From positions 870,001-902,000 of the forward strand of contig JAIUPJ010000001.1 of assembly GCA_020160975.1 (NCBI GenBank): 32,000 bases of DNA, read 5' to 3'. Of this stretch, positions 1 through 32,000 are shown piece by piece. This DNA comes from Candidatus Saccharimonadota bacterium. GTDB taxonomy: Bacteria > Patescibacteriota > Saccharimonadia > Saccharimonadales > Saccharimonadaceae. The notes under the pieces were generated by a model. The model worked only from the letters and a program-made list of their open reading frames with translations. It made no database searches and had not been told where the DNA came from. Numbering within the stretch: the stretch's first letter is position 1; the number at the start of each line of letters is the position of its first letter. Position numbers and translations under genes: made by a program.

Positions 1-2889
1 AACGATTGGAGCAAGGAAGTTTCGACGCACTTGCCGATCTATTACAAATGGACACAGTGGATTTTCTCAGAGATGTACCGTGCAGGACTTGCCTACCAAG
101 AACCACGCATGCAATGGTGGTGCACCAAGTGCCAAACGGTGCTCGCGAATGAGCAAGTAATCGACGGTAAATGTTGGCGCCACGACGCTCCTGATGACCC
201 GGAAGTCGCCAAAAAAGAAGTCAAACAGTGGTTTTTCAAAGTGACAGAATATGCCGATGAGATGCTCGAAGCCACCGATGCGCTCGACTGGAGCGAGGTA
301 GTAAAGGCTGCCCAGAAGAACTGGATAGGCAAGAGTGAGGGTGCGGAGGTACAGTTTGAAGTTCTGAGCTCTACTTTCTTAGAGAAAAAGGAGTCTAAAG
401 ATTCGCTGAAGTTTACCCCAGAGCTGACCAAAATGATCATCGACGGTAGCAAGACGTCCACTATTCGTCTTGAGCCAAAAAATGTAAACGTCGGGGACAC
501 AGTGGAGCTACTGACGCGCGATGGGGAAAGCGTTGACGCATTTGGATATGCGAAAATTACAAATATTCGCGCCATGAAGCTTGTTGATATTCCTAATGAC
601 CTGGCAGGTCACGAGCCGCTTAAAGATGATGCAGATAAACTGGCGCGATACCGTGGATATTATACGGACAACGTAACGCTTGAGACTGAATTTACCATTT
701 ACGACTTTGATAACTTAGAACTCAGATCTCAGAACGTAGAGCTCGATCCCATCACTGTCTTTACCACTCGTCCCGATACCATTTTTGGCGCGACGTTTTT
801 GGTGCTGGCGCCGGAGCACGAGTTGGTCAAACAAATTGTGACAGATGATGCGCGTGATGTCGTAGAGCAATATGTCAAGGATTCACTGAAAAAGTCAGAA
901 CTCGAGCGTCAAGAGACTAAAGAAAAGACCGGTGTGCCGACAGGCGCGCATGCCATCAATCCCGCAACGGGCGAGAAAATCCCTATCTGGGTGGCTGACT
1001 ATGTATTGGGTGGCTATGGCACTGGGGCTATCATGGCGGTGCCGGCACACGACGAGCGAGACCGGGAATTTGCGGAGAAGTTTGATTTGCCAGTAGTGCA
1101 AGTTGTGGCCGAAACGCTGCTTGATCAAGAAAATCCGCCTCGTGACGACAAGAAAAATACTCGGCGCAACGTAGCGATGTGCATTATCGACCATCCAACC
1201 GATGGGACGTTTTTGACGCTCAAATGGCATAAGCAACCATGGCATAATTTCGTGATGGGTGGCATCGAAGAAGGCGAGTCGCTCGAGGCCGCCGCGCGCC
1301 GAGAAATCACCGAAGAAACCGGCTATGTCGACATGTCGTTTGTCGAAAGTATGCCAGTCCCCCTCAATAGTAAGTTTTACGCAGCGCATAAAGACGTCAA
1401 CCGCGACATTATCACGCATGTCGTCCGGTTCAAACTCAATAGTCTCGATACGGTTGCGACTGCACGCGAGGAGCATGAGGATTTCGAGCCAATGTGGGTA
1501 GAGAAGTCAGCACTTTCTCAGTTGCAACCAGTCGCCGAGCTCGGGCATATTCTTCGTTGGCTCGACGGTGAAACACCGATTTATCATGGAGAAGGCGTAC
1601 TGGTAAATTCCGGCAAATTCGATGGTATGAGTAGTAGCGAGGCGCGCGAACAGATCGTGGCGTGGCTCGAGCAGCAAGGTGTCGGCAAAGCCAAAATAAC
1701 GTATAAAATCCGAGACTGGAGTGTCAGCCGCCAGCGCTATTGGGGCGCGCCGATTCCGGTCGTTCACTGCGACAAGGATGGTATCGTACTGGTGCCCGAT
1801 GACCTATTGCCAGTGATTTTGCCGGAGCTCGAAGATTTTGCCCCGAGCGGTGATGGTCGCAGCGCCCTGGCGCGCGCGACAGAGTGGCTCAACACGACCT
1901 GCCCAACATGTGGTGGCCCGTCAACCCGCGAGACCGATACGCTCGACACCTACATTTGTAGTAGTTGGTATTTCCTCAGGTATTTCGATGGTGCCAATGA
2001 GGAAAAGATTTTTGCCCCTGAAGTGGTCAACAAATGGATGCCGATAGACTTTTACAATGGCGGCGACCACGCGACGGCGCACATGATGTATGCACGATTT
2101 GTTACCCGCTTTTTTTGGCATCAAGGGCTGCTTGATAATCCCGAGCCGTTCAAAAAATTCCTCTTCAACGGCAAAGTGACCGCCAGTGACGGCACGATGT
2201 TCAGCAAGAGCAAAGGTAATGGTGTCGATCCACTCGAGATCATTAACCAAGGGTATGGCGCTGACGCCCTCCGGACGTATCTGATGTTTGCCGCGCCACT
2301 CGAGCAATGGATTCGCTGGGATTCACAGGGCGTACCTGGCACCTACCGCTTCCTCACTCGCGTGTGGAATTTGGCGCAAGAGTATCTTGCTGCCGACAAA
2401 TCACGCGTTGACGACACAGCACTGAGGCTTGTTCATCCTGTGATCAAAAAAGTTACAGGCGACCTGGAGGAGCAAAAGTACAACACAGCAATCGCCGCCA
2501 TGATGGAGTTGACGAACAATCTCTACGCGCTCAAGGCCAAAAATGGTTTCAGCAGTGACTGGCAGTTCGCGCTCGAGAGCCTGGTAGCGCTCGTAGCGCC
2601 TTTTGCGCCACACATGGCCGATCAGCTGTGGCACGACCTTGGTCATGAGACGAGTGTACAGCGCGATAGCTGGCCGCAGTGGGATGACGCTTACCTGACG
2701 AGTGACACAATGACGATTATTGTACAAGTCAATGGCAAATTGCGCGCCAAGCTGGAAATTGCAGTAGATACGAACGAAGTTGAAATCAAAAAACTCGCCC
2801 TAGAAGACGAGAACGTGCAGAAGTTTGTGACTAACGAGCCAAAGAAGGTTATTTACGTTAAAAACAAGCTCGTTAGTATTGTCGTGTAG
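1..2889 (+). CDS. leuS: Leucine--tRNA ligase, 5'-truncated by the window edge (frame is open from nt 1), carrying two extra inserted domains
   Basis: Class I LeuRS motifs: NWIGKSEGAEV, TTRPDTIFGATFLVLAPEH (CP1 editing start), GTGAIMAVPAHDERD, YKIRDWSVSRQRYWGAPIP, a CPTCGG zinc motif, a KMSKS-like FSKSKGNG, and a C-terminal VQVNGKLR tRNA-binding domain. Stop TAG at 2887-2889. Confidence 0.95.
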   Translation, partial: NDWSKEVSTHLPIYYKWTQWIFSEMYRAGLAYQEPRMQWWCTKCQTVLANEQVIDGKCWRHDAPDDPEVAKKEVKQWFFKVTEYADEMLEATDALDWSEVVKAAQKNWIGKSEGAEVQFEVLSSTFLEKKESKDSLKFTPELTKMIIDGSKTSTIRLEPKNVNVGDTVELLTRDGESVDAFGYAKITNIRAMKLVDIPNDLAGHEPLKDDADKLARYRGYYTDNVTLETEFTIYDFDNLELRSQNVELDPITVFTTRPDTIFGATFLVLAPEHELVKQIVTDDARDVVEQYVKDSLKKSELERQETKEKTGVPTGAHAINPATGEKIPIWVADYVLGGYGTGAIMAVPAHDERDREFAEKFDLPVVQVVAETLLDQENPPRDDKKNTRRNVAMCIIDHPTDGTFLTLKWHKQPWHNFVMGGIEEGESLEAAARREITEETGYVDMSFVESMPVPLNSKFYAAHKDVNRDIITHVVRFKLNSLDTVATAREEHEDFEPMWVEKSALSQLQPVAELGHILRWLDGETPIYHGEGVLVNSGKFDGMSSSEAREQIVAWLEQQGVGKAKITYKIRDWSVSRQRYWGAPIPVVHCDKDGIVLVPDDLLPVILPELEDFAPSGDGRSALARATEWLNTTCPTCGGPSTRETDTLDTYICSSWYFLRYFDGANEEKIFAPEVVNKWMPIDFYNGGDHATAHMMYARFVTRFFWHQGLLDNPEPFKKFLFNGKVTASDGTMFSKSKGNGVDPLEIINQGYGADALRTYLMFAAPLEQWIRWDSQGVPGTYRFLTRVWNLAQEYLAADKSRVDDTALRLVHPVIKKVTGDLEEQKYNTAIAAMMELTNNLYALKAKNGFSSDWQFALESLVALVAPFAPHMADQLWHDLGHETSVQRDSWPQWDDAYLTSDTMTIIVQVNGKLRAKLEIAVDTNEVEIKKLALEDENVQKFVTNEPKKVIYVKNKLVSIVV
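403..714 (+). other. ASCH/PUA-like domain inserted in LeuS between GAEVQFEV and the TTRPDT editing-domain start (boundaries approximate)
   Basis: About 125 extra residues compared with E. coli and T. thermophilus LeuRS as I recall them. Pattern FTPELTKMIIDGSKTSTIRL..NVGDTVEL..FGYAKITNIR..FTIYDF resembles the ASCH signature (I-x-x-G-x-K-T-x-x-R, GD, beta-barrel). Confidence 0.5.
1162..1566 (+). other. Nudix hydrolase domain inserted in LeuS directly after the editing domain (boundaries approximate)
   Basis: Perfect Nudix box GX5EX7REUXEEXGU: GGIEEGESLEAAARREITEETGY, nt 1258-1326. About 150 extra residues lie between FDLPVVQVV and GVLVNSGKFDG, which are nearly contiguous in ordinary LeuRS. Confidence 0.8.
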
Positions 2890-2910
2890 TACCCTCTAAA
2901 AAGGGGAAGA

Positions 2911-2929
2911 CCCCGCCTATTCGGCGGGG
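2911..2929. terminator. GC hairpin between convergent leuS and the minus-strand small ORF
   Basis: ccccgcc (2911-2917) / ggcgggg (2923-2929), loop tattc. It overlaps the stop of the minus ORF. No clear U-run. Confidence 0.4.
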
Positions 2930-3183
2930 TCGAACCCGGTGATGTGGACGTAGGCTCCGCGGAGGACCAGTCCTCCTGCTGCGGCGAGGTTGAGTGCCGC
3001 AAAAGGCACCAGGGCCATCTGGCTGTTCGCCAGCGCCACGATACCGATGCCGATGCCGATGCCTAGGGCGGTGATCGCGAGGGTCGCGAGCCGCTGCACG
3101 GGATGGGCGAAGGTGCTAATGACTGAAGCCATGAGCACAATCTCCAGCCCGAGGCTGGCAAGGGTCCAGATGAAGTAGCTCAT
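2917..3183 (-). CDS. Small hydrophobic membrane protein (88 aa), G+C-rich
   Basis: Six-frame ORF, almost entirely hydrophobic with a GIGIGIGI run. 41/60 G+C in nt 2941-3000 by hand count. Purine-rich SD-like stretch (gaaaggaagaag) upstream. Confidence 0.6.
   Translation of the reverse strand: MSYFIWTLASLGLEIVLMASVISTFAHPVQRLATLAITALGIGIGIGIVALANSQMALVPFAALNLAAAGGLVLRGAYVHITGFDPAE
3040..3063. repeat. Hexanucleotide tandem repeat (gatacc gatgcc gatgcc gatgcc)
   Basis: Read directly. It encodes the GIGIGIGI run of the minus-strand ORF, and the unit length keeps the reading frame. Confidence 0.9.
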
Positions 3184-3304
3184 ACCTACTTCTTCCTTTC
3201 ATTCCAGGTTCTACCAAGTCGGGTGACTCAGTATCTTCATTATAGCACTTATGATAAAATTTGTCAATACGCTTATGCTCGAAGATGCAATATTTGTCCA
3301 GCAC

Positions 3305-3333
3305 TTGAGGTTGTGTCCTTGATACGGTATAAT
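3305..3333 (+). promoter_or_regulatory. Sigma70-like promoter upstream of rpmF
   Basis: TTGAGG (3305-3310), 17-nt spacer, TATAAT (3328-3333). AAGGAG SD at 3361-3366. Confidence 0.6.
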
Positions 3334-3374
3334 GAAACTCAAGTTTTATACAACCTAGAAAAGGAGAACATTTC

Positions 3375-3521
3375 ATGGCTCAGCCAAAGAAACAGAGCAG
3401 CCCGCGCAAGACCGGTCTCCGCCGGAGTCATTTGCGACTCGAGCTGGCTCGTCGTGTTAACGCGAAATCACCAGTCAAGGTGAAGACCACCAAGAACGAA
3501 ACTGGTAAGAAAAAAGACTAA
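3375..3521 (+). CDS. rpmF: Ribosomal protein L32-like (48 aa), below the ORF-track size cutoff
   Basis: Manual translation: MAQPKKQSSPRKTGLRRSHLRLELARRVNAKSPVKVKTTKNETGKKKD. The N-terminus matches the L32 pattern (K-x-S/T-x-x-R/K-x-G-x-RRSH-x-x-L). Strong SD AAGGAG 8 nt upstream. The C-terminal part is not L32-like, so the identity is tentative. Confidence 0.6.
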   Translation: MAQPKKQSSPRKTGLRRSHLRLELARRVNAKSPVKVKTTKNETGKKKD

Positions 3522-3566
3522 CCACATTTTCAGGGTGGATTATTAACAAAGAAAGAACCAACTGCA

Positions 3567-4028
3567 ATGGCCTCAAACCGTCATCTTGGACGCATCGTCG
3601 CATTACAGACACTCTACGAATTTGAATTTCGTAGTCAATCTGGAGATCCGGATGTCAATGTGGATGAAATCCTCGGTCGCAACCTCGCGAGATACGAGAC
3701 GGCGATTGATGATACGGCGTTTGTTAAAGACCTCGTCGAAGGCGTGCTTGCTGCGCGAGACGAACTGGATGCAAAGCTTCAGCCGATTGCCCCAGAATGG
3801 CCGCTCGAGCAGATCGCACGGATTGATCGCGCCGTACTGCGGCTTGGCTTGTATGAATTACTACACCGCAGCGACAAAGTGCCGCCAAAGGTAGCGATCA
3901 ATGAAGCGGTTGAGCTGGCAAAAGCATTTGGTTCTGATAACTCGAGTAAGTTCATTAACGGCGTGCTTGGCACGGCGTTTCGAACACTGCTAGGAGAGTC
4001 AGATAATGCCGAAACCACAAAAGCCTAG
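3567..4028 (+). CDS. nusB: Transcription antitermination factor NusB
   Basis: LQTLYEFEF near the N-terminus and [25 protein letters not shown], the classic NusB C-terminal motif. Confidence 0.9.
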
Positions 4029-4503
4029 GCTCGAAACATTCAAGAAATACTTCAAGCCCAAGGCATCAATACAAGAGATTGTCCGCGAGCCAACTGCTGG
4101 TGGCATCGTGTTTCGTCATGGCGAAAAAGATATTGAAATTCTACTGATTCAGGATGCAAAAGATCGCTGGACGATCCCCAAAGGCCATATCGAAGAGGGT
4201 GAGACGGCTGTCCAGACTGCCCGTCGTGAGATTGGCGAAGAAGCCGGTTTGACCGACGTTGATATGCTGGGGTGGCTCGGCAAGATTCACTTTCGCTACC
4301 GCCGTATCGACCGACTGGTGCTCATGACAACGCAGATTTATCTGGTGCGAGTGCGCACTGATGGTAATGAGATCAAGAAGGAAGAGTGGATGAATGGCAT
4401 TAAATGGTTTTCGTTCAATGAAGCGCTAGACCTGATCGAGTATGAAGATATCGCGAAGCTAATGCTCAAAGCCAAAACCCGGGTGCGCGAGGAGAACTTG
4501 TAG
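4006..4503 (+). CDS. Nudix hydrolase (165 aa), overlapping the nusB 3' end by 23 nt
   Basis: Nudix box [25 protein letters not shown] aggagag at 3991-3997. Confidence 0.85.
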
Positions 4504-4669
4504 TGGCTACTATCTCGTGGCACGCTACTGCGTTATCAGCTTCAGTGCTCGCGAGCAGTACTATCTCTGTGCAGTTCGCTCCGCTCTTCGCCGATGCCTC
4601 GTATCGCATCCGCGAGTCGGCAGCCCATGCGCATATAGTCAAAAATGACAAAGACGCAAGGAGAAAAAA

Positions 4670-4825
4670 ATGAAAATGATTGAGACTTTAGGAAAGAGCA
4701 GATGGTTACGACGAATTGATTGCGTCGCGCCGCTCGACAAACGGGTTCCCCAAGAAATTGAAGATTCACTGGGGTGTGGTGGAAAAACTGTTTACAGCTG
4801 TCTCATAGGCCGGAGGCGATCATGA
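4670..4825 (+). CDS. Candidate small ORF (51 aa) translationally coupled to rnc
   Basis: AAGGAG at 4658-4663, 6 nt before ATG 4670. Its stop TGA overlaps the rnc ATG (ATGA at 4822-4825). No recognisable family, so it could be chance. Confidence 0.25.
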   Translation: MKMIETLGKSRWLRRIDCVAPLDKRVPQEIEDSLGCGGKTVYSCLIGRRRS

Positions 4826-5538
4826 CCGGCATGCCAATCGGACCATACGTTGCGTTTGCGAAAGAGAAATTAGGGTTTGAATACAACGATATTCAACTTT
4901 TGATTACTGCACTGACGCACCGCAGTTATGTCAATGAGCACAAAAAAAGTGTTAGCGAGCACAATGAGCGGCTGGAATTTCTCGGTGATGCGGTGCTGGA
5001 GTTAGTCGTGACCGACTATCTATATCGTAATTTTAGCGAGCCAGAAGGTGTTTTGACCAGCTGGCGCGCGGCTCTCGTCCGAACAGAGAGTATCGGTGAC
5101 GCCGGTCAGAAGCTTGGCTACGAACACCTCGTCCGAATGAGCAAGGGAGAGAAACAGGGCTCGGAGCGGGCGCGTTTGCAAATCCTTGCCAATGCGTTTG
5201 AAGCGACAATTGGTTCGATCTACCTCGACCAAGGCTACGACAAGGCCAGCGATTTTATCCACGCACATATCCTCAGCAAGCTCGACACCATCCTGAGCGA
5301 GGGTACTTGGCGTGATCCCAAGAGCCATTTGCAAGAAGTCAGTCAGCGCATCGACGGCGCCACACCAGTCTATAAAGTGATGGACGAGCTAGGCCCCGAT
5401 CATGACAAAGTCTTTACGCTCGGTGCGTATGTGAATGGAACATTGATGGGTAAGGGTATCGGACCAAGCAAGCAAAGCGCCCAGCAAGAGGCTGCTCGCG
5501 CGGCACTCAAGGCCTACGAAAAACGGCAAAATCCATAA
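4822..5538 (+). CDS. rnc: Ribonuclease III
   Basis: ALTHRSY and NERLEFLGDAVLELVV (RNase III signature) plus a C-terminal dsRBD (KSHLQE..GPSKQSAQQEAARAAL). Start moved from the track's GTG 4774 to ATG 4822, which has GGAGG at 4812-4816. Confidence 0.9.
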   Translation: MTGMPIGPYVAFAKEKLGFEYNDIQLLITALTHRSYVNEHKKSVSEHNERLEFLGDAVLELVVTDYLYRNFSEPEGVLTSWRAALVRTESIGDAGQKLGYEHLVRMSKGEKQGSERARLQILANAFEATIGSIYLDQGYDKASDFIHAHILSKLDTILSEGTWRDPKSHLQEVSQRIDGATPVYKVMDELGPDHDKVFTLGAYVNGTLMGKGIGPSKQSAQQEAARAALKAYEKRQNP

Positions 5539-5542
5539 CAGA

Positions 5543-5571
5543 TTGACAACTCTTGCCAAAACCAGTAAAAT
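5543..5571 (+). promoter_or_regulatory. Sigma70-like promoter upstream of rpsP
   Basis: TTGACA (5543-5548), 17-nt spacer, TAAAAT (5566-5571). Confidence 0.65.
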
Positions 5572-5625
5572 GGTACAGAAGTAAAAACAAGTCTACTAAC
5601 GTGAAGTAAAGGAAATTTATCGTTT

Positions 5626-5991
5626 ATGCTCGCAATTCGTTTGCAACGACTCGGCCGCAAAGCATACCCAGTGTATCGTCTGGCTGTTCAAGAATCTAAC
5701 CGTCATCCTAGCAGTGGCCGCGTGGTCGCCTATGTGGGCACCTACAACCCTCATACCAAGGAGGCGAATGTCCAGGTTGAGACCGCTCAGAAGTACCTCG
5801 ATAACGGCGCACAGCCAACCCCACGTGTAGTCAAATTGCTCAAAGATGCTGGAGTGAAACTACCAAAATGGGTTAAAGAATACGATGCGAACAAGACCAA
5901 GACCGTCAAAAAAGCCGAGAAACTGCGCAAAAACCAGCCAAAGGAAGAAGCGCCTGCAGCGGAAGAAGTAGTCGAAGCGCCAGCTGAATAA
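5626..5991 (+). CDS. rpsP: Ribosomal protein S16 with a Lys/Glu/Ala-rich C-terminal extension
   Basis: MLAIRLQRLGRKAYPVYRLAV is a canonical S16 N-terminus. The tail KKAEKLRKNQPKEEAPAAEEVVEAPAE is extra. Confidence 0.95.
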   Translation: MLAIRLQRLGRKAYPVYRLAVQESNRHPSSGRVVAYVGTYNPHTKEANVQVETAQKYLDNGAQPTPRVVKLLKDAGVKLPKWVKEYDANKTKTVKKAEKLRKNQPKEEAPAAEEVVEAPAE

Positions 5992-6007
5992 ATAGCGGAA
6001 ACAAACA

Positions 6008-6036
6008 ACAGCCTCTCTCAATGAGGCTGTTTTTGT
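6008..6036 (+). terminator. Rho-independent terminator after rpsP
   Basis: Stem acagcctc (6008-6015) / gaggctgt (6023-6030), followed by a T-run. Confidence 0.75.
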
Positions 6037-6103
6037 TTGGGGACCGATGCTACAATGAAAAGTACGATATTAACAGTGAGACCAGACAAAGGAGACAAGG
6101 GGC

Positions 6104-6526
6104 ATGTCAACTATTGACCAGCAATTCGTAGTATATATCGTAACATCACTCGTCGAACACCCAGGCGATGTCATCGTTGAGCGGATCGTCGATGAAAAAG
6201 GCGTGTTGCTCACACTAACCGTCAACCCCGAGGATCTCGGTCGTGTGATTGGCCGACGCGGGGTAACAGCGCAAAGTTTGCGTACATTGTTGCGGGCGCT
6301 CGGCACGAAAAACACCGCGCGTTACAACCTAAAAATCGTCAATAATGACGACCCAGACCAGTCAACGCTGATCTCGAGTGACGATACTGCAACAGATGAC
6401 GAGCAGTCTGACGAGGTTGTGGAAAACTCTACGGAGAGAGATGTGGAAAACGATCAAGAAGAGGAAAGCGATTTCGCAAAAAAGTCTCGTAAAGAGCTTG
6501 CGGAACTCGATGACCTCGATATATAA
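6104..6526 (+). CDS. khpA: KH-domain RNA-binding protein (KhpA/YlqC-like) with a long acidic C-terminal tail
   Basis: LTVNPEDLGRVIGRRGVTAQSLRTLL carries the KH GXXG motif. It sits in the conserved position after rpsP. Residues from about 80 to 140 are Asp/Glu/Ser-rich. Confidence 0.8.
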   Translation: MSTIDQQFVVYIVTSLVEHPGDVIVERIVDEKGVLLTLTVNPEDLGRVIGRRGVTAQSLRTLLRALGTKNTARYNLKIVNNDDPDQSTLISSDDTATDDEQSDEVVENSTERDVENDQEEESDFAKKSRKELAELDDLDI

Positions 6527-6625
6527 TCATTAACAGTTCACTGCGAGAACACTGAACTGCGAGATACGAAATAGCTCATGCGAGCAAACCACAAATGGTT
6601 TGAGAGACTTATTTGTACTAAAAGA

Positions 6626-6650
6626 CCCACTCTTTGCGAGTGGGCTTTTG
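6626..6650. terminator. Hairpin terminator between convergent khpA and the minus-strand ORF
   Basis: cccactc (6626-6632) / gagtggg (6638-6644). A-run upstream and T-run downstream, so it is usable on both strands. Confidence 0.6.
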
Positions 6651-6668
6651 GTATCTCAGAGCCAATGT

Positions 6669-7079
6669 TTACGTAGTTAGCCAGACAAGCGCTCCAAGGC
6701 CAAGCACTATCAAAACGACAATCACGGTTGTGAGCAGTACATAGCGATGTGATCGTGGCTTTGCCGGGGTAGCTGGAGTAGAATTCTGAAAAGGTGAATA
6801 CTGAGCGCTGGCGGCCACTCCTTGTGATGGAGCTAACGACTTTTCGAGAGACGGAGAGGACGCGGCGGGGTGACTCTGAGGTATGGTGACCTCACTATCG
6901 ATGGTGGCATTGGGAATAGCAGGCGAAAGGCCGTGGTACAGTCCGGCTTGCTCGTCGGGTAAATCCTCAGGAGCAATGTTATCGTGAATCGGGGTGAGTG
7001 TGACATGCTTTGCGGCAGCGAGACGAGCGGCATCTTCATCGATGCCAGGTTGAGCGCCGGGTTTTGTTTCAAATTCCAT
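6669..7079 (-). CDS. Hypothetical Pro/Ser/Ala-rich protein with a single C-terminal transmembrane helix (136 aa)
   Basis: Six-frame ORF with C-terminal YVLLTTVIVVLIVLGLGALVWL. TACACT box 9 nt upstream of the ATG on the minus strand. Confidence 0.55.
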   Translation of the reverse strand: MEFETKPGAQPGIDEDAARLAAAKHVTLTPIHDNIAPEDLPDEQAGLYHGLSPAIPNATIDSEVTIPQSHPAASSPSLEKSLAPSQGVAASAQYSPFQNSTPATPAKPRSHRYVLLTTVIVVLIVLGLGALVWLTT

Positions 7080-7211
7080 ATGCTTACTAGTGTAGCACGA
7101 AAATAGCCCACCGAGAGGCCGCTGCGACTTGGGAGGTCGGGGCTATTTTCGGCGGGCTGTTGCCCATGAGGAAGGGTTGGATCAGCGGTTTTCTTGCCGC
7201 GCTTTCAGTGT

Positions 7212-7355
7212 CTAGTCCTCCTCGTATGACCTGTGCTGGTAATCCATCCATCGGTTGTCGGCCGAGGCCAGTGAGGCCAAGATGATGACCCCAGCCAGCA
7301 AGGAGAAGAATCCAATGGCCAGGATGGCGAGAGGGGAAAGCTCTATGCTGCTCAT
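7212..7355 (-). CDS. Candidate small membrane protein (47 aa)
   Basis: Internal Met of the 69-aa track ORF: MSSIELSPLAILAIGFFSLLAGVIILASLA... has one clear TM helix. The start choice is uncertain. Confidence 0.35.
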   Translation of the reverse strand: MSSIELSPLAILAIGFFSLLAGVIILASLASADNRWMDYQHRSYEED

Positions 7356-7479
7356 ACCAATTTCTTTCCGTAAGCAATCTGGAATTTCCAGATTGTTCTC
7401 TATTAGCACAAATAATAACAAATGTCAAGTATCTCCACACAACCACTAGCAATATTTGTCAAAACATGCTAGACTATAA

Positions 7480-8136
7480 ATGATGAAAAAATTCCAGGTG
7501 ATTACGCTATTCCCAGAGATGTTCACGGGTGTATTTGAACATTCCATGATGTGGAAGGCCCAAAAAGACAGTAAGGTTGAGCTCACTACGATTAATCTGC
7601 GTGAATTTGGTATGGGCAAGCGAAGGACGGTCGACGACACGCCCTATGGCGGCGGTGACGGTATGCTCCTGATGGTTGAGCCGCTCTGGAAAGCAGTTGA
7701 GTATGCCAAGCAGCAAGATCCAGGCGCGAAGGTGCTGATAATGACCCCTCGAGGTATGCGCTGGAAGCAGTCAATTGCTCAGAAGTATAGTGAGTCGCCA
7801 CACGGCTATATTTTCATTTGTGGCCGCTATGAGGGCTATGATGAGCGAATTATGGCATTGGTAGATGAGGAGGTGAGTGTGGGCGACTATGTGTTGACTG
7901 GCGGCGAATTACCCGCTATGACGATTATCGATTCAATTGTGCGACTGATTCCCGGCGTATTGGGAGGTGAGACAAGCGCTGTGATCGAAAGTTTTAGCGA
8001 CGGCGAAACACTGGAGTTCCCGCAGTATACGCGACCCGTCGAATGGCAGGGAATGCAGGTTCCAGAAGTGTTGCTCAGCGGGAACCATGGTGAAATCGCT
8101 AAATGGCGCGCCAAGCAGAGCAGAAAGGCTGAGTAG
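7480..8136 (+). CDS. trmD: tRNA (guanine37-N1)-methyltransferase
   Basis: FQVITLFPEMF, DDTPYGGGDGMLL, ICGRYEGYDERI and YVLTGGELPAM are TrmD motifs. The start may be ATG 7483. Confidence 0.95.
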   Translation: MMKKFQVITLFPEMFTGVFEHSMMWKAQKDSKVELTTINLREFGMGKRRTVDDTPYGGGDGMLLMVEPLWKAVEYAKQQDPGAKVLIMTPRGMRWKQSIAQKYSESPHGYIFICGRYEGYDERIMALVDEEVSVGDYVLTGGELPAMTIIDSIVRLIPGVLGGETSAVIESFSDGETLEFPQYTRPVEWQGMQVPEVLLSGNHGEIAKWRAKQSRKAE

Positions 8137-8253
8137 ATAGTCGGGTCATCGTTTTGTCCGCGACTGGTCACGTCCATCGTGAGTCATCGTGGTGCTTTCG
8201 AGAATCTTAGCCGCAGGGTCGGTGCCATACATCGACTTCAGCAGGGAGTTAGC

Positions 8254-8376
8254 AATTGCAGATTTATTCTGAAATTTAAATGAAGGGCAGCGCCCCAACG
8301 ATACTCCGGATCGGCTTTAGCGGGGAGTAATCTAATTGTGGATTTACTCCAGAATTAGATAGAGGGGCAGAGCCCC
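8254..8376 (+). repeat. Two imperfect 43-nt direct repeats (8254-8296 and 8334-8376), 31/43 identical by hand alignment
   Basis: aattgcagatttattctgaaatttaaatgaagggcagcgcccc versus aattgtggatttactccagaattagatagaggggcagagcccc. Both end in a GGGCAG(C/A)GCCCC mini-hairpin. Confidence 0.7.
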
Positions 8377-8385
8377 TCTATCTAA
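8355..8385. repeat. Perfect 13-bp-stem hairpin / inverted repeat
   Basis: ttagatagagggg (8355-8367), loop cagag, cccctctatctaa (8373-8385). Confidence 0.9.
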
Positions 8386-8533
8386 AGTTGTGGTGGAAAT
8401 ATCGTAGAGCGACGAAACAATTTTTTATTTGGTGTTTGTTTTTGTTACTTCGCTAGAAGTACAATACCGCGATTTTTCCTTTAGCGCAAGCACTTTTTGT
8501 CATAATAATTGCATCAACCTGTGCAAAACCTTT

Positions 8534-8539
8534 TATACT
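8534..8539 (+). promoter_or_regulatory. -10 box TATACT, 6 nt upstream of ATG 8546 (leaderless geometry)
   Basis: TATACT, agagat, ATG. TTGCAT lies about 18-19 nt upstream. No SD is possible in the gap. Confidence 0.4.
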
Positions 8540-8545
8540 AGAGAT

Positions 8546-9016
8546 ATGACAGCACTATTCAAGACGATGTTTCCGCAAGAATTTTTTGAAAAACCAGTGT
8601 TTCTAAGAGGGTTACTCCTCACGGGCGTCTACCTGGTGCTGATTATTTCGCAGTTATTTACGTATGAGAAGTTTTACGATGTGATCGCAGGTCTTGGGCT
8701 TGGCGGAGGGAAGATTGTAACCGGTGTGCTGATAGGGCTGTTGCCACTACTGGAAGTCGCAGCATTGCCTTTTTTGGTTTCAATGAACATACCGATGGCA
8801 GTGAGGAGCATATCGCGAATAGCGGTAGTGGCTGCGCCGTCGCTGTGGCTGCTGCTGTACGTTGTGGCAATTATGCAAGGGGCGGATGGCGTTGGGGCCG
8901 GGCTACTAGGCGCGACAGTTCATACGGCGCTTTCCTGGTGGCTCGTGCTTGCGGTGGCAGCACTGACAGCCTGCGCGGTTATTGTGGCGCGTGAGCTGCC
9001 TCGTCGCAAGACTTGA
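8546..9016 (+). CDS. Hypothetical polytopic membrane protein (156 aa)
   Basis: Multiple hydrophobic helices. Start moved from the track's TTG 8429 to the first ATG (MTALFKTMFPQ...). Confidence 0.65.
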   Translation: MTALFKTMFPQEFFEKPVFLRGLLLTGVYLVLIISQLFTYEKFYDVIAGLGLGGGKIVTGVLIGLLPLLEVAALPFLVSMNIPMAVRSISRIAVVAAPSLWLLLYVVAIMQGADGVGAGLLGATVHTALSWWLVLAVAALTACAVIVARELPRRKT

Positions 9017-9065
9017 GGCATCATATCAGTGGTGGTATAATCATCGAGGTATATTAACCATATGT

Positions 9066-9140
9066 TGGGGATTCGCCAAGTGGTAAGGCACCAGGTTCTG
9101 GTCCTGGCATTCGGGGGTTCGAATCCCTCATCCCCAGCCA
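9066..9140 (+). tRNA. tRNA-Gln (anticodon CUG), CCA encoded
   Basis: Manual fold: acceptor tggggat/atcccca, anticodon stem ccagg/cctgg with loop ttCTGgt, T-arm ggggg-ttcgaat-ccctc, discriminator G, CCA. Confidence 0.9.
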
Positions 9141-9147
9141 AGATATG

Positions 9148-9170
9148 AACGGCCTCCATGGCCGTTTTTA
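9148..9170 (+). terminator. Rho-independent terminator after tRNA-Gln
   Basis: aacggcc (9148-9154) / ggccgtt (9160-9166), followed by a T-run. Confidence 0.75.
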
Positions 9171-9345
9171 TCTTGGCTCACTTATACGAGTTTGCCCGAA
9201 CCTATTTTGCGACCAAGTGCAAGAAATTAGATTATCGGCGGTGCCCCCGATTCGTCGAAAAATCTCGTTCATCGTATCTAGTCGAATATAGGTTAGGGCA
9301 TACTGGTAAAAACGTTATAGTCCTCGTGGTTATGGCATTTTTGCT

Positions 9346-9381
9346 TGGCTCTTGAGCTGGGATTTGAAGCCCCGAATGCGA
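9346..9381 (-). pseudogene. Degenerate inverted copy of the 3' 36 nt of tRNA-Gln
   Basis: The minus strand reads tcgcattcggggcttcaaatcccagctcaagagcca, versus tRNA-Gln 9105-9140 tggcattcgggggttcgaatccctcatccccagcca. That is 27/36 identical, and 20/23 in the first 23 nt. The T-stem no longer pairs. Confidence 0.5.
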
Positions 9382-9480
9382 AGCACGAGGGGGTGAGTAG
9401 CAAAAGTCTTTGCTCTGCAAGGGCGCCATCCATCTCAAGCCATGGTTGTAGCTGCGATGCAAAAGGGCGCGGAACGTGGC

Positions 9481-9501
9481 CGAACCCCTCATCCCCGGCC
9501 A
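9481..9501 (+). repeat. Direct repeat of the tRNA-Gln 3' end (att-like remnant)
   Basis: cgaacccctcatccccggcca versus tRNA 9120-9140 cgaatccctcatccccagcca, 19/21 identical and in the same orientation, about 360 nt downstream of the tRNA. Confidence 0.6.
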
Positions 9502-9513
9502 TAGAACGGCTAG

Positions 9514-10059
9514 CTAGGCTTTTAGCGCGACATGGATAATCCACCCCGAAATGAGGCCGACCAGAATGATGCCGCTACCCAACAGTGCGATCTCGAAGGC
9601 ATCTCGCCAGCGAGGCATGCCGAGAATGGCGGCCCGGTAGTACCCAGAAATTAGCAGGATGACAACGGTGATGGCACAGCTATAGGCAATAGCATGTGGC
9701 AGGTTACTCAATAATAAGAACGGGATGATTGAAATGAAGCTAATGGCAAAATACGAAATAAATTGAATTAGCGAGGGGAGAAAATAATCGCGGAATGGGT
9801 TTCGTTCTTCGCGGCCATCGAGCTCGTCCATGTAGTGTTCGCTAGAGTATTTGACCGACGCTGAATTGAAGCCATTGACGATGATACTGACAACCGCTGT
9901 CATGATAAGGATCTCTCGCGAGACACTCGCGAAGCTCATACCAGCGATGACACCCGCGCCAATGGCAAATCCTCCCTCAAATCCTTCAAACGCGGCCAAG
10001 AATCGCTCTGCACCAAAGGGAATAGTATGCGGCGGCGAACGACGGATAAATCTGCCCAT
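9514..10059 (-). CDS. Membrane protein, divergent VIT1/CCC1-like (181 aa)
   Basis: The ORF has several TM helices. FEGFEGGFAIGAGVIAG and NSASVKYSSEHYMDELD loosely resemble VIT-family motifs. The functional call is weak. Confidence 0.6.
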   Translation of the reverse strand: MGRFIRRSPPHTIPFGAERFLAAFEGFEGGFAIGAGVIAGMSFASVSREILIMTAVVSIIVNGFNSASVKYSSEHYMDELDGREERNPFRDYFLPSLIQFISYFAISFISIIPFLLLSNLPHAIAYSCAITVVILLISGYYRAAILGMPRWRDAFEIALLGSGIILVGLISGWIIHVALKA

Positions 10060-10065
10060 GTACGT

Positions 10066-10080
10066 AGTATACGGTATACT
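10066..10080. promoter_or_regulatory. Back-to-back divergent -10 boxes in the 29-bp VIT-like/hisS intergenic region
   Basis: Minus-strand TATACT (10071-10066) is 6 nt from ATG 10059. Plus-strand TATACT (10075-10080) is 8 nt from ATG 10089. Confidence 0.45.
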
Positions 10081-10088
10081 GAAGAGAG

Positions 10089-11408
10089 ATGAAAATGAAT
10101 ATCACCACGCCACGAATCCCAAGTGGATTTAACGAATATTTGCCAGCTGAACAGATTGAGTTTAATCGTTTGCTTGATATCGTTCGATCGGTATACGAAA
10201 AATATGGTTTTGCTCCGCTTGATACTCCAATACTCGAGCTGAGTGAGGTGCTGCTCGCCAAAGGTGGCGGCGAGACGGAGCAGCAAGTGTATCGATTTGA
10301 GCGGGGCCGCAATGACCTGACAATGCGCTATGATTTGACGGTACCGCTAGCACGGTATGTGGCGCAGCACGAAGGTGCACTCACAATTCCATTTCGACGC
10401 TATCAAATCGGCAAAGTTTACCGAGCTGAGCGGGCCCAGGCTGGACGTTTTCGTGAATTTTATCAATGCGATATTGATGTCATCGGTAGCAGGAGTACGT
10501 TGATTGATGCGGAACTGCCGGTAATCATCAACGAGATATTTGAACGATTTGGATTTGGCGAGTTTACGATTCGTCTCAATAACCGTATGATTTTGAATGG
10601 TTTTTTTGAGGCGCTGGGACTGAGCGAGCAATCAAAAGACGTGTTGCGAGTGGTTGATAAGATAGAAAAGATTTCTGTTGATTCGTTCGTCGATGAGCTT
10701 ACACAGCTAGGGCTGACCCAAGAGCAGATTGCAACACTCCAAACGTTTGTGTCACTGTCTGGCACGAACGACGAGGTGCTGGCTTCGCTCGAAAGTCTCG
10801 GGATTGACTCGCCAGATTTCCGGCTCGGGGTCGAAAAATTGAGCGAGCTTGTCGCATCGCTCCGTGCGATGAAAGTTCCGGAATCACGGTTCTTGATTGA
10901 CTTGAAGATTGCGCGTGGACTTGATTACTACACCGGCACCGTCTACGAGACAATACTCGACGAACATCCGTCAATTGGAAGCGTGTGCAGTGGCGGTCGT
11001 TACGATGATTTGGCTAGCCACTACTCTAAAACACAGCTACCTGGGGTGGGTGTTTCGATCGGGCTGACAAGGTTATTTTATCAGCTCAAGGAGGCAGGTC
11101 TCGTAACAGCTGATACTCAGTCGCTTTCGCGAGTGGTGGTGCTGCCGATGACTCCGGCAGAGTATTCGCTGGCTGGAGAAGTCGCAACTGACCTGCGATG
11201 TGCAGGAGTGGCGACAATTCTCTATAGTGAGCCCAATGATCTTAGCAAAAAGATGAAGTATGTCGATAAAATGGGCTGTACCTACGCAGTAGTGATAGGA
11301 GCGGATGAAGCGCGGAACGGTGTGGTGTCGATCAAGGATATGCGCTCAGGCGAGCAACGCCAGGCACCGCTAGATGATCTCGTTGCCTCTCTTGCGGATT
11401 TGAAATAA
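10089..11408 (+). CDS. hisS: Histidine--tRNA ligase
   Basis: Class II motifs: RYQIGKVYRAERAQAGRFREFYQCDIDVIG, GGRYDDL, GVGVSIGLTRL, plus a C-terminal anticodon-binding domain. Confidence 0.9.
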   Translation: MKMNITTPRIPSGFNEYLPAEQIEFNRLLDIVRSVYEKYGFAPLDTPILELSEVLLAKGGGETEQQVYRFERGRNDLTMRYDLTVPLARYVAQHEGALTIPFRRYQIGKVYRAERAQAGRFREFYQCDIDVIGSRSTLIDAELPVIINEIFERFGFGEFTIRLNNRMILNGFFEALGLSEQSKDVLRVVDKIEKISVDSFVDELTQLGLTQEQIATLQTFVSLSGTNDEVLASLESLGIDSPDFRLGVEKLSELVASLRAMKVPESRFLIDLKIARGLDYYTGTVYETILDEHPSIGSVCSGGRYDDLASHYSKTQLPGVGVSIGLTRLFYQLKEAGLVTADTQSLSRVVVLPMTPAEYSLAGEVATDLRCAGVATILYSEPNDLSKKMKYVDKMGCTYAVVIGADEARNGVVSIKDMRSGEQRQAPLDDLVASLADLK

Positions 11409-11516
11409 TTGTTGCAAAAAGTACTTTCTTTTCACGCATTTTCACGTTGTATAGTGGGGATATGAGCGAATCATCGCTGCTCATGCAACCATGACACATA
11501 GGGAAGGGGATTATAC

Positions 11517-11888
11517 ATGAATATGAAACTCTCAACAAAAAATGTCGCAACACTCTTGGTGGCTGCCAGTCTGGCAGCCGCAGTACCAGGGATAAGCCAG
11601 CTGACAGTCTCGAAGAAGCGTCGCGAGTCGCGGTTTGACCGGCTGTTACAACGACATGATCGCAAAGGCGAGTTGCGTGCAGAGTTACTGAGTATGAATG
11701 CACAAGATTTTCGTCAGGCAATTCGCACTACATCGCTTGATACTCTTATAAGCCAGAGTGGTATGGGTACGAAACGTGCGTTTCGTATGGCGCTCGTAGG
11801 ACGATTGCGCGACGAGCTGCTAAGCCGTGGCTGGACGCGAGCACGTATTGAGCGCTACGTTTTGATTCGTGCAGTCCGTATGGCCTAG
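11517..11888 (+). CDS. Hypothetical secreted or exported protein (123 aa)
   Basis: N-terminal signal-like segment KNVATLLVAASLAAAVPG, then a basic helical region. No family recognised. Confidence 0.55.
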   Translation: MNMKLSTKNVATLLVAASLAAAVPGISQLTVSKKRRESRFDRLLQRHDRKGELRAELLSMNAQDFRQAIRTTSLDTLISQSGMGTKRAFRMALVGRLRDELLSRGWTRARIERYVLIRAVRMA

Positions 11889-11904
11889 ATGGTATCCGCG
11901 GTAG

Positions 11905-11910
11905 TATACT
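11905..11910 (+). promoter_or_regulatory. -10 box TATACT, 6 nt upstream of ATG 11917 (leaderless geometry)
   Basis: gtagTATACTaagcgcATG. Confidence 0.4.
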
Positions 11911-11916
11911 AAGCGC

Positions 11917-12411
11917 ATGGAGGTTCTGACAAAGTTACTTGCCGATGGGCTGATGGTGCCGATTGGAATGATTGCGGTGTATGCACTGTTTTGGCGTGTA
12001 CCTAAACAGCATCGCTATGATCGCTATACGTATGTGCTGATGGCCGGAGTGTCATCATATTTCCTCGCAAAGATCATCGGTGCGTTGTGGCAGCCTACTG
12101 CCATGCGGCCGTTTGAGCAACTGGGCGTGGCGGCGGGGGCGTCATCGCTCAACAATCCCGGTTTTCCATCTGACCATGCACTGTTTGCAATGTTTCTGAC
12201 GCTTGCAGTCTGGTATGTCAGCCGCGATAACCGGCTAGCGATCAGTATGTTTGTCTTGACGCTCATTGTGTGCGTCGGGCGCGTCATGGCATTGGTGCAT
12301 ACCCCCCTGGATGTAACAGGGGGTATCGTGATTGCGTGCGTGGGAGCATTCTGGTATATCGTCGGCAATCGAATCGAAAGAAATTCTCTAGCACAAAAAG
12401 CAAAAAGATAG
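11917..12411 (+). CDS. PAP2-family membrane phosphatase (undecaprenyl-diphosphatase/BcrC-like)
   Basis: PAP2 motifs PSDH (FPSDHA) and R-x5-H-x3-D (GRVMALVHTPLD), with multiple TM helices. Confidence 0.8.
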   Translation: MEVLTKLLADGLMVPIGMIAVYALFWRVPKQHRYDRYTYVLMAGVSSYFLAKIIGALWQPTAMRPFEQLGVAAGASSLNNPGFPSDHALFAMFLTLAVWYVSRDNRLAISMFVLTLIVCVGRVMALVHTPLDVTGGIVIACVGAFWYIVGNRIERNSLAQKAKR

Positions 12412-12449
12412 TATACTATTCCAAAAGCAATCAAGAAGAGGATAGCAAC

Positions 12450-12953
12450 GTGAGTTCAGAACGAATATATGACGAGTCGGCGGTCACTGTGCCTGTCTCG
12501 CCGATTGTGGGCATGGTACCAGGTGATTTGATCCGCACTGCATTGACAGGTGTCGGTGTGGGGTTATTGACCGCAGCGGCGATGTTTCTACTAAACAAAT
12601 TTATTTTTAGTGCGGTGTTGTGCCGTCCTCAATCAGTCAGCGACTGTAGTCAGGCGCCGTTTTATGCGATGATTGTGGCGATTGTGATTGGGGCGATCGC
12701 AGGCCTCGTGGCATTAGCACAGATGCGCTTGTATCGTCCGCTTCTAGTGGTGCTTGCCGCTACAATCGCGCTCTGGGGAGTAAATACACTTGTCGCGCCT
12801 TTTGCTTGGTATTGGGCCTTGCTGATTGTTGCGGTGCTGTTTGGGCTAGCTTATAGCCTGTTTGCGTGGATTGCACGAATTCGCAACTTTGTGATGGCGC
12901 TTGTAGTGACGGTTGTCGTAGTCGTGCTCGTTCGGTTCCTGCTTGTTGCTTAG
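12450..12953 (+). CDS. Hypothetical polytopic membrane protein (167 aa)
   Basis: The track ORF begins at 12270 inside the PAP2 gene. I trimmed it to GTG 12450, which is preceded by gaagagga (12434-12442). The rest is hydrophobic helices. Confidence 0.55.
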   Translation: MSSERIYDESAVTVPVSPIVGMVPGDLIRTALTGVGVGLLTAAAMFLLNKFIFSAVLCRPQSVSDCSQAPFYAMIVAIVIGAIAGLVALAQMRLYRPLLVVLAATIALWGVNTLVAPFAWYWALLIVAVLFGLAYSLFAWIARIRNFVMALVVTVVVVVLVRFLLVA

Positions 12954-13046
12954 GAAGAAGAATCCAGAGCACAAAAATAGATTCTAGATGCTAGTGTAGA
13001 ACACACTATCATTAGAACTTAAAGTTTAGAACTCCTACAGACAGAG

Positions 13047-13052
13047 TATAAT
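13047..13052 (+). promoter_or_regulatory. -10 box TATAAT, 6 nt upstream of ATG 13059 (leaderless geometry)
   Basis: gagTATAATaagagtATG. TTTAGA lies 16 nt upstream. Confidence 0.45.
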
Positions 13053-13058
13053 AAGAGT

Positions 13059-14123
13059 ATGGAACTTATACTTATCGTCCTGCTTGTCATTATTATTCTT
13101 GGTCTCGGCATCGTGCTATTTGTTGTGTTGAGCAAGCTCAATGAAATCAAAAGCGCTTCGGCAGTGGAACTGATGAAAGGCGATGTCACCGAACTGAATC
13201 GCAGCATCATGTCACTACAGCAGTCCATGGGCGAAAAGTTGGTGGCGGGAAATGAGTCAATGAGTCGTTCGATGGCCAAGCAGTTGGCTGAAAGCGCCAA
13301 GATCGTGACTGAGGTGACGCAGCGACTGGCAAAACTCGACGAGACCAATCGACGCGTTGTCGATGTCGCGGATGAACTGAAGACGTTGCAAAATGTACTC
13401 TCAAATCCTAAGCAGCGCGGTGTATTTGGTGAGTTTTACCTAACAAGCGTGCTCGACAATGTCTTGCCAGCCGGCCAGTATCAGCTGCAGTACAAATTCA
13501 AGGATGGGGAGGTTGTCGACGCGGTGATGTTTCTCGACAAGGGACGCATCTTGCCGATTGACAGTAAATTTAGCCTCGAAAACTACAATCGCATGATCGA
13601 AGCCAGCGGCAAGGAGCGCGAGGCTCTGCTACTCAAAGTAAAGGGAGATCTGAAGGGACGTATCGATGAAACCAGCAAATACATTCGTCCAAGCGAGGGT
13701 ACGATGGATTTTGCGTTTATGTTCATCCCCAGTGAGTCGCTGTACTATGACATGCTGATAAATAACGTCGGCACGGGTGGCAGCTCGCGCGATCTGATCG
13801 AGTATGCGTTTCGAGACAAGCGTGTGATTATTGTCAGCCCAACCAGTTTCATGGCCTATCTGCAGACCGTTCTCCAGGGGCTTCGGAGCCTCCAAATCGA
13901 AGAGCAGGCAAAGGATATCCAGGTGCGGGTCGGTAAGCTTGGTCAGCATCTAGGCAAGTATAGTGAATTTATGAATAAGCTCGGCAATAGTCTTGGGACA
14001 ACGGTCAATCACTTTAACAATGCGCACAAAGAATTTGCCAAGGTTGATAAAGACGTGGTGAAGATTGCGGGAGGTGAGACGAGCGTTGAGCCGTTGGCGA
14101 TTGATAGGCCAGTGCAGGAATGA
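13059..14123 (+). CDS. rmuC: DNA recombination protein RmuC
   Basis: N-terminal TM helix plus coiled coil, then DFAFMFIPSESLYYD and VIIVSPTSFMAYLQTV, which are typical of the RmuC nuclease-like domain. Confidence 0.9.
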   Translation: MELILIVLLVIIILGLGIVLFVVLSKLNEIKSASAVELMKGDVTELNRSIMSLQQSMGEKLVAGNESMSRSMAKQLAESAKIVTEVTQRLAKLDETNRRVVDVADELKTLQNVLSNPKQRGVFGEFYLTSVLDNVLPAGQYQLQYKFKDGEVVDAVMFLDKGRILPIDSKFSLENYNRMIEASGKEREALLLKVKGDLKGRIDETSKYIRPSEGTMDFAFMFIPSESLYYDMLINNVGTGGSSRDLIEYAFRDKRVIIVSPTSFMAYLQTVLQGLRSLQIEEQAKDIQVRVGKLGQHLGKYSEFMNKLGNSLGTTVNHFNNAHKEFAKVDKDVVKIAGGETSVEPLAIDRPVQE

Positions 14124-14349
14124 GTGCTGGATGTTTGAGTATAGATCATGAACCTTAGATACATCACAGAATCTATTGACACAACTGTTGTCATGCCAGC
14201 CGGTAATCGTTCTACGTTCTGAGAAAATCTCTCCCCCCTTTGCGAAGAAGCAAACGCCTTCCTTTTAGGACATTAGAACTAACCAATCCTTTCTTTTCAA
14301 TTGCAGGAAGAGCTAAGCGCAAGTATTCTAGGCTATAGAGCCTAAAACT

Positions 14350-14379
14350 AAATAACCACCCCATTTAGGGTGGTTATTT
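14350..14379. terminator. Bidirectional hairpin terminator (12-bp stem) downstream of the MIP channel gene
   Basis: aaataaccaccc (14350-14361) / gggtggttattt (14368-14379). Confidence 0.7.
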
Positions 14380-14394
14380 ACTCTGTGAGAGTGA

Positions 14395-15288
14395 CTAGCT
14401 GTTTCGTCGTCCGGCAACGAGCAGGTAGAGATTTCCACCCAACGCTGCACCAACGAGTGAGCCAAGAACAACTTCCCAGCCAAGGCGGCTGAACTGCTTT
14501 TCTTTACCGTCACCACGAGTGCCGGTAAAGCTGCTGTCTGTTGCTTCGGTCGCAGCAACCGCAACAGCAGGGTTAAGGGCAGCGCCCTTGACGCGAAGCA
14601 CGTGAGGAACGTCAGTAACAGAAGTAATCTTGCTGGTGTCGACTGCGCCTTGGACGCTTGCAAGCAAGCTTCCGCCAACTAGCAAACCTACCATGAGCGA
14701 GAAACCAACACCGAGTGCTTTTGCCCCTGCGCTGAGGTCGACGCGGCTGACCGCTGCAGCAAGACCAAACATGAAGATGGCCGTACCGACGAGCTCGACA
14801 CCGAGCAATGACCAGTTAAGCTGGGTGAAGTGGTCAAAGTTGAGTTTGACCGCGCCATTTGCCAACCAGTTTGTCACGATGACAGCAAGCATTGCACCGA
14901 GGAACTGAGCACCCCAGTAGAATGGCACAAGCACGGTCTTGAGCTTTCGCATAGTCCAGAGACCGAATGTGACCGCAGGGTTAACGTGTGAACCAGAGAC
15001 AGCGCCAATGGCCACGACTAGCAAGCTGAGCGTAAGGCCAACGTAGAGCGCTGAAGTTTCTTTAAATGCAAGCAAAGCAACGAGTGTCAACACAAATGTA
15101 CCGACAAGTTCTGCGAACACGATGTTAACAATGTTGTTCGGCAAAGCATTTGCCTTGACGCGAGCGGCAGACGCTGATGCTGTTCGCTCTGTGTTTGCTG
15201 ACGTGCGTACTGTGCGTACGGTTGTTTTGGCTGCGGCCGGCTTTTTGGCGGTCGCTCTTTTAGTAGAAGCGGCTTTGGTTGTAGCCAT
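14395..15288 (-). CDS. MIP-family channel (aquaporin/glycerol facilitator-like) with a basic Ala/Lys/Thr-rich N-terminal extension
   Basis: Two NPA boxes (SGSHVNPAVTFG and GAALNPAVAVA). About 50 N-terminal residues are low-complexity (MATTKAASTKRATAKKPAAAKTT...). SD aaggaggg upstream. Confidence 0.9.
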   Translation of the reverse strand: MATTKAASTKRATAKKPAAAKTTVRTVRTSANTERTASASAARVKANALPNNIVNIVFAELVGTFVLTLVALLAFKETSALYVGLTLSLLVVAIGAVSGSHVNPAVTFGLWTMRKLKTVLVPFYWGAQFLGAMLAVIVTNWLANGAVKLNFDHFTQLNWSLLGVELVGTAIFMFGLAAAVSRVDLSAGAKALGVGFSLMVGLLVGGSLLASVQGAVDTSKITSVTDVPHVLRVKGAALNPAVAVAATEATDSSFTGTRGDGKEKQFSRLGWEVVLGSLVGAALGGNLYLLVAGRRNS

Positions 15289-15373
15289 TGGTATATCCCT
15301 CCTTTACTAGAATATGCACTCAGTATAGCAGAAAAACGTTTGTGTCTATAGACGAGAAGAGAAATTAGAAACT

Positions 15374-15418
15374 AGATTCTTGACTCTAGAAAAAGAAAAA
15401 AGATTCTTGACTCTAGAA
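15374..15418. promoter_or_regulatory. Two perfect 18-bp direct repeats, agattcttgactctagaa (15374-15391 and 15401-15418)
   Basis: Read directly, with a 27-bp period. Each copy contains TTGACT. Located in the divergent intergenic region between the MIP gene and the small ORF/pheS. Confidence 0.85.
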
Positions 15419-15506
15419 TTGAGAATACAAAATGCCATACAACACTTGTGTTGCCTGTACTGTACCACCGATAATCAATACTAGCTTCTCCTGTTATACT
15501 AATAGT

Positions 15507-15770
15507 ATGGGACGATATCTCGAACAAACCGAAGGAAGAAGTGAATTGCAACAGAAAATCGCAGCTGATCTCAGGGCCAAGGCCGCGGCGCGCGCCAAAG
15601 ATGAAGGCGCAAGCGGCGAAACCGAAGGGAGGCCTGTTGTTGATGGCGTCGAGGACTCGATGTACATAAAAGACACAAAGACTACCACAACACTGGCCCC
15701 AGTATGGGCAGTGATTGCTTTTGCGGCGGTTGGTGTATTTATCTATTTTGTCTATCAAGTCAGCCGCTAA
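15507..15770 (+). CDS. Small protein with a C-terminal TM anchor (87 aa)
   Basis: Internal Met 26 of the track ORF (MGRYLEQTEGR...). TATACT (15495-15500) lies 6 nt upstream. C-terminal APVWAVIAFAAVGVFIYFVY. Confidence 0.5.
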   Translation: MGRYLEQTEGRSELQQKIAADLRAKAAARAKDEGASGETEGRPVVDGVEDSMYIKDTKTTTTLAPVWAVIAFAAVGVFIYFVYQVSR

Positions 15771-15776
15771 CACTGA

Positions 15777-15782
15777 TATAAT
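15777..15782 (+). promoter_or_regulatory. -10 box TATAAT, 8 nt upstream of the pheS ATG 15791
   Basis: ctgaTATAATggtcaataATG. Confidence 0.4.
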
Positions 15783-15790
15783 GGTCAATA

Positions 15791-16831
15791 ATGAATATTG
15801 ACGAACTGACCTCTGCGTTGACTGAGCGCGTAGCGCAATCTGATAATCCGGCTGAAGTGCTGAGAGCACCGGAATTTCGTGAGCTCTATGCACAAATTCC
15901 CCAGCAGGAACCAGAAGAGCGGGCATCGTTTGGACAGCGGGTGAACGCGATGAAGCAAGCAGTTGAAGCAGCGGTCGAGGCCAGAAAAGCCGAGTTAAGT
16001 TCGGTAGATGTATGTCCGCTCGACATAACAGCGCCGATGGATGTCAATGCGTCAGCGCCAAAATTCCTGTCAGCCGAACAGGGTACGATCCACCCGCTGA
16101 TGGCCGAGATGCAGACGCTCAGCGAAATCTTTGGCCGTATGGGATTTGTGACAGAAGACTCGCGCGAAATTGATGATCAGTATCACATGTTTGAGACGCT
16201 GAACTTCCCGAAAGGTCACCCGGCGCGTGATGACTACGACACGTTCATGACGGTTGAGACCGATGCCGATGGCGATCCGCTGATTGCTCCGGCGCACACC
16301 AGTACGATGCAGAATCGCATCTTGAAAAAATATCGTGAAAATCTAGAGCGCGGTGAAGCGATTGCGGCAGTAGTCCCAGACCGTGTTTTCCGCAACGAAG
16401 ATCTGGATGCGCGTCATGAGCACACGTTCTACCAGTTCGAAGGCATTTATGTCGCTAAGGGTGTACACGCCGGTATGCTGATCGCGACGCTGCAAAAGTT
16501 TCTTGAAGAATATTACGGCAAGAAACTCGACGTGCGGGTGAATCCATTCTATTTCCCATTTACTGAGCCAAGCTTCGAATTTTCGCTCAGCTGCCCCTTC
16601 TGTGAAGGTACAGACAAGGACTGTAAGGTCTGTGGTGGCGAAGGCTGGATTGAGCTACTTGGCTGCGGTATGATTCATCCGAATGTACTGAAGGCTGCCG
16701 ATATCGACCCAAATATCTACACTGGGTTTGCTTGGGGCGGCGGTATTGACCGCCTGGTGATGATGAAATACGGTATCGAGGATGTGCGACATTTTCAAAG
16801 TGCGAAACTAGATTTTTTGGAGCAATTTTAG
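15791..16831 (+). CDS. pheS: Phenylalanine--tRNA ligase alpha subunit
   Basis: Class II motifs: HPARDDYDTF, FRNEDLDARHEHTFYQFEG, GWIELLGCGMIHPNVL, GFAWGGGIDRLVM. Confidence 0.95.
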   Translation: MNIDELTSALTERVAQSDNPAEVLRAPEFRELYAQIPQQEPEERASFGQRVNAMKQAVEAAVEARKAELSSVDVCPLDITAPMDVNASAPKFLSAEQGTIHPLMAEMQTLSEIFGRMGFVTEDSREIDDQYHMFETLNFPKGHPARDDYDTFMTVETDADGDPLIAPAHTSTMQNRILKKYRENLERGEAIAAVVPDRVFRNEDLDARHEHTFYQFEGIYVAKGVHAGMLIATLQKFLEEYYGKKLDVRVNPFYFPFTEPSFEFSLSCPFCEGTDKDCKVCGGEGWIELLGCGMIHPNVLKAADIDPNIYTGFAWGGGIDRLVMMKYGIEDVRHFQSAKLDFLEQF

Positions 16832-16832
16832 G

Positions 16833-17162
16833 ATGAGTAGTAGTGTAAAAATTGTCACCTATGTGCCAACTGAGGCTGCTGACGCAGTGCGCGAAGCGAT
16901 GGGCAGGGCAGGCGCAGGAAAGATTGGAAATTATCATTTCTGTAGTTTTTCTTCTAGGGGCGAAGGGCGATTCTTGCCAGTTGATGGTGCGAATCCAACG
17001 AGTGGCGAAGTCGGTAGGTTGAGCGTGGAGCCAGAAGAACGGATTGAAGTTGTATGCGGCCGTTCTGATGCAAAAGCAGTTATCGCTGCAATTCGTGAGG
17101 CACATCCGTACGAGGAAGTTGCGTTTGATATTTACGAGCTATTAGATGAGGATACATTATGA
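16833..17162 (+). CDS. Stand-alone PII-fold protein resembling the insert domain of NIF3/YqfO proteins (COG3323-like)
   Basis: KIVTYVPTEAADAVREAMGRAGAGKIGNYHFCSFSSRGEGRFLP..GANP..GEVG..EERIEVV..IREAHPYEEVAFDIYEL matches the NIF3-insert pattern as I recall it. Confidence 0.65.
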   Translation: MSSSVKIVTYVPTEAADAVREAMGRAGAGKIGNYHFCSFSSRGEGRFLPVDGANPTSGEVGRLSVEPEERIEVVCGRSDAKAVIAAIREAHPYEEVAFDIYELLDEDTL

Positions 17163-17578
17163 ATCCATTAGTGCAGAAGGCAAAAGAGTTGCTTGAGGCA
17201 CGATTTATGCCCCCTTATCATACGGTGGCTGCAGTGATTGTTACGAGTGACGGTAGCGAATATTCTGGTATCAATATCGACCACTTTAGTGGCTACTTGT
17301 GTGCTGAGGCATCAGCACTTGCAGCGGCTATCAATGACGGAAAAATGGCATTTGATTCAGTTGTTGCTGTTGGACAAAATGAAAATAATGAGTTTGATGT
17401 CATCAATCCCTGTGGTAAATGCCGGCAGCTGCTGCATGATTTTGCTCCAGGCATAAAAGTGTTAGTGAAAGAAAATGACGTCGAATCTACGCTAGGAATC
17501 AATGAGCTATTACCGCATAGCTTCAAGCGTCGACAGGAAAAAATCAGACGAGCACGGCGAGGAGAAGATGTTATATGA
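17159..17578 (+). CDS. cdd: Cytidine / blasticidin-S deaminase family (homotetrameric type)
   Basis: Zinc motifs CAE (LCAEASAL) and PCGKCRQ. ATGA overlaps at both ends (17159-17162 and 17575-17578). Confidence 0.8.
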   Translation: MNPLVQKAKELLEARFMPPYHTVAAVIVTSDGSEYSGINIDHFSGYLCAEASALAAAINDGKMAFDSVVAVGQNENNEFDVINPCGKCRQLLHDFAPGIKVLVKENDVESTLGINELLPHSFKRRQEKIRRARRGEDVI

Positions 17579-20091
17579 AAGTTAGTTTAAACACAATCAA
17601 ACAATTTATCGACTTTGAATTGCCGCCAGTCGATGAGCTGGTGAAGCGAATTAATGAGCAGCTTGGTGGAGTTGAAGAAGTTGTTGATCTGAGTGAAAAG
17701 TACAAAGATGCGAAAATTGTGCGCGTAGTTGAATGTGAAAAGCATCCCGATGCTGATCGACTTTCTGTTTGCAAAGTCGACGTCGGCTCTGGTGAGCTAG
17801 TGCAAGTCGTCTGTGGTGCGCCAAATGTCCACGCAGATATGTGGGCGATATGGCTACCACCGGAGTCAACGGTACCAAGTAGCTATGGCACCAATGAGCC
17901 CTTTGTATTGGGGGCACGTGAGCTGCGTGGTGTGATGAGCAACGGTATGCTTGCGGCGGGCGACGAGCTGGGCATCAACGGTGACCATGACGGCATCATC
18001 GAAATTACCGAAAAAGATTTGCTCCTCGGTATTAAGCTAAAAGCCGGCGCTAGTTTTGCAGAGACTTTCGGCCTGGATGACACTACGATCGATATCGAAA
18101 ACAAGATGTTTACCCACCGTCCTGATTTATTCGGGCAGCTGGGTGTCGCGCGTGAAATCGCCGGAATATTCGGCCATCAATTCACCAGTCCAGAGTGGTA
18201 TAGAAAAGTAGAATATGGAATAGAGAATGCTGAAAATAGCGACATGCTGCCTCTTGAAGTATTTAATGATGCCTCAGAAAAAGCTCCGAGATTCATGGCC
18301 GTCGCCATAAAAGATGTCACAGTTGGTCCAAGCCCTCTGTGGTTGCAGTGTGAGCTAGTGCGTCTCGGTGGTAAATCGATCAACAACATTGTCGACATCA
18401 CGAACTATGTCATGCTCCTGACCTCGCAACCGACGCATGCCTATGATTACGACAAGTTGCGCGGACACAAGCTGGGTGTGCGTATGGCGCATGATGGCGA
18501 AAAAGCCACACTACTCAACGACAAAACGTATGAACTAACTTCTGATGATATCGTGATTGTCGACGCCGAAGGGCCAGTCGGTCTCGCCGGCATCATGGGT
18601 GGCTCCAACAGCGAAGTTTCGCCTGAGACAAAAAATATTGTGCTAGAAGTTGCGAACTTTGATATGTACGCAGTGCGCAAAAGTAGCATGCGACATGGGT
18701 TATTTACCGATGCCCTAACGCGCTTTAACAAAGGCCAATCGCCGTTGCAAAACCCAATTGTGATGAGCCAGCTTCAGAATTTTATCACTGGAATAGCCGG
18801 TGGCGAACAGGCAAGCGAAGTGTTTGACAAGAAAGCATTTGATGACGAGAAGGATGAAGATGTTTTGGGCGCTAAATGGCTGCCAGGCACTATCTCGGCC
18901 GATTTTATCAATCAGCGTCTTGGTCTTTCGCTGAATGACAGTGAAATTGCTCAGCTGCTTGAAAATGTAGAATTCCACGCGCACGAAATGGGCGAGATGA
19001 ACGAGATATGTTTCACCGCGCCATTTTGGCGTACTGATATTGAGCAGCCAGAGGATATTGTCGAGGAAGTCGGACGATTGTATGGGTTTGACAAACTACC
19101 CCTTGAACTACCACAGCGGAGTGTCACGCCCGCGCCACAAAACACTTCACGCATACTGAAGCGGCAAATTCGCGATAATCTCAAACATGCGGGAGCAAAC
19201 GAAGTGCTGACCTATAGTTTTGTCCACGAGAATGTGCTGAAAAAGGCTGGTCAAGATCCGACACATGCATACCGCCTCGGTAATGCCCTCAGCCCAGACC
19301 TACAGTATTATCGACTGAGCCTCTTGCCGAGTTTACTCGATAAAGTGCACATGAATATCAAGGCTGGTCATGACATGTTCGCGCTCTACGAGATCGGCAA
19401 GACTCATTTCAAGGGCGAGATGGATGCGGTTGAACCAAATGTGCCGAACGAAGATACGCATGTCGCCCTGGTCGTGACGGCAAATGAAAAAGCGGCTCAG
19501 CCCGGTGCGGCATTTTATCTGGCAAAAAAATACCTCCATGGGTTGATTGGCTTTGCGACAATTGAACTCAAAAAAATGACTGAGTTTGACATGGCAAGTG
19601 ATGTATGGGGTGCGCAACTCTCTGCACCATACGAGCCCAAGCGTTCGGCAGTGCTAGTGCATGATGGTAAAATTTGGGGCGTTGTCGGCGAATTCCGTAC
19701 GGGTGTCAGACAGGGCTTCAAGTTGCCGGCGTATAGCGCGGGATTTGAAGTACACCTGGATCTTCTGGCGCAGAATTTTGCGCAGTACACTCCACTCAGC
19801 CGTTTCCCGTCGAATTCACAAGATATCTCGTTGCGATCAAACAACAAAGTGTCGTACCGGGATATCTACGGCGTCACTATCGCCGCACTAGAAGAGGCAG
19901 GCGCAGACTTGCAGACGAAAGTTGAGCCCATCAGCATCTATCAATCGAGCACTGACAGCAGCACGAAGACGACGACGTTTCGTATCACCTTTACTCACTA
20001 TGACAAAACACTGACCGATGACGATATCAAGCCGCTGATGGATCATGTGGCGGGGGTGGCGCTGAGCCGGCTGTCTGCGGAGCGTACATAG
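17575..20091 (+). CDS. pheT: Phenylalanine--tRNA ligase beta subunit
   Basis: N-terminal tRNA-binding OB fold (KHPDADRLSVCKVDVG..VQVVCGAPN), B3/4 (TNYVMLLTSQPTHAYD), B5, and a C-terminal ferredoxin-fold anticodon-binding domain. Confidence 0.95.
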   Translation: MKVSLNTIKQFIDFELPPVDELVKRINEQLGGVEEVVDLSEKYKDAKIVRVVECEKHPDADRLSVCKVDVGSGELVQVVCGAPNVHADMWAIWLPPESTVPSSYGTNEPFVLGARELRGVMSNGMLAAGDELGINGDHDGIIEITEKDLLLGIKLKAGASFAETFGLDDTTIDIENKMFTHRPDLFGQLGVAREIAGIFGHQFTSPEWYRKVEYGIENAENSDMLPLEVFNDASEKAPRFMAVAIKDVTVGPSPLWLQCELVRLGGKSINNIVDITNYVMLLTSQPTHAYDYDKLRGHKLGVRMAHDGEKATLLNDKTYELTSDDIVIVDAEGPVGLAGIMGGSNSEVSPETKNIVLEVANFDMYAVRKSSMRHGLFTDALTRFNKGQSPLQNPIVMSQLQNFITGIAGGEQASEVFDKKAFDDEKDEDVLGAKWLPGTISADFINQRLGLSLNDSEIAQLLENVEFHAHEMGEMNEICFTAPFWRTDIEQPEDIVEEVGRLYGFDKLPLELPQRSVTPAPQNTSRILKRQIRDNLKHAGANEVLTYSFVHENVLKKAGQDPTHAYRLGNALSPDLQYYRLSLLPSLLDKVHMNIKAGHDMFALYEIGKTHFKGEMDAVEPNVPNEDTHVALVVTANEKAAQPGAAFYLAKKYLHGLIGFATIELKKMTEFDMASDVWGAQLSAPYEPKRSAVLVHDGKIWGVVGEFRTGVRQGFKLPAYSAGFEVHLDLLAQNFAQYTPLSRFPSNSQDISLRSNNKVSYRDIYGVTIAALEEAGADLQTKVEPISIYQSSTDSSTKTTTFRITFTHYDKTLTDDDIKPLMDHVAGVALSRLSAERT

Positions 20092-20105
20092 TATACACTA
20101 GCTGT

Positions 20106-21371
20106 ATGAATACGCTAAAAAAGTTTCGTTTTGCACTGAGTTCATATACTGATGAGCGCGAACACAAAGTCGGGCGATTCTTTCAGAAACTACGAGAACA
20201 TCATTCGCGTATCCTCGTGCGAACGAAACTGATGGATCTGATGCAAGATAACATCGCGGTGATCAATCTTTGGACGGAGTACCGTTACAAAGGCTATGTA
20301 TATCTCAAAAAGTCAGAGCGCAAAAGGTTGTATAAGAACCTCGAATGTATCGCCAAAGATTTCGAGGCATTTAAAACAACGCACCGAGCCGATGACGAAC
20401 AGTCACGAAAAAAGATTGCGGGTATAAGCAGCGCGCAGCCTGAGATAACCCGTGTGGTGCTTCTTGCGACAATCATGGAGTATCTTAGCCCGAGGCGTGG
20501 AGTTTACCAGTACCGCGCGTCAAGTTCGTTCGGACGATTACTGCGCGATCCTGCTACTGAAACATTAATCGGTGACTGCAACCAAATCGTCACGTTATAT
20601 ATTTACCTGTACTCACGTTATTTTGCAGTTAGTGATTTGAAGTTGCGGCTGCTACCCGAGCATGTCGCGCTGCATTTTCAAGGTATCGACATCGAGGCAA
20701 CGACGGGTGAGTTTGCGAATTATCAGAACACAAAATATGCCGCACTCCAGCCAATAGAAGAGATCGTGAGCATCAACTTGCTCGATATCACCGACGAATA
20801 TTTTGCCAAAAACGACGTCTCACCAAAAGAGTTTTTGCAAGCGTCACGCTTTGCAGCTGTTCTCAGTCACGACCGTGATATCGTCACGAAGAATCTCGAA
20901 GTTACCTACACTAGACTCGTGAATGCAGCGATGAAACGTGATGATTACAAGGGCGCGCTGACACTTGCGCACCAGAGCCGAGATATGCAGCTCATTTCGG
21001 TTGTCGGGCACAACGGTGCACTATATTTTATGAAGCAGCATGAATTTAAAACGTCGCGAAAATTTGCGCATCACGCCTTGAAGCGAGCTGAGCTTGTTCG
21101 CGACAGCTACCGCGCAGAAGGAAAATACCTGTACGACGAGCATCGTTACCACGAAGCTATCAAAGCATTTGAGCGATACGGCAATCGTGAGCTGGTGGCG
21201 AAATGTTACGAAGCGCTGTTTTTTGAAGAGCAGAATAAACTCGGCAGTACCCTCACGATCGAGAGTATTCAGCATCACAAAAGTGCGATAAAAACGATGC
21301 ACGGTTATGCAAAAAAGTCCGGTAGCAAACAGCTGATTCAGCACGTAGACTCACTCGTAAAATATTTGTGA
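20106..21371 (+). CDS. Hypothetical protein: transglutaminase-like core (SirB1/Transglut_core2-like) plus C-terminal helical/TPR-like repeats (421 aa)
   Basis: GDCNQIVTLYIYLYSRYF...LLPEHVALHF matches the G-x-C-x3-[IL]-x2-LY...P-x-H-[FV]-x-L pattern of transglutaminase-like cysteine-fold proteins. The C-terminal half is helical (YKGALTLA, YHEAIKAFERYGN). AT-richer than its neighbours. Confidence 0.7.
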   Translation: MNTLKKFRFALSSYTDEREHKVGRFFQKLREHHSRILVRTKLMDLMQDNIAVINLWTEYRYKGYVYLKKSERKRLYKNLECIAKDFEAFKTTHRADDEQSRKKIAGISSAQPEITRVVLLATIMEYLSPRRGVYQYRASSSFGRLLRDPATETLIGDCNQIVTLYIYLYSRYFAVSDLKLRLLPEHVALHFQGIDIEATTGEFANYQNTKYAALQPIEEIVSINLLDITDEYFAKNDVSPKEFLQASRFAAVLSHDRDIVTKNLEVTYTRLVNAAMKRDDYKGALTLAHQSRDMQLISVVGHNGALYFMKQHEFKTSRKFAHHALKRAELVRDSYRAEGKYLYDEHRYHEAIKAFERYGNRELVAKCYEALFFEEQNKLGSTLTIESIQHHKSAIKTMHGYAKKSGSKQLIQHVDSLVKYL

Positions 21372-21382
21372 AGACATGACAA

Positions 21383-21443
21383 AGCCCCGCGGGGAGGCTC
21401 TGCCATCGCATGGGTGCGAGAAGTGCAGAACCAGCGCGGGGCT
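21383..21443. terminator. GC-rich structured region between convergent genes (possible terminator)
   Basis: agccccgcg (21383-21391) pairs with cgcggggct (21435-21443). Inner hairpin tcgca-tggg-tgcga. No U-run. Confidence 0.3.
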
Positions 21444-22026
21444 AGCTCTCAGGATCAACTACGATCTTGCAGATCGGAATCGGGCGGCTGGTCAGTTGCG
21501 ATGTGTCGATGCCAGGCGCGTTGAGGGCCAGCTTGACTGTTACGGACTCCACCGCGGTATCGATGTCGTAGCAGTCGTCGATCAACTCCTTGTGTTCTGG
21601 CCTCTGCTGGGTGTAGAGCCGCAGATCCATTGTGTCGAGCTCCTGGACGACGCGGGGCCGGAAGAACTTGCGCACGATGCCAAGTTTGCGAGCAAGAGCA
21701 AGGAGCCGATCTTGATCGAGCTTCTCGCCGCCACCAACCTTGCGCGACGCGATAACACCGTAGAGCAACTTGACGGACTTGTCGGTGAAGACAGTCGTCC
21801 GGTTTTCCTCGATGATCTTGCGGATCTGGGCGATGGTGTCAGCGATGTCGCGACCGGCACTGGTGAGATCGGGTTCGTACTTCGCCTTGGCGAGCGCGAT
21901 CTCCGCCTCCAGCTTGGCGTTCATGCCATTGCGGTCGTTGGTTCGAGTTGCCAGGAACTTGATGAGGCTGTTCAGCCGCTCCAGCAAGTCCTGACGGTTT
22001 TCGATAGTCTTTGGCACCATGGCCAC
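21442..22026 (-). CDS. Mu Gam-like (host-nuclease inhibitor / DNA-end-binding) protein, G+C-rich
   Basis: AGGAGG SD 5 nt upstream of the ATG. An N-terminal coiled coil is followed by KSVKLLYGVIASRK...LALARKLGIVRKFFRPR, matching the Gam-family architecture as I recall it. 39/60 and 33/60 G+C in nt 21481-21600, against 28/60 and 20/60 in the adjacent gene. Confidence 0.7.
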   Translation of the reverse strand: MAMVPKTIENRQDLLERLNSLIKFLATRTNDRNGMNAKLEAEIALAKAKYEPDLTSAGRDIADTIAQIRKIIEENRTTVFTDKSVKLLYGVIASRKVGGGEKLDQDRLLALARKLGIVRKFFRPRVVQELDTMDLRLYTQQRPEHKELIDDCYDIDTAVESVTVKLALNAPGIDTSQLTSRPIPICKIVVDPES

Positions 22027-22105
22027 CTCCTAATTGTTGAAGAGCGTTGCTATACTATATCATGTTTTGTAAAAATAAACATATAGAAACATTTAAATAT
22101 TTCGA

Positions 22106-22111
22106 TATAAT
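22106..22111 (+). promoter_or_regulatory. -10 box TATAAT, 6 nt upstream of the ArsR ATG 22118 (leaderless geometry)
   Basis: cgaTATAATatcattATG. Confidence 0.45.
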
Positions 22112-22117
22112 ATCATT

Positions 22118-22399
22118 ATGGAACAGAAACGTACCATTGAAGTACTCAAGGCTCTAGCCGATGAAACCAGAATTGGTATCGTGCGCAAGCTCGCCGCTGA
22201 GTGCAAGCCGGTGAATAGTTGTGATATTGTGCAGTCGTGCGTTTCGCGAGCATCGTTGTCGCAGCCCGCTATGAGCCATCATTTTGGCAAACTAGTGGAT
22301 GCCGGCGTGATCGTGGAGCACAAGGCCGGCACAAGCAAGCAGTACATGCTGAACACAGCGTACCTGGCTTCAATGGGTGTGGATGCAACAAAACTATAG
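22118..22399 (+). CDS. ArsR/SmtB-family transcriptional regulator
   Basis: LKALADETRIGIVRKL ... LSQPAMSHHFGKLVDAGVI is a winged-HTH ArsR signature. Confidence 0.85.
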   Translation: MEQKRTIEVLKALADETRIGIVRKLAAECKPVNSCDIVQSCVSRASLSQPAMSHHFGKLVDAGVIVEHKAGTSKQYMLNTAYLASMGVDATKL

Positions 22400-22416
22400 T
22401 AAATAACGGAGGGAAT

Positions 22417-22959
22417 ATGACAAAAATATTAGTAGTTACCGGTAGTGTACGACCAGGAAGCGCCAATGAAAAAGTCGTGCCAGTCGTGGTTGACATGCTA
22501 ACGGCAAGAAACGCAGAAGTAACCGTGGCAGATCTCAAAGAACTTAATTTGCCGTTTTTTGACGACCCGATACCACCGAGCGCGCCAGAATTTGCACCAA
22601 CGGACGAGCGAGTCGTCAAGTGGACTGGTATGGTGGCAGATGCTGATGGTGTCGTGCTGGTGACGCCTGAGTACAATCACACCATGAGCCCTGTGCAGCT
22701 GAATGCCGTCGACTGGATAGGTAAGGAATGGCAAGACAAGCCAGTCGCCCTAGTTGGCTATGGCTGGCGGAGTGGAGCGAGTCAGGCGCATGCCACAGCG
22801 CGCGAAGCATTGGCGGTGAACCTGAAGGCAAAGGTTGGCGACGACCAAGCTAACCTCTTTTTCATGAAAGAGCTCAATCCCGACGGTAGCGTGGCCGACC
22901 AAGCAGCAGTTGAAAAGAAAGTCGGTGCGGCGCTCGACGAACTGCTCGCACATAGCTAG
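22417..22959 (+). CDS. NAD(P)H-dependent FMN reductase family oxidoreductase (180 aa)
   Basis: MTKILVVTGSVRPGSANEK and LVTPEYNHTMSPVQLNAVDW. Start trimmed from the track's 22237 to ATG 22417, with SD acggaggg upstream. Confidence 0.8.
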   Translation: MTKILVVTGSVRPGSANEKVVPVVVDMLTARNAEVTVADLKELNLPFFDDPIPPSAPEFAPTDERVVKWTGMVADADGVVLVTPEYNHTMSPVQLNAVDWIGKEWQDKPVALVGYGWRSGASQAHATAREALAVNLKAKVGDDQANLFFMKELNPDGSVADQAAVEKKVGAALDELLAHS

Positions 22960-23019
22960 CGCGTTGAGAATAGTCCCTCGCGGCAAGCATCGAAATAGGC
23001 AAAGGGCATGATTAAAGAG

Positions 23020-23025
23020 TATACT
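23020..23025 (+). promoter_or_regulatory. -10 box TATACT, 7 nt upstream of the ABC exporter ATG 23033
   Basis: gagTATACTaatacagATG. Confidence 0.4.
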
Positions 23026-23032
23026 AATACAG

Positions 23033-24814
23033 ATGAAACCAATTCGAGAGATATTTCGCTATACTTCAGGTCTGCAAAAATACATGTGGGCCATCGCCGT
23101 ACTGTCGGTTGTTACGGCATTGCTTTCATTTGCTTCGCCATTTATCATAAAGTTCGCGACCGACTGGGTCGCGGAAATTATCGCAGGCAAGACGAGTTTT
23201 GATTGGAACCAGCTTGGTGTCTATGCACTATTGCTACTCGCCTCTACGATTGTTCAGTCTGTGATTAGCGATGTGAGCGGCTATATCGGTGATCAATTGT
23301 CGATTCGCACGAGGCATCAGCTTTCGACGGCTTACTACAAGCATCTACTCGCACTGCCTCAGCACTACTACGACAATGAAATTAGCGGAAAGATTATCAA
23401 CCGCCTGAGTCGCGCAATCACTGATGTAACAAGTTTCTTGCAGTTTTTTTCAAATAATCTCTTGCAGATGATGCTGACGACACTGCTGACGCTTGTTGTG
23501 ATGGCGGTGTATGGATGGCAGCTTGCCGTCGTGATGGCGCTACTCATCCCGGCAAATCTCTACCTGACGGCGCGTACCAGCACCAAGTGGCAAAAGCTCG
23601 AAAAGAAAAAAAATAGTCACTTTGATGTTGCGAGTGGGCGGTTTGCAGAAGTAATCGGTCAGATACGGCTCGTAAAGAGTTTTATTGCTGAGCCGCGCGA
23701 ATACAAGCTGTTTGACCGTGAGGTTAAGCAGATGATTGGCCTCACAGCTGAGCAGTCACGGTACTGGCATACGATGAATTTCATGCGCAACGTCGTGTTT
23801 GGTGCGCTGCAGTCGCTCAGTATCGTGGTGATTTTTTATCTGGCAGGCCATGGAAAGTTGACGGTCGGCGATATCGCTATGCTCATTATCCTTATCCAGC
23901 AGGCAAGTATGCCACTACGAGGTCTTAGTTACTTTGTCGATAGCTATCAACGAGCGATTGCCAATAGTAAAGACTTTTTGGAAGCGATGAATGAGCCGGT
24001 CGAGCCGCGTGAATCAGGTCGCAAGAGCCTCAAAGTGACGAAAGCTGAAGTTGAGTTTCGCGATGCGACTTTTAGTTATACTGGCAAAAAATCCGTACTG
24101 AGCGACGTTAGTTTCATAGTAAAACCAGGGCACAAGCTCGCGCTTGTTGGAGAGAGTGGGGGTGGCAAGACGACAATCTCAAATCTTTTGATGGGACTGT
24201 ATCCGCTCGATAGCGGCGAAATCCTGATTGATGGACAAGATATTGCGAAAGTGAAACGCCACGATGTGCGCCAAGCAATTGCAACGGTGTTTCAGGATCC
24301 AGCGCTCTTTAGCGGTACGATTCGAGAGAACATTGCATATGCTCGCCCTGATGCGAGCGATACCGATATTATGCGTGCGGCCAAGGCTGCCAACGCCGAT
24401 GAATTTATTAAGAACTTTGAAAAAGGGCTCGGGACTGAAATTGGAGAGCGAGGCGTGAAATTGAGTGGTGGCCAGAAGCAGCGTCTAGCGATTGCACGAG
24501 CAGTACTAAAGGATGCGCCAATATTGATTCTTGACGAGGCGACCAGTAGTCTCGATAGTCGCGCAGAGCATGAAGTGCAAGAAGCGCTCGATCGTTTGAT
24601 GAAAGGTCGCACGGTGCTTATCATTGCGCACCGACTCAGTACCATCGCTGGCGTCGACACTATCGTTACGCTCAAGGACGGTCGGGTGGATGAAACCGGC
24701 TCACCCGCCCAACTCGCCAAGACCGGCGGCATCTACTCACAACTTCTCGATCTCCAGATGGGTGCGACTGAGGCCGCGAAGAAGAAGTTGGCGGCGTTTG
24801 AGATTGCTGGTTAA
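23033..24814 (+). CDS. ABC transporter, fused permease/ATPase (type I exporter, MsbA/multidrug-like)
   Basis: Six-TM N-terminal domain. Walker A GESGGGKTT, signature LSGGQKQRLAIARA, Walker B ILILDEATS, H-loop IAHRL. Confidence 0.9.
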   Translation: MKPIREIFRYTSGLQKYMWAIAVLSVVTALLSFASPFIIKFATDWVAEIIAGKTSFDWNQLGVYALLLLASTIVQSVISDVSGYIGDQLSIRTRHQLSTAYYKHLLALPQHYYDNEISGKIINRLSRAITDVTSFLQFFSNNLLQMMLTTLLTLVVMAVYGWQLAVVMALLIPANLYLTARTSTKWQKLEKKKNSHFDVASGRFAEVIGQIRLVKSFIAEPREYKLFDREVKQMIGLTAEQSRYWHTMNFMRNVVFGALQSLSIVVIFYLAGHGKLTVGDIAMLIILIQQASMPLRGLSYFVDSYQRAIANSKDFLEAMNEPVEPRESGRKSLKVTKAEVEFRDATFSYTGKKSVLSDVSFIVKPGHKLALVGESGGGKTTISNLLMGLYPLDSGEILIDGQDIAKVKRHDVRQAIATVFQDPALFSGTIRENIAYARPDASDTDIMRAAKAANADEFIKNFEKGLGTEIGERGVKLSGGQKQRLAIARAVLKDAPILILDEATSSLDSRAEHEVQEALDRLMKGRTVLIIAHRLSTIAGVDTIVTLKDGRVDETGSPAQLAKTGGIYSQLLDLQMGATEAAKKKLAAFEIAG

Positions 24815-24855
24815 TCAAAAGATTATTTTGGAAAAATAAATAATAATCTCTCTCT

Positions 24856-24957
24856 TTTCTTTTGGAAAAAGAAACAAAAGACCGCTTCCTTTGCGCCAAA
24901 AGGAGTCGCTTGGTTCTTGCGAAAGAAGAACAAAGAGTTGCTTCTTGGATATAAGAA
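24856..24957. repeat. Four tandem A/T-stem dyads of the form TTCTT(T)-loop-(A)AAGAA, with a period of about 27-30 nt
   Basis: tttctttt/aaaagaaa (24856-63 / 24867-74), tccttt/aaagga (24887-92 / 24899-904), gttctt/aagaac (24913-18 / 24926-31), ttctt/aagaa (24942-46 / 24953-57). Confidence 0.8.
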
Positions 24958-25001
24958 TAAATCAGATTGATAATTTCAAAAAGATTTCAGATTTTGTCTC
25001 C

Positions 25002-25066
25002 AAAAAAGCAAACTGCCCCCGAATCACTCCGGAGGCAGCGTTGCCTGCAACGGGGTGAGCGGGGGC
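25002..25066 (-). terminator. Complex GC-clamped structure plus U-run downstream of the tautomerase-like gene
   Basis: On the minus strand: gccccc ... gggggc, then agtttgctttttt. Inner short stems are present. Confidence 0.4.
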
Positions 25067-25074
25067 TCAGGGTT

Positions 25075-25515
25075 TCACCAGTCCAAGCTCTCTCCCTTCA
25101 CGGCGCCGCACCCATAGGTGGGGCCAGGGATGAATTCGAACACAGTGCTGGAAGGTAGAAGGAGGCCGTTCTCGGTGAACCAGTCCGCGATCATTGTCTT
25201 GAAGGCCTGTTTCTGATCGATACGCACCTTCTCGGTGTCCATGCGCTCAGAGAGGCAGATGCGGAACCAGAGGTCCTCGCCGTTGACAACGTACTCATCG
25301 ATAGCACGCTGGCGAACCGAGACGCGGACACCGCCTTCTGATGTCCTGAGGTCGAGGTGGAGTGTGTCTAGACGATGCATGACCATCTTGGGCAGCTCGC
25401 GTGCCAGCCTTTCAGAGACCTTTACCGCATTCGCCATCTTTGTGATCGGTGGTGTGTCGACGATCGGGCTGATGCCGTCCAAGTTGGATGCGAGCTCGAT
25501 GTAGATGAGGGGCAT
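25075..25515 (-). CDS. Hypothetical protein, possibly tautomerase-superfamily-like (N-terminal Met-Pro, two beta-alpha-beta units), G+C-rich
   Basis: AAGGAG lies 8-9 nt upstream of the ATG, giving MPLIYIEL... (the track's GTG start at 25524 has no spacing for the SD). A second unit, LWFRICLSE...TVFEFIPG, follows. 36/60 G+C in nt 25261-25320. The family call is weak. Confidence 0.65.
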   Translation of the reverse strand: MPLIYIELASNLDGISPIVDTPPITKMANAVKVSERLARELPKMVMHRLDTLHLDLRTSEGGVRVSVRQRAIDEYVVNGEDLWFRICLSERMDTEKVRIDQKQAFKTMIADWFTENGLLLPSSTVFEFIPGPTYGCGAVKGESLDW

Positions 25516-25578
25516 TACTGCCACTCCTTTCGTGATGGGAACATGTCGCTGAGTGGGCGACAGGGTATACTCTATTTT

Positions 25579-25607
25579 ATTATATCAAATACCGGTACAT
25601 TTGTCAA
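25579..25607 (-). promoter_or_regulatory. Perfect consensus sigma70 promoter (TTGACA-17-TATAAT) on the minus strand
   Basis: The minus strand reads aTTGACAaatgtaccggtatttgaTATAAT. The -35 is plus-strand 25602-25607 and the -10 is plus-strand 25579-25584. It drives the tautomerase-like gene through a leader of about 55 nt containing the hairpin gtcgc/gcgac. Confidence 0.7.
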
Positions 25608-25647
25608 TATTTACAGCAATCTACCATAAGAGCTATGATGGAAGGTA

Positions 25648-26559
25648 ATGAAAAAGTACCGCGTGATGTTTGGGGTAGCCGCTACGATTATTATCTTGTC
25701 ATTGTTAGGGTATTTATTGGCGCGGACGGGACATTATGACATCTTGCAGCCAATGGGTGATATCGCCAAGCAGCAACGCAACTTACTGTACTTTGCATTG
25801 CTGCTTTGTGCTGTAGTGGTGGTACCGGTATTTATCATGCTCGGTAGTTTCGCGTGGAAATTCCGTGAAGGCAACAAAAAGGCGCACTACAAACCAGAAT
25901 GGAGTGAAAATAAACTCCTTGAGGTTGTGTGGTGGGGGATTCCGATCGTCATTATCAGTATCCTGGCGGTTGTTGCATGGTCTACAAGCCATTCGCTCGA
26001 CCCGTATCGTCCTATTGCCTCCAACAAAAAAGCCATTGAAGTGCAAGTTGTCGCGTTGCAGTGGAAATGGCTATTTATTTACCCAGAACTTGGCGTGGCG
26101 ACACTCAATCAATTGCCAGTACCCGTCGGAACGCCGGTGCATTTTACACTAACTGCTGATGCGCCGATGAGCGCGTTTTGGGTGCCAACGCTTGGTTCGC
26201 AAATCTACACGATGAATGGCATGAGTAGCCAGCTTTACTTGATCGCCGACCATGCGGGCGATTTCCCTGGATACACGACGAATATCAATGGCGAGGGATA
26301 TGCTGACATGAAATTCATGGTACATGCGCAACCTGAAGCAGCATTTAATTCGTGGGTTGAACGAGCTAGGGGGTCGTCGCAGATGATGGACGCTGCCGCC
26401 TACGAGACACTTGCAAAACCAGGAGTCATTACCGAAGAGCGAGAATATATGCTGATGGACGACAACTTGTATAGTAAAGTTCTAGAAAAATACATGGCAC
26501 CAAAAGACCAGCAAATGGATCACAGCTCGTCGACGATGCCGGTAATGGAGGGAATGTAA
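25648..26559 (+). CDS. cyoA: Cytochrome bo3-type ubiquinol oxidase subunit II
   Basis: Two N-terminal TM helices and a cupredoxin-like domain. ALQWKWLFIYPELGVATLNQL resembles E. coli CyoA (DWKWFFIYPEQGIATVNE). Operon context. Confidence 0.9.
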   Translation: MKKYRVMFGVAATIIILSLLGYLLARTGHYDILQPMGDIAKQQRNLLYFALLLCAVVVVPVFIMLGSFAWKFREGNKKAHYKPEWSENKLLEVVWWGIPIVIISILAVVAWSTSHSLDPYRPIASNKKAIEVQVVALQWKWLFIYPELGVATLNQLPVPVGTPVHFTLTADAPMSAFWVPTLGSQIYTMNGMSSQLYLIADHAGDFPGYTTNINGEGYADMKFMVHAQPEAAFNSWVERARGSSQMMDAAAYETLAKPGVITEEREYMLMDDNLYSKVLEKYMAPKDQQMDHSSSTMPVMEGM

Positions 26560-28514
26560 TGTTTGGTCGACTGAGCTTGGATTATCTGCCACACGAACCG
26601 GCAACTATTGGAGCAGCCGTTGCTATGCCATTGGCGCTGATCGCTATTGCTGTCGCACTGACGTACTATAAGAAATGGCGCTGGCTCTGGCGTGAGTGGC
26701 TGACATCGCTTGATGCCAAAAAAATCGGTGTCATGTATATCGTGGTGGCTATCGTAATGTTGCTTCGTGGCGTGGCGGACGCGGTGATGCTTCGTATGCA
26801 GACGGCGCTAGCGGTGGGTGATAATCCCGGGCTGTTTAGCGTAGACACATTTCAGCAGGTATTTACTGCTCACGGCACAATTATGATTTTTTTCGTGGCG
26901 ATGGGGTTGATGTTTGGGATTATCAATGTCGTCATGCCGCTACAAATTGGCGCGCGAGATGTGGCATTTCCGTGGCTAAACTCAGTCAGTTTTTGGTTGT
27001 TTGTGGCGGGGATGATTCTGGTTAACGGGGCGCTACTATTTGGTGGCTTTAGCAACGGTGGTTGGCTCGGCTATCCTCCGCTCACAGAGCTGCAGTACAA
27101 TCCCGGCCCGGGGGTTGACTACTGGATTTGGGCACTGCAAATTGCGGGCATTGGCTCGCTGCTCAGCGGTATTAATTTCACAGTGACAATCCTCAAAAAA
27201 CGCGCACCTGGCATGACGCTGATGAAAATGCCGATTTTTGTCTGGAGTGTGTTGGTGACGATGGTGTTGGTCATGATTTCATTCCCCATGCTGACGAGCG
27301 CACTCAGCCTTCTCGCACTTGACCGCACACTCGACATGCATTTCTTTACCAGCAATATGGGCGGGAACCCGATGATGTATATCAACCTTATATGGGCATG
27401 GGGACATCCCGAAGTGTATATTTTAGTCCTACCGGCATTTGGGATATATAGTGAGGTAGTAGCGACGTTCGCGCGCAAAAAATTGTTTGGCTACAAAACG
27501 ATGGTCGCTGCGTTGGTTGCGATCATGTTCTTCAGTTTTGTGGTATGGCAGCACCACTTCTTCACGATGGGAGCGGGTGCGAATGTTAATGCGTTCTTTG
27601 GCATTATGACGATGATCATCGCTATCCCGACGGGCGTCAAAATCTTTAACTGGCTCTTTACGATGTACCGTGGCCGGATTCGTTTCACCGCGCCGTTTGT
27701 CTGGTTTATGTGTTTTGTCGTGACCTTTACGATTGGTGGAGTGACGGGCGTATTGATGGCAGTGCCAGCGCTTGACTTCCAAATTCATAACAGCATGTTC
27801 TTGGTGGCGCACTTCCATAATGTGATTATTGGCGGCGTAGTCTTTGGTTATCTCGCAGGAATTACCTATTGGTTTCCAAAAGTACTCGGGTTTCGTTTGC
27901 ATGACCGCCTGGGGCGCTGGTCAGCCTATGCTTGGCAGGTGGGGTTTTTGTTGGCATTTCTGCCGCTCTACGCGCTGGGCCTAATGGGCGCGGTGCGGCG
28001 GATCGATCACTACACTGACCCGAGCTGGCAGCCGTTCTTTATTGTGTCGGCTGTCGGTGTGCTGACGATCGCACTGGGTATTGGCTTGTTTGTATTGCAG
28101 ATCGGAGTGAGTGTGTGGCAACGTAAGAAGCTGCGTGATACAAATGGCGATCCCTGGGACGGCCGTACATTGGAGTGGTCGGTGCCATCGCCTGCGCCCC
28201 ACTATAACTTTGCAATCCAGCCAACAGTGAGCCGGATTGATGAATGGTGGTACCAGAAAAAAGATGGCGTGGCACGACCTACTCGAAACGACTACAAAGA
28301 CATTGTTCTGCCGAAAAATAGTGGGCTAGGAGTGGCGATCGGTCTGTTGTGCTTTGTATTTGGCGGCGCAGTGATTTGGCACCTATGGTGGCTCGCGGCG
28401 TTAGCATTTGTCGGTGTGATCGTGGTGATACTGGTGCGAACCTTTGATGAAAATACTGAGTATACGATGACAGCTGAAAAGCTGTACCAAGAGGCGAAGG
28501 AGGCGCGGGTATGA
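26559..28514 (+). CDS. cyoB: Cytochrome bo3-type ubiquinol oxidase subunit I
   Basis: Long runs match E. coli CyoB as I recall it: MFG.LSLD, EWLTS.D.K..G.MYI.VAIVMLLRG, YINLIWAWGHPEVYIL, HHFFTMGAGANVNAFFGI.TMIIAIPTGVKIFNWLFTMY.GRI, HFHNVIIGGVVFG. Confidence 0.97.
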   Translation: MFGRLSLDYLPHEPATIGAAVAMPLALIAIAVALTYYKKWRWLWREWLTSLDAKKIGVMYIVVAIVMLLRGVADAVMLRMQTALAVGDNPGLFSVDTFQQVFTAHGTIMIFFVAMGLMFGIINVVMPLQIGARDVAFPWLNSVSFWLFVAGMILVNGALLFGGFSNGGWLGYPPLTELQYNPGPGVDYWIWALQIAGIGSLLSGINFTVTILKKRAPGMTLMKMPIFVWSVLVTMVLVMISFPMLTSALSLLALDRTLDMHFFTSNMGGNPMMYINLIWAWGHPEVYILVLPAFGIYSEVVATFARKKLFGYKTMVAALVAIMFFSFVVWQHHFFTMGAGANVNAFFGIMTMIIAIPTGVKIFNWLFTMYRGRIRFTAPFVWFMCFVVTFTIGGVTGVLMAVPALDFQIHNSMFLVAHFHNVIIGGVVFGYLAGITYWFPKVLGFRLHDRLGRWSAYAWQVGFLLAFLPLYALGLMGAVRRIDHYTDPSWQPFFIVSAVGVLTIALGIGLFVLQIGVSVWQRKKLRDTNGDPWDGRTLEWSVPSPAPHYNFAIQPTVSRIDEWWYQKKDGVARPTRNDYKDIVLPKNSGLGVAIGLLCFVFGGAVIWHLWWLAALAFVGVIVVILVRTFDENTEYTMTAEKLYQEAKEARV

Positions 28515-29086
28515 TCAGAACGAAAGAGCAAGAAAGTGCCCCGATGCTAGGATTTTGGTTGTACCTGATGACAGATTTGATGCTATTTGCTACGGTATTT
28601 GCAACCTTTATGGTGTTGCGGCACGCTACAGCAGGCGGGCCAAGCGCGCCAGAACTATTCTCCATGAAAACGGTGCTGACTGAAACAATGATATTGCTAG
28701 CAAGTAGCTTGTTCTGCGGTCTGGCATGGCTGGCACTTCGTCACAAAAAACGCACAGATTTCTTGATGTATAGCATCGCGACATTGCTGGCTGGCGCAGT
28801 GTTTTTGGCAATCGAGATCCAAGAGTTTGCTCAGCTTGTGCATGAAGGATTCGGGCCAAGCACGAGCGCGTTTTTGAGTAGCTTTTTCACACTTGTTGGT
28901 ATGCATGGATTTCACATTGCGATTGGATTACTATGGGGGATAGCACTGTTGATTATGTTTGCGAAAAAGGGTTTCGGGTCGTCGCTCGCAAGAAAGTTTG
29001 CGCTGTTTGCGGTATTTTGGCATTTTCTTGATATTGTCTGGATATTCATTTTCACCATTGTGTATGTTATAGGAGTGCACGCATGA
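28511..29086 (+). CDS. cyoC: Cytochrome bo3-type ubiquinol oxidase subunit III
   Basis: Five-TM protein with LGFWLYLMTDLMLFATVFATF and FWHFLDIVWIFIFT motifs. ATGA overlap with cyoB. Confidence 0.9.
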   Translation: MIRTKEQESAPMLGFWLYLMTDLMLFATVFATFMVLRHATAGGPSAPELFSMKTVLTETMILLASSLFCGLAWLALRHKKRTDFLMYSIATLLAGAVFLAIEIQEFAQLVHEGFGPSTSAFLSSFFTLVGMHGFHIAIGLLWGIALLIMFAKKGFGSSLARKFALFAVFWHFLDIVWIFIFTIVYVIGVHA

Positions 29087-29448
29087 GCGCCATTGACGAC
29101 TATCGCAAAGAAACGATCCGATATATTGTTGGTGCCGTGGCAGCAGCAGTCCTGACATATGTGGTGTATATGGTTGCTGTCGAACAACGGCTCGAGGCCG
29201 TGTGGCTGGCGGTAGTTGCGCTGGGCCTAGCGATGGTGCAGCTGTTAGTGCAAATGGTGAGCTTTCTCCACCTGGGAAATGAAACCAAGCCGCGCTGGAA
29301 AGCGCAGAGCTTTGTTTTTGCTTTCCTCATGGCGACGGTGATTATGGTGGGGTCTATTTGGATCATGGCGAACCTCGACTACAATATGGGCATGTCGCCG
29401 CAGCAAATGGATGAGTACATGATAAAACAAAACAAAAAAGGCTTTTAA
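29083..29448 (+). CDS. cyoD: Cytochrome bo3-type ubiquinol oxidase subunit IV
   Basis: Three-TM small subunit at the conserved operon position. VQLLVQMVSFLHL resembles CyoD. ATGA overlap with cyoC. Confidence 0.8.
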   Translation: MSAIDDYRKETIRYIVGAVAAAVLTYVVYMVAVEQRLEAVWLAVVALGLAMVQLLVQMVSFLHLGNETKPRWKAQSFVFAFLMATVIMVGSIWIMANLDYNMGMSPQQMDEYMIKQNKKGF

Positions 29449-30309
29449 ATGGTTTCAGCTCGGACGTATTATCGACTGACAAAGCCGGGTATTGTATATG
29501 GAAATGTGTTCCATGCTGCCGTTGGCGTGCTATTGGCGCACGCCTCGGGACTGACGCTTCTGTGGTCGGGCGGCGGGCTAATTCTGGGTATTACCGCTGT
29601 CATTGCATCGGCATGTGTTGCAAATAATATCATGGATCGTCGTATCGACAGCAAAATGGCCCGCACCAAGAAGCGGGCGATGGTTATTGGTCAAATTGAG
29701 ACACCATCAGCAGTACTATTCGCGCTGATACTTTTGACGGTTGGCGTGACGGTGCTCGTGCGCACGACAAATTTTCTCACTGTTATTCTTTGTCTCGTGG
29801 CATACATTTGGTATGTATGGATTTACGGTTGGGCAAAACGCACCACCTGGTGGTCAACGGTAATTGGCACCGTGCCAGGGGCAATCCCCATTATGGCCGG
29901 CTATACCGCGGTGACCAACCATCTGGATGCTAGTGCATGGTTGCTCTTTGCGATGCTGGTACTATGGCAATTGCCTCATTTTTATGCAATCGCGCTGTAC
30001 CGCGAAAAAGAATACCGAGCAGCCAAACTGCCTATTATTTCCGTCTCGCTCGGCAGGCACCAGACATGGCGCCAGATGGCTGTGTACGGTACGCTGTATG
30101 TTCTGTCACTCGTTGGGCTGGTGATTGCACAAACATTTGCATTGATTCCGGGGCTGATCGTTTTGGCTGCTGGGGCCTACTGGTTGGTAATTATTTTTCG
30201 CGGTCGCACCCAGGTGAGTGACACATGGGCACGTCATGTGTTTAGGCTGTCGCTCCTTTTGACGATCGTACTTTTTGTGGCAAGTAGCATCACCGTTGTA
30301 ATATCATAA
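29449..30309 (+). CDS. cyoE: Protoheme IX farnesyltransferase (heme O synthase)
   Basis: UbiA-family motif NNIMDRRIDSKMARTKKRAMV, polytopic, operon position. Confidence 0.9.
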   Translation: MVSARTYYRLTKPGIVYGNVFHAAVGVLLAHASGLTLLWSGGGLILGITAVIASACVANNIMDRRIDSKMARTKKRAMVIGQIETPSAVLFALILLTVGVTVLVRTTNFLTVILCLVAYIWYVWIYGWAKRTTWWSTVIGTVPGAIPIMAGYTAVTNHLDASAWLLFAMLVLWQLPHFYAIALYREKEYRAAKLPIISVSLGRHQTWRQMAVYGTLYVLSLVGLVIAQTFALIPGLIVLAAGAYWLVIIFRGRTQVSDTWARHVFRLSLLLTIVLFVASSITVVIS

Positions 30310-30335
30310 GCGGTATCTTACAATAGGGGAAGTTT

Positions 30336-31532
30336 ATGAAAATTCTGATAGTTGGCGGTGGATTTGCTGGGGTACGTGCGGCACTTGAATTGGCCCGTGA
30401 TGCGACCAACGATATAACATTGGTGTCTGATAAGTCTGATTTCCAATACTACCCGACGCTCTATAGTAGCGCGACCGGACATAGTCACGCCGAATCATGG
30501 GCACCGCTGGGCGAGATATTTGCTGAGTACGATAATGTGACTGTATATATCGATGAAATCTCTGGAATTGATGCCGAGGCAAAAACGGTGACGGCAGTAT
30601 CTGGTACGGTGTATCACTATGCAACACTCATTATGGCTATTGGCATGGTGACATCGTACTTTGCCATTCCTGGCCTCGAAACATACTCGCACGGCATCAA
30701 AAATGCCGAACAAATCAAGCGTTTGAAACAGCAATTGTTTGTGGATATCGCCGAACGCCGTGAGCTCGACAAGAATTATATCGTGATTGGTGCGGGGCCA
30801 ACAGGAGTGGAACTAGCGGCAGCACTCGGGACTTACATCAAGCGACTATGCCGCTATTATGGAGTGAAGAAGTCAAATGTTAGAGTACGGCTGGTCGAGG
30901 CCGCGCCGCGCGTACTGCCCCGGTCAAGCAAGATGACGAGCCGAAAAGTCATGAAGCGACTCAAGCAATTAGGTGTTCGTGTCGAAGTCAACAAGCGTGT
31001 TGAGAGCGCAAACGCAAAGCAGTTGATTGTCAGCGGTAGGCCAATCGAAAGTCATACTGTCATTTGGACATCAGGTGTGACAAACCATCCATTCTTTGCT
31101 AATCATCCCGAAGTGTTCCGTATGGCGCAGAACGGCAGAGTAGAAGTTAATGATTATCTCGAAGCTGCTCCGAATATTTATGTGCTCGGCGACAACGCGG
31201 CCACACCCTATACCGGCCTGGCGCAAACGGCGCTTCACGACGCCGTGACGGTCGCCCGCAACTTGCGCCGCAAAGCGAATAACAAAAAGCCAAAAAAATA
31301 TCGAGCACGATTGCCGGCGTCAGCAATCCCTGTGGGCAAACGCTGGGCGGTGATAGAGTGGCGGTGGATTCGTATCTACGGTATCGTCGGGGCAATGATC
31401 CGTAGAGTGGCTGACTTGATTGGCTACATGGACATCATGCCAATCGGCACTTCGATTGGAGCGTGGCGGGCCGCACGTGTGTATGAGAACGATTACTTTA
31501 CGCCGACAGTGAAGATGAAGAGGATAAAGTAG
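30336..31532 (+). CDS. ndh: Type II NADH:quinone oxidoreductase (NDH-2)
   Basis: Two dinucleotide-binding motifs (KILIVGGGFAGV and YIVIGAGPTGVELAAAL) and VLGDNA. SD aggggaag upstream. Confidence 0.85.
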   Translation: MKILIVGGGFAGVRAALELARDATNDITLVSDKSDFQYYPTLYSSATGHSHAESWAPLGEIFAEYDNVTVYIDEISGIDAEAKTVTAVSGTVYHYATLIMAIGMVTSYFAIPGLETYSHGIKNAEQIKRLKQQLFVDIAERRELDKNYIVIGAGPTGVELAAALGTYIKRLCRYYGVKKSNVRVRLVEAAPRVLPRSSKMTSRKVMKRLKQLGVRVEVNKRVESANAKQLIVSGRPIESHTVIWTSGVTNHPFFANHPEVFRMAQNGRVEVNDYLEAAPNIYVLGDNAATPYTGLAQTALHDAVTVARNLRRKANNKKPKKYRARLPASAIPVGKRWAVIEWRWIRIYGIVGAMIRRVADLIGYMDIMPIGTSIGAWRAARVYENDYFTPTVKMKRIK

Positions 31533-31629
31533 TTCTACAGTCTACGCTCTATACTGCGACATTGTTCTCGAAAGCACATAAGAATTTCTCGCTCGTTTTC
31601 TCAGTAGTTTTACAAAATTGTTGCGCAAA

Positions 31630-31649
31630 TCACACTACATCTAGTGTGA
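31630..31649. other. Perfect 8-bp hairpin in the ndh-downstream intergenic region
   Basis: tcacacta (31630-31637), loop catc, tagtgtga (31642-31649). Confidence 0.5.
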
Positions 31650-31664
31650 AAGCCATGATAATTT

Positions 31665-31673
31665 TGCTACAAT
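31665..31673 (+). promoter_or_regulatory. Extended -10 promoter element TGcTACAAT
   Basis: ttTGcTACAAT lies about 31 nt upstream of ATG 31705, which has SD gaagaggg. Confidence 0.4.
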
Positions 31674-31704
31674 TAGTGGAGCGACGTTAATAGAAGAGGG
31701 AAGC

Positions 31705-32000
31705 ATGGCGACAACAAAAGTACAGCGCTACGGTATTTTGGCGATTTTAATTGTGACGGTAATCGGGACGATTGGTTCGTTCGCGGTACTAGTTCTTGGT
31801 ACGCAAAATCAAGCCAAGGAAGCAGCTGATCAGCAAAAAGTAGTCAGCGACTACCAAGAGAAATACAAAGAATATACCGCAAAAGTAACCGCGCAGGGTG
31901 ATGAGCTTTCAAAACAATACTATGGCACGTTTAGCCCGTATAGCTCTCAGGTAGCGGCATTTGATCTCGATGGTGTTAGGGAGTTGGCAACAGAGGATCT
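31705..32000 (+). CDS. Hypothetical membrane-anchored protein, 3'-truncated by the window edge
   Basis: Manual translation is open to the window end: MATTKVQRYGILAILIVTVIGTIGSFAVLVLGTQNQAKEAADQQK... (N-terminal TM helix, then a polar helical region). It is not in the ORF track because no stop falls in the window. Confidence 0.6.
   Translation, partial: MATTKVQRYGILAILIVTVIGTIGSFAVLVLGTQNQAKEAADQQKVVSDYQEKYKEYTAKVTAQGDELSKQYYGTFSPYSSQVAAFDLDGVRELATED

Follow-up and report, generated by a model that had tools for sequence, protein, structure and literature searches.

An ASCH domain of the YqfB type within the editing domain of a Saccharibacterial leucyl-tRNA synthetase

Introduction

What could an ASCH domain be doing inside the editing domain of a leucyl-tRNA synthetase (LeuRS)? 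This question is raised by leuS of a Candidatus Saccharimonadota bacterium, which lies at the start of the 32,000-nucleotide stretch of DNA analyzed here (the window). An earlier note, made from the sequence, had proposed that about 125 extra residues separate the LeuRS motifs GAEVQFEV and ITVFTTRPDT and that they resemble an ASCH domain. Whether ASCH proteins act on tRNA in cells is contested, and the debate is very recent: a 2026 preprint describes them as general erasers of N4-acetylcytidine (ac4C) in tRNA, whereas studies before and alongside it place them in the salvage of free nucleosides.

The host gene and the site of insertion

The leuS reading frame is unbroken across 962 codons. Its product is a bacterial-type LeuRS that scores 747.7 bits against the NCBIfam model TIGR00396 (leuS_bact; equivalog cut-off 548.4) and aligns by phmmer to T. 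thermophilus (Tth) LeuRS (PDB 1h3n) with an E-value of 1.6e-185. The gene can be divided as follows.

Positions 1..2889, + strand: leuS open reading frame in frame 1 (962 codons plus stop), with its 5′ end beyond the window.
Positions 319..363, + strand: last canonical LeuRS segment ahead of the insert, NWIGKSEGAEVQFEV (aa 107–121), equivalent to Tth 222–236, the N-terminal strand into the editing domain (CP1).
Positions 364..399, + strand: N-terminal linker of the insert, LSSTFLEKKESK (aa 122–133), matching neither LeuRS nor the ASCH HMM.
Positions 400..720, + strand: ASCH domain (aa 134–240) of the YqfB-like GxKTxTxR type, supported by the family HMM (hmmsearch, 108 bits), Pfam, AlphaFold2 (AF2) and Foldseek.
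Positions 721..750, + strand: C-terminal linker of the insert, LELRSQNVELDP region (aa 241–250), beyond the ASCH HMM and the LeuRS alignment.
Positions 751..1110, + strand: CP1 body from ITVFTTRPDT, including GTGAIMAVPAHDERD, equivalent to Tth 243–363 (Pfam tRNA-synt_1_2).
Positions 1582..2889, + strand: remaining LeuRS, comprising the end of CP1, the C-terminal tether (KITYKIRDW), the catalytic core with the FSKSK loop, and the anticodon-binding and C-terminal domains, aligned to Tth 377–579 and 637–876.

Pfam identifies tRNA-synt_1_2 (editing), tRNA-synt_1 and Anticodon_1 in the product. The editing and KMSKS-type motifs are intact, with TTRPDT (aa 255–260), AVPAHDERD (HDxRD) and FSKSKGNG all matching their Tth counterparts in the alignment. 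The HIGH motif and the N-terminal Rossmann half fall upstream of the window start, and a full-length relative (P0004) has both. Because the gene stands in a conserved leuS-nusB-nudix-rnc-rpsP-trmD locus, it is the housekeeping copy; the locus of P0127 is syntenic (leuS-nusB-NUDIX-rnc-rpsP-KH-trmD). HisRS and PheRS are also encoded in the window, and both are ordinary. Compared with canonical LeuRS (Tth 1h3n/2byt; E. coli 4aq7/4arc), the catalytic core, CP1, HDxRD motif, tethers, anticodon-binding and C-terminal domains all align. The window protein differs in lacking the leucine-specific domain (Tth about 580–636 in the 1h3n alignment) and in having two insertions: 129 residues of ASCH insert for Tth 237–242 and 157 residues of Nudix insert for Tth 364–376.

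The first insertion was placed precisely. GAEVQFEV ends at aa 121 (aa 114–121, nt 340–363) and ITVFTTRPDT starts at aa 251 (aa 251–260, nt 751–780), so 129 residues lie between them (aa 122–250, nt 364–750), which confirms the earlier observation. The 1h3n alignment breaks exactly here, with query 2–121 matching Tth 120–236 and query 251–370 matching Tth 243–363; the insert therefore stands in place of the six residues Tth 237–242. Given what we take to be the limits of the Tth editing domain, the insertion point is 13–18 residues beyond the domain start, near the N-terminal CP1 boundary where the earlier note had put it, and in sequence it is 5 residues ahead of the T-rich peptide. In characterized LeuRS, this peptide binds the CCA end of the tRNA. 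In a distance survey that used the NWIGKSEGAEVQFEV segment as anchor motif, the spacing from NWIG to TTRPDT was 25 residues in the large majority of 80 related Saccharibacterial LeuRS loci and 148 in the window. Most Saccharibacterial LeuRS have no residues at the site of the ASCH insert, and several genomes have the same insert; this is the orthologue comparison that the earlier note had suggested. The N-terminal linker differs in sequence and length among genomes. Two unconstrained linkers of about 10–12 residues set the ASCH domain into a loop on the surface of CP1, at its N-terminal edge.

Identity of the inserted domain

The domain encoded by nucleotides 400–720 is an ASCH domain, complete and of the YqfB type (GxKTxTxR). 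The proposed coordinates of the module (403–714, aa 135–238) fall inside this HMM-defined domain, and the two checks proposed for its identity, a Pfam search and a structure prediction, both bear out the resemblance. Pfam ASCH (PF04266; gathering cut-off 21.2 bits) scores 22.6 bits on the whole protein and 25.6–26.6 on the isolated insert, and matches 77/80 family members. Searched against the PDB, the family profile matches E. coli YqfB end to end (9kyf, E 3.6e-9; 1te7, E 6.3e-9). An alignment-based AF2 model of the domain is a barrel (pLDDT 96.5, pTM 0.86) that superposes on ASCH structures: the best 24 Foldseek matches in the PDB are all of ASCH fold (17 at E<=1e-3), and YqfB is the closest fold by TM-score (0.74–0.79, rmsd 2.5 Å, for the predicted model). 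Conversely, the NCBIfam equivalog model for YqfB (NF003443) gives the insert 15.1 bits, below its cut-off of 93. On sequence grounds the insert is assigned to a YqfB-related subfamily, orthology with YqfB itself being excluded by the NCBIfam model.

Both proteins share an ASCH beta-barrel of about 105 residues, the GxKTxTxR motif, the downstream Glu and Tyr, and an acidic character. YqfB (PDB 1te7, 9kyf–9kyh), however, is a free-standing protein of 103 aa, whereas the window domain sits inside LeuRS, is about 22% identical, has Leu in place of Asp27 and no aligned counterpart of His70, and fails the NCBIfam cut-off.

The direct sequence family consists of stand-alone ASCH proteins of about 110 aa (the MKTLKF..GxKTxTWRLFDDKDL..GHE..YYG subfamily; 126 matches at 30–53% identity). 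The LeuRS-embedded copies form a clade marked by two common one-residue deletions (RL-EPKN, DI-P) and replacement of the Trp after the catalytic Thr; the stand-alone P0003 and P0005–P0007 are placed within it. Some stand-alone members keep company with tRNA-related genes: they adjoin trmD in a Saccharibacterial rpsP operon, and one lies 4 nt downstream of an ArgRS gene. The subfamily is also fused to NYN and RNase H-like nucleases, as well as to Mur ligase, peptidase S51, PNPOx and Nudix domains (P0038 and P0050 being stand-alone Nudix+ASCH fusions), and it occurs in clusters of small housekeeping hydrolases. Neighbors of stand-alone members include a CMP/dCMP-type deaminase and the clusters UDG-GrpB-ASCH-His_Phos_1-HIT and isochorismatase-CYTH-glyoxalase. 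Such promiscuous fusions and hydrolase clusters weaken any inference from fusion.

Catalytic residues and selection

ASCH proteins carry an octapeptide of the GxKx[T/E]xR type near their N-terminus (bioRxiv 10.64898/2026.02.27.708502), and the insert has this motif in the same position. The residues of interest are listed below.

Positions 445..468, + strand: ASCH octapeptide G149-S-K151-T-S-T154-I-R156, equivalent to YqfB G19–R26, with the catalytic Lys, Thr and Arg.
Positions 607..615, + strand: G203-H204-E205 motif, E205 aligning with Glu74, the general acid of YqfB (HMM alignment).
Positions 661..663, + strand: Y221, counterpart of YqfB Tyr89 in a nearly invariant column (Y89) of alignment A1 (profile alignment).

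The profile alignment places K151/T154/R156/E205/Y221 on YqfB K21/T24/R26/E74/Y89. Mutation of these YqfB residues abolishes or impairs its activity; the variants K21A, T24A and R26A are inactive (PMC6972931), and roles of the YqfB-type catalytic residues have also been described elsewhere (bioRxiv 10.64898/2026.02.27.708502). The octapeptide Lys, Thr and Arg are each conserved in >=90% of the family. In the YqfB branch, Asp27 and His70 are 100% conserved (PMC6972931); the insert has Leu157 at the Asp27 position, and its His204 aligns to YqfB Gln73, three positions after His70, which it may functionally replace. Between the window and L001, the ASCH domain shows pN 0.23 and pS 0.82, indicating purifying selection, whereas the two linkers are unconstrained (pN 0.66, pS 0.69). 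Because the residues essential in YqfB are kept and the domain is under purifying selection, the insert is most likely an active N4-acylcytidine amidohydrolase.

A non-catalytic role has a slender chance by comparison. The ASCH/PUA-like barrel would then be a structural spacer, a protein-interaction handle or an RNA- or ligand-binding element, for instance one that senses cytidine or ac4C to tune LeuRS. ASCH was first proposed as an RNA-binding fold (PMC6972931), and the insert is at the neck of CP1, which has to swing during catalysis (PMC4138327). However, all 9/9 LeuRS-embedded copies retain the catalytic residues, GxKxxTxR and GHE included, whereas the stand-alone relatives P0003 and P0006 have lost the GHE Glu. 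The embedded domains are acidic (median net charge -4), a poor fit for RNA binding, and close relatives function without the module.

Distribution of inserts in CP1

The ASCH domain is one of two inserts in the window CP1. The other occupies a second loop.

Positions 1111..1581, + strand: second CP1 insert (aa 371–527), a Nudix domain (Pfam NUDIX, 50.5–56.2 bits) in place of Tth 364–376.
Positions 1258–1326, + strand: intact Nudix box GGIEEGESLEAAARREITEETGY (aa 420–442; Nudix box regex).

This Nudix insert has pN 0.22 and pS 0.80. Nudix domains occur in roughly 40% of the sampled LeuRS relatives, and related Saccharibacterial LeuRS carry a serine hydrolase (Ser_hydrolase), unknown domains or a second Nudix at CP1 sites, and at least five distinct domain families have been inserted in CP1 loops of Patescibacterial LeuRS. 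The insertion site is a hot-spot for varied domains. Class Ia synthetases of the CPR carry Nudix and Ser_hydrolase inserts, and an IleRS-like protein has His_Phos_1. In the exhaustive family search, LeuRS was the sole aminoacyl-tRNA synthetase found carrying ASCH. Four further genomes (L001, L002, L004 and L036) share the ASCH insert, as do the metagenomic LeuRS P0001, P0002, P0004, P0014, P0018, P0148, P0152 and P0153; one 90%-identity cluster with the insert has 246 members. ASCH has been kept within LeuRS over lineages whose LeuRS cores are only about 50–70% identical. Inserts are absent from L032 and L033, the nearest relatives, and L003 carries Nudix alone. Judged from the closest relatives, the ASCH module is accessory and dispensable. 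The Nudix domain in the second loop, the hot-spot nature of the site and the dispensability of the module were absent from the earlier note.

There is next to no chance that this architecture reflects a chimeric assembly, or that the gene is frameshifted, decaying or a spare LeuRS paralogue. The window leuS is 5′-truncated, but its frame is uninterrupted, the same architecture recurs in independent MAGs and in the 246-member cluster, the domain is under purifying selection and the locus is syntenic, which together effectively refute an artefact.

Class I synthetases with an added catalytic domain have precedents in IleRS with an N-acetyltransferase domain (NCBIfam NF040702) and in the accessory domains of eukaryotic synthetases. 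These differ in that the domain family is not ASCH and the site is not a loop of the CP1 editing domain. We know of no precedent that involves ASCH or Nudix, and a literature search for either domain within a synthetase found none. The earlier note, too, knew of no ASCH module in any aminoacyl-tRNA synthetase, and the search found no description of one. The ASCH-in-LeuRS architecture is apparently undescribed.

Possible functions of the ASCH domain

By analogy with the archaeal enzymes, we tentatively propose, as the likeliest of several readings, that the ASCH domain would act as an N4-acylcytidine deacylase with LeuRS as its tRNA-binding platform. The embedded domain, being acidic, probably lacks RNA affinity of its own, and LeuRS would provide it, much as the fused HTH does in archaeal ASCH tRNA deacetylases. 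The cytidines stripped of N4-acetyl or other N4-acyl groups would be those of a tRNA that is docked on the editing domain or is leaving it; along the chain, 5 residues part the attachment point from the T-rich peptide. The activity would be accessory: LeuRS keeps its leucylation and editing motifs, and close relatives manage without the module. Also in favor are the tRNA-related neighbors and nuclease fusions of stand-alone members, the at least five domain families that have entered LeuRS CP1 and the ordinary HisRS and PheRS of the window. All ASCH proteins assayed (19/19) are reported to lower ac4C in tRNA, and YqfB itself does not bind nucleic acid, tRNA binding of archaeal members coming from the fused HTH (bioRxiv 10.64898/2026.02.27.708502). 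Afu3ASCH and Pku4ASCH, like the window LeuRS, combine a catalytic ASCH barrel with a separate tRNA-binding module, but their partner is a small C-terminal HTH and their octapeptides are of other types, whereas here the partner is a whole synthetase with ASCH internal to it; tRNA activity was shown for the archaeal pair and is only predicted for the window domain (bioRxiv 10.64898/2026.02.27.708502).

Several points count against a tRNA deacylase. The insert is distributed patchily among LeuRS, at a site that elsewhere holds unrelated domains. Long linkers free of constraint imply no fixed geometry towards bound tRNA. The domain is no YqfB orthologue by the NCBIfam model, lacks Asp27 and has its His shifted by three positions, and the promiscuity of the subfamily weakens arguments from fusion. 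To our knowledge, ac4C has not been described in bacterial tRNALeu, its documented place in bacteria being position 34 of elongator tRNAMet (bioRxiv 10.64898/2026.02.27.708502). YqfB, the closest relative of solved structure, has its best-characterized activity on the free nucleoside (kcat/Km 2.8e6; PMC6972931).

The main rival, slightly less likely than the first reading and likewise doubtful, is that the domain serves salvage or house-cleaning. Like YqfB, it would hydrolyze free cytidine, cytosine or nucleotides that bear an N4-acetyl or N4-acyl group, and would feed pyrimidine salvage in an organism unable to make nucleotides. On this view LeuRS, expressed constitutively and tolerant of insertions in its CP1 surface loops, would do no more than carry the domain, and nothing would couple it to tRNALeu. 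Consistent with this, YqfB kinetics on free ac4C extend to a broad scope that includes 5′-triphosphates (PMC6972931), a 2026 preprint assigns human EOLA1 to free ac4C salvage, and CPR bacteria are described as lacking nucleotide synthesis (10.64898/2026.07.13.738296). The stand-alone Nudix+ASCH fusions, the deaminase and hydrolase neighborhoods of stand-alone members, the Nudix, Ser_hydrolase and other domains at the same LeuRS sites, the unconstrained linkers, the patchy distribution and the absence of the insert in close relatives point the same way. Conversely, it takes much more to insert a domain in frame inside a protein than to fuse it to one end or encode it separately, yet at least five families entered LeuRS CP1. 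Moreover, no other synthetase in the exhaustive search carries ASCH, other subfamily members are associated with tRNA genes, and ASCH persists in LeuRS despite the divergence of the cores.

Another acyl substrate of LeuRS chemistry, which would make the domain a repair or extended-proofreading device, seems decidedly improbable. Examples would be cytidines (of the CCA end or CTP) adventitiously N4-leucylated by reactive Leu-AMP, or the N-acetyl group placed on Leu-tRNALeu by GNAT toxins. YqfB-type enzymes do tolerate many different N4-acyl groups as well as large 5′ substituents (PMC6972931), the attachment point is close to the T-rich peptide of the editing pocket, and Nudix, Ser_hydrolase and His_Phos_1 have also entered CPR class Ia synthetases. 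However, the idea is purely speculative: no cytidine lesion of this type is documented here, and an alpha-amino N-acyl group is chemically unlike N4-acylcytosine.

Implications

An ASCH domain inside LeuRS physically joins the newly proposed tRNA "deacetylases" to a tRNA-handling enzyme. A natural, selected ASCH with intact catalytic residues, in the domain of an essential synthetase that handles the tRNA 3′ end, is a ready test case: the LeuRS scaffold either gives tRNA-directed deacylation or does not. LeuRS of Saccharibacteria and other CPR bacteria repeatedly carry hydrolase inserts in CP1 loops, a pattern apparently undescribed. It bears on the insertion tolerance of the swinging editing domain, on genome-reduced symbionts that must scavenge nucleotides and on annotation, as the only names given to these proteins are "leucine--tRNA ligase" and "class I tRNA ligase family protein", often with ASCH unflagged. 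Though we think it unlikely, CP1 of Patescibacterial class Ia synthetases may be a docking platform for hydrolases (ASCH, Nudix, serine hydrolase and possibly the histidine phosphatase in IleRS) that work in cis, their substrates being tRNA or by-products of aminoacylation. If so, ASCH would erase N4-acyl groups from the cytidines of tRNA bound to LeuRS, those of the CCA end included, whether these groups are regulatory (ac4C) or arise from adventitious N4-aminoacylation by Leu-AMP. Synthetases would then house a tRNA repair or extended-proofreading activity of a new kind.

The leuS gene and its two inserts

The window opens with a single open reading frame of 962 codons (1-2889, + strand, frame 1), the 5' end of which lies beyond the window. 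Its product, a bacterial-type leucyl-tRNA synthetase (LeuRS), scores 747.7 bits against NCBIfam TIGR00396 (cut-off 548.4); Pfam recognises in it the class I core together with LeuRS editing and anticodon-binding domains. A phmmer comparison with T. thermophilus LeuRS (Tth; 1h3n) gives an E-value of 1.6e-185, with an alignment in four blocks and two inserts in the editing domain, CP1.

Segments of the window LeuRS (Tth correspondence from phmmer) and the downstream Nudix gene
aa 2-121: block 1, Tth 120-236
aa 122-250 (nt 364-750, + strand): ASCH insert, 129 residues against six in Tth
aa 251-370: block 2, Tth 243-363
aa 371-527 (nt 1111-1581, + strand): Nudix insert, 157 residues against thirteen in Tth (364-376)
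aa 528-728: block 3, Tth 377-579
aa 733-962: block 4, Tth 637-876
nt 4006-4503: free-standing Nudix gene, overlapping the nusB end, 1.1 kb downstream of leuS; arrangement conserved in loci L083-L086

The leucine-specific domain of Tth (about 580-636) has no counterpart in the window LeuRS, where the alignment passes from residue 728 to 733 (window 2182-2199 region). The T-rich peptide, the AVPAHDERD editing motif and the SKSK loop all align with Tth. The T-rich peptide lines the LeuRS editing pocket, and the ASCH insert is attached five residues from it in sequence. The earlier note had described extra residues ahead of TTRPDT and likened them to an ASCH domain. The translation contains GAEVQFEV (aa 114-121), ITVFTTRPDT (aa 251-260) and the insert sequence exactly as the note quoted them. 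NWIG and TTRPDT lie 148 residues apart in the window, versus 25 in the large majority of 80 related LeuRS loci in Saccharibacterial genomes.

Downstream of leuS, nusB comes first, then the free-standing Nudix gene and rnc, with trmD farther along. The same gene order surrounds P0127, an abundant 916-residue LeuRS with an ASCH domain; P0004 represents its 90% cluster of 246 members. Judged from sequence and surroundings, the window leuS is the housekeeping copy; an extra LeuRS paralogue was rejected because gene order is conserved (leuS-nusB-nudix-rnc-rpsP-trmD) and the motifs are intact. The HisRS and the two PheRS subunits encoded in the window have ordinary architecture. The ASCH insert (364-750) has the lowest GC3 in leuS (0.47-0.48 versus 0.60 for the remainder) and a total GC of 0.45 versus 0.52, at the 8.6th percentile among same-sized windows of the 32 kb, a weak hint at a different history rather than evidence of one. 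Elsewhere, positions 25648-31532 hold a cytochrome o/aa3-type oxidase operon (COX2, COX1, COX3, a small ORF and a UbiA-family heme O synthase) followed by an NDH-2-like pyridine nucleotide-disulphide oxidoreductase; together they make up a module for aerobic respiration within a Saccharibacterial genome.

Identity of the ASCH insert

The Pfam ASCH model (PF04266, cut-off 21.2) matches the whole protein at 22.6 bits and the isolated insert at 25.6 and 26.6 bits. Within the insert, the ASCH domain itself spans aa 134-240. A single-sequence AlphaFold2 model of the insert (pLDDT 36) was discarded, and a model built with the family alignment (pLDDT 96.5, pTM 0.86) was used instead. In a Foldseek search of the PDB with this model, the top 24 matches were all ASCH folds, the best being E. 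coli YqfB, an N4-acetylcytidine amidohydrolase (TM-score 0.74/0.79, rmsd 2.5 A). The domain proposed by the earlier note is thus borne out by profile, predicted structure and superposition.

A word-indexed search with the insert alone returned one relative, itself a fragment of another LeuRS; an exhaustive HMMER search of 1.84 billion representatives returned 126. Most of these stand alone, are about 108-116 residues long and span the entire insert core. The LeuRS among them are P0001, P0002, P0004, P0009, P0014 and P0018, and further relatives are fusions. When the insert was aligned with 79 short relatives (alignment A1), the F, K, T, R and Y columns were nearly invariant, a GHE motif was also present, and 77 of the 80 members matched Pfam ASCH. 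The single insert had no phmmer match among PDB sequences; the A1 family profile matched YqfB over its full length (9kyf, E 3.6e-9; 1te7, E 6.3e-9), with other ASCH structures next. The Pfam, family-profile and AlphaFold2/Foldseek results therefore make the ASCH assignment solid. The insert is not a YqfB orthologue, since it scores 15 bits against NCBIfam NF003443 (cut-off 93), although both belong to the same threonine-type (GxKTxTxR) ASCH branch (bioRxiv 10.64898/2026.02.27.708502). An intein or mobile element was rejected: the full-protein scan contains no such Pfam domain, and the insert has a normal enzyme fold.

Catalytic residues and selection

Catalytic positions of YqfB matched in the insert (profile alignment)
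K151, T154 and R156 (nt 451-468): on YqfB K21, T24 and R26
E205 (nt 613-615): on YqfB E74
Y221 (nt 661-663): on YqfB Y89

In YqfB, the K21A, T24A and R26A mutants are inactive, E74A is down about 1000-fold and Y89A about threefold (PMC6972931). Two YqfB residues are unmatched: Asp27, where the insert has Leu157, and His70, with the His of the insert's family sitting three positions later. GxKxxTxR and GHE are kept in all nine alignable LeuRS-embedded ASCH copies; the Glu has been lost from two free-standing relatives belonging to the clade of these copies. When the window is compared with L001, a related LeuRS locus from MAG UBA1949 with both inserts, synonymous sites are saturated throughout (pS about 0.8), and pN is 0.23 in the ASCH core, 0.22 in the Nudix domain, 0.06-0.10 in CP1 and the catalytic core, and 0.66 in the two ASCH-insert linkers. 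These regional differences indicate that both inserted domains, and not the linkers, are under purifying selection; across genomes linker length varies from about 5 to about 35 residues. From its conserved residues, the embedded ASCH domain is probably an active N4-acylcytidine amidohydrolase.

Insertions in CP1 and their history

In the second CP1 insert, Pfam recognises a Nudix domain at 50-56 bits; its Nudix box (nt 1258-1326) is perfect, and the best NCBIfam matches to the domain are weak and RppH-like. Two candidates for a special relationship with it were rejected: the Nudix part of P0038, a stand-alone Nudix+ASCH fusion, matches only within the Nudix box, as does the free-standing Nudix gene at 4006-4503 (E 3e-6 over 29 residues). 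With the box as sole match, there is no evidence for a shared origin with either.

Of the 81 LeuRS compared, 36 have an intact Nudix box and five are matched by the ASCH HMM (window, L001, L002, L004 and L036). At the ASCH site, other LeuRS carry a Ser_hydrolase/alpha-beta-hydrolase domain (L065, L073, L074), an unrecognised domain of about 125 aa (L008, L020) or short low-complexity stretches (about ten). L043 has a different unrecognised domain at the Nudix site, and L062, L064 and L067 have two Nudix domains, the extra one at a third site, ahead of the RDW tether. A census queried with the middle part of the protein added further ASCH-, hydrolase- and DUF559-bearing variants (P0231 has a DUF559/MTES_1575 insert) and, well outside Saccharibacteria, Nudix-bearing LeuRS from Paceibacterota, Wildermuthbacteria, Liptonbacteria and other Parcubacteria; their sources give all of these no more specific name than "leucine--tRNA ligase" or "class I tRNA ligase family protein". 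CP1 of CPR LeuRS is an insertion hot-spot, and the ASCH insertion is one case of this wider pattern.

A separate observation concerns locus L089, where a gene running beyond the locus end (6195-7421) encodes a 1220-aa IleRS-like class I synthetase. Its precomputed Pfam list places His_Phos_1 (histidine phosphatase) between two tRNA-synt_1 matches, which suggests another CPR class Ia synthetase with an inserted hydrolase. The same contig has a stand-alone ASCH gene adjoining ArgRS.

In a crude neighbour-joining tree of the LeuRS core, the window falls beside L001, and the LeuRS nearest to the pair are the insert-less L032 and L033 together with L003, which has the Nudix alone. The modules have thus come or gone within short periods, and leucylation can do without them; the ASCH domain in LeuRS is accessory. 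The embedded ASCH copies form one clade with a few free-standing proteins, marked by two common one-residue deletions. Two independent captures by LeuRS were considered because P0018, a LeuRS of a different type, lies outside the Saccharibacterial clade in the crude tree. P0018 nevertheless has both diagnostic deletions, and a single capture would therefore be at least as likely as two. In insert-less L037, a 14-residue extension at the ASCH site (VAGAESGKRKAEST) is similar to the N-terminal ASCH-insert linker of L001 (VAGSEARGKRQEAS) and may be what is left of an ASCH domain since lost. L018 and L038 have another short conserved extension at this site in common (HPEL.SGSS...QVRND).

Transfer RNA or free nucleosides as the possible substrate

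The embedded ASCH domain may use LeuRS as a tRNA-binding platform and deacylate cytidines on tRNA, a reading drawn by analogy and put forward tentatively, with less than even confidence. According to a 2026 preprint, all 19 ASCH proteins tested reduce ac4C in tRNA; YqfB itself does not bind nucleic acid, and archaeal ASCH proteins owe their tRNA binding to a fused HTH, which YqfB can also be given by transplantation (bioRxiv 10.64898/2026.02.27.708502). Attachment so close to the T-rich peptide would favour an RNA- or tRNA-directed role. Several further observations were counted toward such a role: the embedded domains are acidic (median net charge -4, window copy -6), one free-standing family member starts 4 nt after an ArgRS gene, and the subfamily includes fusions to NYN and RNase H-like domains. 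Also counted was L090 (Saccharibacterial MAG GCA_964459635.1), where the gene for a stand-alone ASCH protein of this subfamily (5001-5348) lies between a KH-domain gene and trmD and abuts the trmD start, in an rpsP-KH-trmD operon; the same neighbourhood is found downstream of the window leuS.

The main rival, rated almost as likely, is that the domain salvages free N4-acylcytidine and LeuRS is a mere carrier. Kinetically, free ac4C is an excellent substrate for YqfB, which also tolerates 5'-triphosphates (PMC6972931), and EOLA1 is assigned to free-ac4C salvage in a 2026 preprint. Salvage is also favoured by the Nudix+ASCH fusions P0038 and P0050, by a CMP/dCMP-type deaminase gene neighbouring one free-standing member, and by members within strings of small hydrolase genes (UDG-GrpB-ASCH-His_Phos_1-HIT; isochorismatase-CYTH-glyoxalase). 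Fusions to Mur ligase, peptidase S51 and PNPOx also occur, and such a promiscuous partner makes fusion-based inference on ASCH function weak. Smaller shares of the probability go to a non-catalytic role and to action on other LeuRS-linked acyl substrates.

In four members of the subfamily, P0034, P0065, P0047 and P0044, a long N-terminal extension contains apparent signal or transmembrane segments as well as regions resembling coiled coils; these would be membrane-anchored ASCH proteins.

Implications

ASCH domains, LeuRS and synthetases with extra domains were already known, and one NCBIfam model describes an IleRS that includes a GNAT domain. In the literature searched (LeuRS or aminoacyl-tRNA synthetases with ASCH, Nudix or CPR), neither an ASCH domain within any aminoacyl-tRNA synthetase nor Nudix or hydrolase insertions in CP1 were found; the sole paper with both ASCH domains and a synthetase concerned an unrelated context. 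Here, a complete ASCH domain whose catalytic residues are intact lies, under selection, inside CP1 of a housekeeping LeuRS. The ASCH-bearing LeuRS is a natural experiment, with which the contested question of whether ASCH enzymes act on tRNA becomes directly testable.

Follow-up and report, generated by a model that had tools for sequence, protein, structure and literature searches.

A Nudix hydrolase domain nested within the CP1 editing domain of a Saccharimonadota leucyl-tRNA synthetase

Leucyl-tRNA synthetase (LeuRS) encoded at the beginning of the window (the stretch of 32,000 nucleotides under analysis, from a Candidatus Saccharimonadota bacterium) was found to carry a Nudix hydrolase domain nested within its CP1 editing domain. 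The nested domain is a member of a distinct Nudix family with genetic ties to aminoacyl-tRNA synthetases, and hundreds of related microbes that are uncultured have a LeuRS built in the same way.

The leuS gene occupies nucleotides 1-2889 of the plus strand, on which all of its features given here also lie, being truncated at its 5' end by the edge of the window, with frame 1 uninterrupted from nucleotide 1 to a stop codon at 2887-2889. Its identity was established with the bacterial LeuRS model TIGR00396 (747.7 bits, cut-off 548.4) and by alignment with the LeuRS of T. thermophilus (1H3N, E 1.6e-185). Comparison with P0121, a full-length protein of 1080 amino acids from an independent assembly that is 98% identical and has the same architecture, indicated that approximately 118 codons are absent at the 5' end. 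Judging from this protein, the HIGH motif, which lies outside of the window, is probably present. The KMSKS-type loop of the synthetic site (FSKSK, nt 2200-2214, aa 734-738, in the alignment to 1H3N residues 637 onward) was identified directly, indicating a working synthetase. The synthetic and editing motifs of this LeuRS are intact, and it is without a leucine-specific domain. Since the gene neighbourhood is the conserved one that holds a plain leuS of 811 amino acids in a relative, the leuS of the window was taken to be the housekeeping copy.

The first insert of CP1 is an ASCH (PUA-like) domain (nt 364-750, aa 122-250), found in place of T. thermophilus LeuRS residues 237-242. It was matched by Pfam ASCH PF04266 with 26 bits as an excised segment and 22.6 bits within the whole protein (gathering score 21.2), and its pLDDT in the structure model is 88-96. 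The N-terminal part of the CP1 editing domain follows at nt 751-1110 (PF13603 profile positions 23-142 at aa 251-371, E 1.1e-49, together with the 1H3N alignment), containing the threonine-rich motif TTRPDT (nt 763-780, aa 255-260) and the AHDERD motif, whose D351 and D354 (nt 1051-1062) are the equivalents of T. thermophilus D344 and D347 in the 1H3N alignment. Editing residues T255, T256, T260, D351 and D354 are all present. An alignment of LeuRS proteins with and without the Nudix domain showed T256, R257, D259, T260, H350, D351, R353 and D354 to be invariant, with the first threonine of TTRPDT (T255) being variable and replaced by serine in some.

The Nudix insert (nt 1111-1581, aa 371-527) lies in a surface loop of CP1, 16 residues past the essential editing aspartate D354, and stands in place of T. 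thermophilus residues 364-376. Plain orthologues have a loop of 8-10 residues there, for example KPHDVAEQC. It is bounded by ...AHDERDREFAEKFDLPVVQVV (aa 370, T. thermophilus 363) and YHGEGVLVNSG (aa 528, T. thermophilus 377), with the C-terminal part of the editing domain resuming at YHGEGVLVNSGKFDG (nt 1582-1704, PF13603 profile positions 155-185 at aa 527-557, 1H3N from residue 377). The original prediction had put the domain just after the editing domain, and this has to be corrected, as PF13603 matches on both sides of the insert (aa 251-371 and 527-557) place it inside CP1. The predicted size, an insertion of about 150 residues where T. thermophilus was given about 20, was close enough to the 157 residues replacing 13 that were measured. 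Its identity as a Nudix domain was borne out by Pfam NUDIX PF00293, which matched aa 390-520 of the whole protein (E 2.8e-13, 50.5 bits) and the excised insert (E 5.1e-15, 56.1 bits) against a gathering score of 21.1. That it is a genuine internal domain also holds, the reading frame being continuous, the independently assembled P0121 having the same arrangement and relatives sharing the site.

The Nudix box (G420-Y442, GGIEEGESLEAAARREITEETGY) was located at nt 1258-1326, aa 420-442, where it had been predicted as a perfect match to GX5EX7REUXEEXGU. Position and glutamates agree with this, but the final U is Tyr and not Ile, Leu or Val, a bulky hydrophobic residue that constitutes the sole departure from the consensus. 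The metal-ligand glutamates, claimed from the outset to be intact, are all there in the window copy (E435 at nt 1303-1305, E438 and E439 at nt 1312-1317). Across the LeuRS-nested copies E435 and E439 were each found in 272/272 and E438 in 268/272, and the glutamates of REUXEE are near-invariant in 349 domains of the family, with stand-alone and ProRS copies behaving likewise, which points to purifying selection on the catalytic residues. Further family-specific residues lie 3' of the box at nt 1390-1497, namely K464, N467 and R468 of an HKDVNR motif and W499; the lysine is conserved in 267, the asparagine in 237 and the tryptophan in 268 of the 272 nested copies. The signature of the family can be written as GGx5Ex7REx2EExGY ... 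[FY]x3Kx2NR ... W.

An AlphaFold model of the insert was obtained with a pLDDT of 92.6 and a pTM of 0.86, and the conserved glutamates and confident predicted fold support hydrolase activity as far as sequence can go. Foldseek returned 555 PDB matches to this model at E <= 0.001, of which the best 50 are all Nudix proteins. The best match was E. coli RppH, including its RNA complexes (E 1.5e-9, TM 0.67-0.71), followed by 2azw, NudI and the Ap4A hydrolases 3i7u, 1kt9 and 4mpo, with NudI, ADP-ribose pyrophosphatase and MutT lying within two orders of magnitude of the RppH E-value. A profile search of the PDB with the insert gave 2azw, 3fk9 and the lupin Ap4A hydrolase 1f3y, as well as AvrM14 decapping effectors. 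Among NCBIfam equivalogs the best match was RppH (PRK00714 models), at 34 bits (cut-off 118), while the MutT 8-oxo-dGTPase model PRK10776 gave 19.6 bits (cut-off 148); subfamily signatures sought in the motifs of the insert were not matched with confidence. With such NCBIfam scores, and with Foldseek E-values that vary little from one Nudix subfamily to another, no subfamily can be assigned, and the sequence does not reveal the substrate. Origin of the insert by duplication of the nusB-adjacent Nudix gene of the window (4006-4503) was considered and rejected; similarity between them is limited to the box, and they score 44 (nusB-adjacent gene) and 213 bits (insert) on the family profile.

The ties of this family to tRNA synthetases take several forms. 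Within LeuRS, members were found nested at three separate positions, and others occur in free-standing CP1-like proteins and in archaeal-type ProRS, where five independent clusters of ProRS with Nudix were identified. The genes of stand-alone members P0254, P0275 and P0305 precede leuS by 2, 3 and 135 nt, respectively, and the leuS that follows P0275 has no insert. A separate Nudix gene lying 2-3 nt upstream of leuS, including a leuS free of the insert, is a classic signature of a functional link. In addition, P0280 lies upstream of a ThrRS/AlaX-like gene, and the Nudix copy of L054 overlaps the end of pth and adjoins hisS.

In a survey of relatives, 78 of the 121 closest LeuRS proteins proved to have an insert longer than 90 residues at the site, 76 of these being a Nudix domain. 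In species-representative genomes 172 relatives were confirmed, and the Nudix domain occupies the same LeuRS site in 76 of the 80 loci that were fetched. The family search yielded 1058 representative clusters at E <= 1e-10; 107 of the 145 best representatives have a LeuRS context, a share that is inflated because the census profile was made from LeuRS-nested copies. The first homology query, consisting of the insert with its flanks, gave only proteins of fewer than 400 amino acids, and this search seems to have been biased to query length, as it missed the 98% identical full-length P0121. Split LeuRS genes or UGA recoding were considered for these short proteins, and two loci read in all frames were found to be frameshifted assemblies with no in-frame UGA. 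Among LeuRS proteins 76-80% identical to that of the window (over a best local alignment that spans 45-75% of the query) all four architectures occur, and the same conserved gene neighbourhood was seen with a plain 811-aa or a 1080-aa leuS. A rough tree required at least 15 gains or losses of the insert. Its presence and absence among such close relatives indicate that, in the sequences compared, the Nudix insert is dispensable.

The reading that we favour, with some reserve, is that the Nudix domain is an autonomous, synthetase-tethered pyrophosphohydrolase directed at a nucleoside-polyphosphate compound that is either produced by the synthetase or harmful to it. Under this proposal, the metal-dependent domain would act on its own while remaining attached to LeuRS and would take no part in leucylation or post-transfer editing. 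tRNA synthetases form Ap4A and ApnN by way of the aminoacyl-adenylate, and Nudix enzymes of the RppH/NudH class are asymmetrical Ap4A hydrolases; the chemistry of aminoacyl-adenylates yields, as by-products, ApnA and Np4-capped or 5'-ppp RNA, on which RppH/Ap4A hydrolases act (PMC7705103). Attack of ATP or another NTP on enzyme-bound Leu-AMP would give rise to dinucleoside polyphosphates (Ap4A, Ap3A, Ap4N), which the Nudix domain would then cleave to usable mononucleotides. Dinucleoside polyphosphates of this kind are our best single guess as to the substrate, albeit a tentative one, with damaged or non-canonical NTPs, cleaned in a nucleotide-scavenging cell, as the next candidate.

A serious alternative, although one that we consider doubtful overall, is that LeuRS serves as a permissive, constitutively expressed scaffold, with small housecleaning hydrolases coming to be nested in its surface loops, and that the nested domain performs cell-wide cleaning of the nucleotide pool (MutT-like or other) without any tie to leucylation. 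Relatives were found to have Ham1/ITPase (191 bits), HAD_2, Ser_hydrolase and ASCH domains nested in LeuRS, with up to three Nudix copies per protein and nested domains at four or more LeuRS sites, and the occurrence of such unrelated hydrolases favours the scaffold explanation. The patchiness of the insert among close relatives, with and without inserts in the same neighbourhood, is in keeping with it, as are stand-alone members located not beside a synthetase gene but 4 nt from fpg or near UDG, those in a cluster with HAD and LMW phosphatase genes, and a stand-alone Ham1 gene 3.5 kb from a plain leuS. A passenger without connection to its host is, however, difficult to reconcile with recurrence of the family in both LeuRS (class I) and ProRS (class II), synthetases unrelated to each other, or with the separate Nudix genes placed immediately upstream of leuS, one such leuS lacking the insert. 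Moreover, the nusB-adjacent Nudix of the same window, which is of another family by its profile score, was not recruited.

It is unlikely that the domain is directed at RNA, removing pyrophosphate or a cap (NAD, Np4A) from the 5' end of tRNA or other RNA held by the synthetase in the manner of RppH or NudC. In its favour, the 5' end of tRNA is adjacent to the acceptor end bound by CP1, and one stand-alone copy adjoins pth. Mature tRNA 5' ends are, however, ordinarily monophosphates, and the domain occupies at least three LeuRS sites and one ProRS site, a spread of positions that speaks against any fixed geometry with respect to bound tRNA. The closest structural neighbours of the insert are RppH structures, RNA complexes among them, RppH models are its best NCBIfam matches and AvrM14 decapping effectors appear in the PDB profile search, but all of the RppH scores are far under the family cut-offs. 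In any case, since RppH itself hydrolyses ApnA (PMC7705103), resemblance to it does not separate the RNA and ApnA readings.

A non-catalytic role, in which the Nudix fold would serve to sense nucleotides, to provide a surface that binds tRNA or to brace CP1 structurally, appears very improbable. There is precedent for inactive Nudix proteins in CFIm25, and one sub-clade of the family has lost the box Arg (to Ala or Met) and the first Glu (to Gln); confidence in the model is high at both junctions into the domain, as a fixed structural role would allow. Against this, the metal-ligand glutamates are essentially invariant even though nested, stand-alone and ProRS copies have diverged very deeply (20-30% identity), and the window copy has the whole box. 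Least credible of all, to the point of being negligible, is an artefact or selfish element (assembly chimera, mis-joined neighbouring gene, intein or recent mobile insertion), for which the patchy distribution and the inverted repeats bracketing the other insert, ASCH, might be cited: a chimera is refuted by hundreds of independent assemblies with the insert at the same codon-level site, a recent foreign or mobile origin is contradicted by the Nudix GC content of 0.51-0.52, equal to the gene average, by the lack of end-to-end complementarity at the Nudix junctions (window z = 0.02; mean -0.40 over 76 loci) and by the failure to find flanking direct repeats at the insert ends, and no intein-type residues were visible at the junctions ...QVVAE|TLLD... 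and ...PIYH|GEGV....

Returning to the tethered pyrophosphohydrolase, a more far-reaching and frankly speculative version of it would see the Nudix domain as a third hydrolytic quality-control site of LeuRS, clearing adenylate-derived Ap4A, Ap3A, Ap4N or damaged ATP analogues in cis at their source. LeuRS (class I) and ProRS (class II) would each have acquired such a site on their own, in ultra-small symbiotic lineages (CPR bacteria, DPANN archaea and reduced Bacilli) obliged to scavenge every nucleotide, and LeuRS, with this site and the nested Ham1, HAD, ASCH and serine-hydrolase domains, would be a platform on which nucleotides and metabolites are repaired. Few enzymes have been studied as well as tRNA synthetases, whose accretion of extra domains is usually viewed as eukaryotic and linked to signalling. 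In the present case the proofreading domain of a bacterial synthetase harbours a complete and apparently active hydrolase, which is conserved in much of the candidate phyla radiation. Searches of the open-access literature turned up no paper describing a Nudix domain in LeuRS or another synthetase, and the nested domain has apparently never been studied before. Should its role be to remove dinucleoside polyphosphates or damaged nucleotides, this would be the first synthetase to carry its own by-product hydrolase, and it would bear on the way in which nucleotide pools are kept clean in organisms that do not synthesize nucleotides. Plain and insert-bearing leuS genes in the same conserved neighbourhood provide natural controls.

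Comparison with known systems revealed both likenesses and differences. E. coli RppH (NudH/YgdP), human NUDT2 and the Ap4A hydrolases of lupin (1F3Y), Aquifex (3I7U) and C. elegans (1KT9) share with the insert a single Nudix fold of about 150 residues and a canonical box, and RppH/Ap4A hydrolases are its nearest neighbours by structure (TM about 0.7) and sequence profile. Identity to them is just 17-22%, however, and the NCBIfam equivalog cut-offs were missed widely. Unlike these free enzymes, the insert is nested in another enzyme, and its family possesses K-x2-N-R and Trp motifs of its own and an N-terminal extension of NPPR type. The axis of LysRS, Ap4A and NUDT2/ApaH resembles the present proposal in having a synthetase as source of a dinucleoside polyphosphate and a Nudix enzyme as sink (PMC7705103). 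It consists of separate proteins with an established signalling role, whereas here a single polypeptide would be responsible for putative Ap4A synthesis and hydrolysis.

IleRS with an N-acetyltransferase domain (NCBIfam NF040702, 'ileS_w_GNAT') is likewise a class Ia synthetase joined to an unrelated catalytic domain and is curated as an exception family, but domain, synthetase and position all differ from the LeuRS-Nudix case. No curated model for LeuRS with Nudix was found in NCBIfam, which has only leuS and generic Nudix models. Variation of CP1 in LeuRS includes the insertions of eukaryotes and archaea, the leucine-specific domain and the Mycoplasma mobile LeuRS without CP1 (3ZIU, 637 aa), and as in the LeuRS of the window, the region tolerates gain and loss of whole modules. 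To our knowledge, the CP1 insertions described consist of short peptides or of structural caps by which editing is tuned, and do not include an independent enzyme fold. As CP1 is the target of benzoxaborole drugs, large inserts by the editing pocket could alter drug access in organisms such as these.

A further parallel is provided by NadM-Nudix, a nucleotidyltransferase of the HIGH superfamily, which includes the class I synthetases, fused to a Nudix domain. Both here and in NadM-Nudix/NMNAT-Nudix, an adenylyl-transferring enzyme of the HIGH superfamily is joined to a Nudix domain, which in the latter degrades a pyrophosphate-linked product (PMC7824862). The NadM-Nudix fusions are end-to-end and belong to NAD metabolism, whereas the Nudix domain described here interrupts a synthetase, within a loop of its editing domain.

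The gene leuS covers positions 1–2889 of the forward strand of the window, and its product of 962 codons was identified as a leucyl-tRNA synthetase (LeuRS) with the bacterial model TIGR00396 (747.7 bits vs a cut-off of 548.4) and by its match to the Thermus thermophilus (Tt) enzyme 1H3N (E 1.6e-185). The 5' end of the gene lies beyond the window edge, with approximately 118 residues missing by comparison with P0121, a LeuRS of 1080 aa from an independent assembly that is 98% identical. Pfam searches identified the editing domain, catalytic core and anticodon-binding domain, along with a NUDIX domain and a weaker match to ASCH. A KMSKS-type loop of the synthetic site was found and the editing motifs are whole, being TTRPDT (residues 255–260) and AHDERD (D351 and D354, corresponding to Tt D344 and D347); their residues are invariant across LeuRS with and without the Nudix insert, except that TTRPDT begins with Ser rather than Thr in some. 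The leucine-specific domain (Tt 580–636) was found to be missing (window 2185–2200), with residues 728 and 733 corresponding to Tt 579 and Tt 637.

Alignment to the T. thermophilus enzyme placed the Nudix insert at residues 371–527 (nt 1111–1581, forward strand), where 157 residues stand in place of a loop of 13 (residue 370 being Tt 363 and residue 528 being Tt 377), starting 16 residues past the essential editing aspartate. The original prediction of a Nudix box was borne out at the same coordinates, with GGIEEGESLEAAARREITEETGY (residues 420–442, nt 1258–1326, forward strand) fitting GX5EX7REUXEEXGU, its final hydrophobic residue being Tyr, and the Pfam NUDIX match to residues 390–520 of the whole protein (E 2.8e-13, 50.5 bits) being well above the gathering score of 21.1; the excised segment gave an E-value of 5.1e-15. 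The reading frame was also continuous through this region as claimed, frame 1 being open from nt 1 to the stop codon at 2887–2889. The domain had been placed just after the editing domain, which did not hold: the Pfam editing-domain profile is broken in two, its positions 23–142 matching residues 251–371 and its positions 155–185 matching residues 527–557, and the Nudix domain is therefore nested within CP1, the LeuRS editing domain.

An AlphaFold2 model of residues 372–530, made with 35 diverse homologues, displayed the Nudix strand-helix pattern (pLDDT 92.6, pTM 0.86), and the predicted fold is certainly that of a Nudix domain. A further model of residues 100–575 (ASCH, CP1 and Nudix; pLDDT 86.5, pTM 0.68) had both inserts well folded, with confidence high across both Nudix junctions and low in the ASCH linkers. 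By family model, box and fold alike, the insert belongs to the Nudix superfamily. Foldseek against the PDB ranked Escherichia coli RppH first (E about 1e-9, TM 0.67–0.71), followed by an uncharacterised Enterococcus Nudix protein (2azw), NudI, Ap4A hydrolases, ADP-ribose pyrophosphatases and MutT, while sequence-profile matches were to 2azw, 3fk9, lupin Ap4A hydrolase, AvrM14, NudI and RppH. The subfamily cannot be assigned from the fold or from NCBIfam scores; no NCBIfam equivalog cut-off was neared (the best being RppH, 34 bits vs 118), and membership of the RppH, MutT or ADP-ribose pyrophosphatase groups is not demonstrable as the scores fall below these cut-offs.

A second insert, with an ASCH (PUA-like) domain, was identified at residues 122–250 (nt 364–750, forward strand), where 129 residues replace Tt 237–242 at the start of CP1. 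The ASCH match was of 26 bits on the excised segment and spanned residues 136–202 in the whole protein. Like the Nudix insert it is variably present among close relatives, some of which hold an alpha/beta hydrolase or other domain at this first site instead. Inverted repeats bracket the ASCH insert both in the window (361–383 and 714–744) and in the relative locus L003 (2711–2757 and 3050–3089). The window arms are of 18 nt and 89% complementary, with a junction duplex of -43.5 kcal/mol (z = -3.5), and in L003, from the closest genome (Saccharibacteria UBA1949), a different complementary sequence flanks the same insert (29 nt at 86%, -62.4 kcal/mol, z = -4.4). Comparable bracketing repeats are absent from the Nudix insert and from most other first-site inserts. 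These repeats could be an insertion relic, a palindrome prone to deletion or a structural element of the mRNA.

Among the window protein and its 120 closest full-length LeuRS (those with a name being Saccharibacteria or Saccharimonadales), 23 of 121 were plain (about 811 aa), 58 had an insert at the Nudix site only (about 960 aa), 20 at the first site only (about 925 aa) and 20 at both sites (about 1080 aa). Two of the 78 Nudix-site inserts (the close relatives P0202 and P0228) are of approximately 101 residues, lack the Nudix box and are not Nudix domains. All four architectures were found in relatives 76–80% identical to the window protein (best local alignment, 45–75% of the query), and on a rough neighbour-joining tree the state changes at least 15 times for the Nudix site and at least 21 times for the first site. 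The order Mur ligase, leuS, nusB, Nudix, rnc, rpsP is common to a plain 811-aa LeuRS, on a contig of 812,921 nt, and the 1080-aa form, and because of this identical order the two are read as one housekeeping gene that may or may not carry the inserts.

The survey of related genomes put forward with the original prediction was carried out on one genome per species, yielding at least 172 confirmed relatives; 80 of their loci were retrieved, and in 76 the Nudix domain lies between both CP1 halves at the same site. Record titles were of CPR groups (Saccharibacteria, Parcubacteria/Paceibacterota, Berkel-, Buchanan-, Taylor-, Magasanik-, Kaiser-, Moran-, Adler-, Peri- and Gracilibacteria), about fifteen gut genomes (Bacilli or Erysipelotrichaceae) and a few Woesearchaeota. 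An assembly artefact or a mobile insertion was rejected on this same-site recurrence, on a GC content of the insert (0.51–0.52) equal to that of leuS, and on a search of the insert ends that found neither flanking repeats nor end-to-end complementarity.

In the window, nusB (3567–4028, forward strand) is followed by a second Nudix gene (4006–4503, overlapping nusB by 23 nt) and rnc (4774–5538), an order kept downstream of leuS in the relative loci L098 and L101. This nusB-adjacent Nudix, whose weak best matches were the MutT1 and RppH models, is not a member of the nested family but of a different one. Elsewhere in the window, 25648–29448 (forward strand), especially 26559–28514, encodes CyoB, subunit I of a cytochrome o/bo3-type quinol oxidase, with a score just under the cut-off (1019 bits vs 1020), adjoined by subunit-sized ORFs in a genome that is Saccharibacteria-looking, which suggests an oxygen-using member of Saccharibacteria.

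Conservation was assessed with 349 non-redundant domains gathered with the family profile, 272 of them LeuRS-nested. Among the latter, E435 and E439 are kept in all 272, G420 in 271, E438 and W499 in 268 each and K464 in 267, with R434 kept in 234 (otherwise Met, Ala or Lys) and E426 in 229 (Gln in 30); ProRS-nested and stand-alone copies have the same pattern. As these residues are kept while pairwise identity within the family drops to 20–25%, the predicted metal site is under strong purifying selection, which argues for Nudix catalysis.

The family profile, run exhaustively with HMMER against 1.84 billion representatives, returned 1058 clusters at E <= 1e-10. The best 145 new clusters of these comprised 107 with LeuRS sequence around the Nudix domain, a share inflated by a profile built from LeuRS-nested copies, 29 stand-alone proteins of 154–210 aa and nine other architectures. 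Within LeuRS, the family was also found at the first CP1 site and ahead of 'LDWPE', and a single protein can have as many as three copies. An archaeal-type ProRS (P0375) holds a Nudix domain of the same family between its anticodon-binding and C-terminal domains, as do four more clusters (P0386–P0389, 61–74% identity), and the nearest plain relatives of these proteins are named Woesearchaeota or Nanoarchaeota. Another ProRS of this group (P0473, 716 aa) holds a B3_4 domain (PF03483). Free-standing CP1-like proteins of approximately 270–390 aa (P0328, P0370, P0379, L040 at 3144–4013 and L048 at 3129–3989) carry the Nudix domain in the same loop, with the threonine-rich motif degraded or lost and AHDxxD changed to AHIEED or LHVKEH; to our knowledge, free-standing homologues of the CP1-type editing domain have not been described.

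Stand-alone members were found 2 nt (P0254) and 135 nt (P0305) upstream of leuS genes that have the insert, both Nudix copies in the latter case being only 29% identical, and 3 nt upstream of one that lacks it (P0275, seen on three contigs). P0280 precedes a ThrRS/AlaX-like gene, and the copy of locus L054, beside hisS, overlaps the end of pth; other members adjoin fpg, are near UDG or lie within a HAD and phosphatase cluster. Both nesting and adjacency show the Nudix family to be linked to synthetase genes.

Giant LeuRS genes were also identified in CPR genomes (L023, 681–5885; L072, 2169–6248; L056, 1875–5789; L031, 2340–5975; L029, 3–3434). These include a Taylorbacteria protein of 1735 aa that carries a serine hydrolase and a HAD domain besides three Nudix domains, another of 1360 aa with a Nudix and a complete Ham1/ITPase domain (191 bits), and others with a serine hydrolase past the HCxxC region or two Nudix copies. 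Locus L098, with a plain LeuRS, has stand-alone Ham1/ITPase (527–1081) and HD_4 (RelA/SpoT-type HD; 1997–2635) genes a few kb upstream of leuS, the former being of note as Ham1 is nested within the LeuRS of another CPR genome. For the nesting of hydrolase domains, LeuRS appears to be a hot-spot.

Models and alignments showed a folded Nudix domain, with its metal site conserved, nested in the CP1 of a LeuRS that is intact in other respects. This domain probably acts autonomously as a metal-dependent pyrophosphohydrolase while tethered to the synthetase, for which the selected property would seem to be proximity or co-expression. It is unlikely that exact geometry toward the editing pocket matters, as the family works from several LeuRS sites, from ProRS and from a separate adjacent gene. 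The main rival is that LeuRS is merely a permissive scaffold, in keeping with the Ham1, HAD, serine hydrolase and ASCH domains likewise nested in LeuRS of relatives.

Were the domain a tethered hydrolase, dinucleoside polyphosphates would be the first choice of substrate, if a doubtful one, since synthetases make Ap4A and other ApnN when an aminoacyl-adenylate is attacked by an NTP, and the closest structural neighbours, the RppH/NudH class, are asymmetrical ApnA hydrolases (PMC7705103). The cleaning of damaged or non-canonical NTPs is a second candidate function, suggested by the stand-alone copies adjoining fpg/UDG and by the Ham1/ITPase nested in a relative's LeuRS.

A description of the Nudix-in-LeuRS architecture was sought in open-access papers and none was found; it is already present in public records under automatic names (e.g. 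P0180, 'NUDIX domain-containing protein'). Among known systems, the LysRS-Ap4A-NUDT2 axis is an analogue, but its activities reside in separate proteins, and NMNAT-Nudix fusions are joined end-to-end and belong to NAD metabolism (PMC7824862). IleRS with a GNAT domain (NCBIfam NF040702) is a further analogue, being a synthetase with an additional domain.

Follow-up and report, generated by a model that had tools for sequence, protein, structure and literature searches.

Few enzymes are as conserved as the aminoacyl-tRNA synthetases, whose editing domains serve as drug targets and as models of fidelity. In leucyl-tRNA synthetase (LeuRS), the established literature places the editing motifs in the CP1 domain, namely TTRPDT, the GTG region and the conserved Asp of HDxRD. 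The LeuRS of eukaryotes and archaea carry lineage-specific CP1 insertions, which are short elements of structure rather than domains with catalytic activity. A class I synthetase with an unrelated catalytic domain is represented at NCBI by an exception model, NF040702 (isoleucine--tRNA ligase, N-acetyltransferase domain-containing), which is set beside LeuRS here by its model name only and which concerns a different synthetase and a different domain. In-frame selfish inserts such as inteins and the Rickettsia palindromic elements, whose general features are well known and serve here for comparison, occupy fixed points of conserved essential proteins and are patchily distributed among close relatives; the LeuRS inserts described below share both traits. 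No description of these insert-bearing LeuRS was found in the searched literature.

A leucyl-tRNA synthetase with two enzyme domains inside CP1

The window, which is the whole 32-kb stretch of DNA analysed, begins within leuS (nt 1-2889, forward strand, reading frame 1). This part of the gene encodes 962 aa of a bacterial-type LeuRS of a Saccharibacterium (candidate phyla radiation), whose N-terminus lies upstream of the window; a full-length relative with 98% identity (P0001) has 1080 aa. The 5'-cut window protein matches the NCBIfam model TIGR00396 (leuS_bact) in four stretches with 747.7 bits (cut-off 548.4), and P0001 matches it with 904 bits. Pfam recognized tRNA-synt_1, tRNA-synt_1_2 and Anticodon_1, as well as the LeuRS editing domain PF13603 (E=4e-59, three stretches), whose best stretch at aa 249-374 covers profile positions 21-145 of 185. 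In family and domain order the protein resembles bacterial LeuRS with CP1 (E. coli and T. thermophilus type), and it has in common with them the ZN-1 motif, TTRPDT, GTG...HDxRD, RQRYWG, the anticodon-binding domain and the C-terminal domain. The difference lies in the CP1 loops, which are 8 and ~27 residues long in plain relatives, whereas here they hold two complete foreign enzyme domains. The other aminoacyl-tRNA synthetase genes of the window (HisRS, PheS and PheT) contain no foreign domain.

All features of CP1 are on the forward strand and were placed by motif coordinates, Pfam and an alignment with the plain 811-aa LeuRS P0024. The N-terminal tether and first strand (NWIGKSEGAEVQFEV, nt 319-363, aa 107-121) directly precede insertion site 1. 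Together with its linkers, the ASCH module spans aa 122-250, from directly behind the first CP1 strand GAEVQFEV to four residues before TTRPDT; it consists of a left linker (LSSTFLEKKESK, nt 364-399), the ASCH domain itself (nt 400-720) and a right linker (LRSQNVELDP, nt 721-750). The CP1 editing core (nt 751-1113) has intact editing motifs as read from the translation, with TTRPDT at aa 255-260 (nt 763-780) and GTGAIMAVPAHDERD at aa 340-354 (nt 1018-1062), the latter including HDERD at aa 350-354. The Nudix module (aa 372-527, about nt 1114-1581) occupies site 2 and begins 17 residues past HDERD. It is followed by 37 further CP1 residues (YHGEGVLVNSG... helix) and by the C-terminal tether back to the catalytic domain (KITYKIRDWSVSRQRYWG), with the strand KITYKIRDW from aa 565 onward (nt 1582-1746 for the whole C-terminal part).

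The initial annotation had described two foreign domains inserted exactly at the two tethers of CP1. Their presence was borne out by Pfam matches above cut-off and by fold models, and both domains sit on the CP1 body and close to the editing motifs in sequence, but they are nested inside CP1 rather than at its tethers. The ASCH-CP1-Nudix architecture is far beyond chance and recurs in LeuRS from many independent assemblies.

The ASCH and Nudix modules

The ASCH insert (aa 134-240) matches PF04266 at aa 136-202, with E=1.9e-4 and 22.6 bits in the whole protein and 9.4e-6 and 26.7 bits for the segment alone (cut-off 21.2), and precomputed assignments place the same family in many LeuRS homologues. 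Its structure model has a pLDDT of 96.4, and its first ~20 PDB matches are all ASCH proteins, which bears out a PUA-like β-barrel ASCH fold. The best matches were the E. coli YqfB entries 9kyf and 9kyh (TM 0.75-0.78), above other ASCH structures. With YqfB and the YqfB-type N4-acetylcytidine amidohydrolases the modelled insert shares the fold (rmsd 2.6-2.8 Å over ~104 columns), the GxKxxTxR octapeptide (GKTR type) and a size of ~105 aa. It differs from YqfB in sequence, with only ~20% identity, and in being an internal insert of a synthetase instead of a free protein.

The octapeptide GxKxx[E/T/S]xR, as defined in a preprint (bioRxiv 10.64898/2026.02.27.708502), is present as GSKTSTIR (nt 445-468). 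Among 32 homologous LeuRS inserts, Lys18 and Arg23 are invariant, and Thr21, Gly70, His71 and the Gly of the octapeptide are at least 90% conserved. A weak match to the YqfB equivalog model NF003443 (positions 4-74 on profile 7-76) sets Lys18, Thr21 and Arg23 in register with Lys21, Thr24 and Arg26 of YqfB, whose catalytic set also includes Glu74. The presumed Glu equivalent belongs to the GHE motif (nt 607-615 in the window) and is replaced or deleted in 6 of the 32 inserts. The insert scores below the cut-off of NF003443 (14.9 bits versus 93, E=0.025), and neither phmmer nor a profile search gave a PDB sequence match to YqfB. According to the same preprint, GKTR and GKER ASCH proteins all deacetylate N4-acetylcytidine (ac4C) in tRNA. 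The free-standing ASCH relatives of the insert (105-125 aa) are up to 53% identical to it, and the gene of one of them adjoins genes for a 2-thiouracil desulfurase and a Ser_hydrolase protein. The first module is a YqfB-type (GKTR) ASCH domain. Those of its relatives that have been characterised act as N4-acylcytidine amidohydrolases and tRNA ac4C deacetylases, and the module itself would deacylate N4-acyl-cytidine either free or in RNA.

The Nudix insert matches PF00293 at aa 390-520 (E=2.8e-13, 50.5 bits; 2.8e-15 and 56.9 bits for the segment alone; cut-off 21.1), and its Nudix box GGIEEGESLEAAARREITEETGY (nt 1258-1326, aa 420-442) fits G-x5-E-x7-REUxEExGU exactly. Both inserts have kept their catalytic signatures, the GSKTSTIR octapeptide and an exact Nudix box. 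A model of the Nudix insert (pLDDT 88) bore out the Nudix fold, and the nearest PDB structures were entries of E. coli RppH (TM 0.62-0.69). Other Nudix families follow by a small margin, so that no substrate can be assigned to the insert; the Ap4A-bound structures 7sp3 (RppH) and 4mpo are among many similar fold matches. The RppH-like fold of the model is compatible with a substrate of the Np4N type or of the RNA-end type. In NCBIfam the insert stays below every cut-off, the best being RppH (NF001936 and related equivalogs, 34 bits versus 118), and it matches no curated model for a Nudix-type Ap4A hydrolase. The insert is thus similar to RppH and other small Nudix hydrolases (MutT-like, NudI/YfaO, the Ap4A hydrolase CT771) in fold and complete box, and unlike them in its low identity (20-24%), the curated cut-offs it misses and its embedding in LeuRS. 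The second module would act as a Nudix pyrophosphohydrolase and cleave a nucleoside-diphosphate-X compound, of which non-canonical NTPs, Np4N and RNA 5' ends are examples.

The window-type Nudix subfamily is small, with 362 matches among 1.84e9 representatives, most of them in LeuRS and ~30-45 in free-standing proteins; a small ProRS clade also carries it. Some free-standing members are closer to certain insert types than other insert types are. A strict Nudix box is kept in 61 of 78 site-2 inserts. In the Nud4 clade (11 sequences) the box is degraded (E to Q, R to M or A), and since key residues have been lost in this clade, catalysis would not always be required. The window also contains a stand-alone Nudix gene (nt 4006-4503, forward strand, 165 aa, Pfam E=4.7e-19), which is separate from the LeuRS feature and syntenic in a relative (L102). 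Its similarity to the insert had been pointed out earlier, and the shared box is real, but in BLASTP the likeness is confined to 29 residues of the box region (15 of them identical) with nothing beyond, and a close paralogue of the insert was rejected.

Both modules are under purifying selection as strong as that on the synthetase core. Between the window and its 98%-identical relative, the ASCH module has eight synonymous and one non-synonymous changes and the Nudix module six and one; omega is ~0.03 for ASCH, ~0.04 for Nudix and 0.13 for the LeuRS core. Both modules are most likely active enzymes, acting in the same manner as their free-standing relatives.

Turnover of the inserts and a proposed scaffold for exchangeable hydrolases

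Among 121 close LeuRS, both inserts are present in 14, ASCH only in 22, Nudix only in 62 and neither in 23 (odds ratio 0.24). On the core tree (neighbour-joining on protein distances), presence changed at least 17 times for ASCH and at least 14 times for Nudix. Near relatives differ in insert content, many of them having a plain 811-aa LeuRS, and Nudix modules less than 30% identical to each other are swapped in LeuRS cores that are ~85% or more identical. Distances between inserts are uncorrelated with distances between cores (Spearman 0.22 and -0.17). The same and other sites of LeuRS in relatives hold alternative modules: Ser_hydrolase, HAD, Ham1/ITPase and DUF559 domains, one to three Nudix domains, and two domains designated X and Y. 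Site 1 can be occupied by an esterase-type α/β hydrolase with an intact GHSLGG motif, and some alternative modules sit far from CP1. Nudix-bearing LeuRS are spread over many groups of Patescibacteria.

The two inserts do not form one co-evolved three-part unit with CP1, but are among many small hydrolase modules that are gained, lost and swapped independently and rapidly. The initial annotation had foreseen that independent and sporadic inserts with degraded motifs would speak for neutral accretion; independence is indeed what was found, and one clade of 11 sequences has a degraded box, but the catalytic motifs are intact in the window's own insert type, so that simple neutral decay does not account for the inserts.

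We consider it most probable, at roughly 0.55, that this is a functional Saccharibacterium LeuRS in which two CP1 loops carry independently acquired and likely active modules, and that the synthetase is a scaffold on which house-cleaning or salvage hydrolases can be exchanged. The CP1 editing domain remains intact, with one enzyme module on each of two surface loops, and both activities would be exerted while tethered to an essential and constitutively made protein. The LeuRS of Patescibacteria would offer a few fixed insertion points, at which small hydrolases are repeatedly captured from free-standing genes. Captured modules would then be lost or replaced, or would move from one leuS gene to another, divergent one, with recombination in the conserved flanks as the probable route. 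The house-cleaning theme is itself a reading of family names and should be taken as such.

Across a whole radiation of ultra-small bacteria, complete and selectively maintained hydrolase domains have been repeatedly planted in the LeuRS editing domain and shuffled between strains. If the modules act independently of the synthetase, these genome-reduced symbionts keep and trade house-cleaning or nucleoside-salvage enzymes sheltered in an essential gene. A purely passive carrier role leaves unexplained the preference of the Nudix subfamily for LeuRS (and a small ProRS clade), and likewise the attachment points beside the two editing motifs. Both features hint at a link with tRNA or with synthetase chemistry.

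Alternative roles and origins of the inserts

Such a link is the core of a less probable alternative, in which the modules act on LeuRS-bound tRNA-Leu or Leu-tRNA-Leu and the heads that CP1 bears for repair or proofreading can be interchanged. ASCH would either remove an N-acyl group, N4-acetyl or another, or hold on to a cytidine of the CCA end. The substrate of Nudix would be a group containing pyrophosphate, for instance a cap or a pyrophosphate added by a toxin, at the adjoining end (5' or 3'). Several observations are consistent with this proposal, including the spacing of only four residues before TTRPDT and 17 after HDERD, the RNA 5'-end enzyme RppH as the nearest Nudix structure, the near restriction of the Nudix subfamily to aminoacyl-tRNA synthetases and free-standing proteins, the intact GHSLGG motif of the esterase-type occupant of site 1, and a strain-level turnover typical of conflict-related functions. 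In addition, every ASCH protein tested in the preprint (bioRxiv 10.64898/2026.02.27.708502) deacetylates tRNA. However, bacterial ac4C is located at position 34 of elongator tRNA-Met (introduction of the same preprint), and none is known in bacterial tRNA-Leu. Moreover, Ham1 ITPase, HAD phosphatases and the DUF559 endonuclease-like domain have no obvious tRNA-end chemistry, some of these modules being far from CP1, and the plain 811-aa LeuRS suffices for many close relatives. If the modules do act on tRNA-Leu or on synthetase by-products, they would show, as an experiment of nature, how proofreading or RNA repair can be expanded.

An extended form of this proposal, which we regard as unlikely, makes the Patescibacteria LeuRS a platform for cassettes at the protein level. 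A small number of fixed loops, including two next to the editing pocket, would take up interchangeable hydrolase heads (ASCH, Nudix, esterase, HAD, ITPase). Such heads would originate in free-standing genes and pass from strain to strain, with hairpin-forming inverted repeats at the module borders in some lineages. Their targets would be the tRNA-Leu end or by-products of the synthetase, and they would supply exchangeable functions in repair, in proofreading or against toxins, which would amount to a new means by which an essential translation enzyme is diversified.

The initial annotation had favoured an integrated ASCH-CP1-Nudix cassette expanding proofreading or nucleotide signalling, which would hydrolyse mis-activated aminoacyl-adenylate or LeuRS-made Ap4A in cis. 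An intact Nudix box, an RppH-like fold with the solved Ap4A complex 7sp3 among the top matches, and related Nudix domains in two synthetase families are in line with this idea. The predicted co-occurrence of the two inserts failed, being not above expectation in the 121 close LeuRS, and their histories are different and discordant. Non-pyrophosphatase modules substitute at the same sites, and the Nud4 clade lacks key box residues. Aminoacyl-adenylate is, by established chemistry, a mixed anhydride and not a nucleoside diphosphate-X, so its hydrolysis by a Nudix enzyme is chemically unlikely. Overall, a composite cassette is improbable.

Equally doubtful is the view of the inserts as passengers or selfish accretions, which permissive loops tolerate and which bring no LeuRS-linked benefit. 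Their in-frame position in an essential gene would shelter them from the deletion bias that acts in shrinking genomes, and they would spread through recombination or an unknown mobile mechanism, of which the inverted repeats at the ASCH borders of some lineages would be traces. In the window, the ASCH module is flanked by an inverted repeat of 18 nt (16 of 18 complementary), with arms at nt 366-383 and nt 727-744 in the two linkers. The arm pattern occurs in the 32-kb window only as these two flanking copies (0.03 expected by chance), and the predicted RNA fold of nt 355-755 is closed by the inverted-repeat stem. Inverted repeats with a different sequence in each case were also found at the ASCH borders in L005/L086 and in L008. 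The sporadic distribution of many unrelated module types, the lack of correlation between insert and core distances and the degraded box in one clade fit the passenger view as well. Against it stand the conserved catalytic residues, a purifying selection that is as strong in the two modules as in the core, and the absence of flanking repeats at 14 of the 18 ASCH-bearing loci and in the searched flanks of the Nudix modules. A pair of LeuRS with and without an insert (L103 and L104) showed no direct repeats at the junction.

An intein or homing element was rejected, because Pfam identified only ASCH and NUDIX in the inserted segments and no transposase, Hint (intein/splicing) or homing-endonuclease domain. 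Palindromic DNA at the ASCH borders, in some lineages only, is a likeness to the Rickettsia palindromic elements and inteins. Unlike those elements, the LeuRS inserts are conserved enzymes remaining in the mature protein, and most loci are without flanking repeats.

The scaffold reading also bears on annotation. Such LeuRS genes are publicly named 'NUDIX domain-containing protein' or 'RdgB/HAM1 family pyrophosphatase', and one LeuRS is labelled by NCBI as an RdgB/HAM1 protein of Paceibacterota.

Two catalytic domains nested in the LeuRS editing domain

The leuS gene (window 1-2889, + strand, frame 1) is an ORF open at its 5' end and encodes 962 residues. Its product matches the bacterial LeuRS model NCBIfam TIGR00396 in four separate stretches with 747.7 bits (cut-off 548.4), and Pfam recognizes the domains for class I catalysis, anticodon binding and LeuRS editing, the last of which (PF13603) is split into three stretches, with the best spanning aa 249-374 (profile positions 21-145 of 185). 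Two further Pfam matches, ASCH at aa 136-202 and NUDIX at aa 390-520, are foreign to the enzyme; the Nudix box of the latter, GGIEEGESLEAAARREITEETGY, is a perfect consensus match, and the presence of both domains in CP1 as proposed in the initial annotation is confirmed. The CP1 editing motifs are intact (TTRPDT, aa 255-260, and GTGAIMAVPAHDERD, aa 340-354).

The insertion sites were defined by alignment with plain 811-aa relatives, in which neither loop is filled. Site 1 is an 8-residue loop leading from the first CP1 strand (GAEVQFEV) to the strand that enters TTRPDT, and aa 122-250, comprising the ASCH module and both of its linkers, stop 4 residues ahead of this motif. Site 2, which in these relatives is a loop of ~27 residues, comes after LPVVQVV. 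Here the Nudix module (aa 372-527) begins 17 residues past HDERD, and 37 CP1 residues separate its end from the C-terminal tether (KITYKIRDW). Thus the inserts, which had been thought to bracket CP1 exactly at its two tethers, are nested within it, although they do lie near both editing motifs in sequence. The decoration is specific to LeuRS among the synthetases of the window, since HisRS (10089-11408), PheRS alpha (PheS, 15791-16831) and PheRS beta (PheT, 17575-20091) are of ordinary length and have no Pfam domains beyond those expected.

Synthetases bearing extra domains have been known before. What is new here is the nesting of complete catalytic domains in CP1 and their cassette-like turnover across a radiation; no account of Nudix or ASCH domains inside LeuRS was found in the full-text literature searched, with most subscription journals outside its coverage. 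The nearest proteins and loci come from Candidatus Saccharibacteria or Saccharimonadales MAGs, such as UBA1949 (70% identity to the window across the cassette) and Ca. Saccharimonas aalborgensis.

Both modules are maintained by purifying selection. In comparison with the 98%-identical relative L102, the small difference counts give omega values of ~0.03 for ASCH (8 synonymous and 1 non-synonymous) and ~0.04 for Nudix (6 and 1), against ~0.13 for the non-CP1 core (37 and 19). Between the inserts of the window and those of UBA1949, pN is ~0.24 and pS ~0.8.

Independent turnover of the two modules

The initial annotation had read ASCH, CP1 and Nudix as one composite cassette, possibly for proofreading or nucleotide signalling. 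We surveyed both sites in the 121 closest LeuRS sequences. At site 1, plain forms have 8 aa and no insert; other sequences have ASCH (n = 36), a Ser_hydrolase-type α/β hydrolase with a GHSLGG motif (n = 2), unknown domains (n = 2) or short segments of low complexity. At site 2, plain forms have an unfilled loop of 27 aa, and the inserts of other sequences are Nudix (n = 76, forming at least 14 clusters with mutual identity below 45%) or an unknown 137-aa domain (n = 2). Both modules were present in 14 sequences, ASCH alone in 22, Nudix alone in 62 and neither in 23, corresponding in this non-random, phylogenetically dependent sample to a co-occurrence odds ratio of 0.24. Insert states are scattered over a neighbour-joining tree of 647 core columns, on which parsimony requires at least 17 changes for ASCH presence, at least 14 for Nudix presence and at least 45 for the site-2 type. 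Across all pairs, the distance between inserts has essentially no correlation with that between cores (Spearman rho 0.22 for ASCH and -0.17 for Nudix). The co-occurrence, the scattered states and the distances together speak against a single cassette.

Individual pairs illustrate this turnover. The core of the window protein is ~80-92% identical to that of the relative P0003 with only 28% identity between their Nudix inserts, and it is 52-74% identical to that of P0015, whose Nudix insert shares 68%. At a core distance of 0.055, P0004 and P0022 nevertheless have Nudix modules from separate clusters (<45% identical). The core proteins of P0008 (with ASCH) and P0032 (plain) differ by 1.6%, and no repeats were found at their insert junction. 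This pair had been a candidate for a strain-level event between near-identical cores, but its DNA is a mosaic with ~78-100% identity per 100-nt block. Gain or loss of the insert is therefore recent, yet not strain-level, because the DNA is only ~78-100% identical despite ~98% protein identity.

In the window, the arms of an inverted repeat (18 nt, 366-383 and 727-744, 16/18 complementary) code for the two ASCH linkers; the 32 kb contain no further copies (0.03 expected by chance). Inverted repeats composed of heptamer repeats flank ASCH in locus L005 of UBA1949 (29 nt, 3076-3104 and 3424-3452, identical in L086) and in L008 (24 nt, 3052-3075 and 3398-3421), and their sequences are entirely unlike those of the window. 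Predicted RNA folds close with a linker-linker stem (z = -1.9 for the window and -3.05 for L005). These repeats may be a trace of an insertion or exchange mechanism. As a general signature of the modules they were rejected: their significance is limited to a single DUF559-like insert and three of the ASCH lineages, and they are absent from 14 other ASCH loci (with short linkers), from α/β-hydrolase inserts and from Nudix flanks. In P0075, P0088, P0116, P0059 and P0011, site 1 contains low-complexity inserts of 12-42 aa, 'ETASR...RAADVS' being one example. Judged from the peptides, their two halves resemble reverse-complement codings of one another, and these short inserts may represent translated palindromic DNA.

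Relationships of the ASCH and Nudix modules

The 32 non-identical ASCH inserts of LeuRS align readily and are 44-70% identical to that of the window. Residues D1, K4, F5, T6, L9, K18, R23, K27, R40, Y88, Y101 and F103 (insert numbering) are invariant, and conservation reaches at least 90% at G16, T21 and G70-H71. The GSKTSTIR sequence of the window insert is an ASCH octapeptide of the GK[T/S]R type, which has been assigned to YqfB-type ac4C amidohydrolases with the catalytic residues K21, T24, E74 and R26 in YqfB; all 19 of 19 ASCH proteins assayed removed ac4C from tRNA (bioRxiv 10.64898/2026.02.27.708502, 2026 preprint). An AlphaFold2 model of the insert built from the alignment (pLDDT 96.4) has as its top three PDB fold matches structures of E. 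coli YqfB with or without ac4C (9kyf, 9kyh; TM 0.75-0.78), followed by other ASCH structures. The YqfB equivalog model gives a weak match (14.9 bits, cut-off 93), whose register places K18, T21 and R23 of the insert on K21, T24 and R26. Because the fold matches YqfB while the equivalog score is far under the cut-off, we call the insert a YqfB-like ASCH domain rather than a YqfB orthologue. A fold search was needed to establish the fold, since PDB sequence searches with the ASCH profile and a single sequence produced a marginal ASCH match (3iuw, E = 0.31), one spurious match and nothing else.

Searching the ASCH profile against a database of 5.8e9 proteins gave 10 matches, a search whose word-index limit missed the LeuRS inserts themselves. 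It did help to identify free-standing ASCH relatives, which have 105-125 aa and up to 53% identity. One of them, P0128, sits in a run of small genes (locus L001, 5001-7738), whose other products include a cupin, a 23S_rRNA_IVP protein, a 2-thiouracil desulfurase (PF04463) and a Ser_hydrolase, a family that recurs as a LeuRS insert too. Downstream of a second free-standing relative lie genes for GNAT, histidine phosphatase and inositol monophosphatase proteins.

The Nudix subfamily is small, with 362 phmmer matches to the insert (E ≤ 1e-3) among 1.84 billion cluster representatives. The best 150 of these 362 are in the majority LeuRS or LeuRS fragments, together with ~30-45 free-standing proteins of 150-200 aa and one ProRS. 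The predicted structure of the insert (pLDDT 88) is nearest to E. coli RppH structures, one of them an Ap4A complex (TM 0.62-0.69), with a small lead over MutT-like, NudI/YfaO and CT771 structures. The domain also falls below every NCBIfam cut-off, and with so small a margin RppH is its nearest fold neighbour rather than a guide to its substrate.

The stand-alone Nudix protein encoded at 4006-4503 had been noted for a box very similar to that of the insert. The resemblance holds for a 29-residue box region (15/29 identical); the remainder does not align, and the protein's similarity to each of the insert clusters does not exceed that expected among Nudix domains in general, so that it was rejected as donor or paralogue. 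Other free-standing Nudix proteins are nearer to some insert clusters than certain other insert clusters are: P0142 shows up to 45% identity to the window's Nudix type and P0227 57% to another insert type. These sequence relationships point to repeated capture or exchange of Nudix modules.

An 11-sequence clade of site-2 inserts (P0059, P0067, P0070, P0078, P0085, P0086, P0089, P0099, P0106, P0107 and P0111) retains the domain, but its Nudix box has degraded to GGIExGQTPExAAxMEIxEEAAL, with the changes E to Q, R to M or A, and G to A. The Nudix subfamily of the window insert is also carried by a small clade of archaeal-type ProRS (P0201 and four relatives, P0289-P0292) between the anticodon-binding and C-terminal domains. 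Plain relatives of these ProRS are labelled Nano- or Woesearchaeota, and a B3/4 domain is on record for another ProRS, P0376.

Further modules and the role of LeuRS

We aligned 199 LeuRS-like sequences to plain LeuRS (numbering of the 811-aa P0024), listed inserts of at least 60 aa and added Pfam checks. At or just before site 1 we found ASCH, Ser_hydrolase, one or two Nudix, HAD, Ham1-like, DUF559 or a domain designated X. Site 2 holds Nudix (153 sequences) or the 137-aa domain Y (P0082 and P0108). Further inserts lie at residues ~440 (Ser_hydrolase, domain X or a 130-aa domain with a KKTIETR motif), ~484 (HAD) and ~646 (Ham1/ITPase, Pfam E = 3e-58). In some LeuRS both sites are filled by Nudix, or the domain is present three times; P0131-P0134 and P0146 have two or three copies. 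Ham1/ITPase, HAD, Ser_hydrolase and DUF559 occur at five or more insertion points in LeuRS of other Patescibacteria (P0161/P0281 with 1330 aa, P0141, P0220, P0275, P0156, P0186, P0274, P0276, P0205 and P0160).

Three inserted domains of ~120-137 aa are recurrent, namely X (P0093, P0102, P0148 and P0253), Y and the KKTIETR domain (P0161, P0162, P0177, P0187 and P0263); neither Pfam nor NCBIfam assigns these or other unnamed inserts to a family. The KKTIETR motif resembles the GKER-type ASCH octapeptide, with an hhalign probability of 11% against the ASCH profile and no Pfam match. Nudix-bearing LeuRS occur in genomes labelled in GTDB as Saccharibacteria, Moranbacteria, Nomurabacteria, Paceibacterota, Giovannonibacteria, Staskawiczbacteria, Yonathbacteria and Parcubacteria, as well as in a few bins otherwise labelled. 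Public annotation pipelines detect the inserted domains but give the LeuRS proteins wrong names, as in one Nudix-bearing LeuRS named 'RdgB/HAM1 family non-canonical purine NTP pyrophosphatase' at NCBI.

Nearly all identifiable modules are small hydrolases. From family names and established knowledge, several of them (Nudix, Ham1/ITPase, HAD, and ASCH beside thiouracil desulfurase) can be read as suited to nucleotide-pool house-cleaning or modified-nucleoside salvage. Taken with the purifying selection on the modules, their independent turnover and their free-standing relatives, this makes LeuRS as a scaffold for accessory enzymes the best-supported reading. Such enzymes would be captured at a few permissive loops, stay active and be exchanged, probably by recombination within conserved flanks, and the ASCH and Nudix domains of the window would do what their free relatives do. 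A tRNA-linked or synthetase-linked role is kept as an alternative, in line with the occurrence of the Nudix subfamily almost only in aminoacyl-tRNA synthetases or as free-standing proteins, and with the position of sites 1 and 2 adjacent to the two editing motifs. For the Nudix insert, hydrolysis of Ap4A or RNA ends is possible, and that of aminoacyl-adenylate is unlikely on chemical grounds.

Apart from the synthetases, the window contains a hydrophobic 88-aa ORF with a GIGIGIGI run directly downstream of leuS (2917-3183, - strand; no Pfam match), and a small opposite-strand ORF lies at the matching position in L102, L103 and L104. Pfam gave nothing at E ≤ 1e-4 for two adjacent + strand ORFs (20106-21371, 421 aa, and 21376-22086, 236 aa). 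The region 25648-31532 is an aerobic respiratory module in a Saccharibacterium, with haem-copper oxidase genes (COX2-like, COX1 and COX3) followed by genes for a UbiA-family prenyltransferase and a pyridine-nucleotide-disulphide oxidoreductase.
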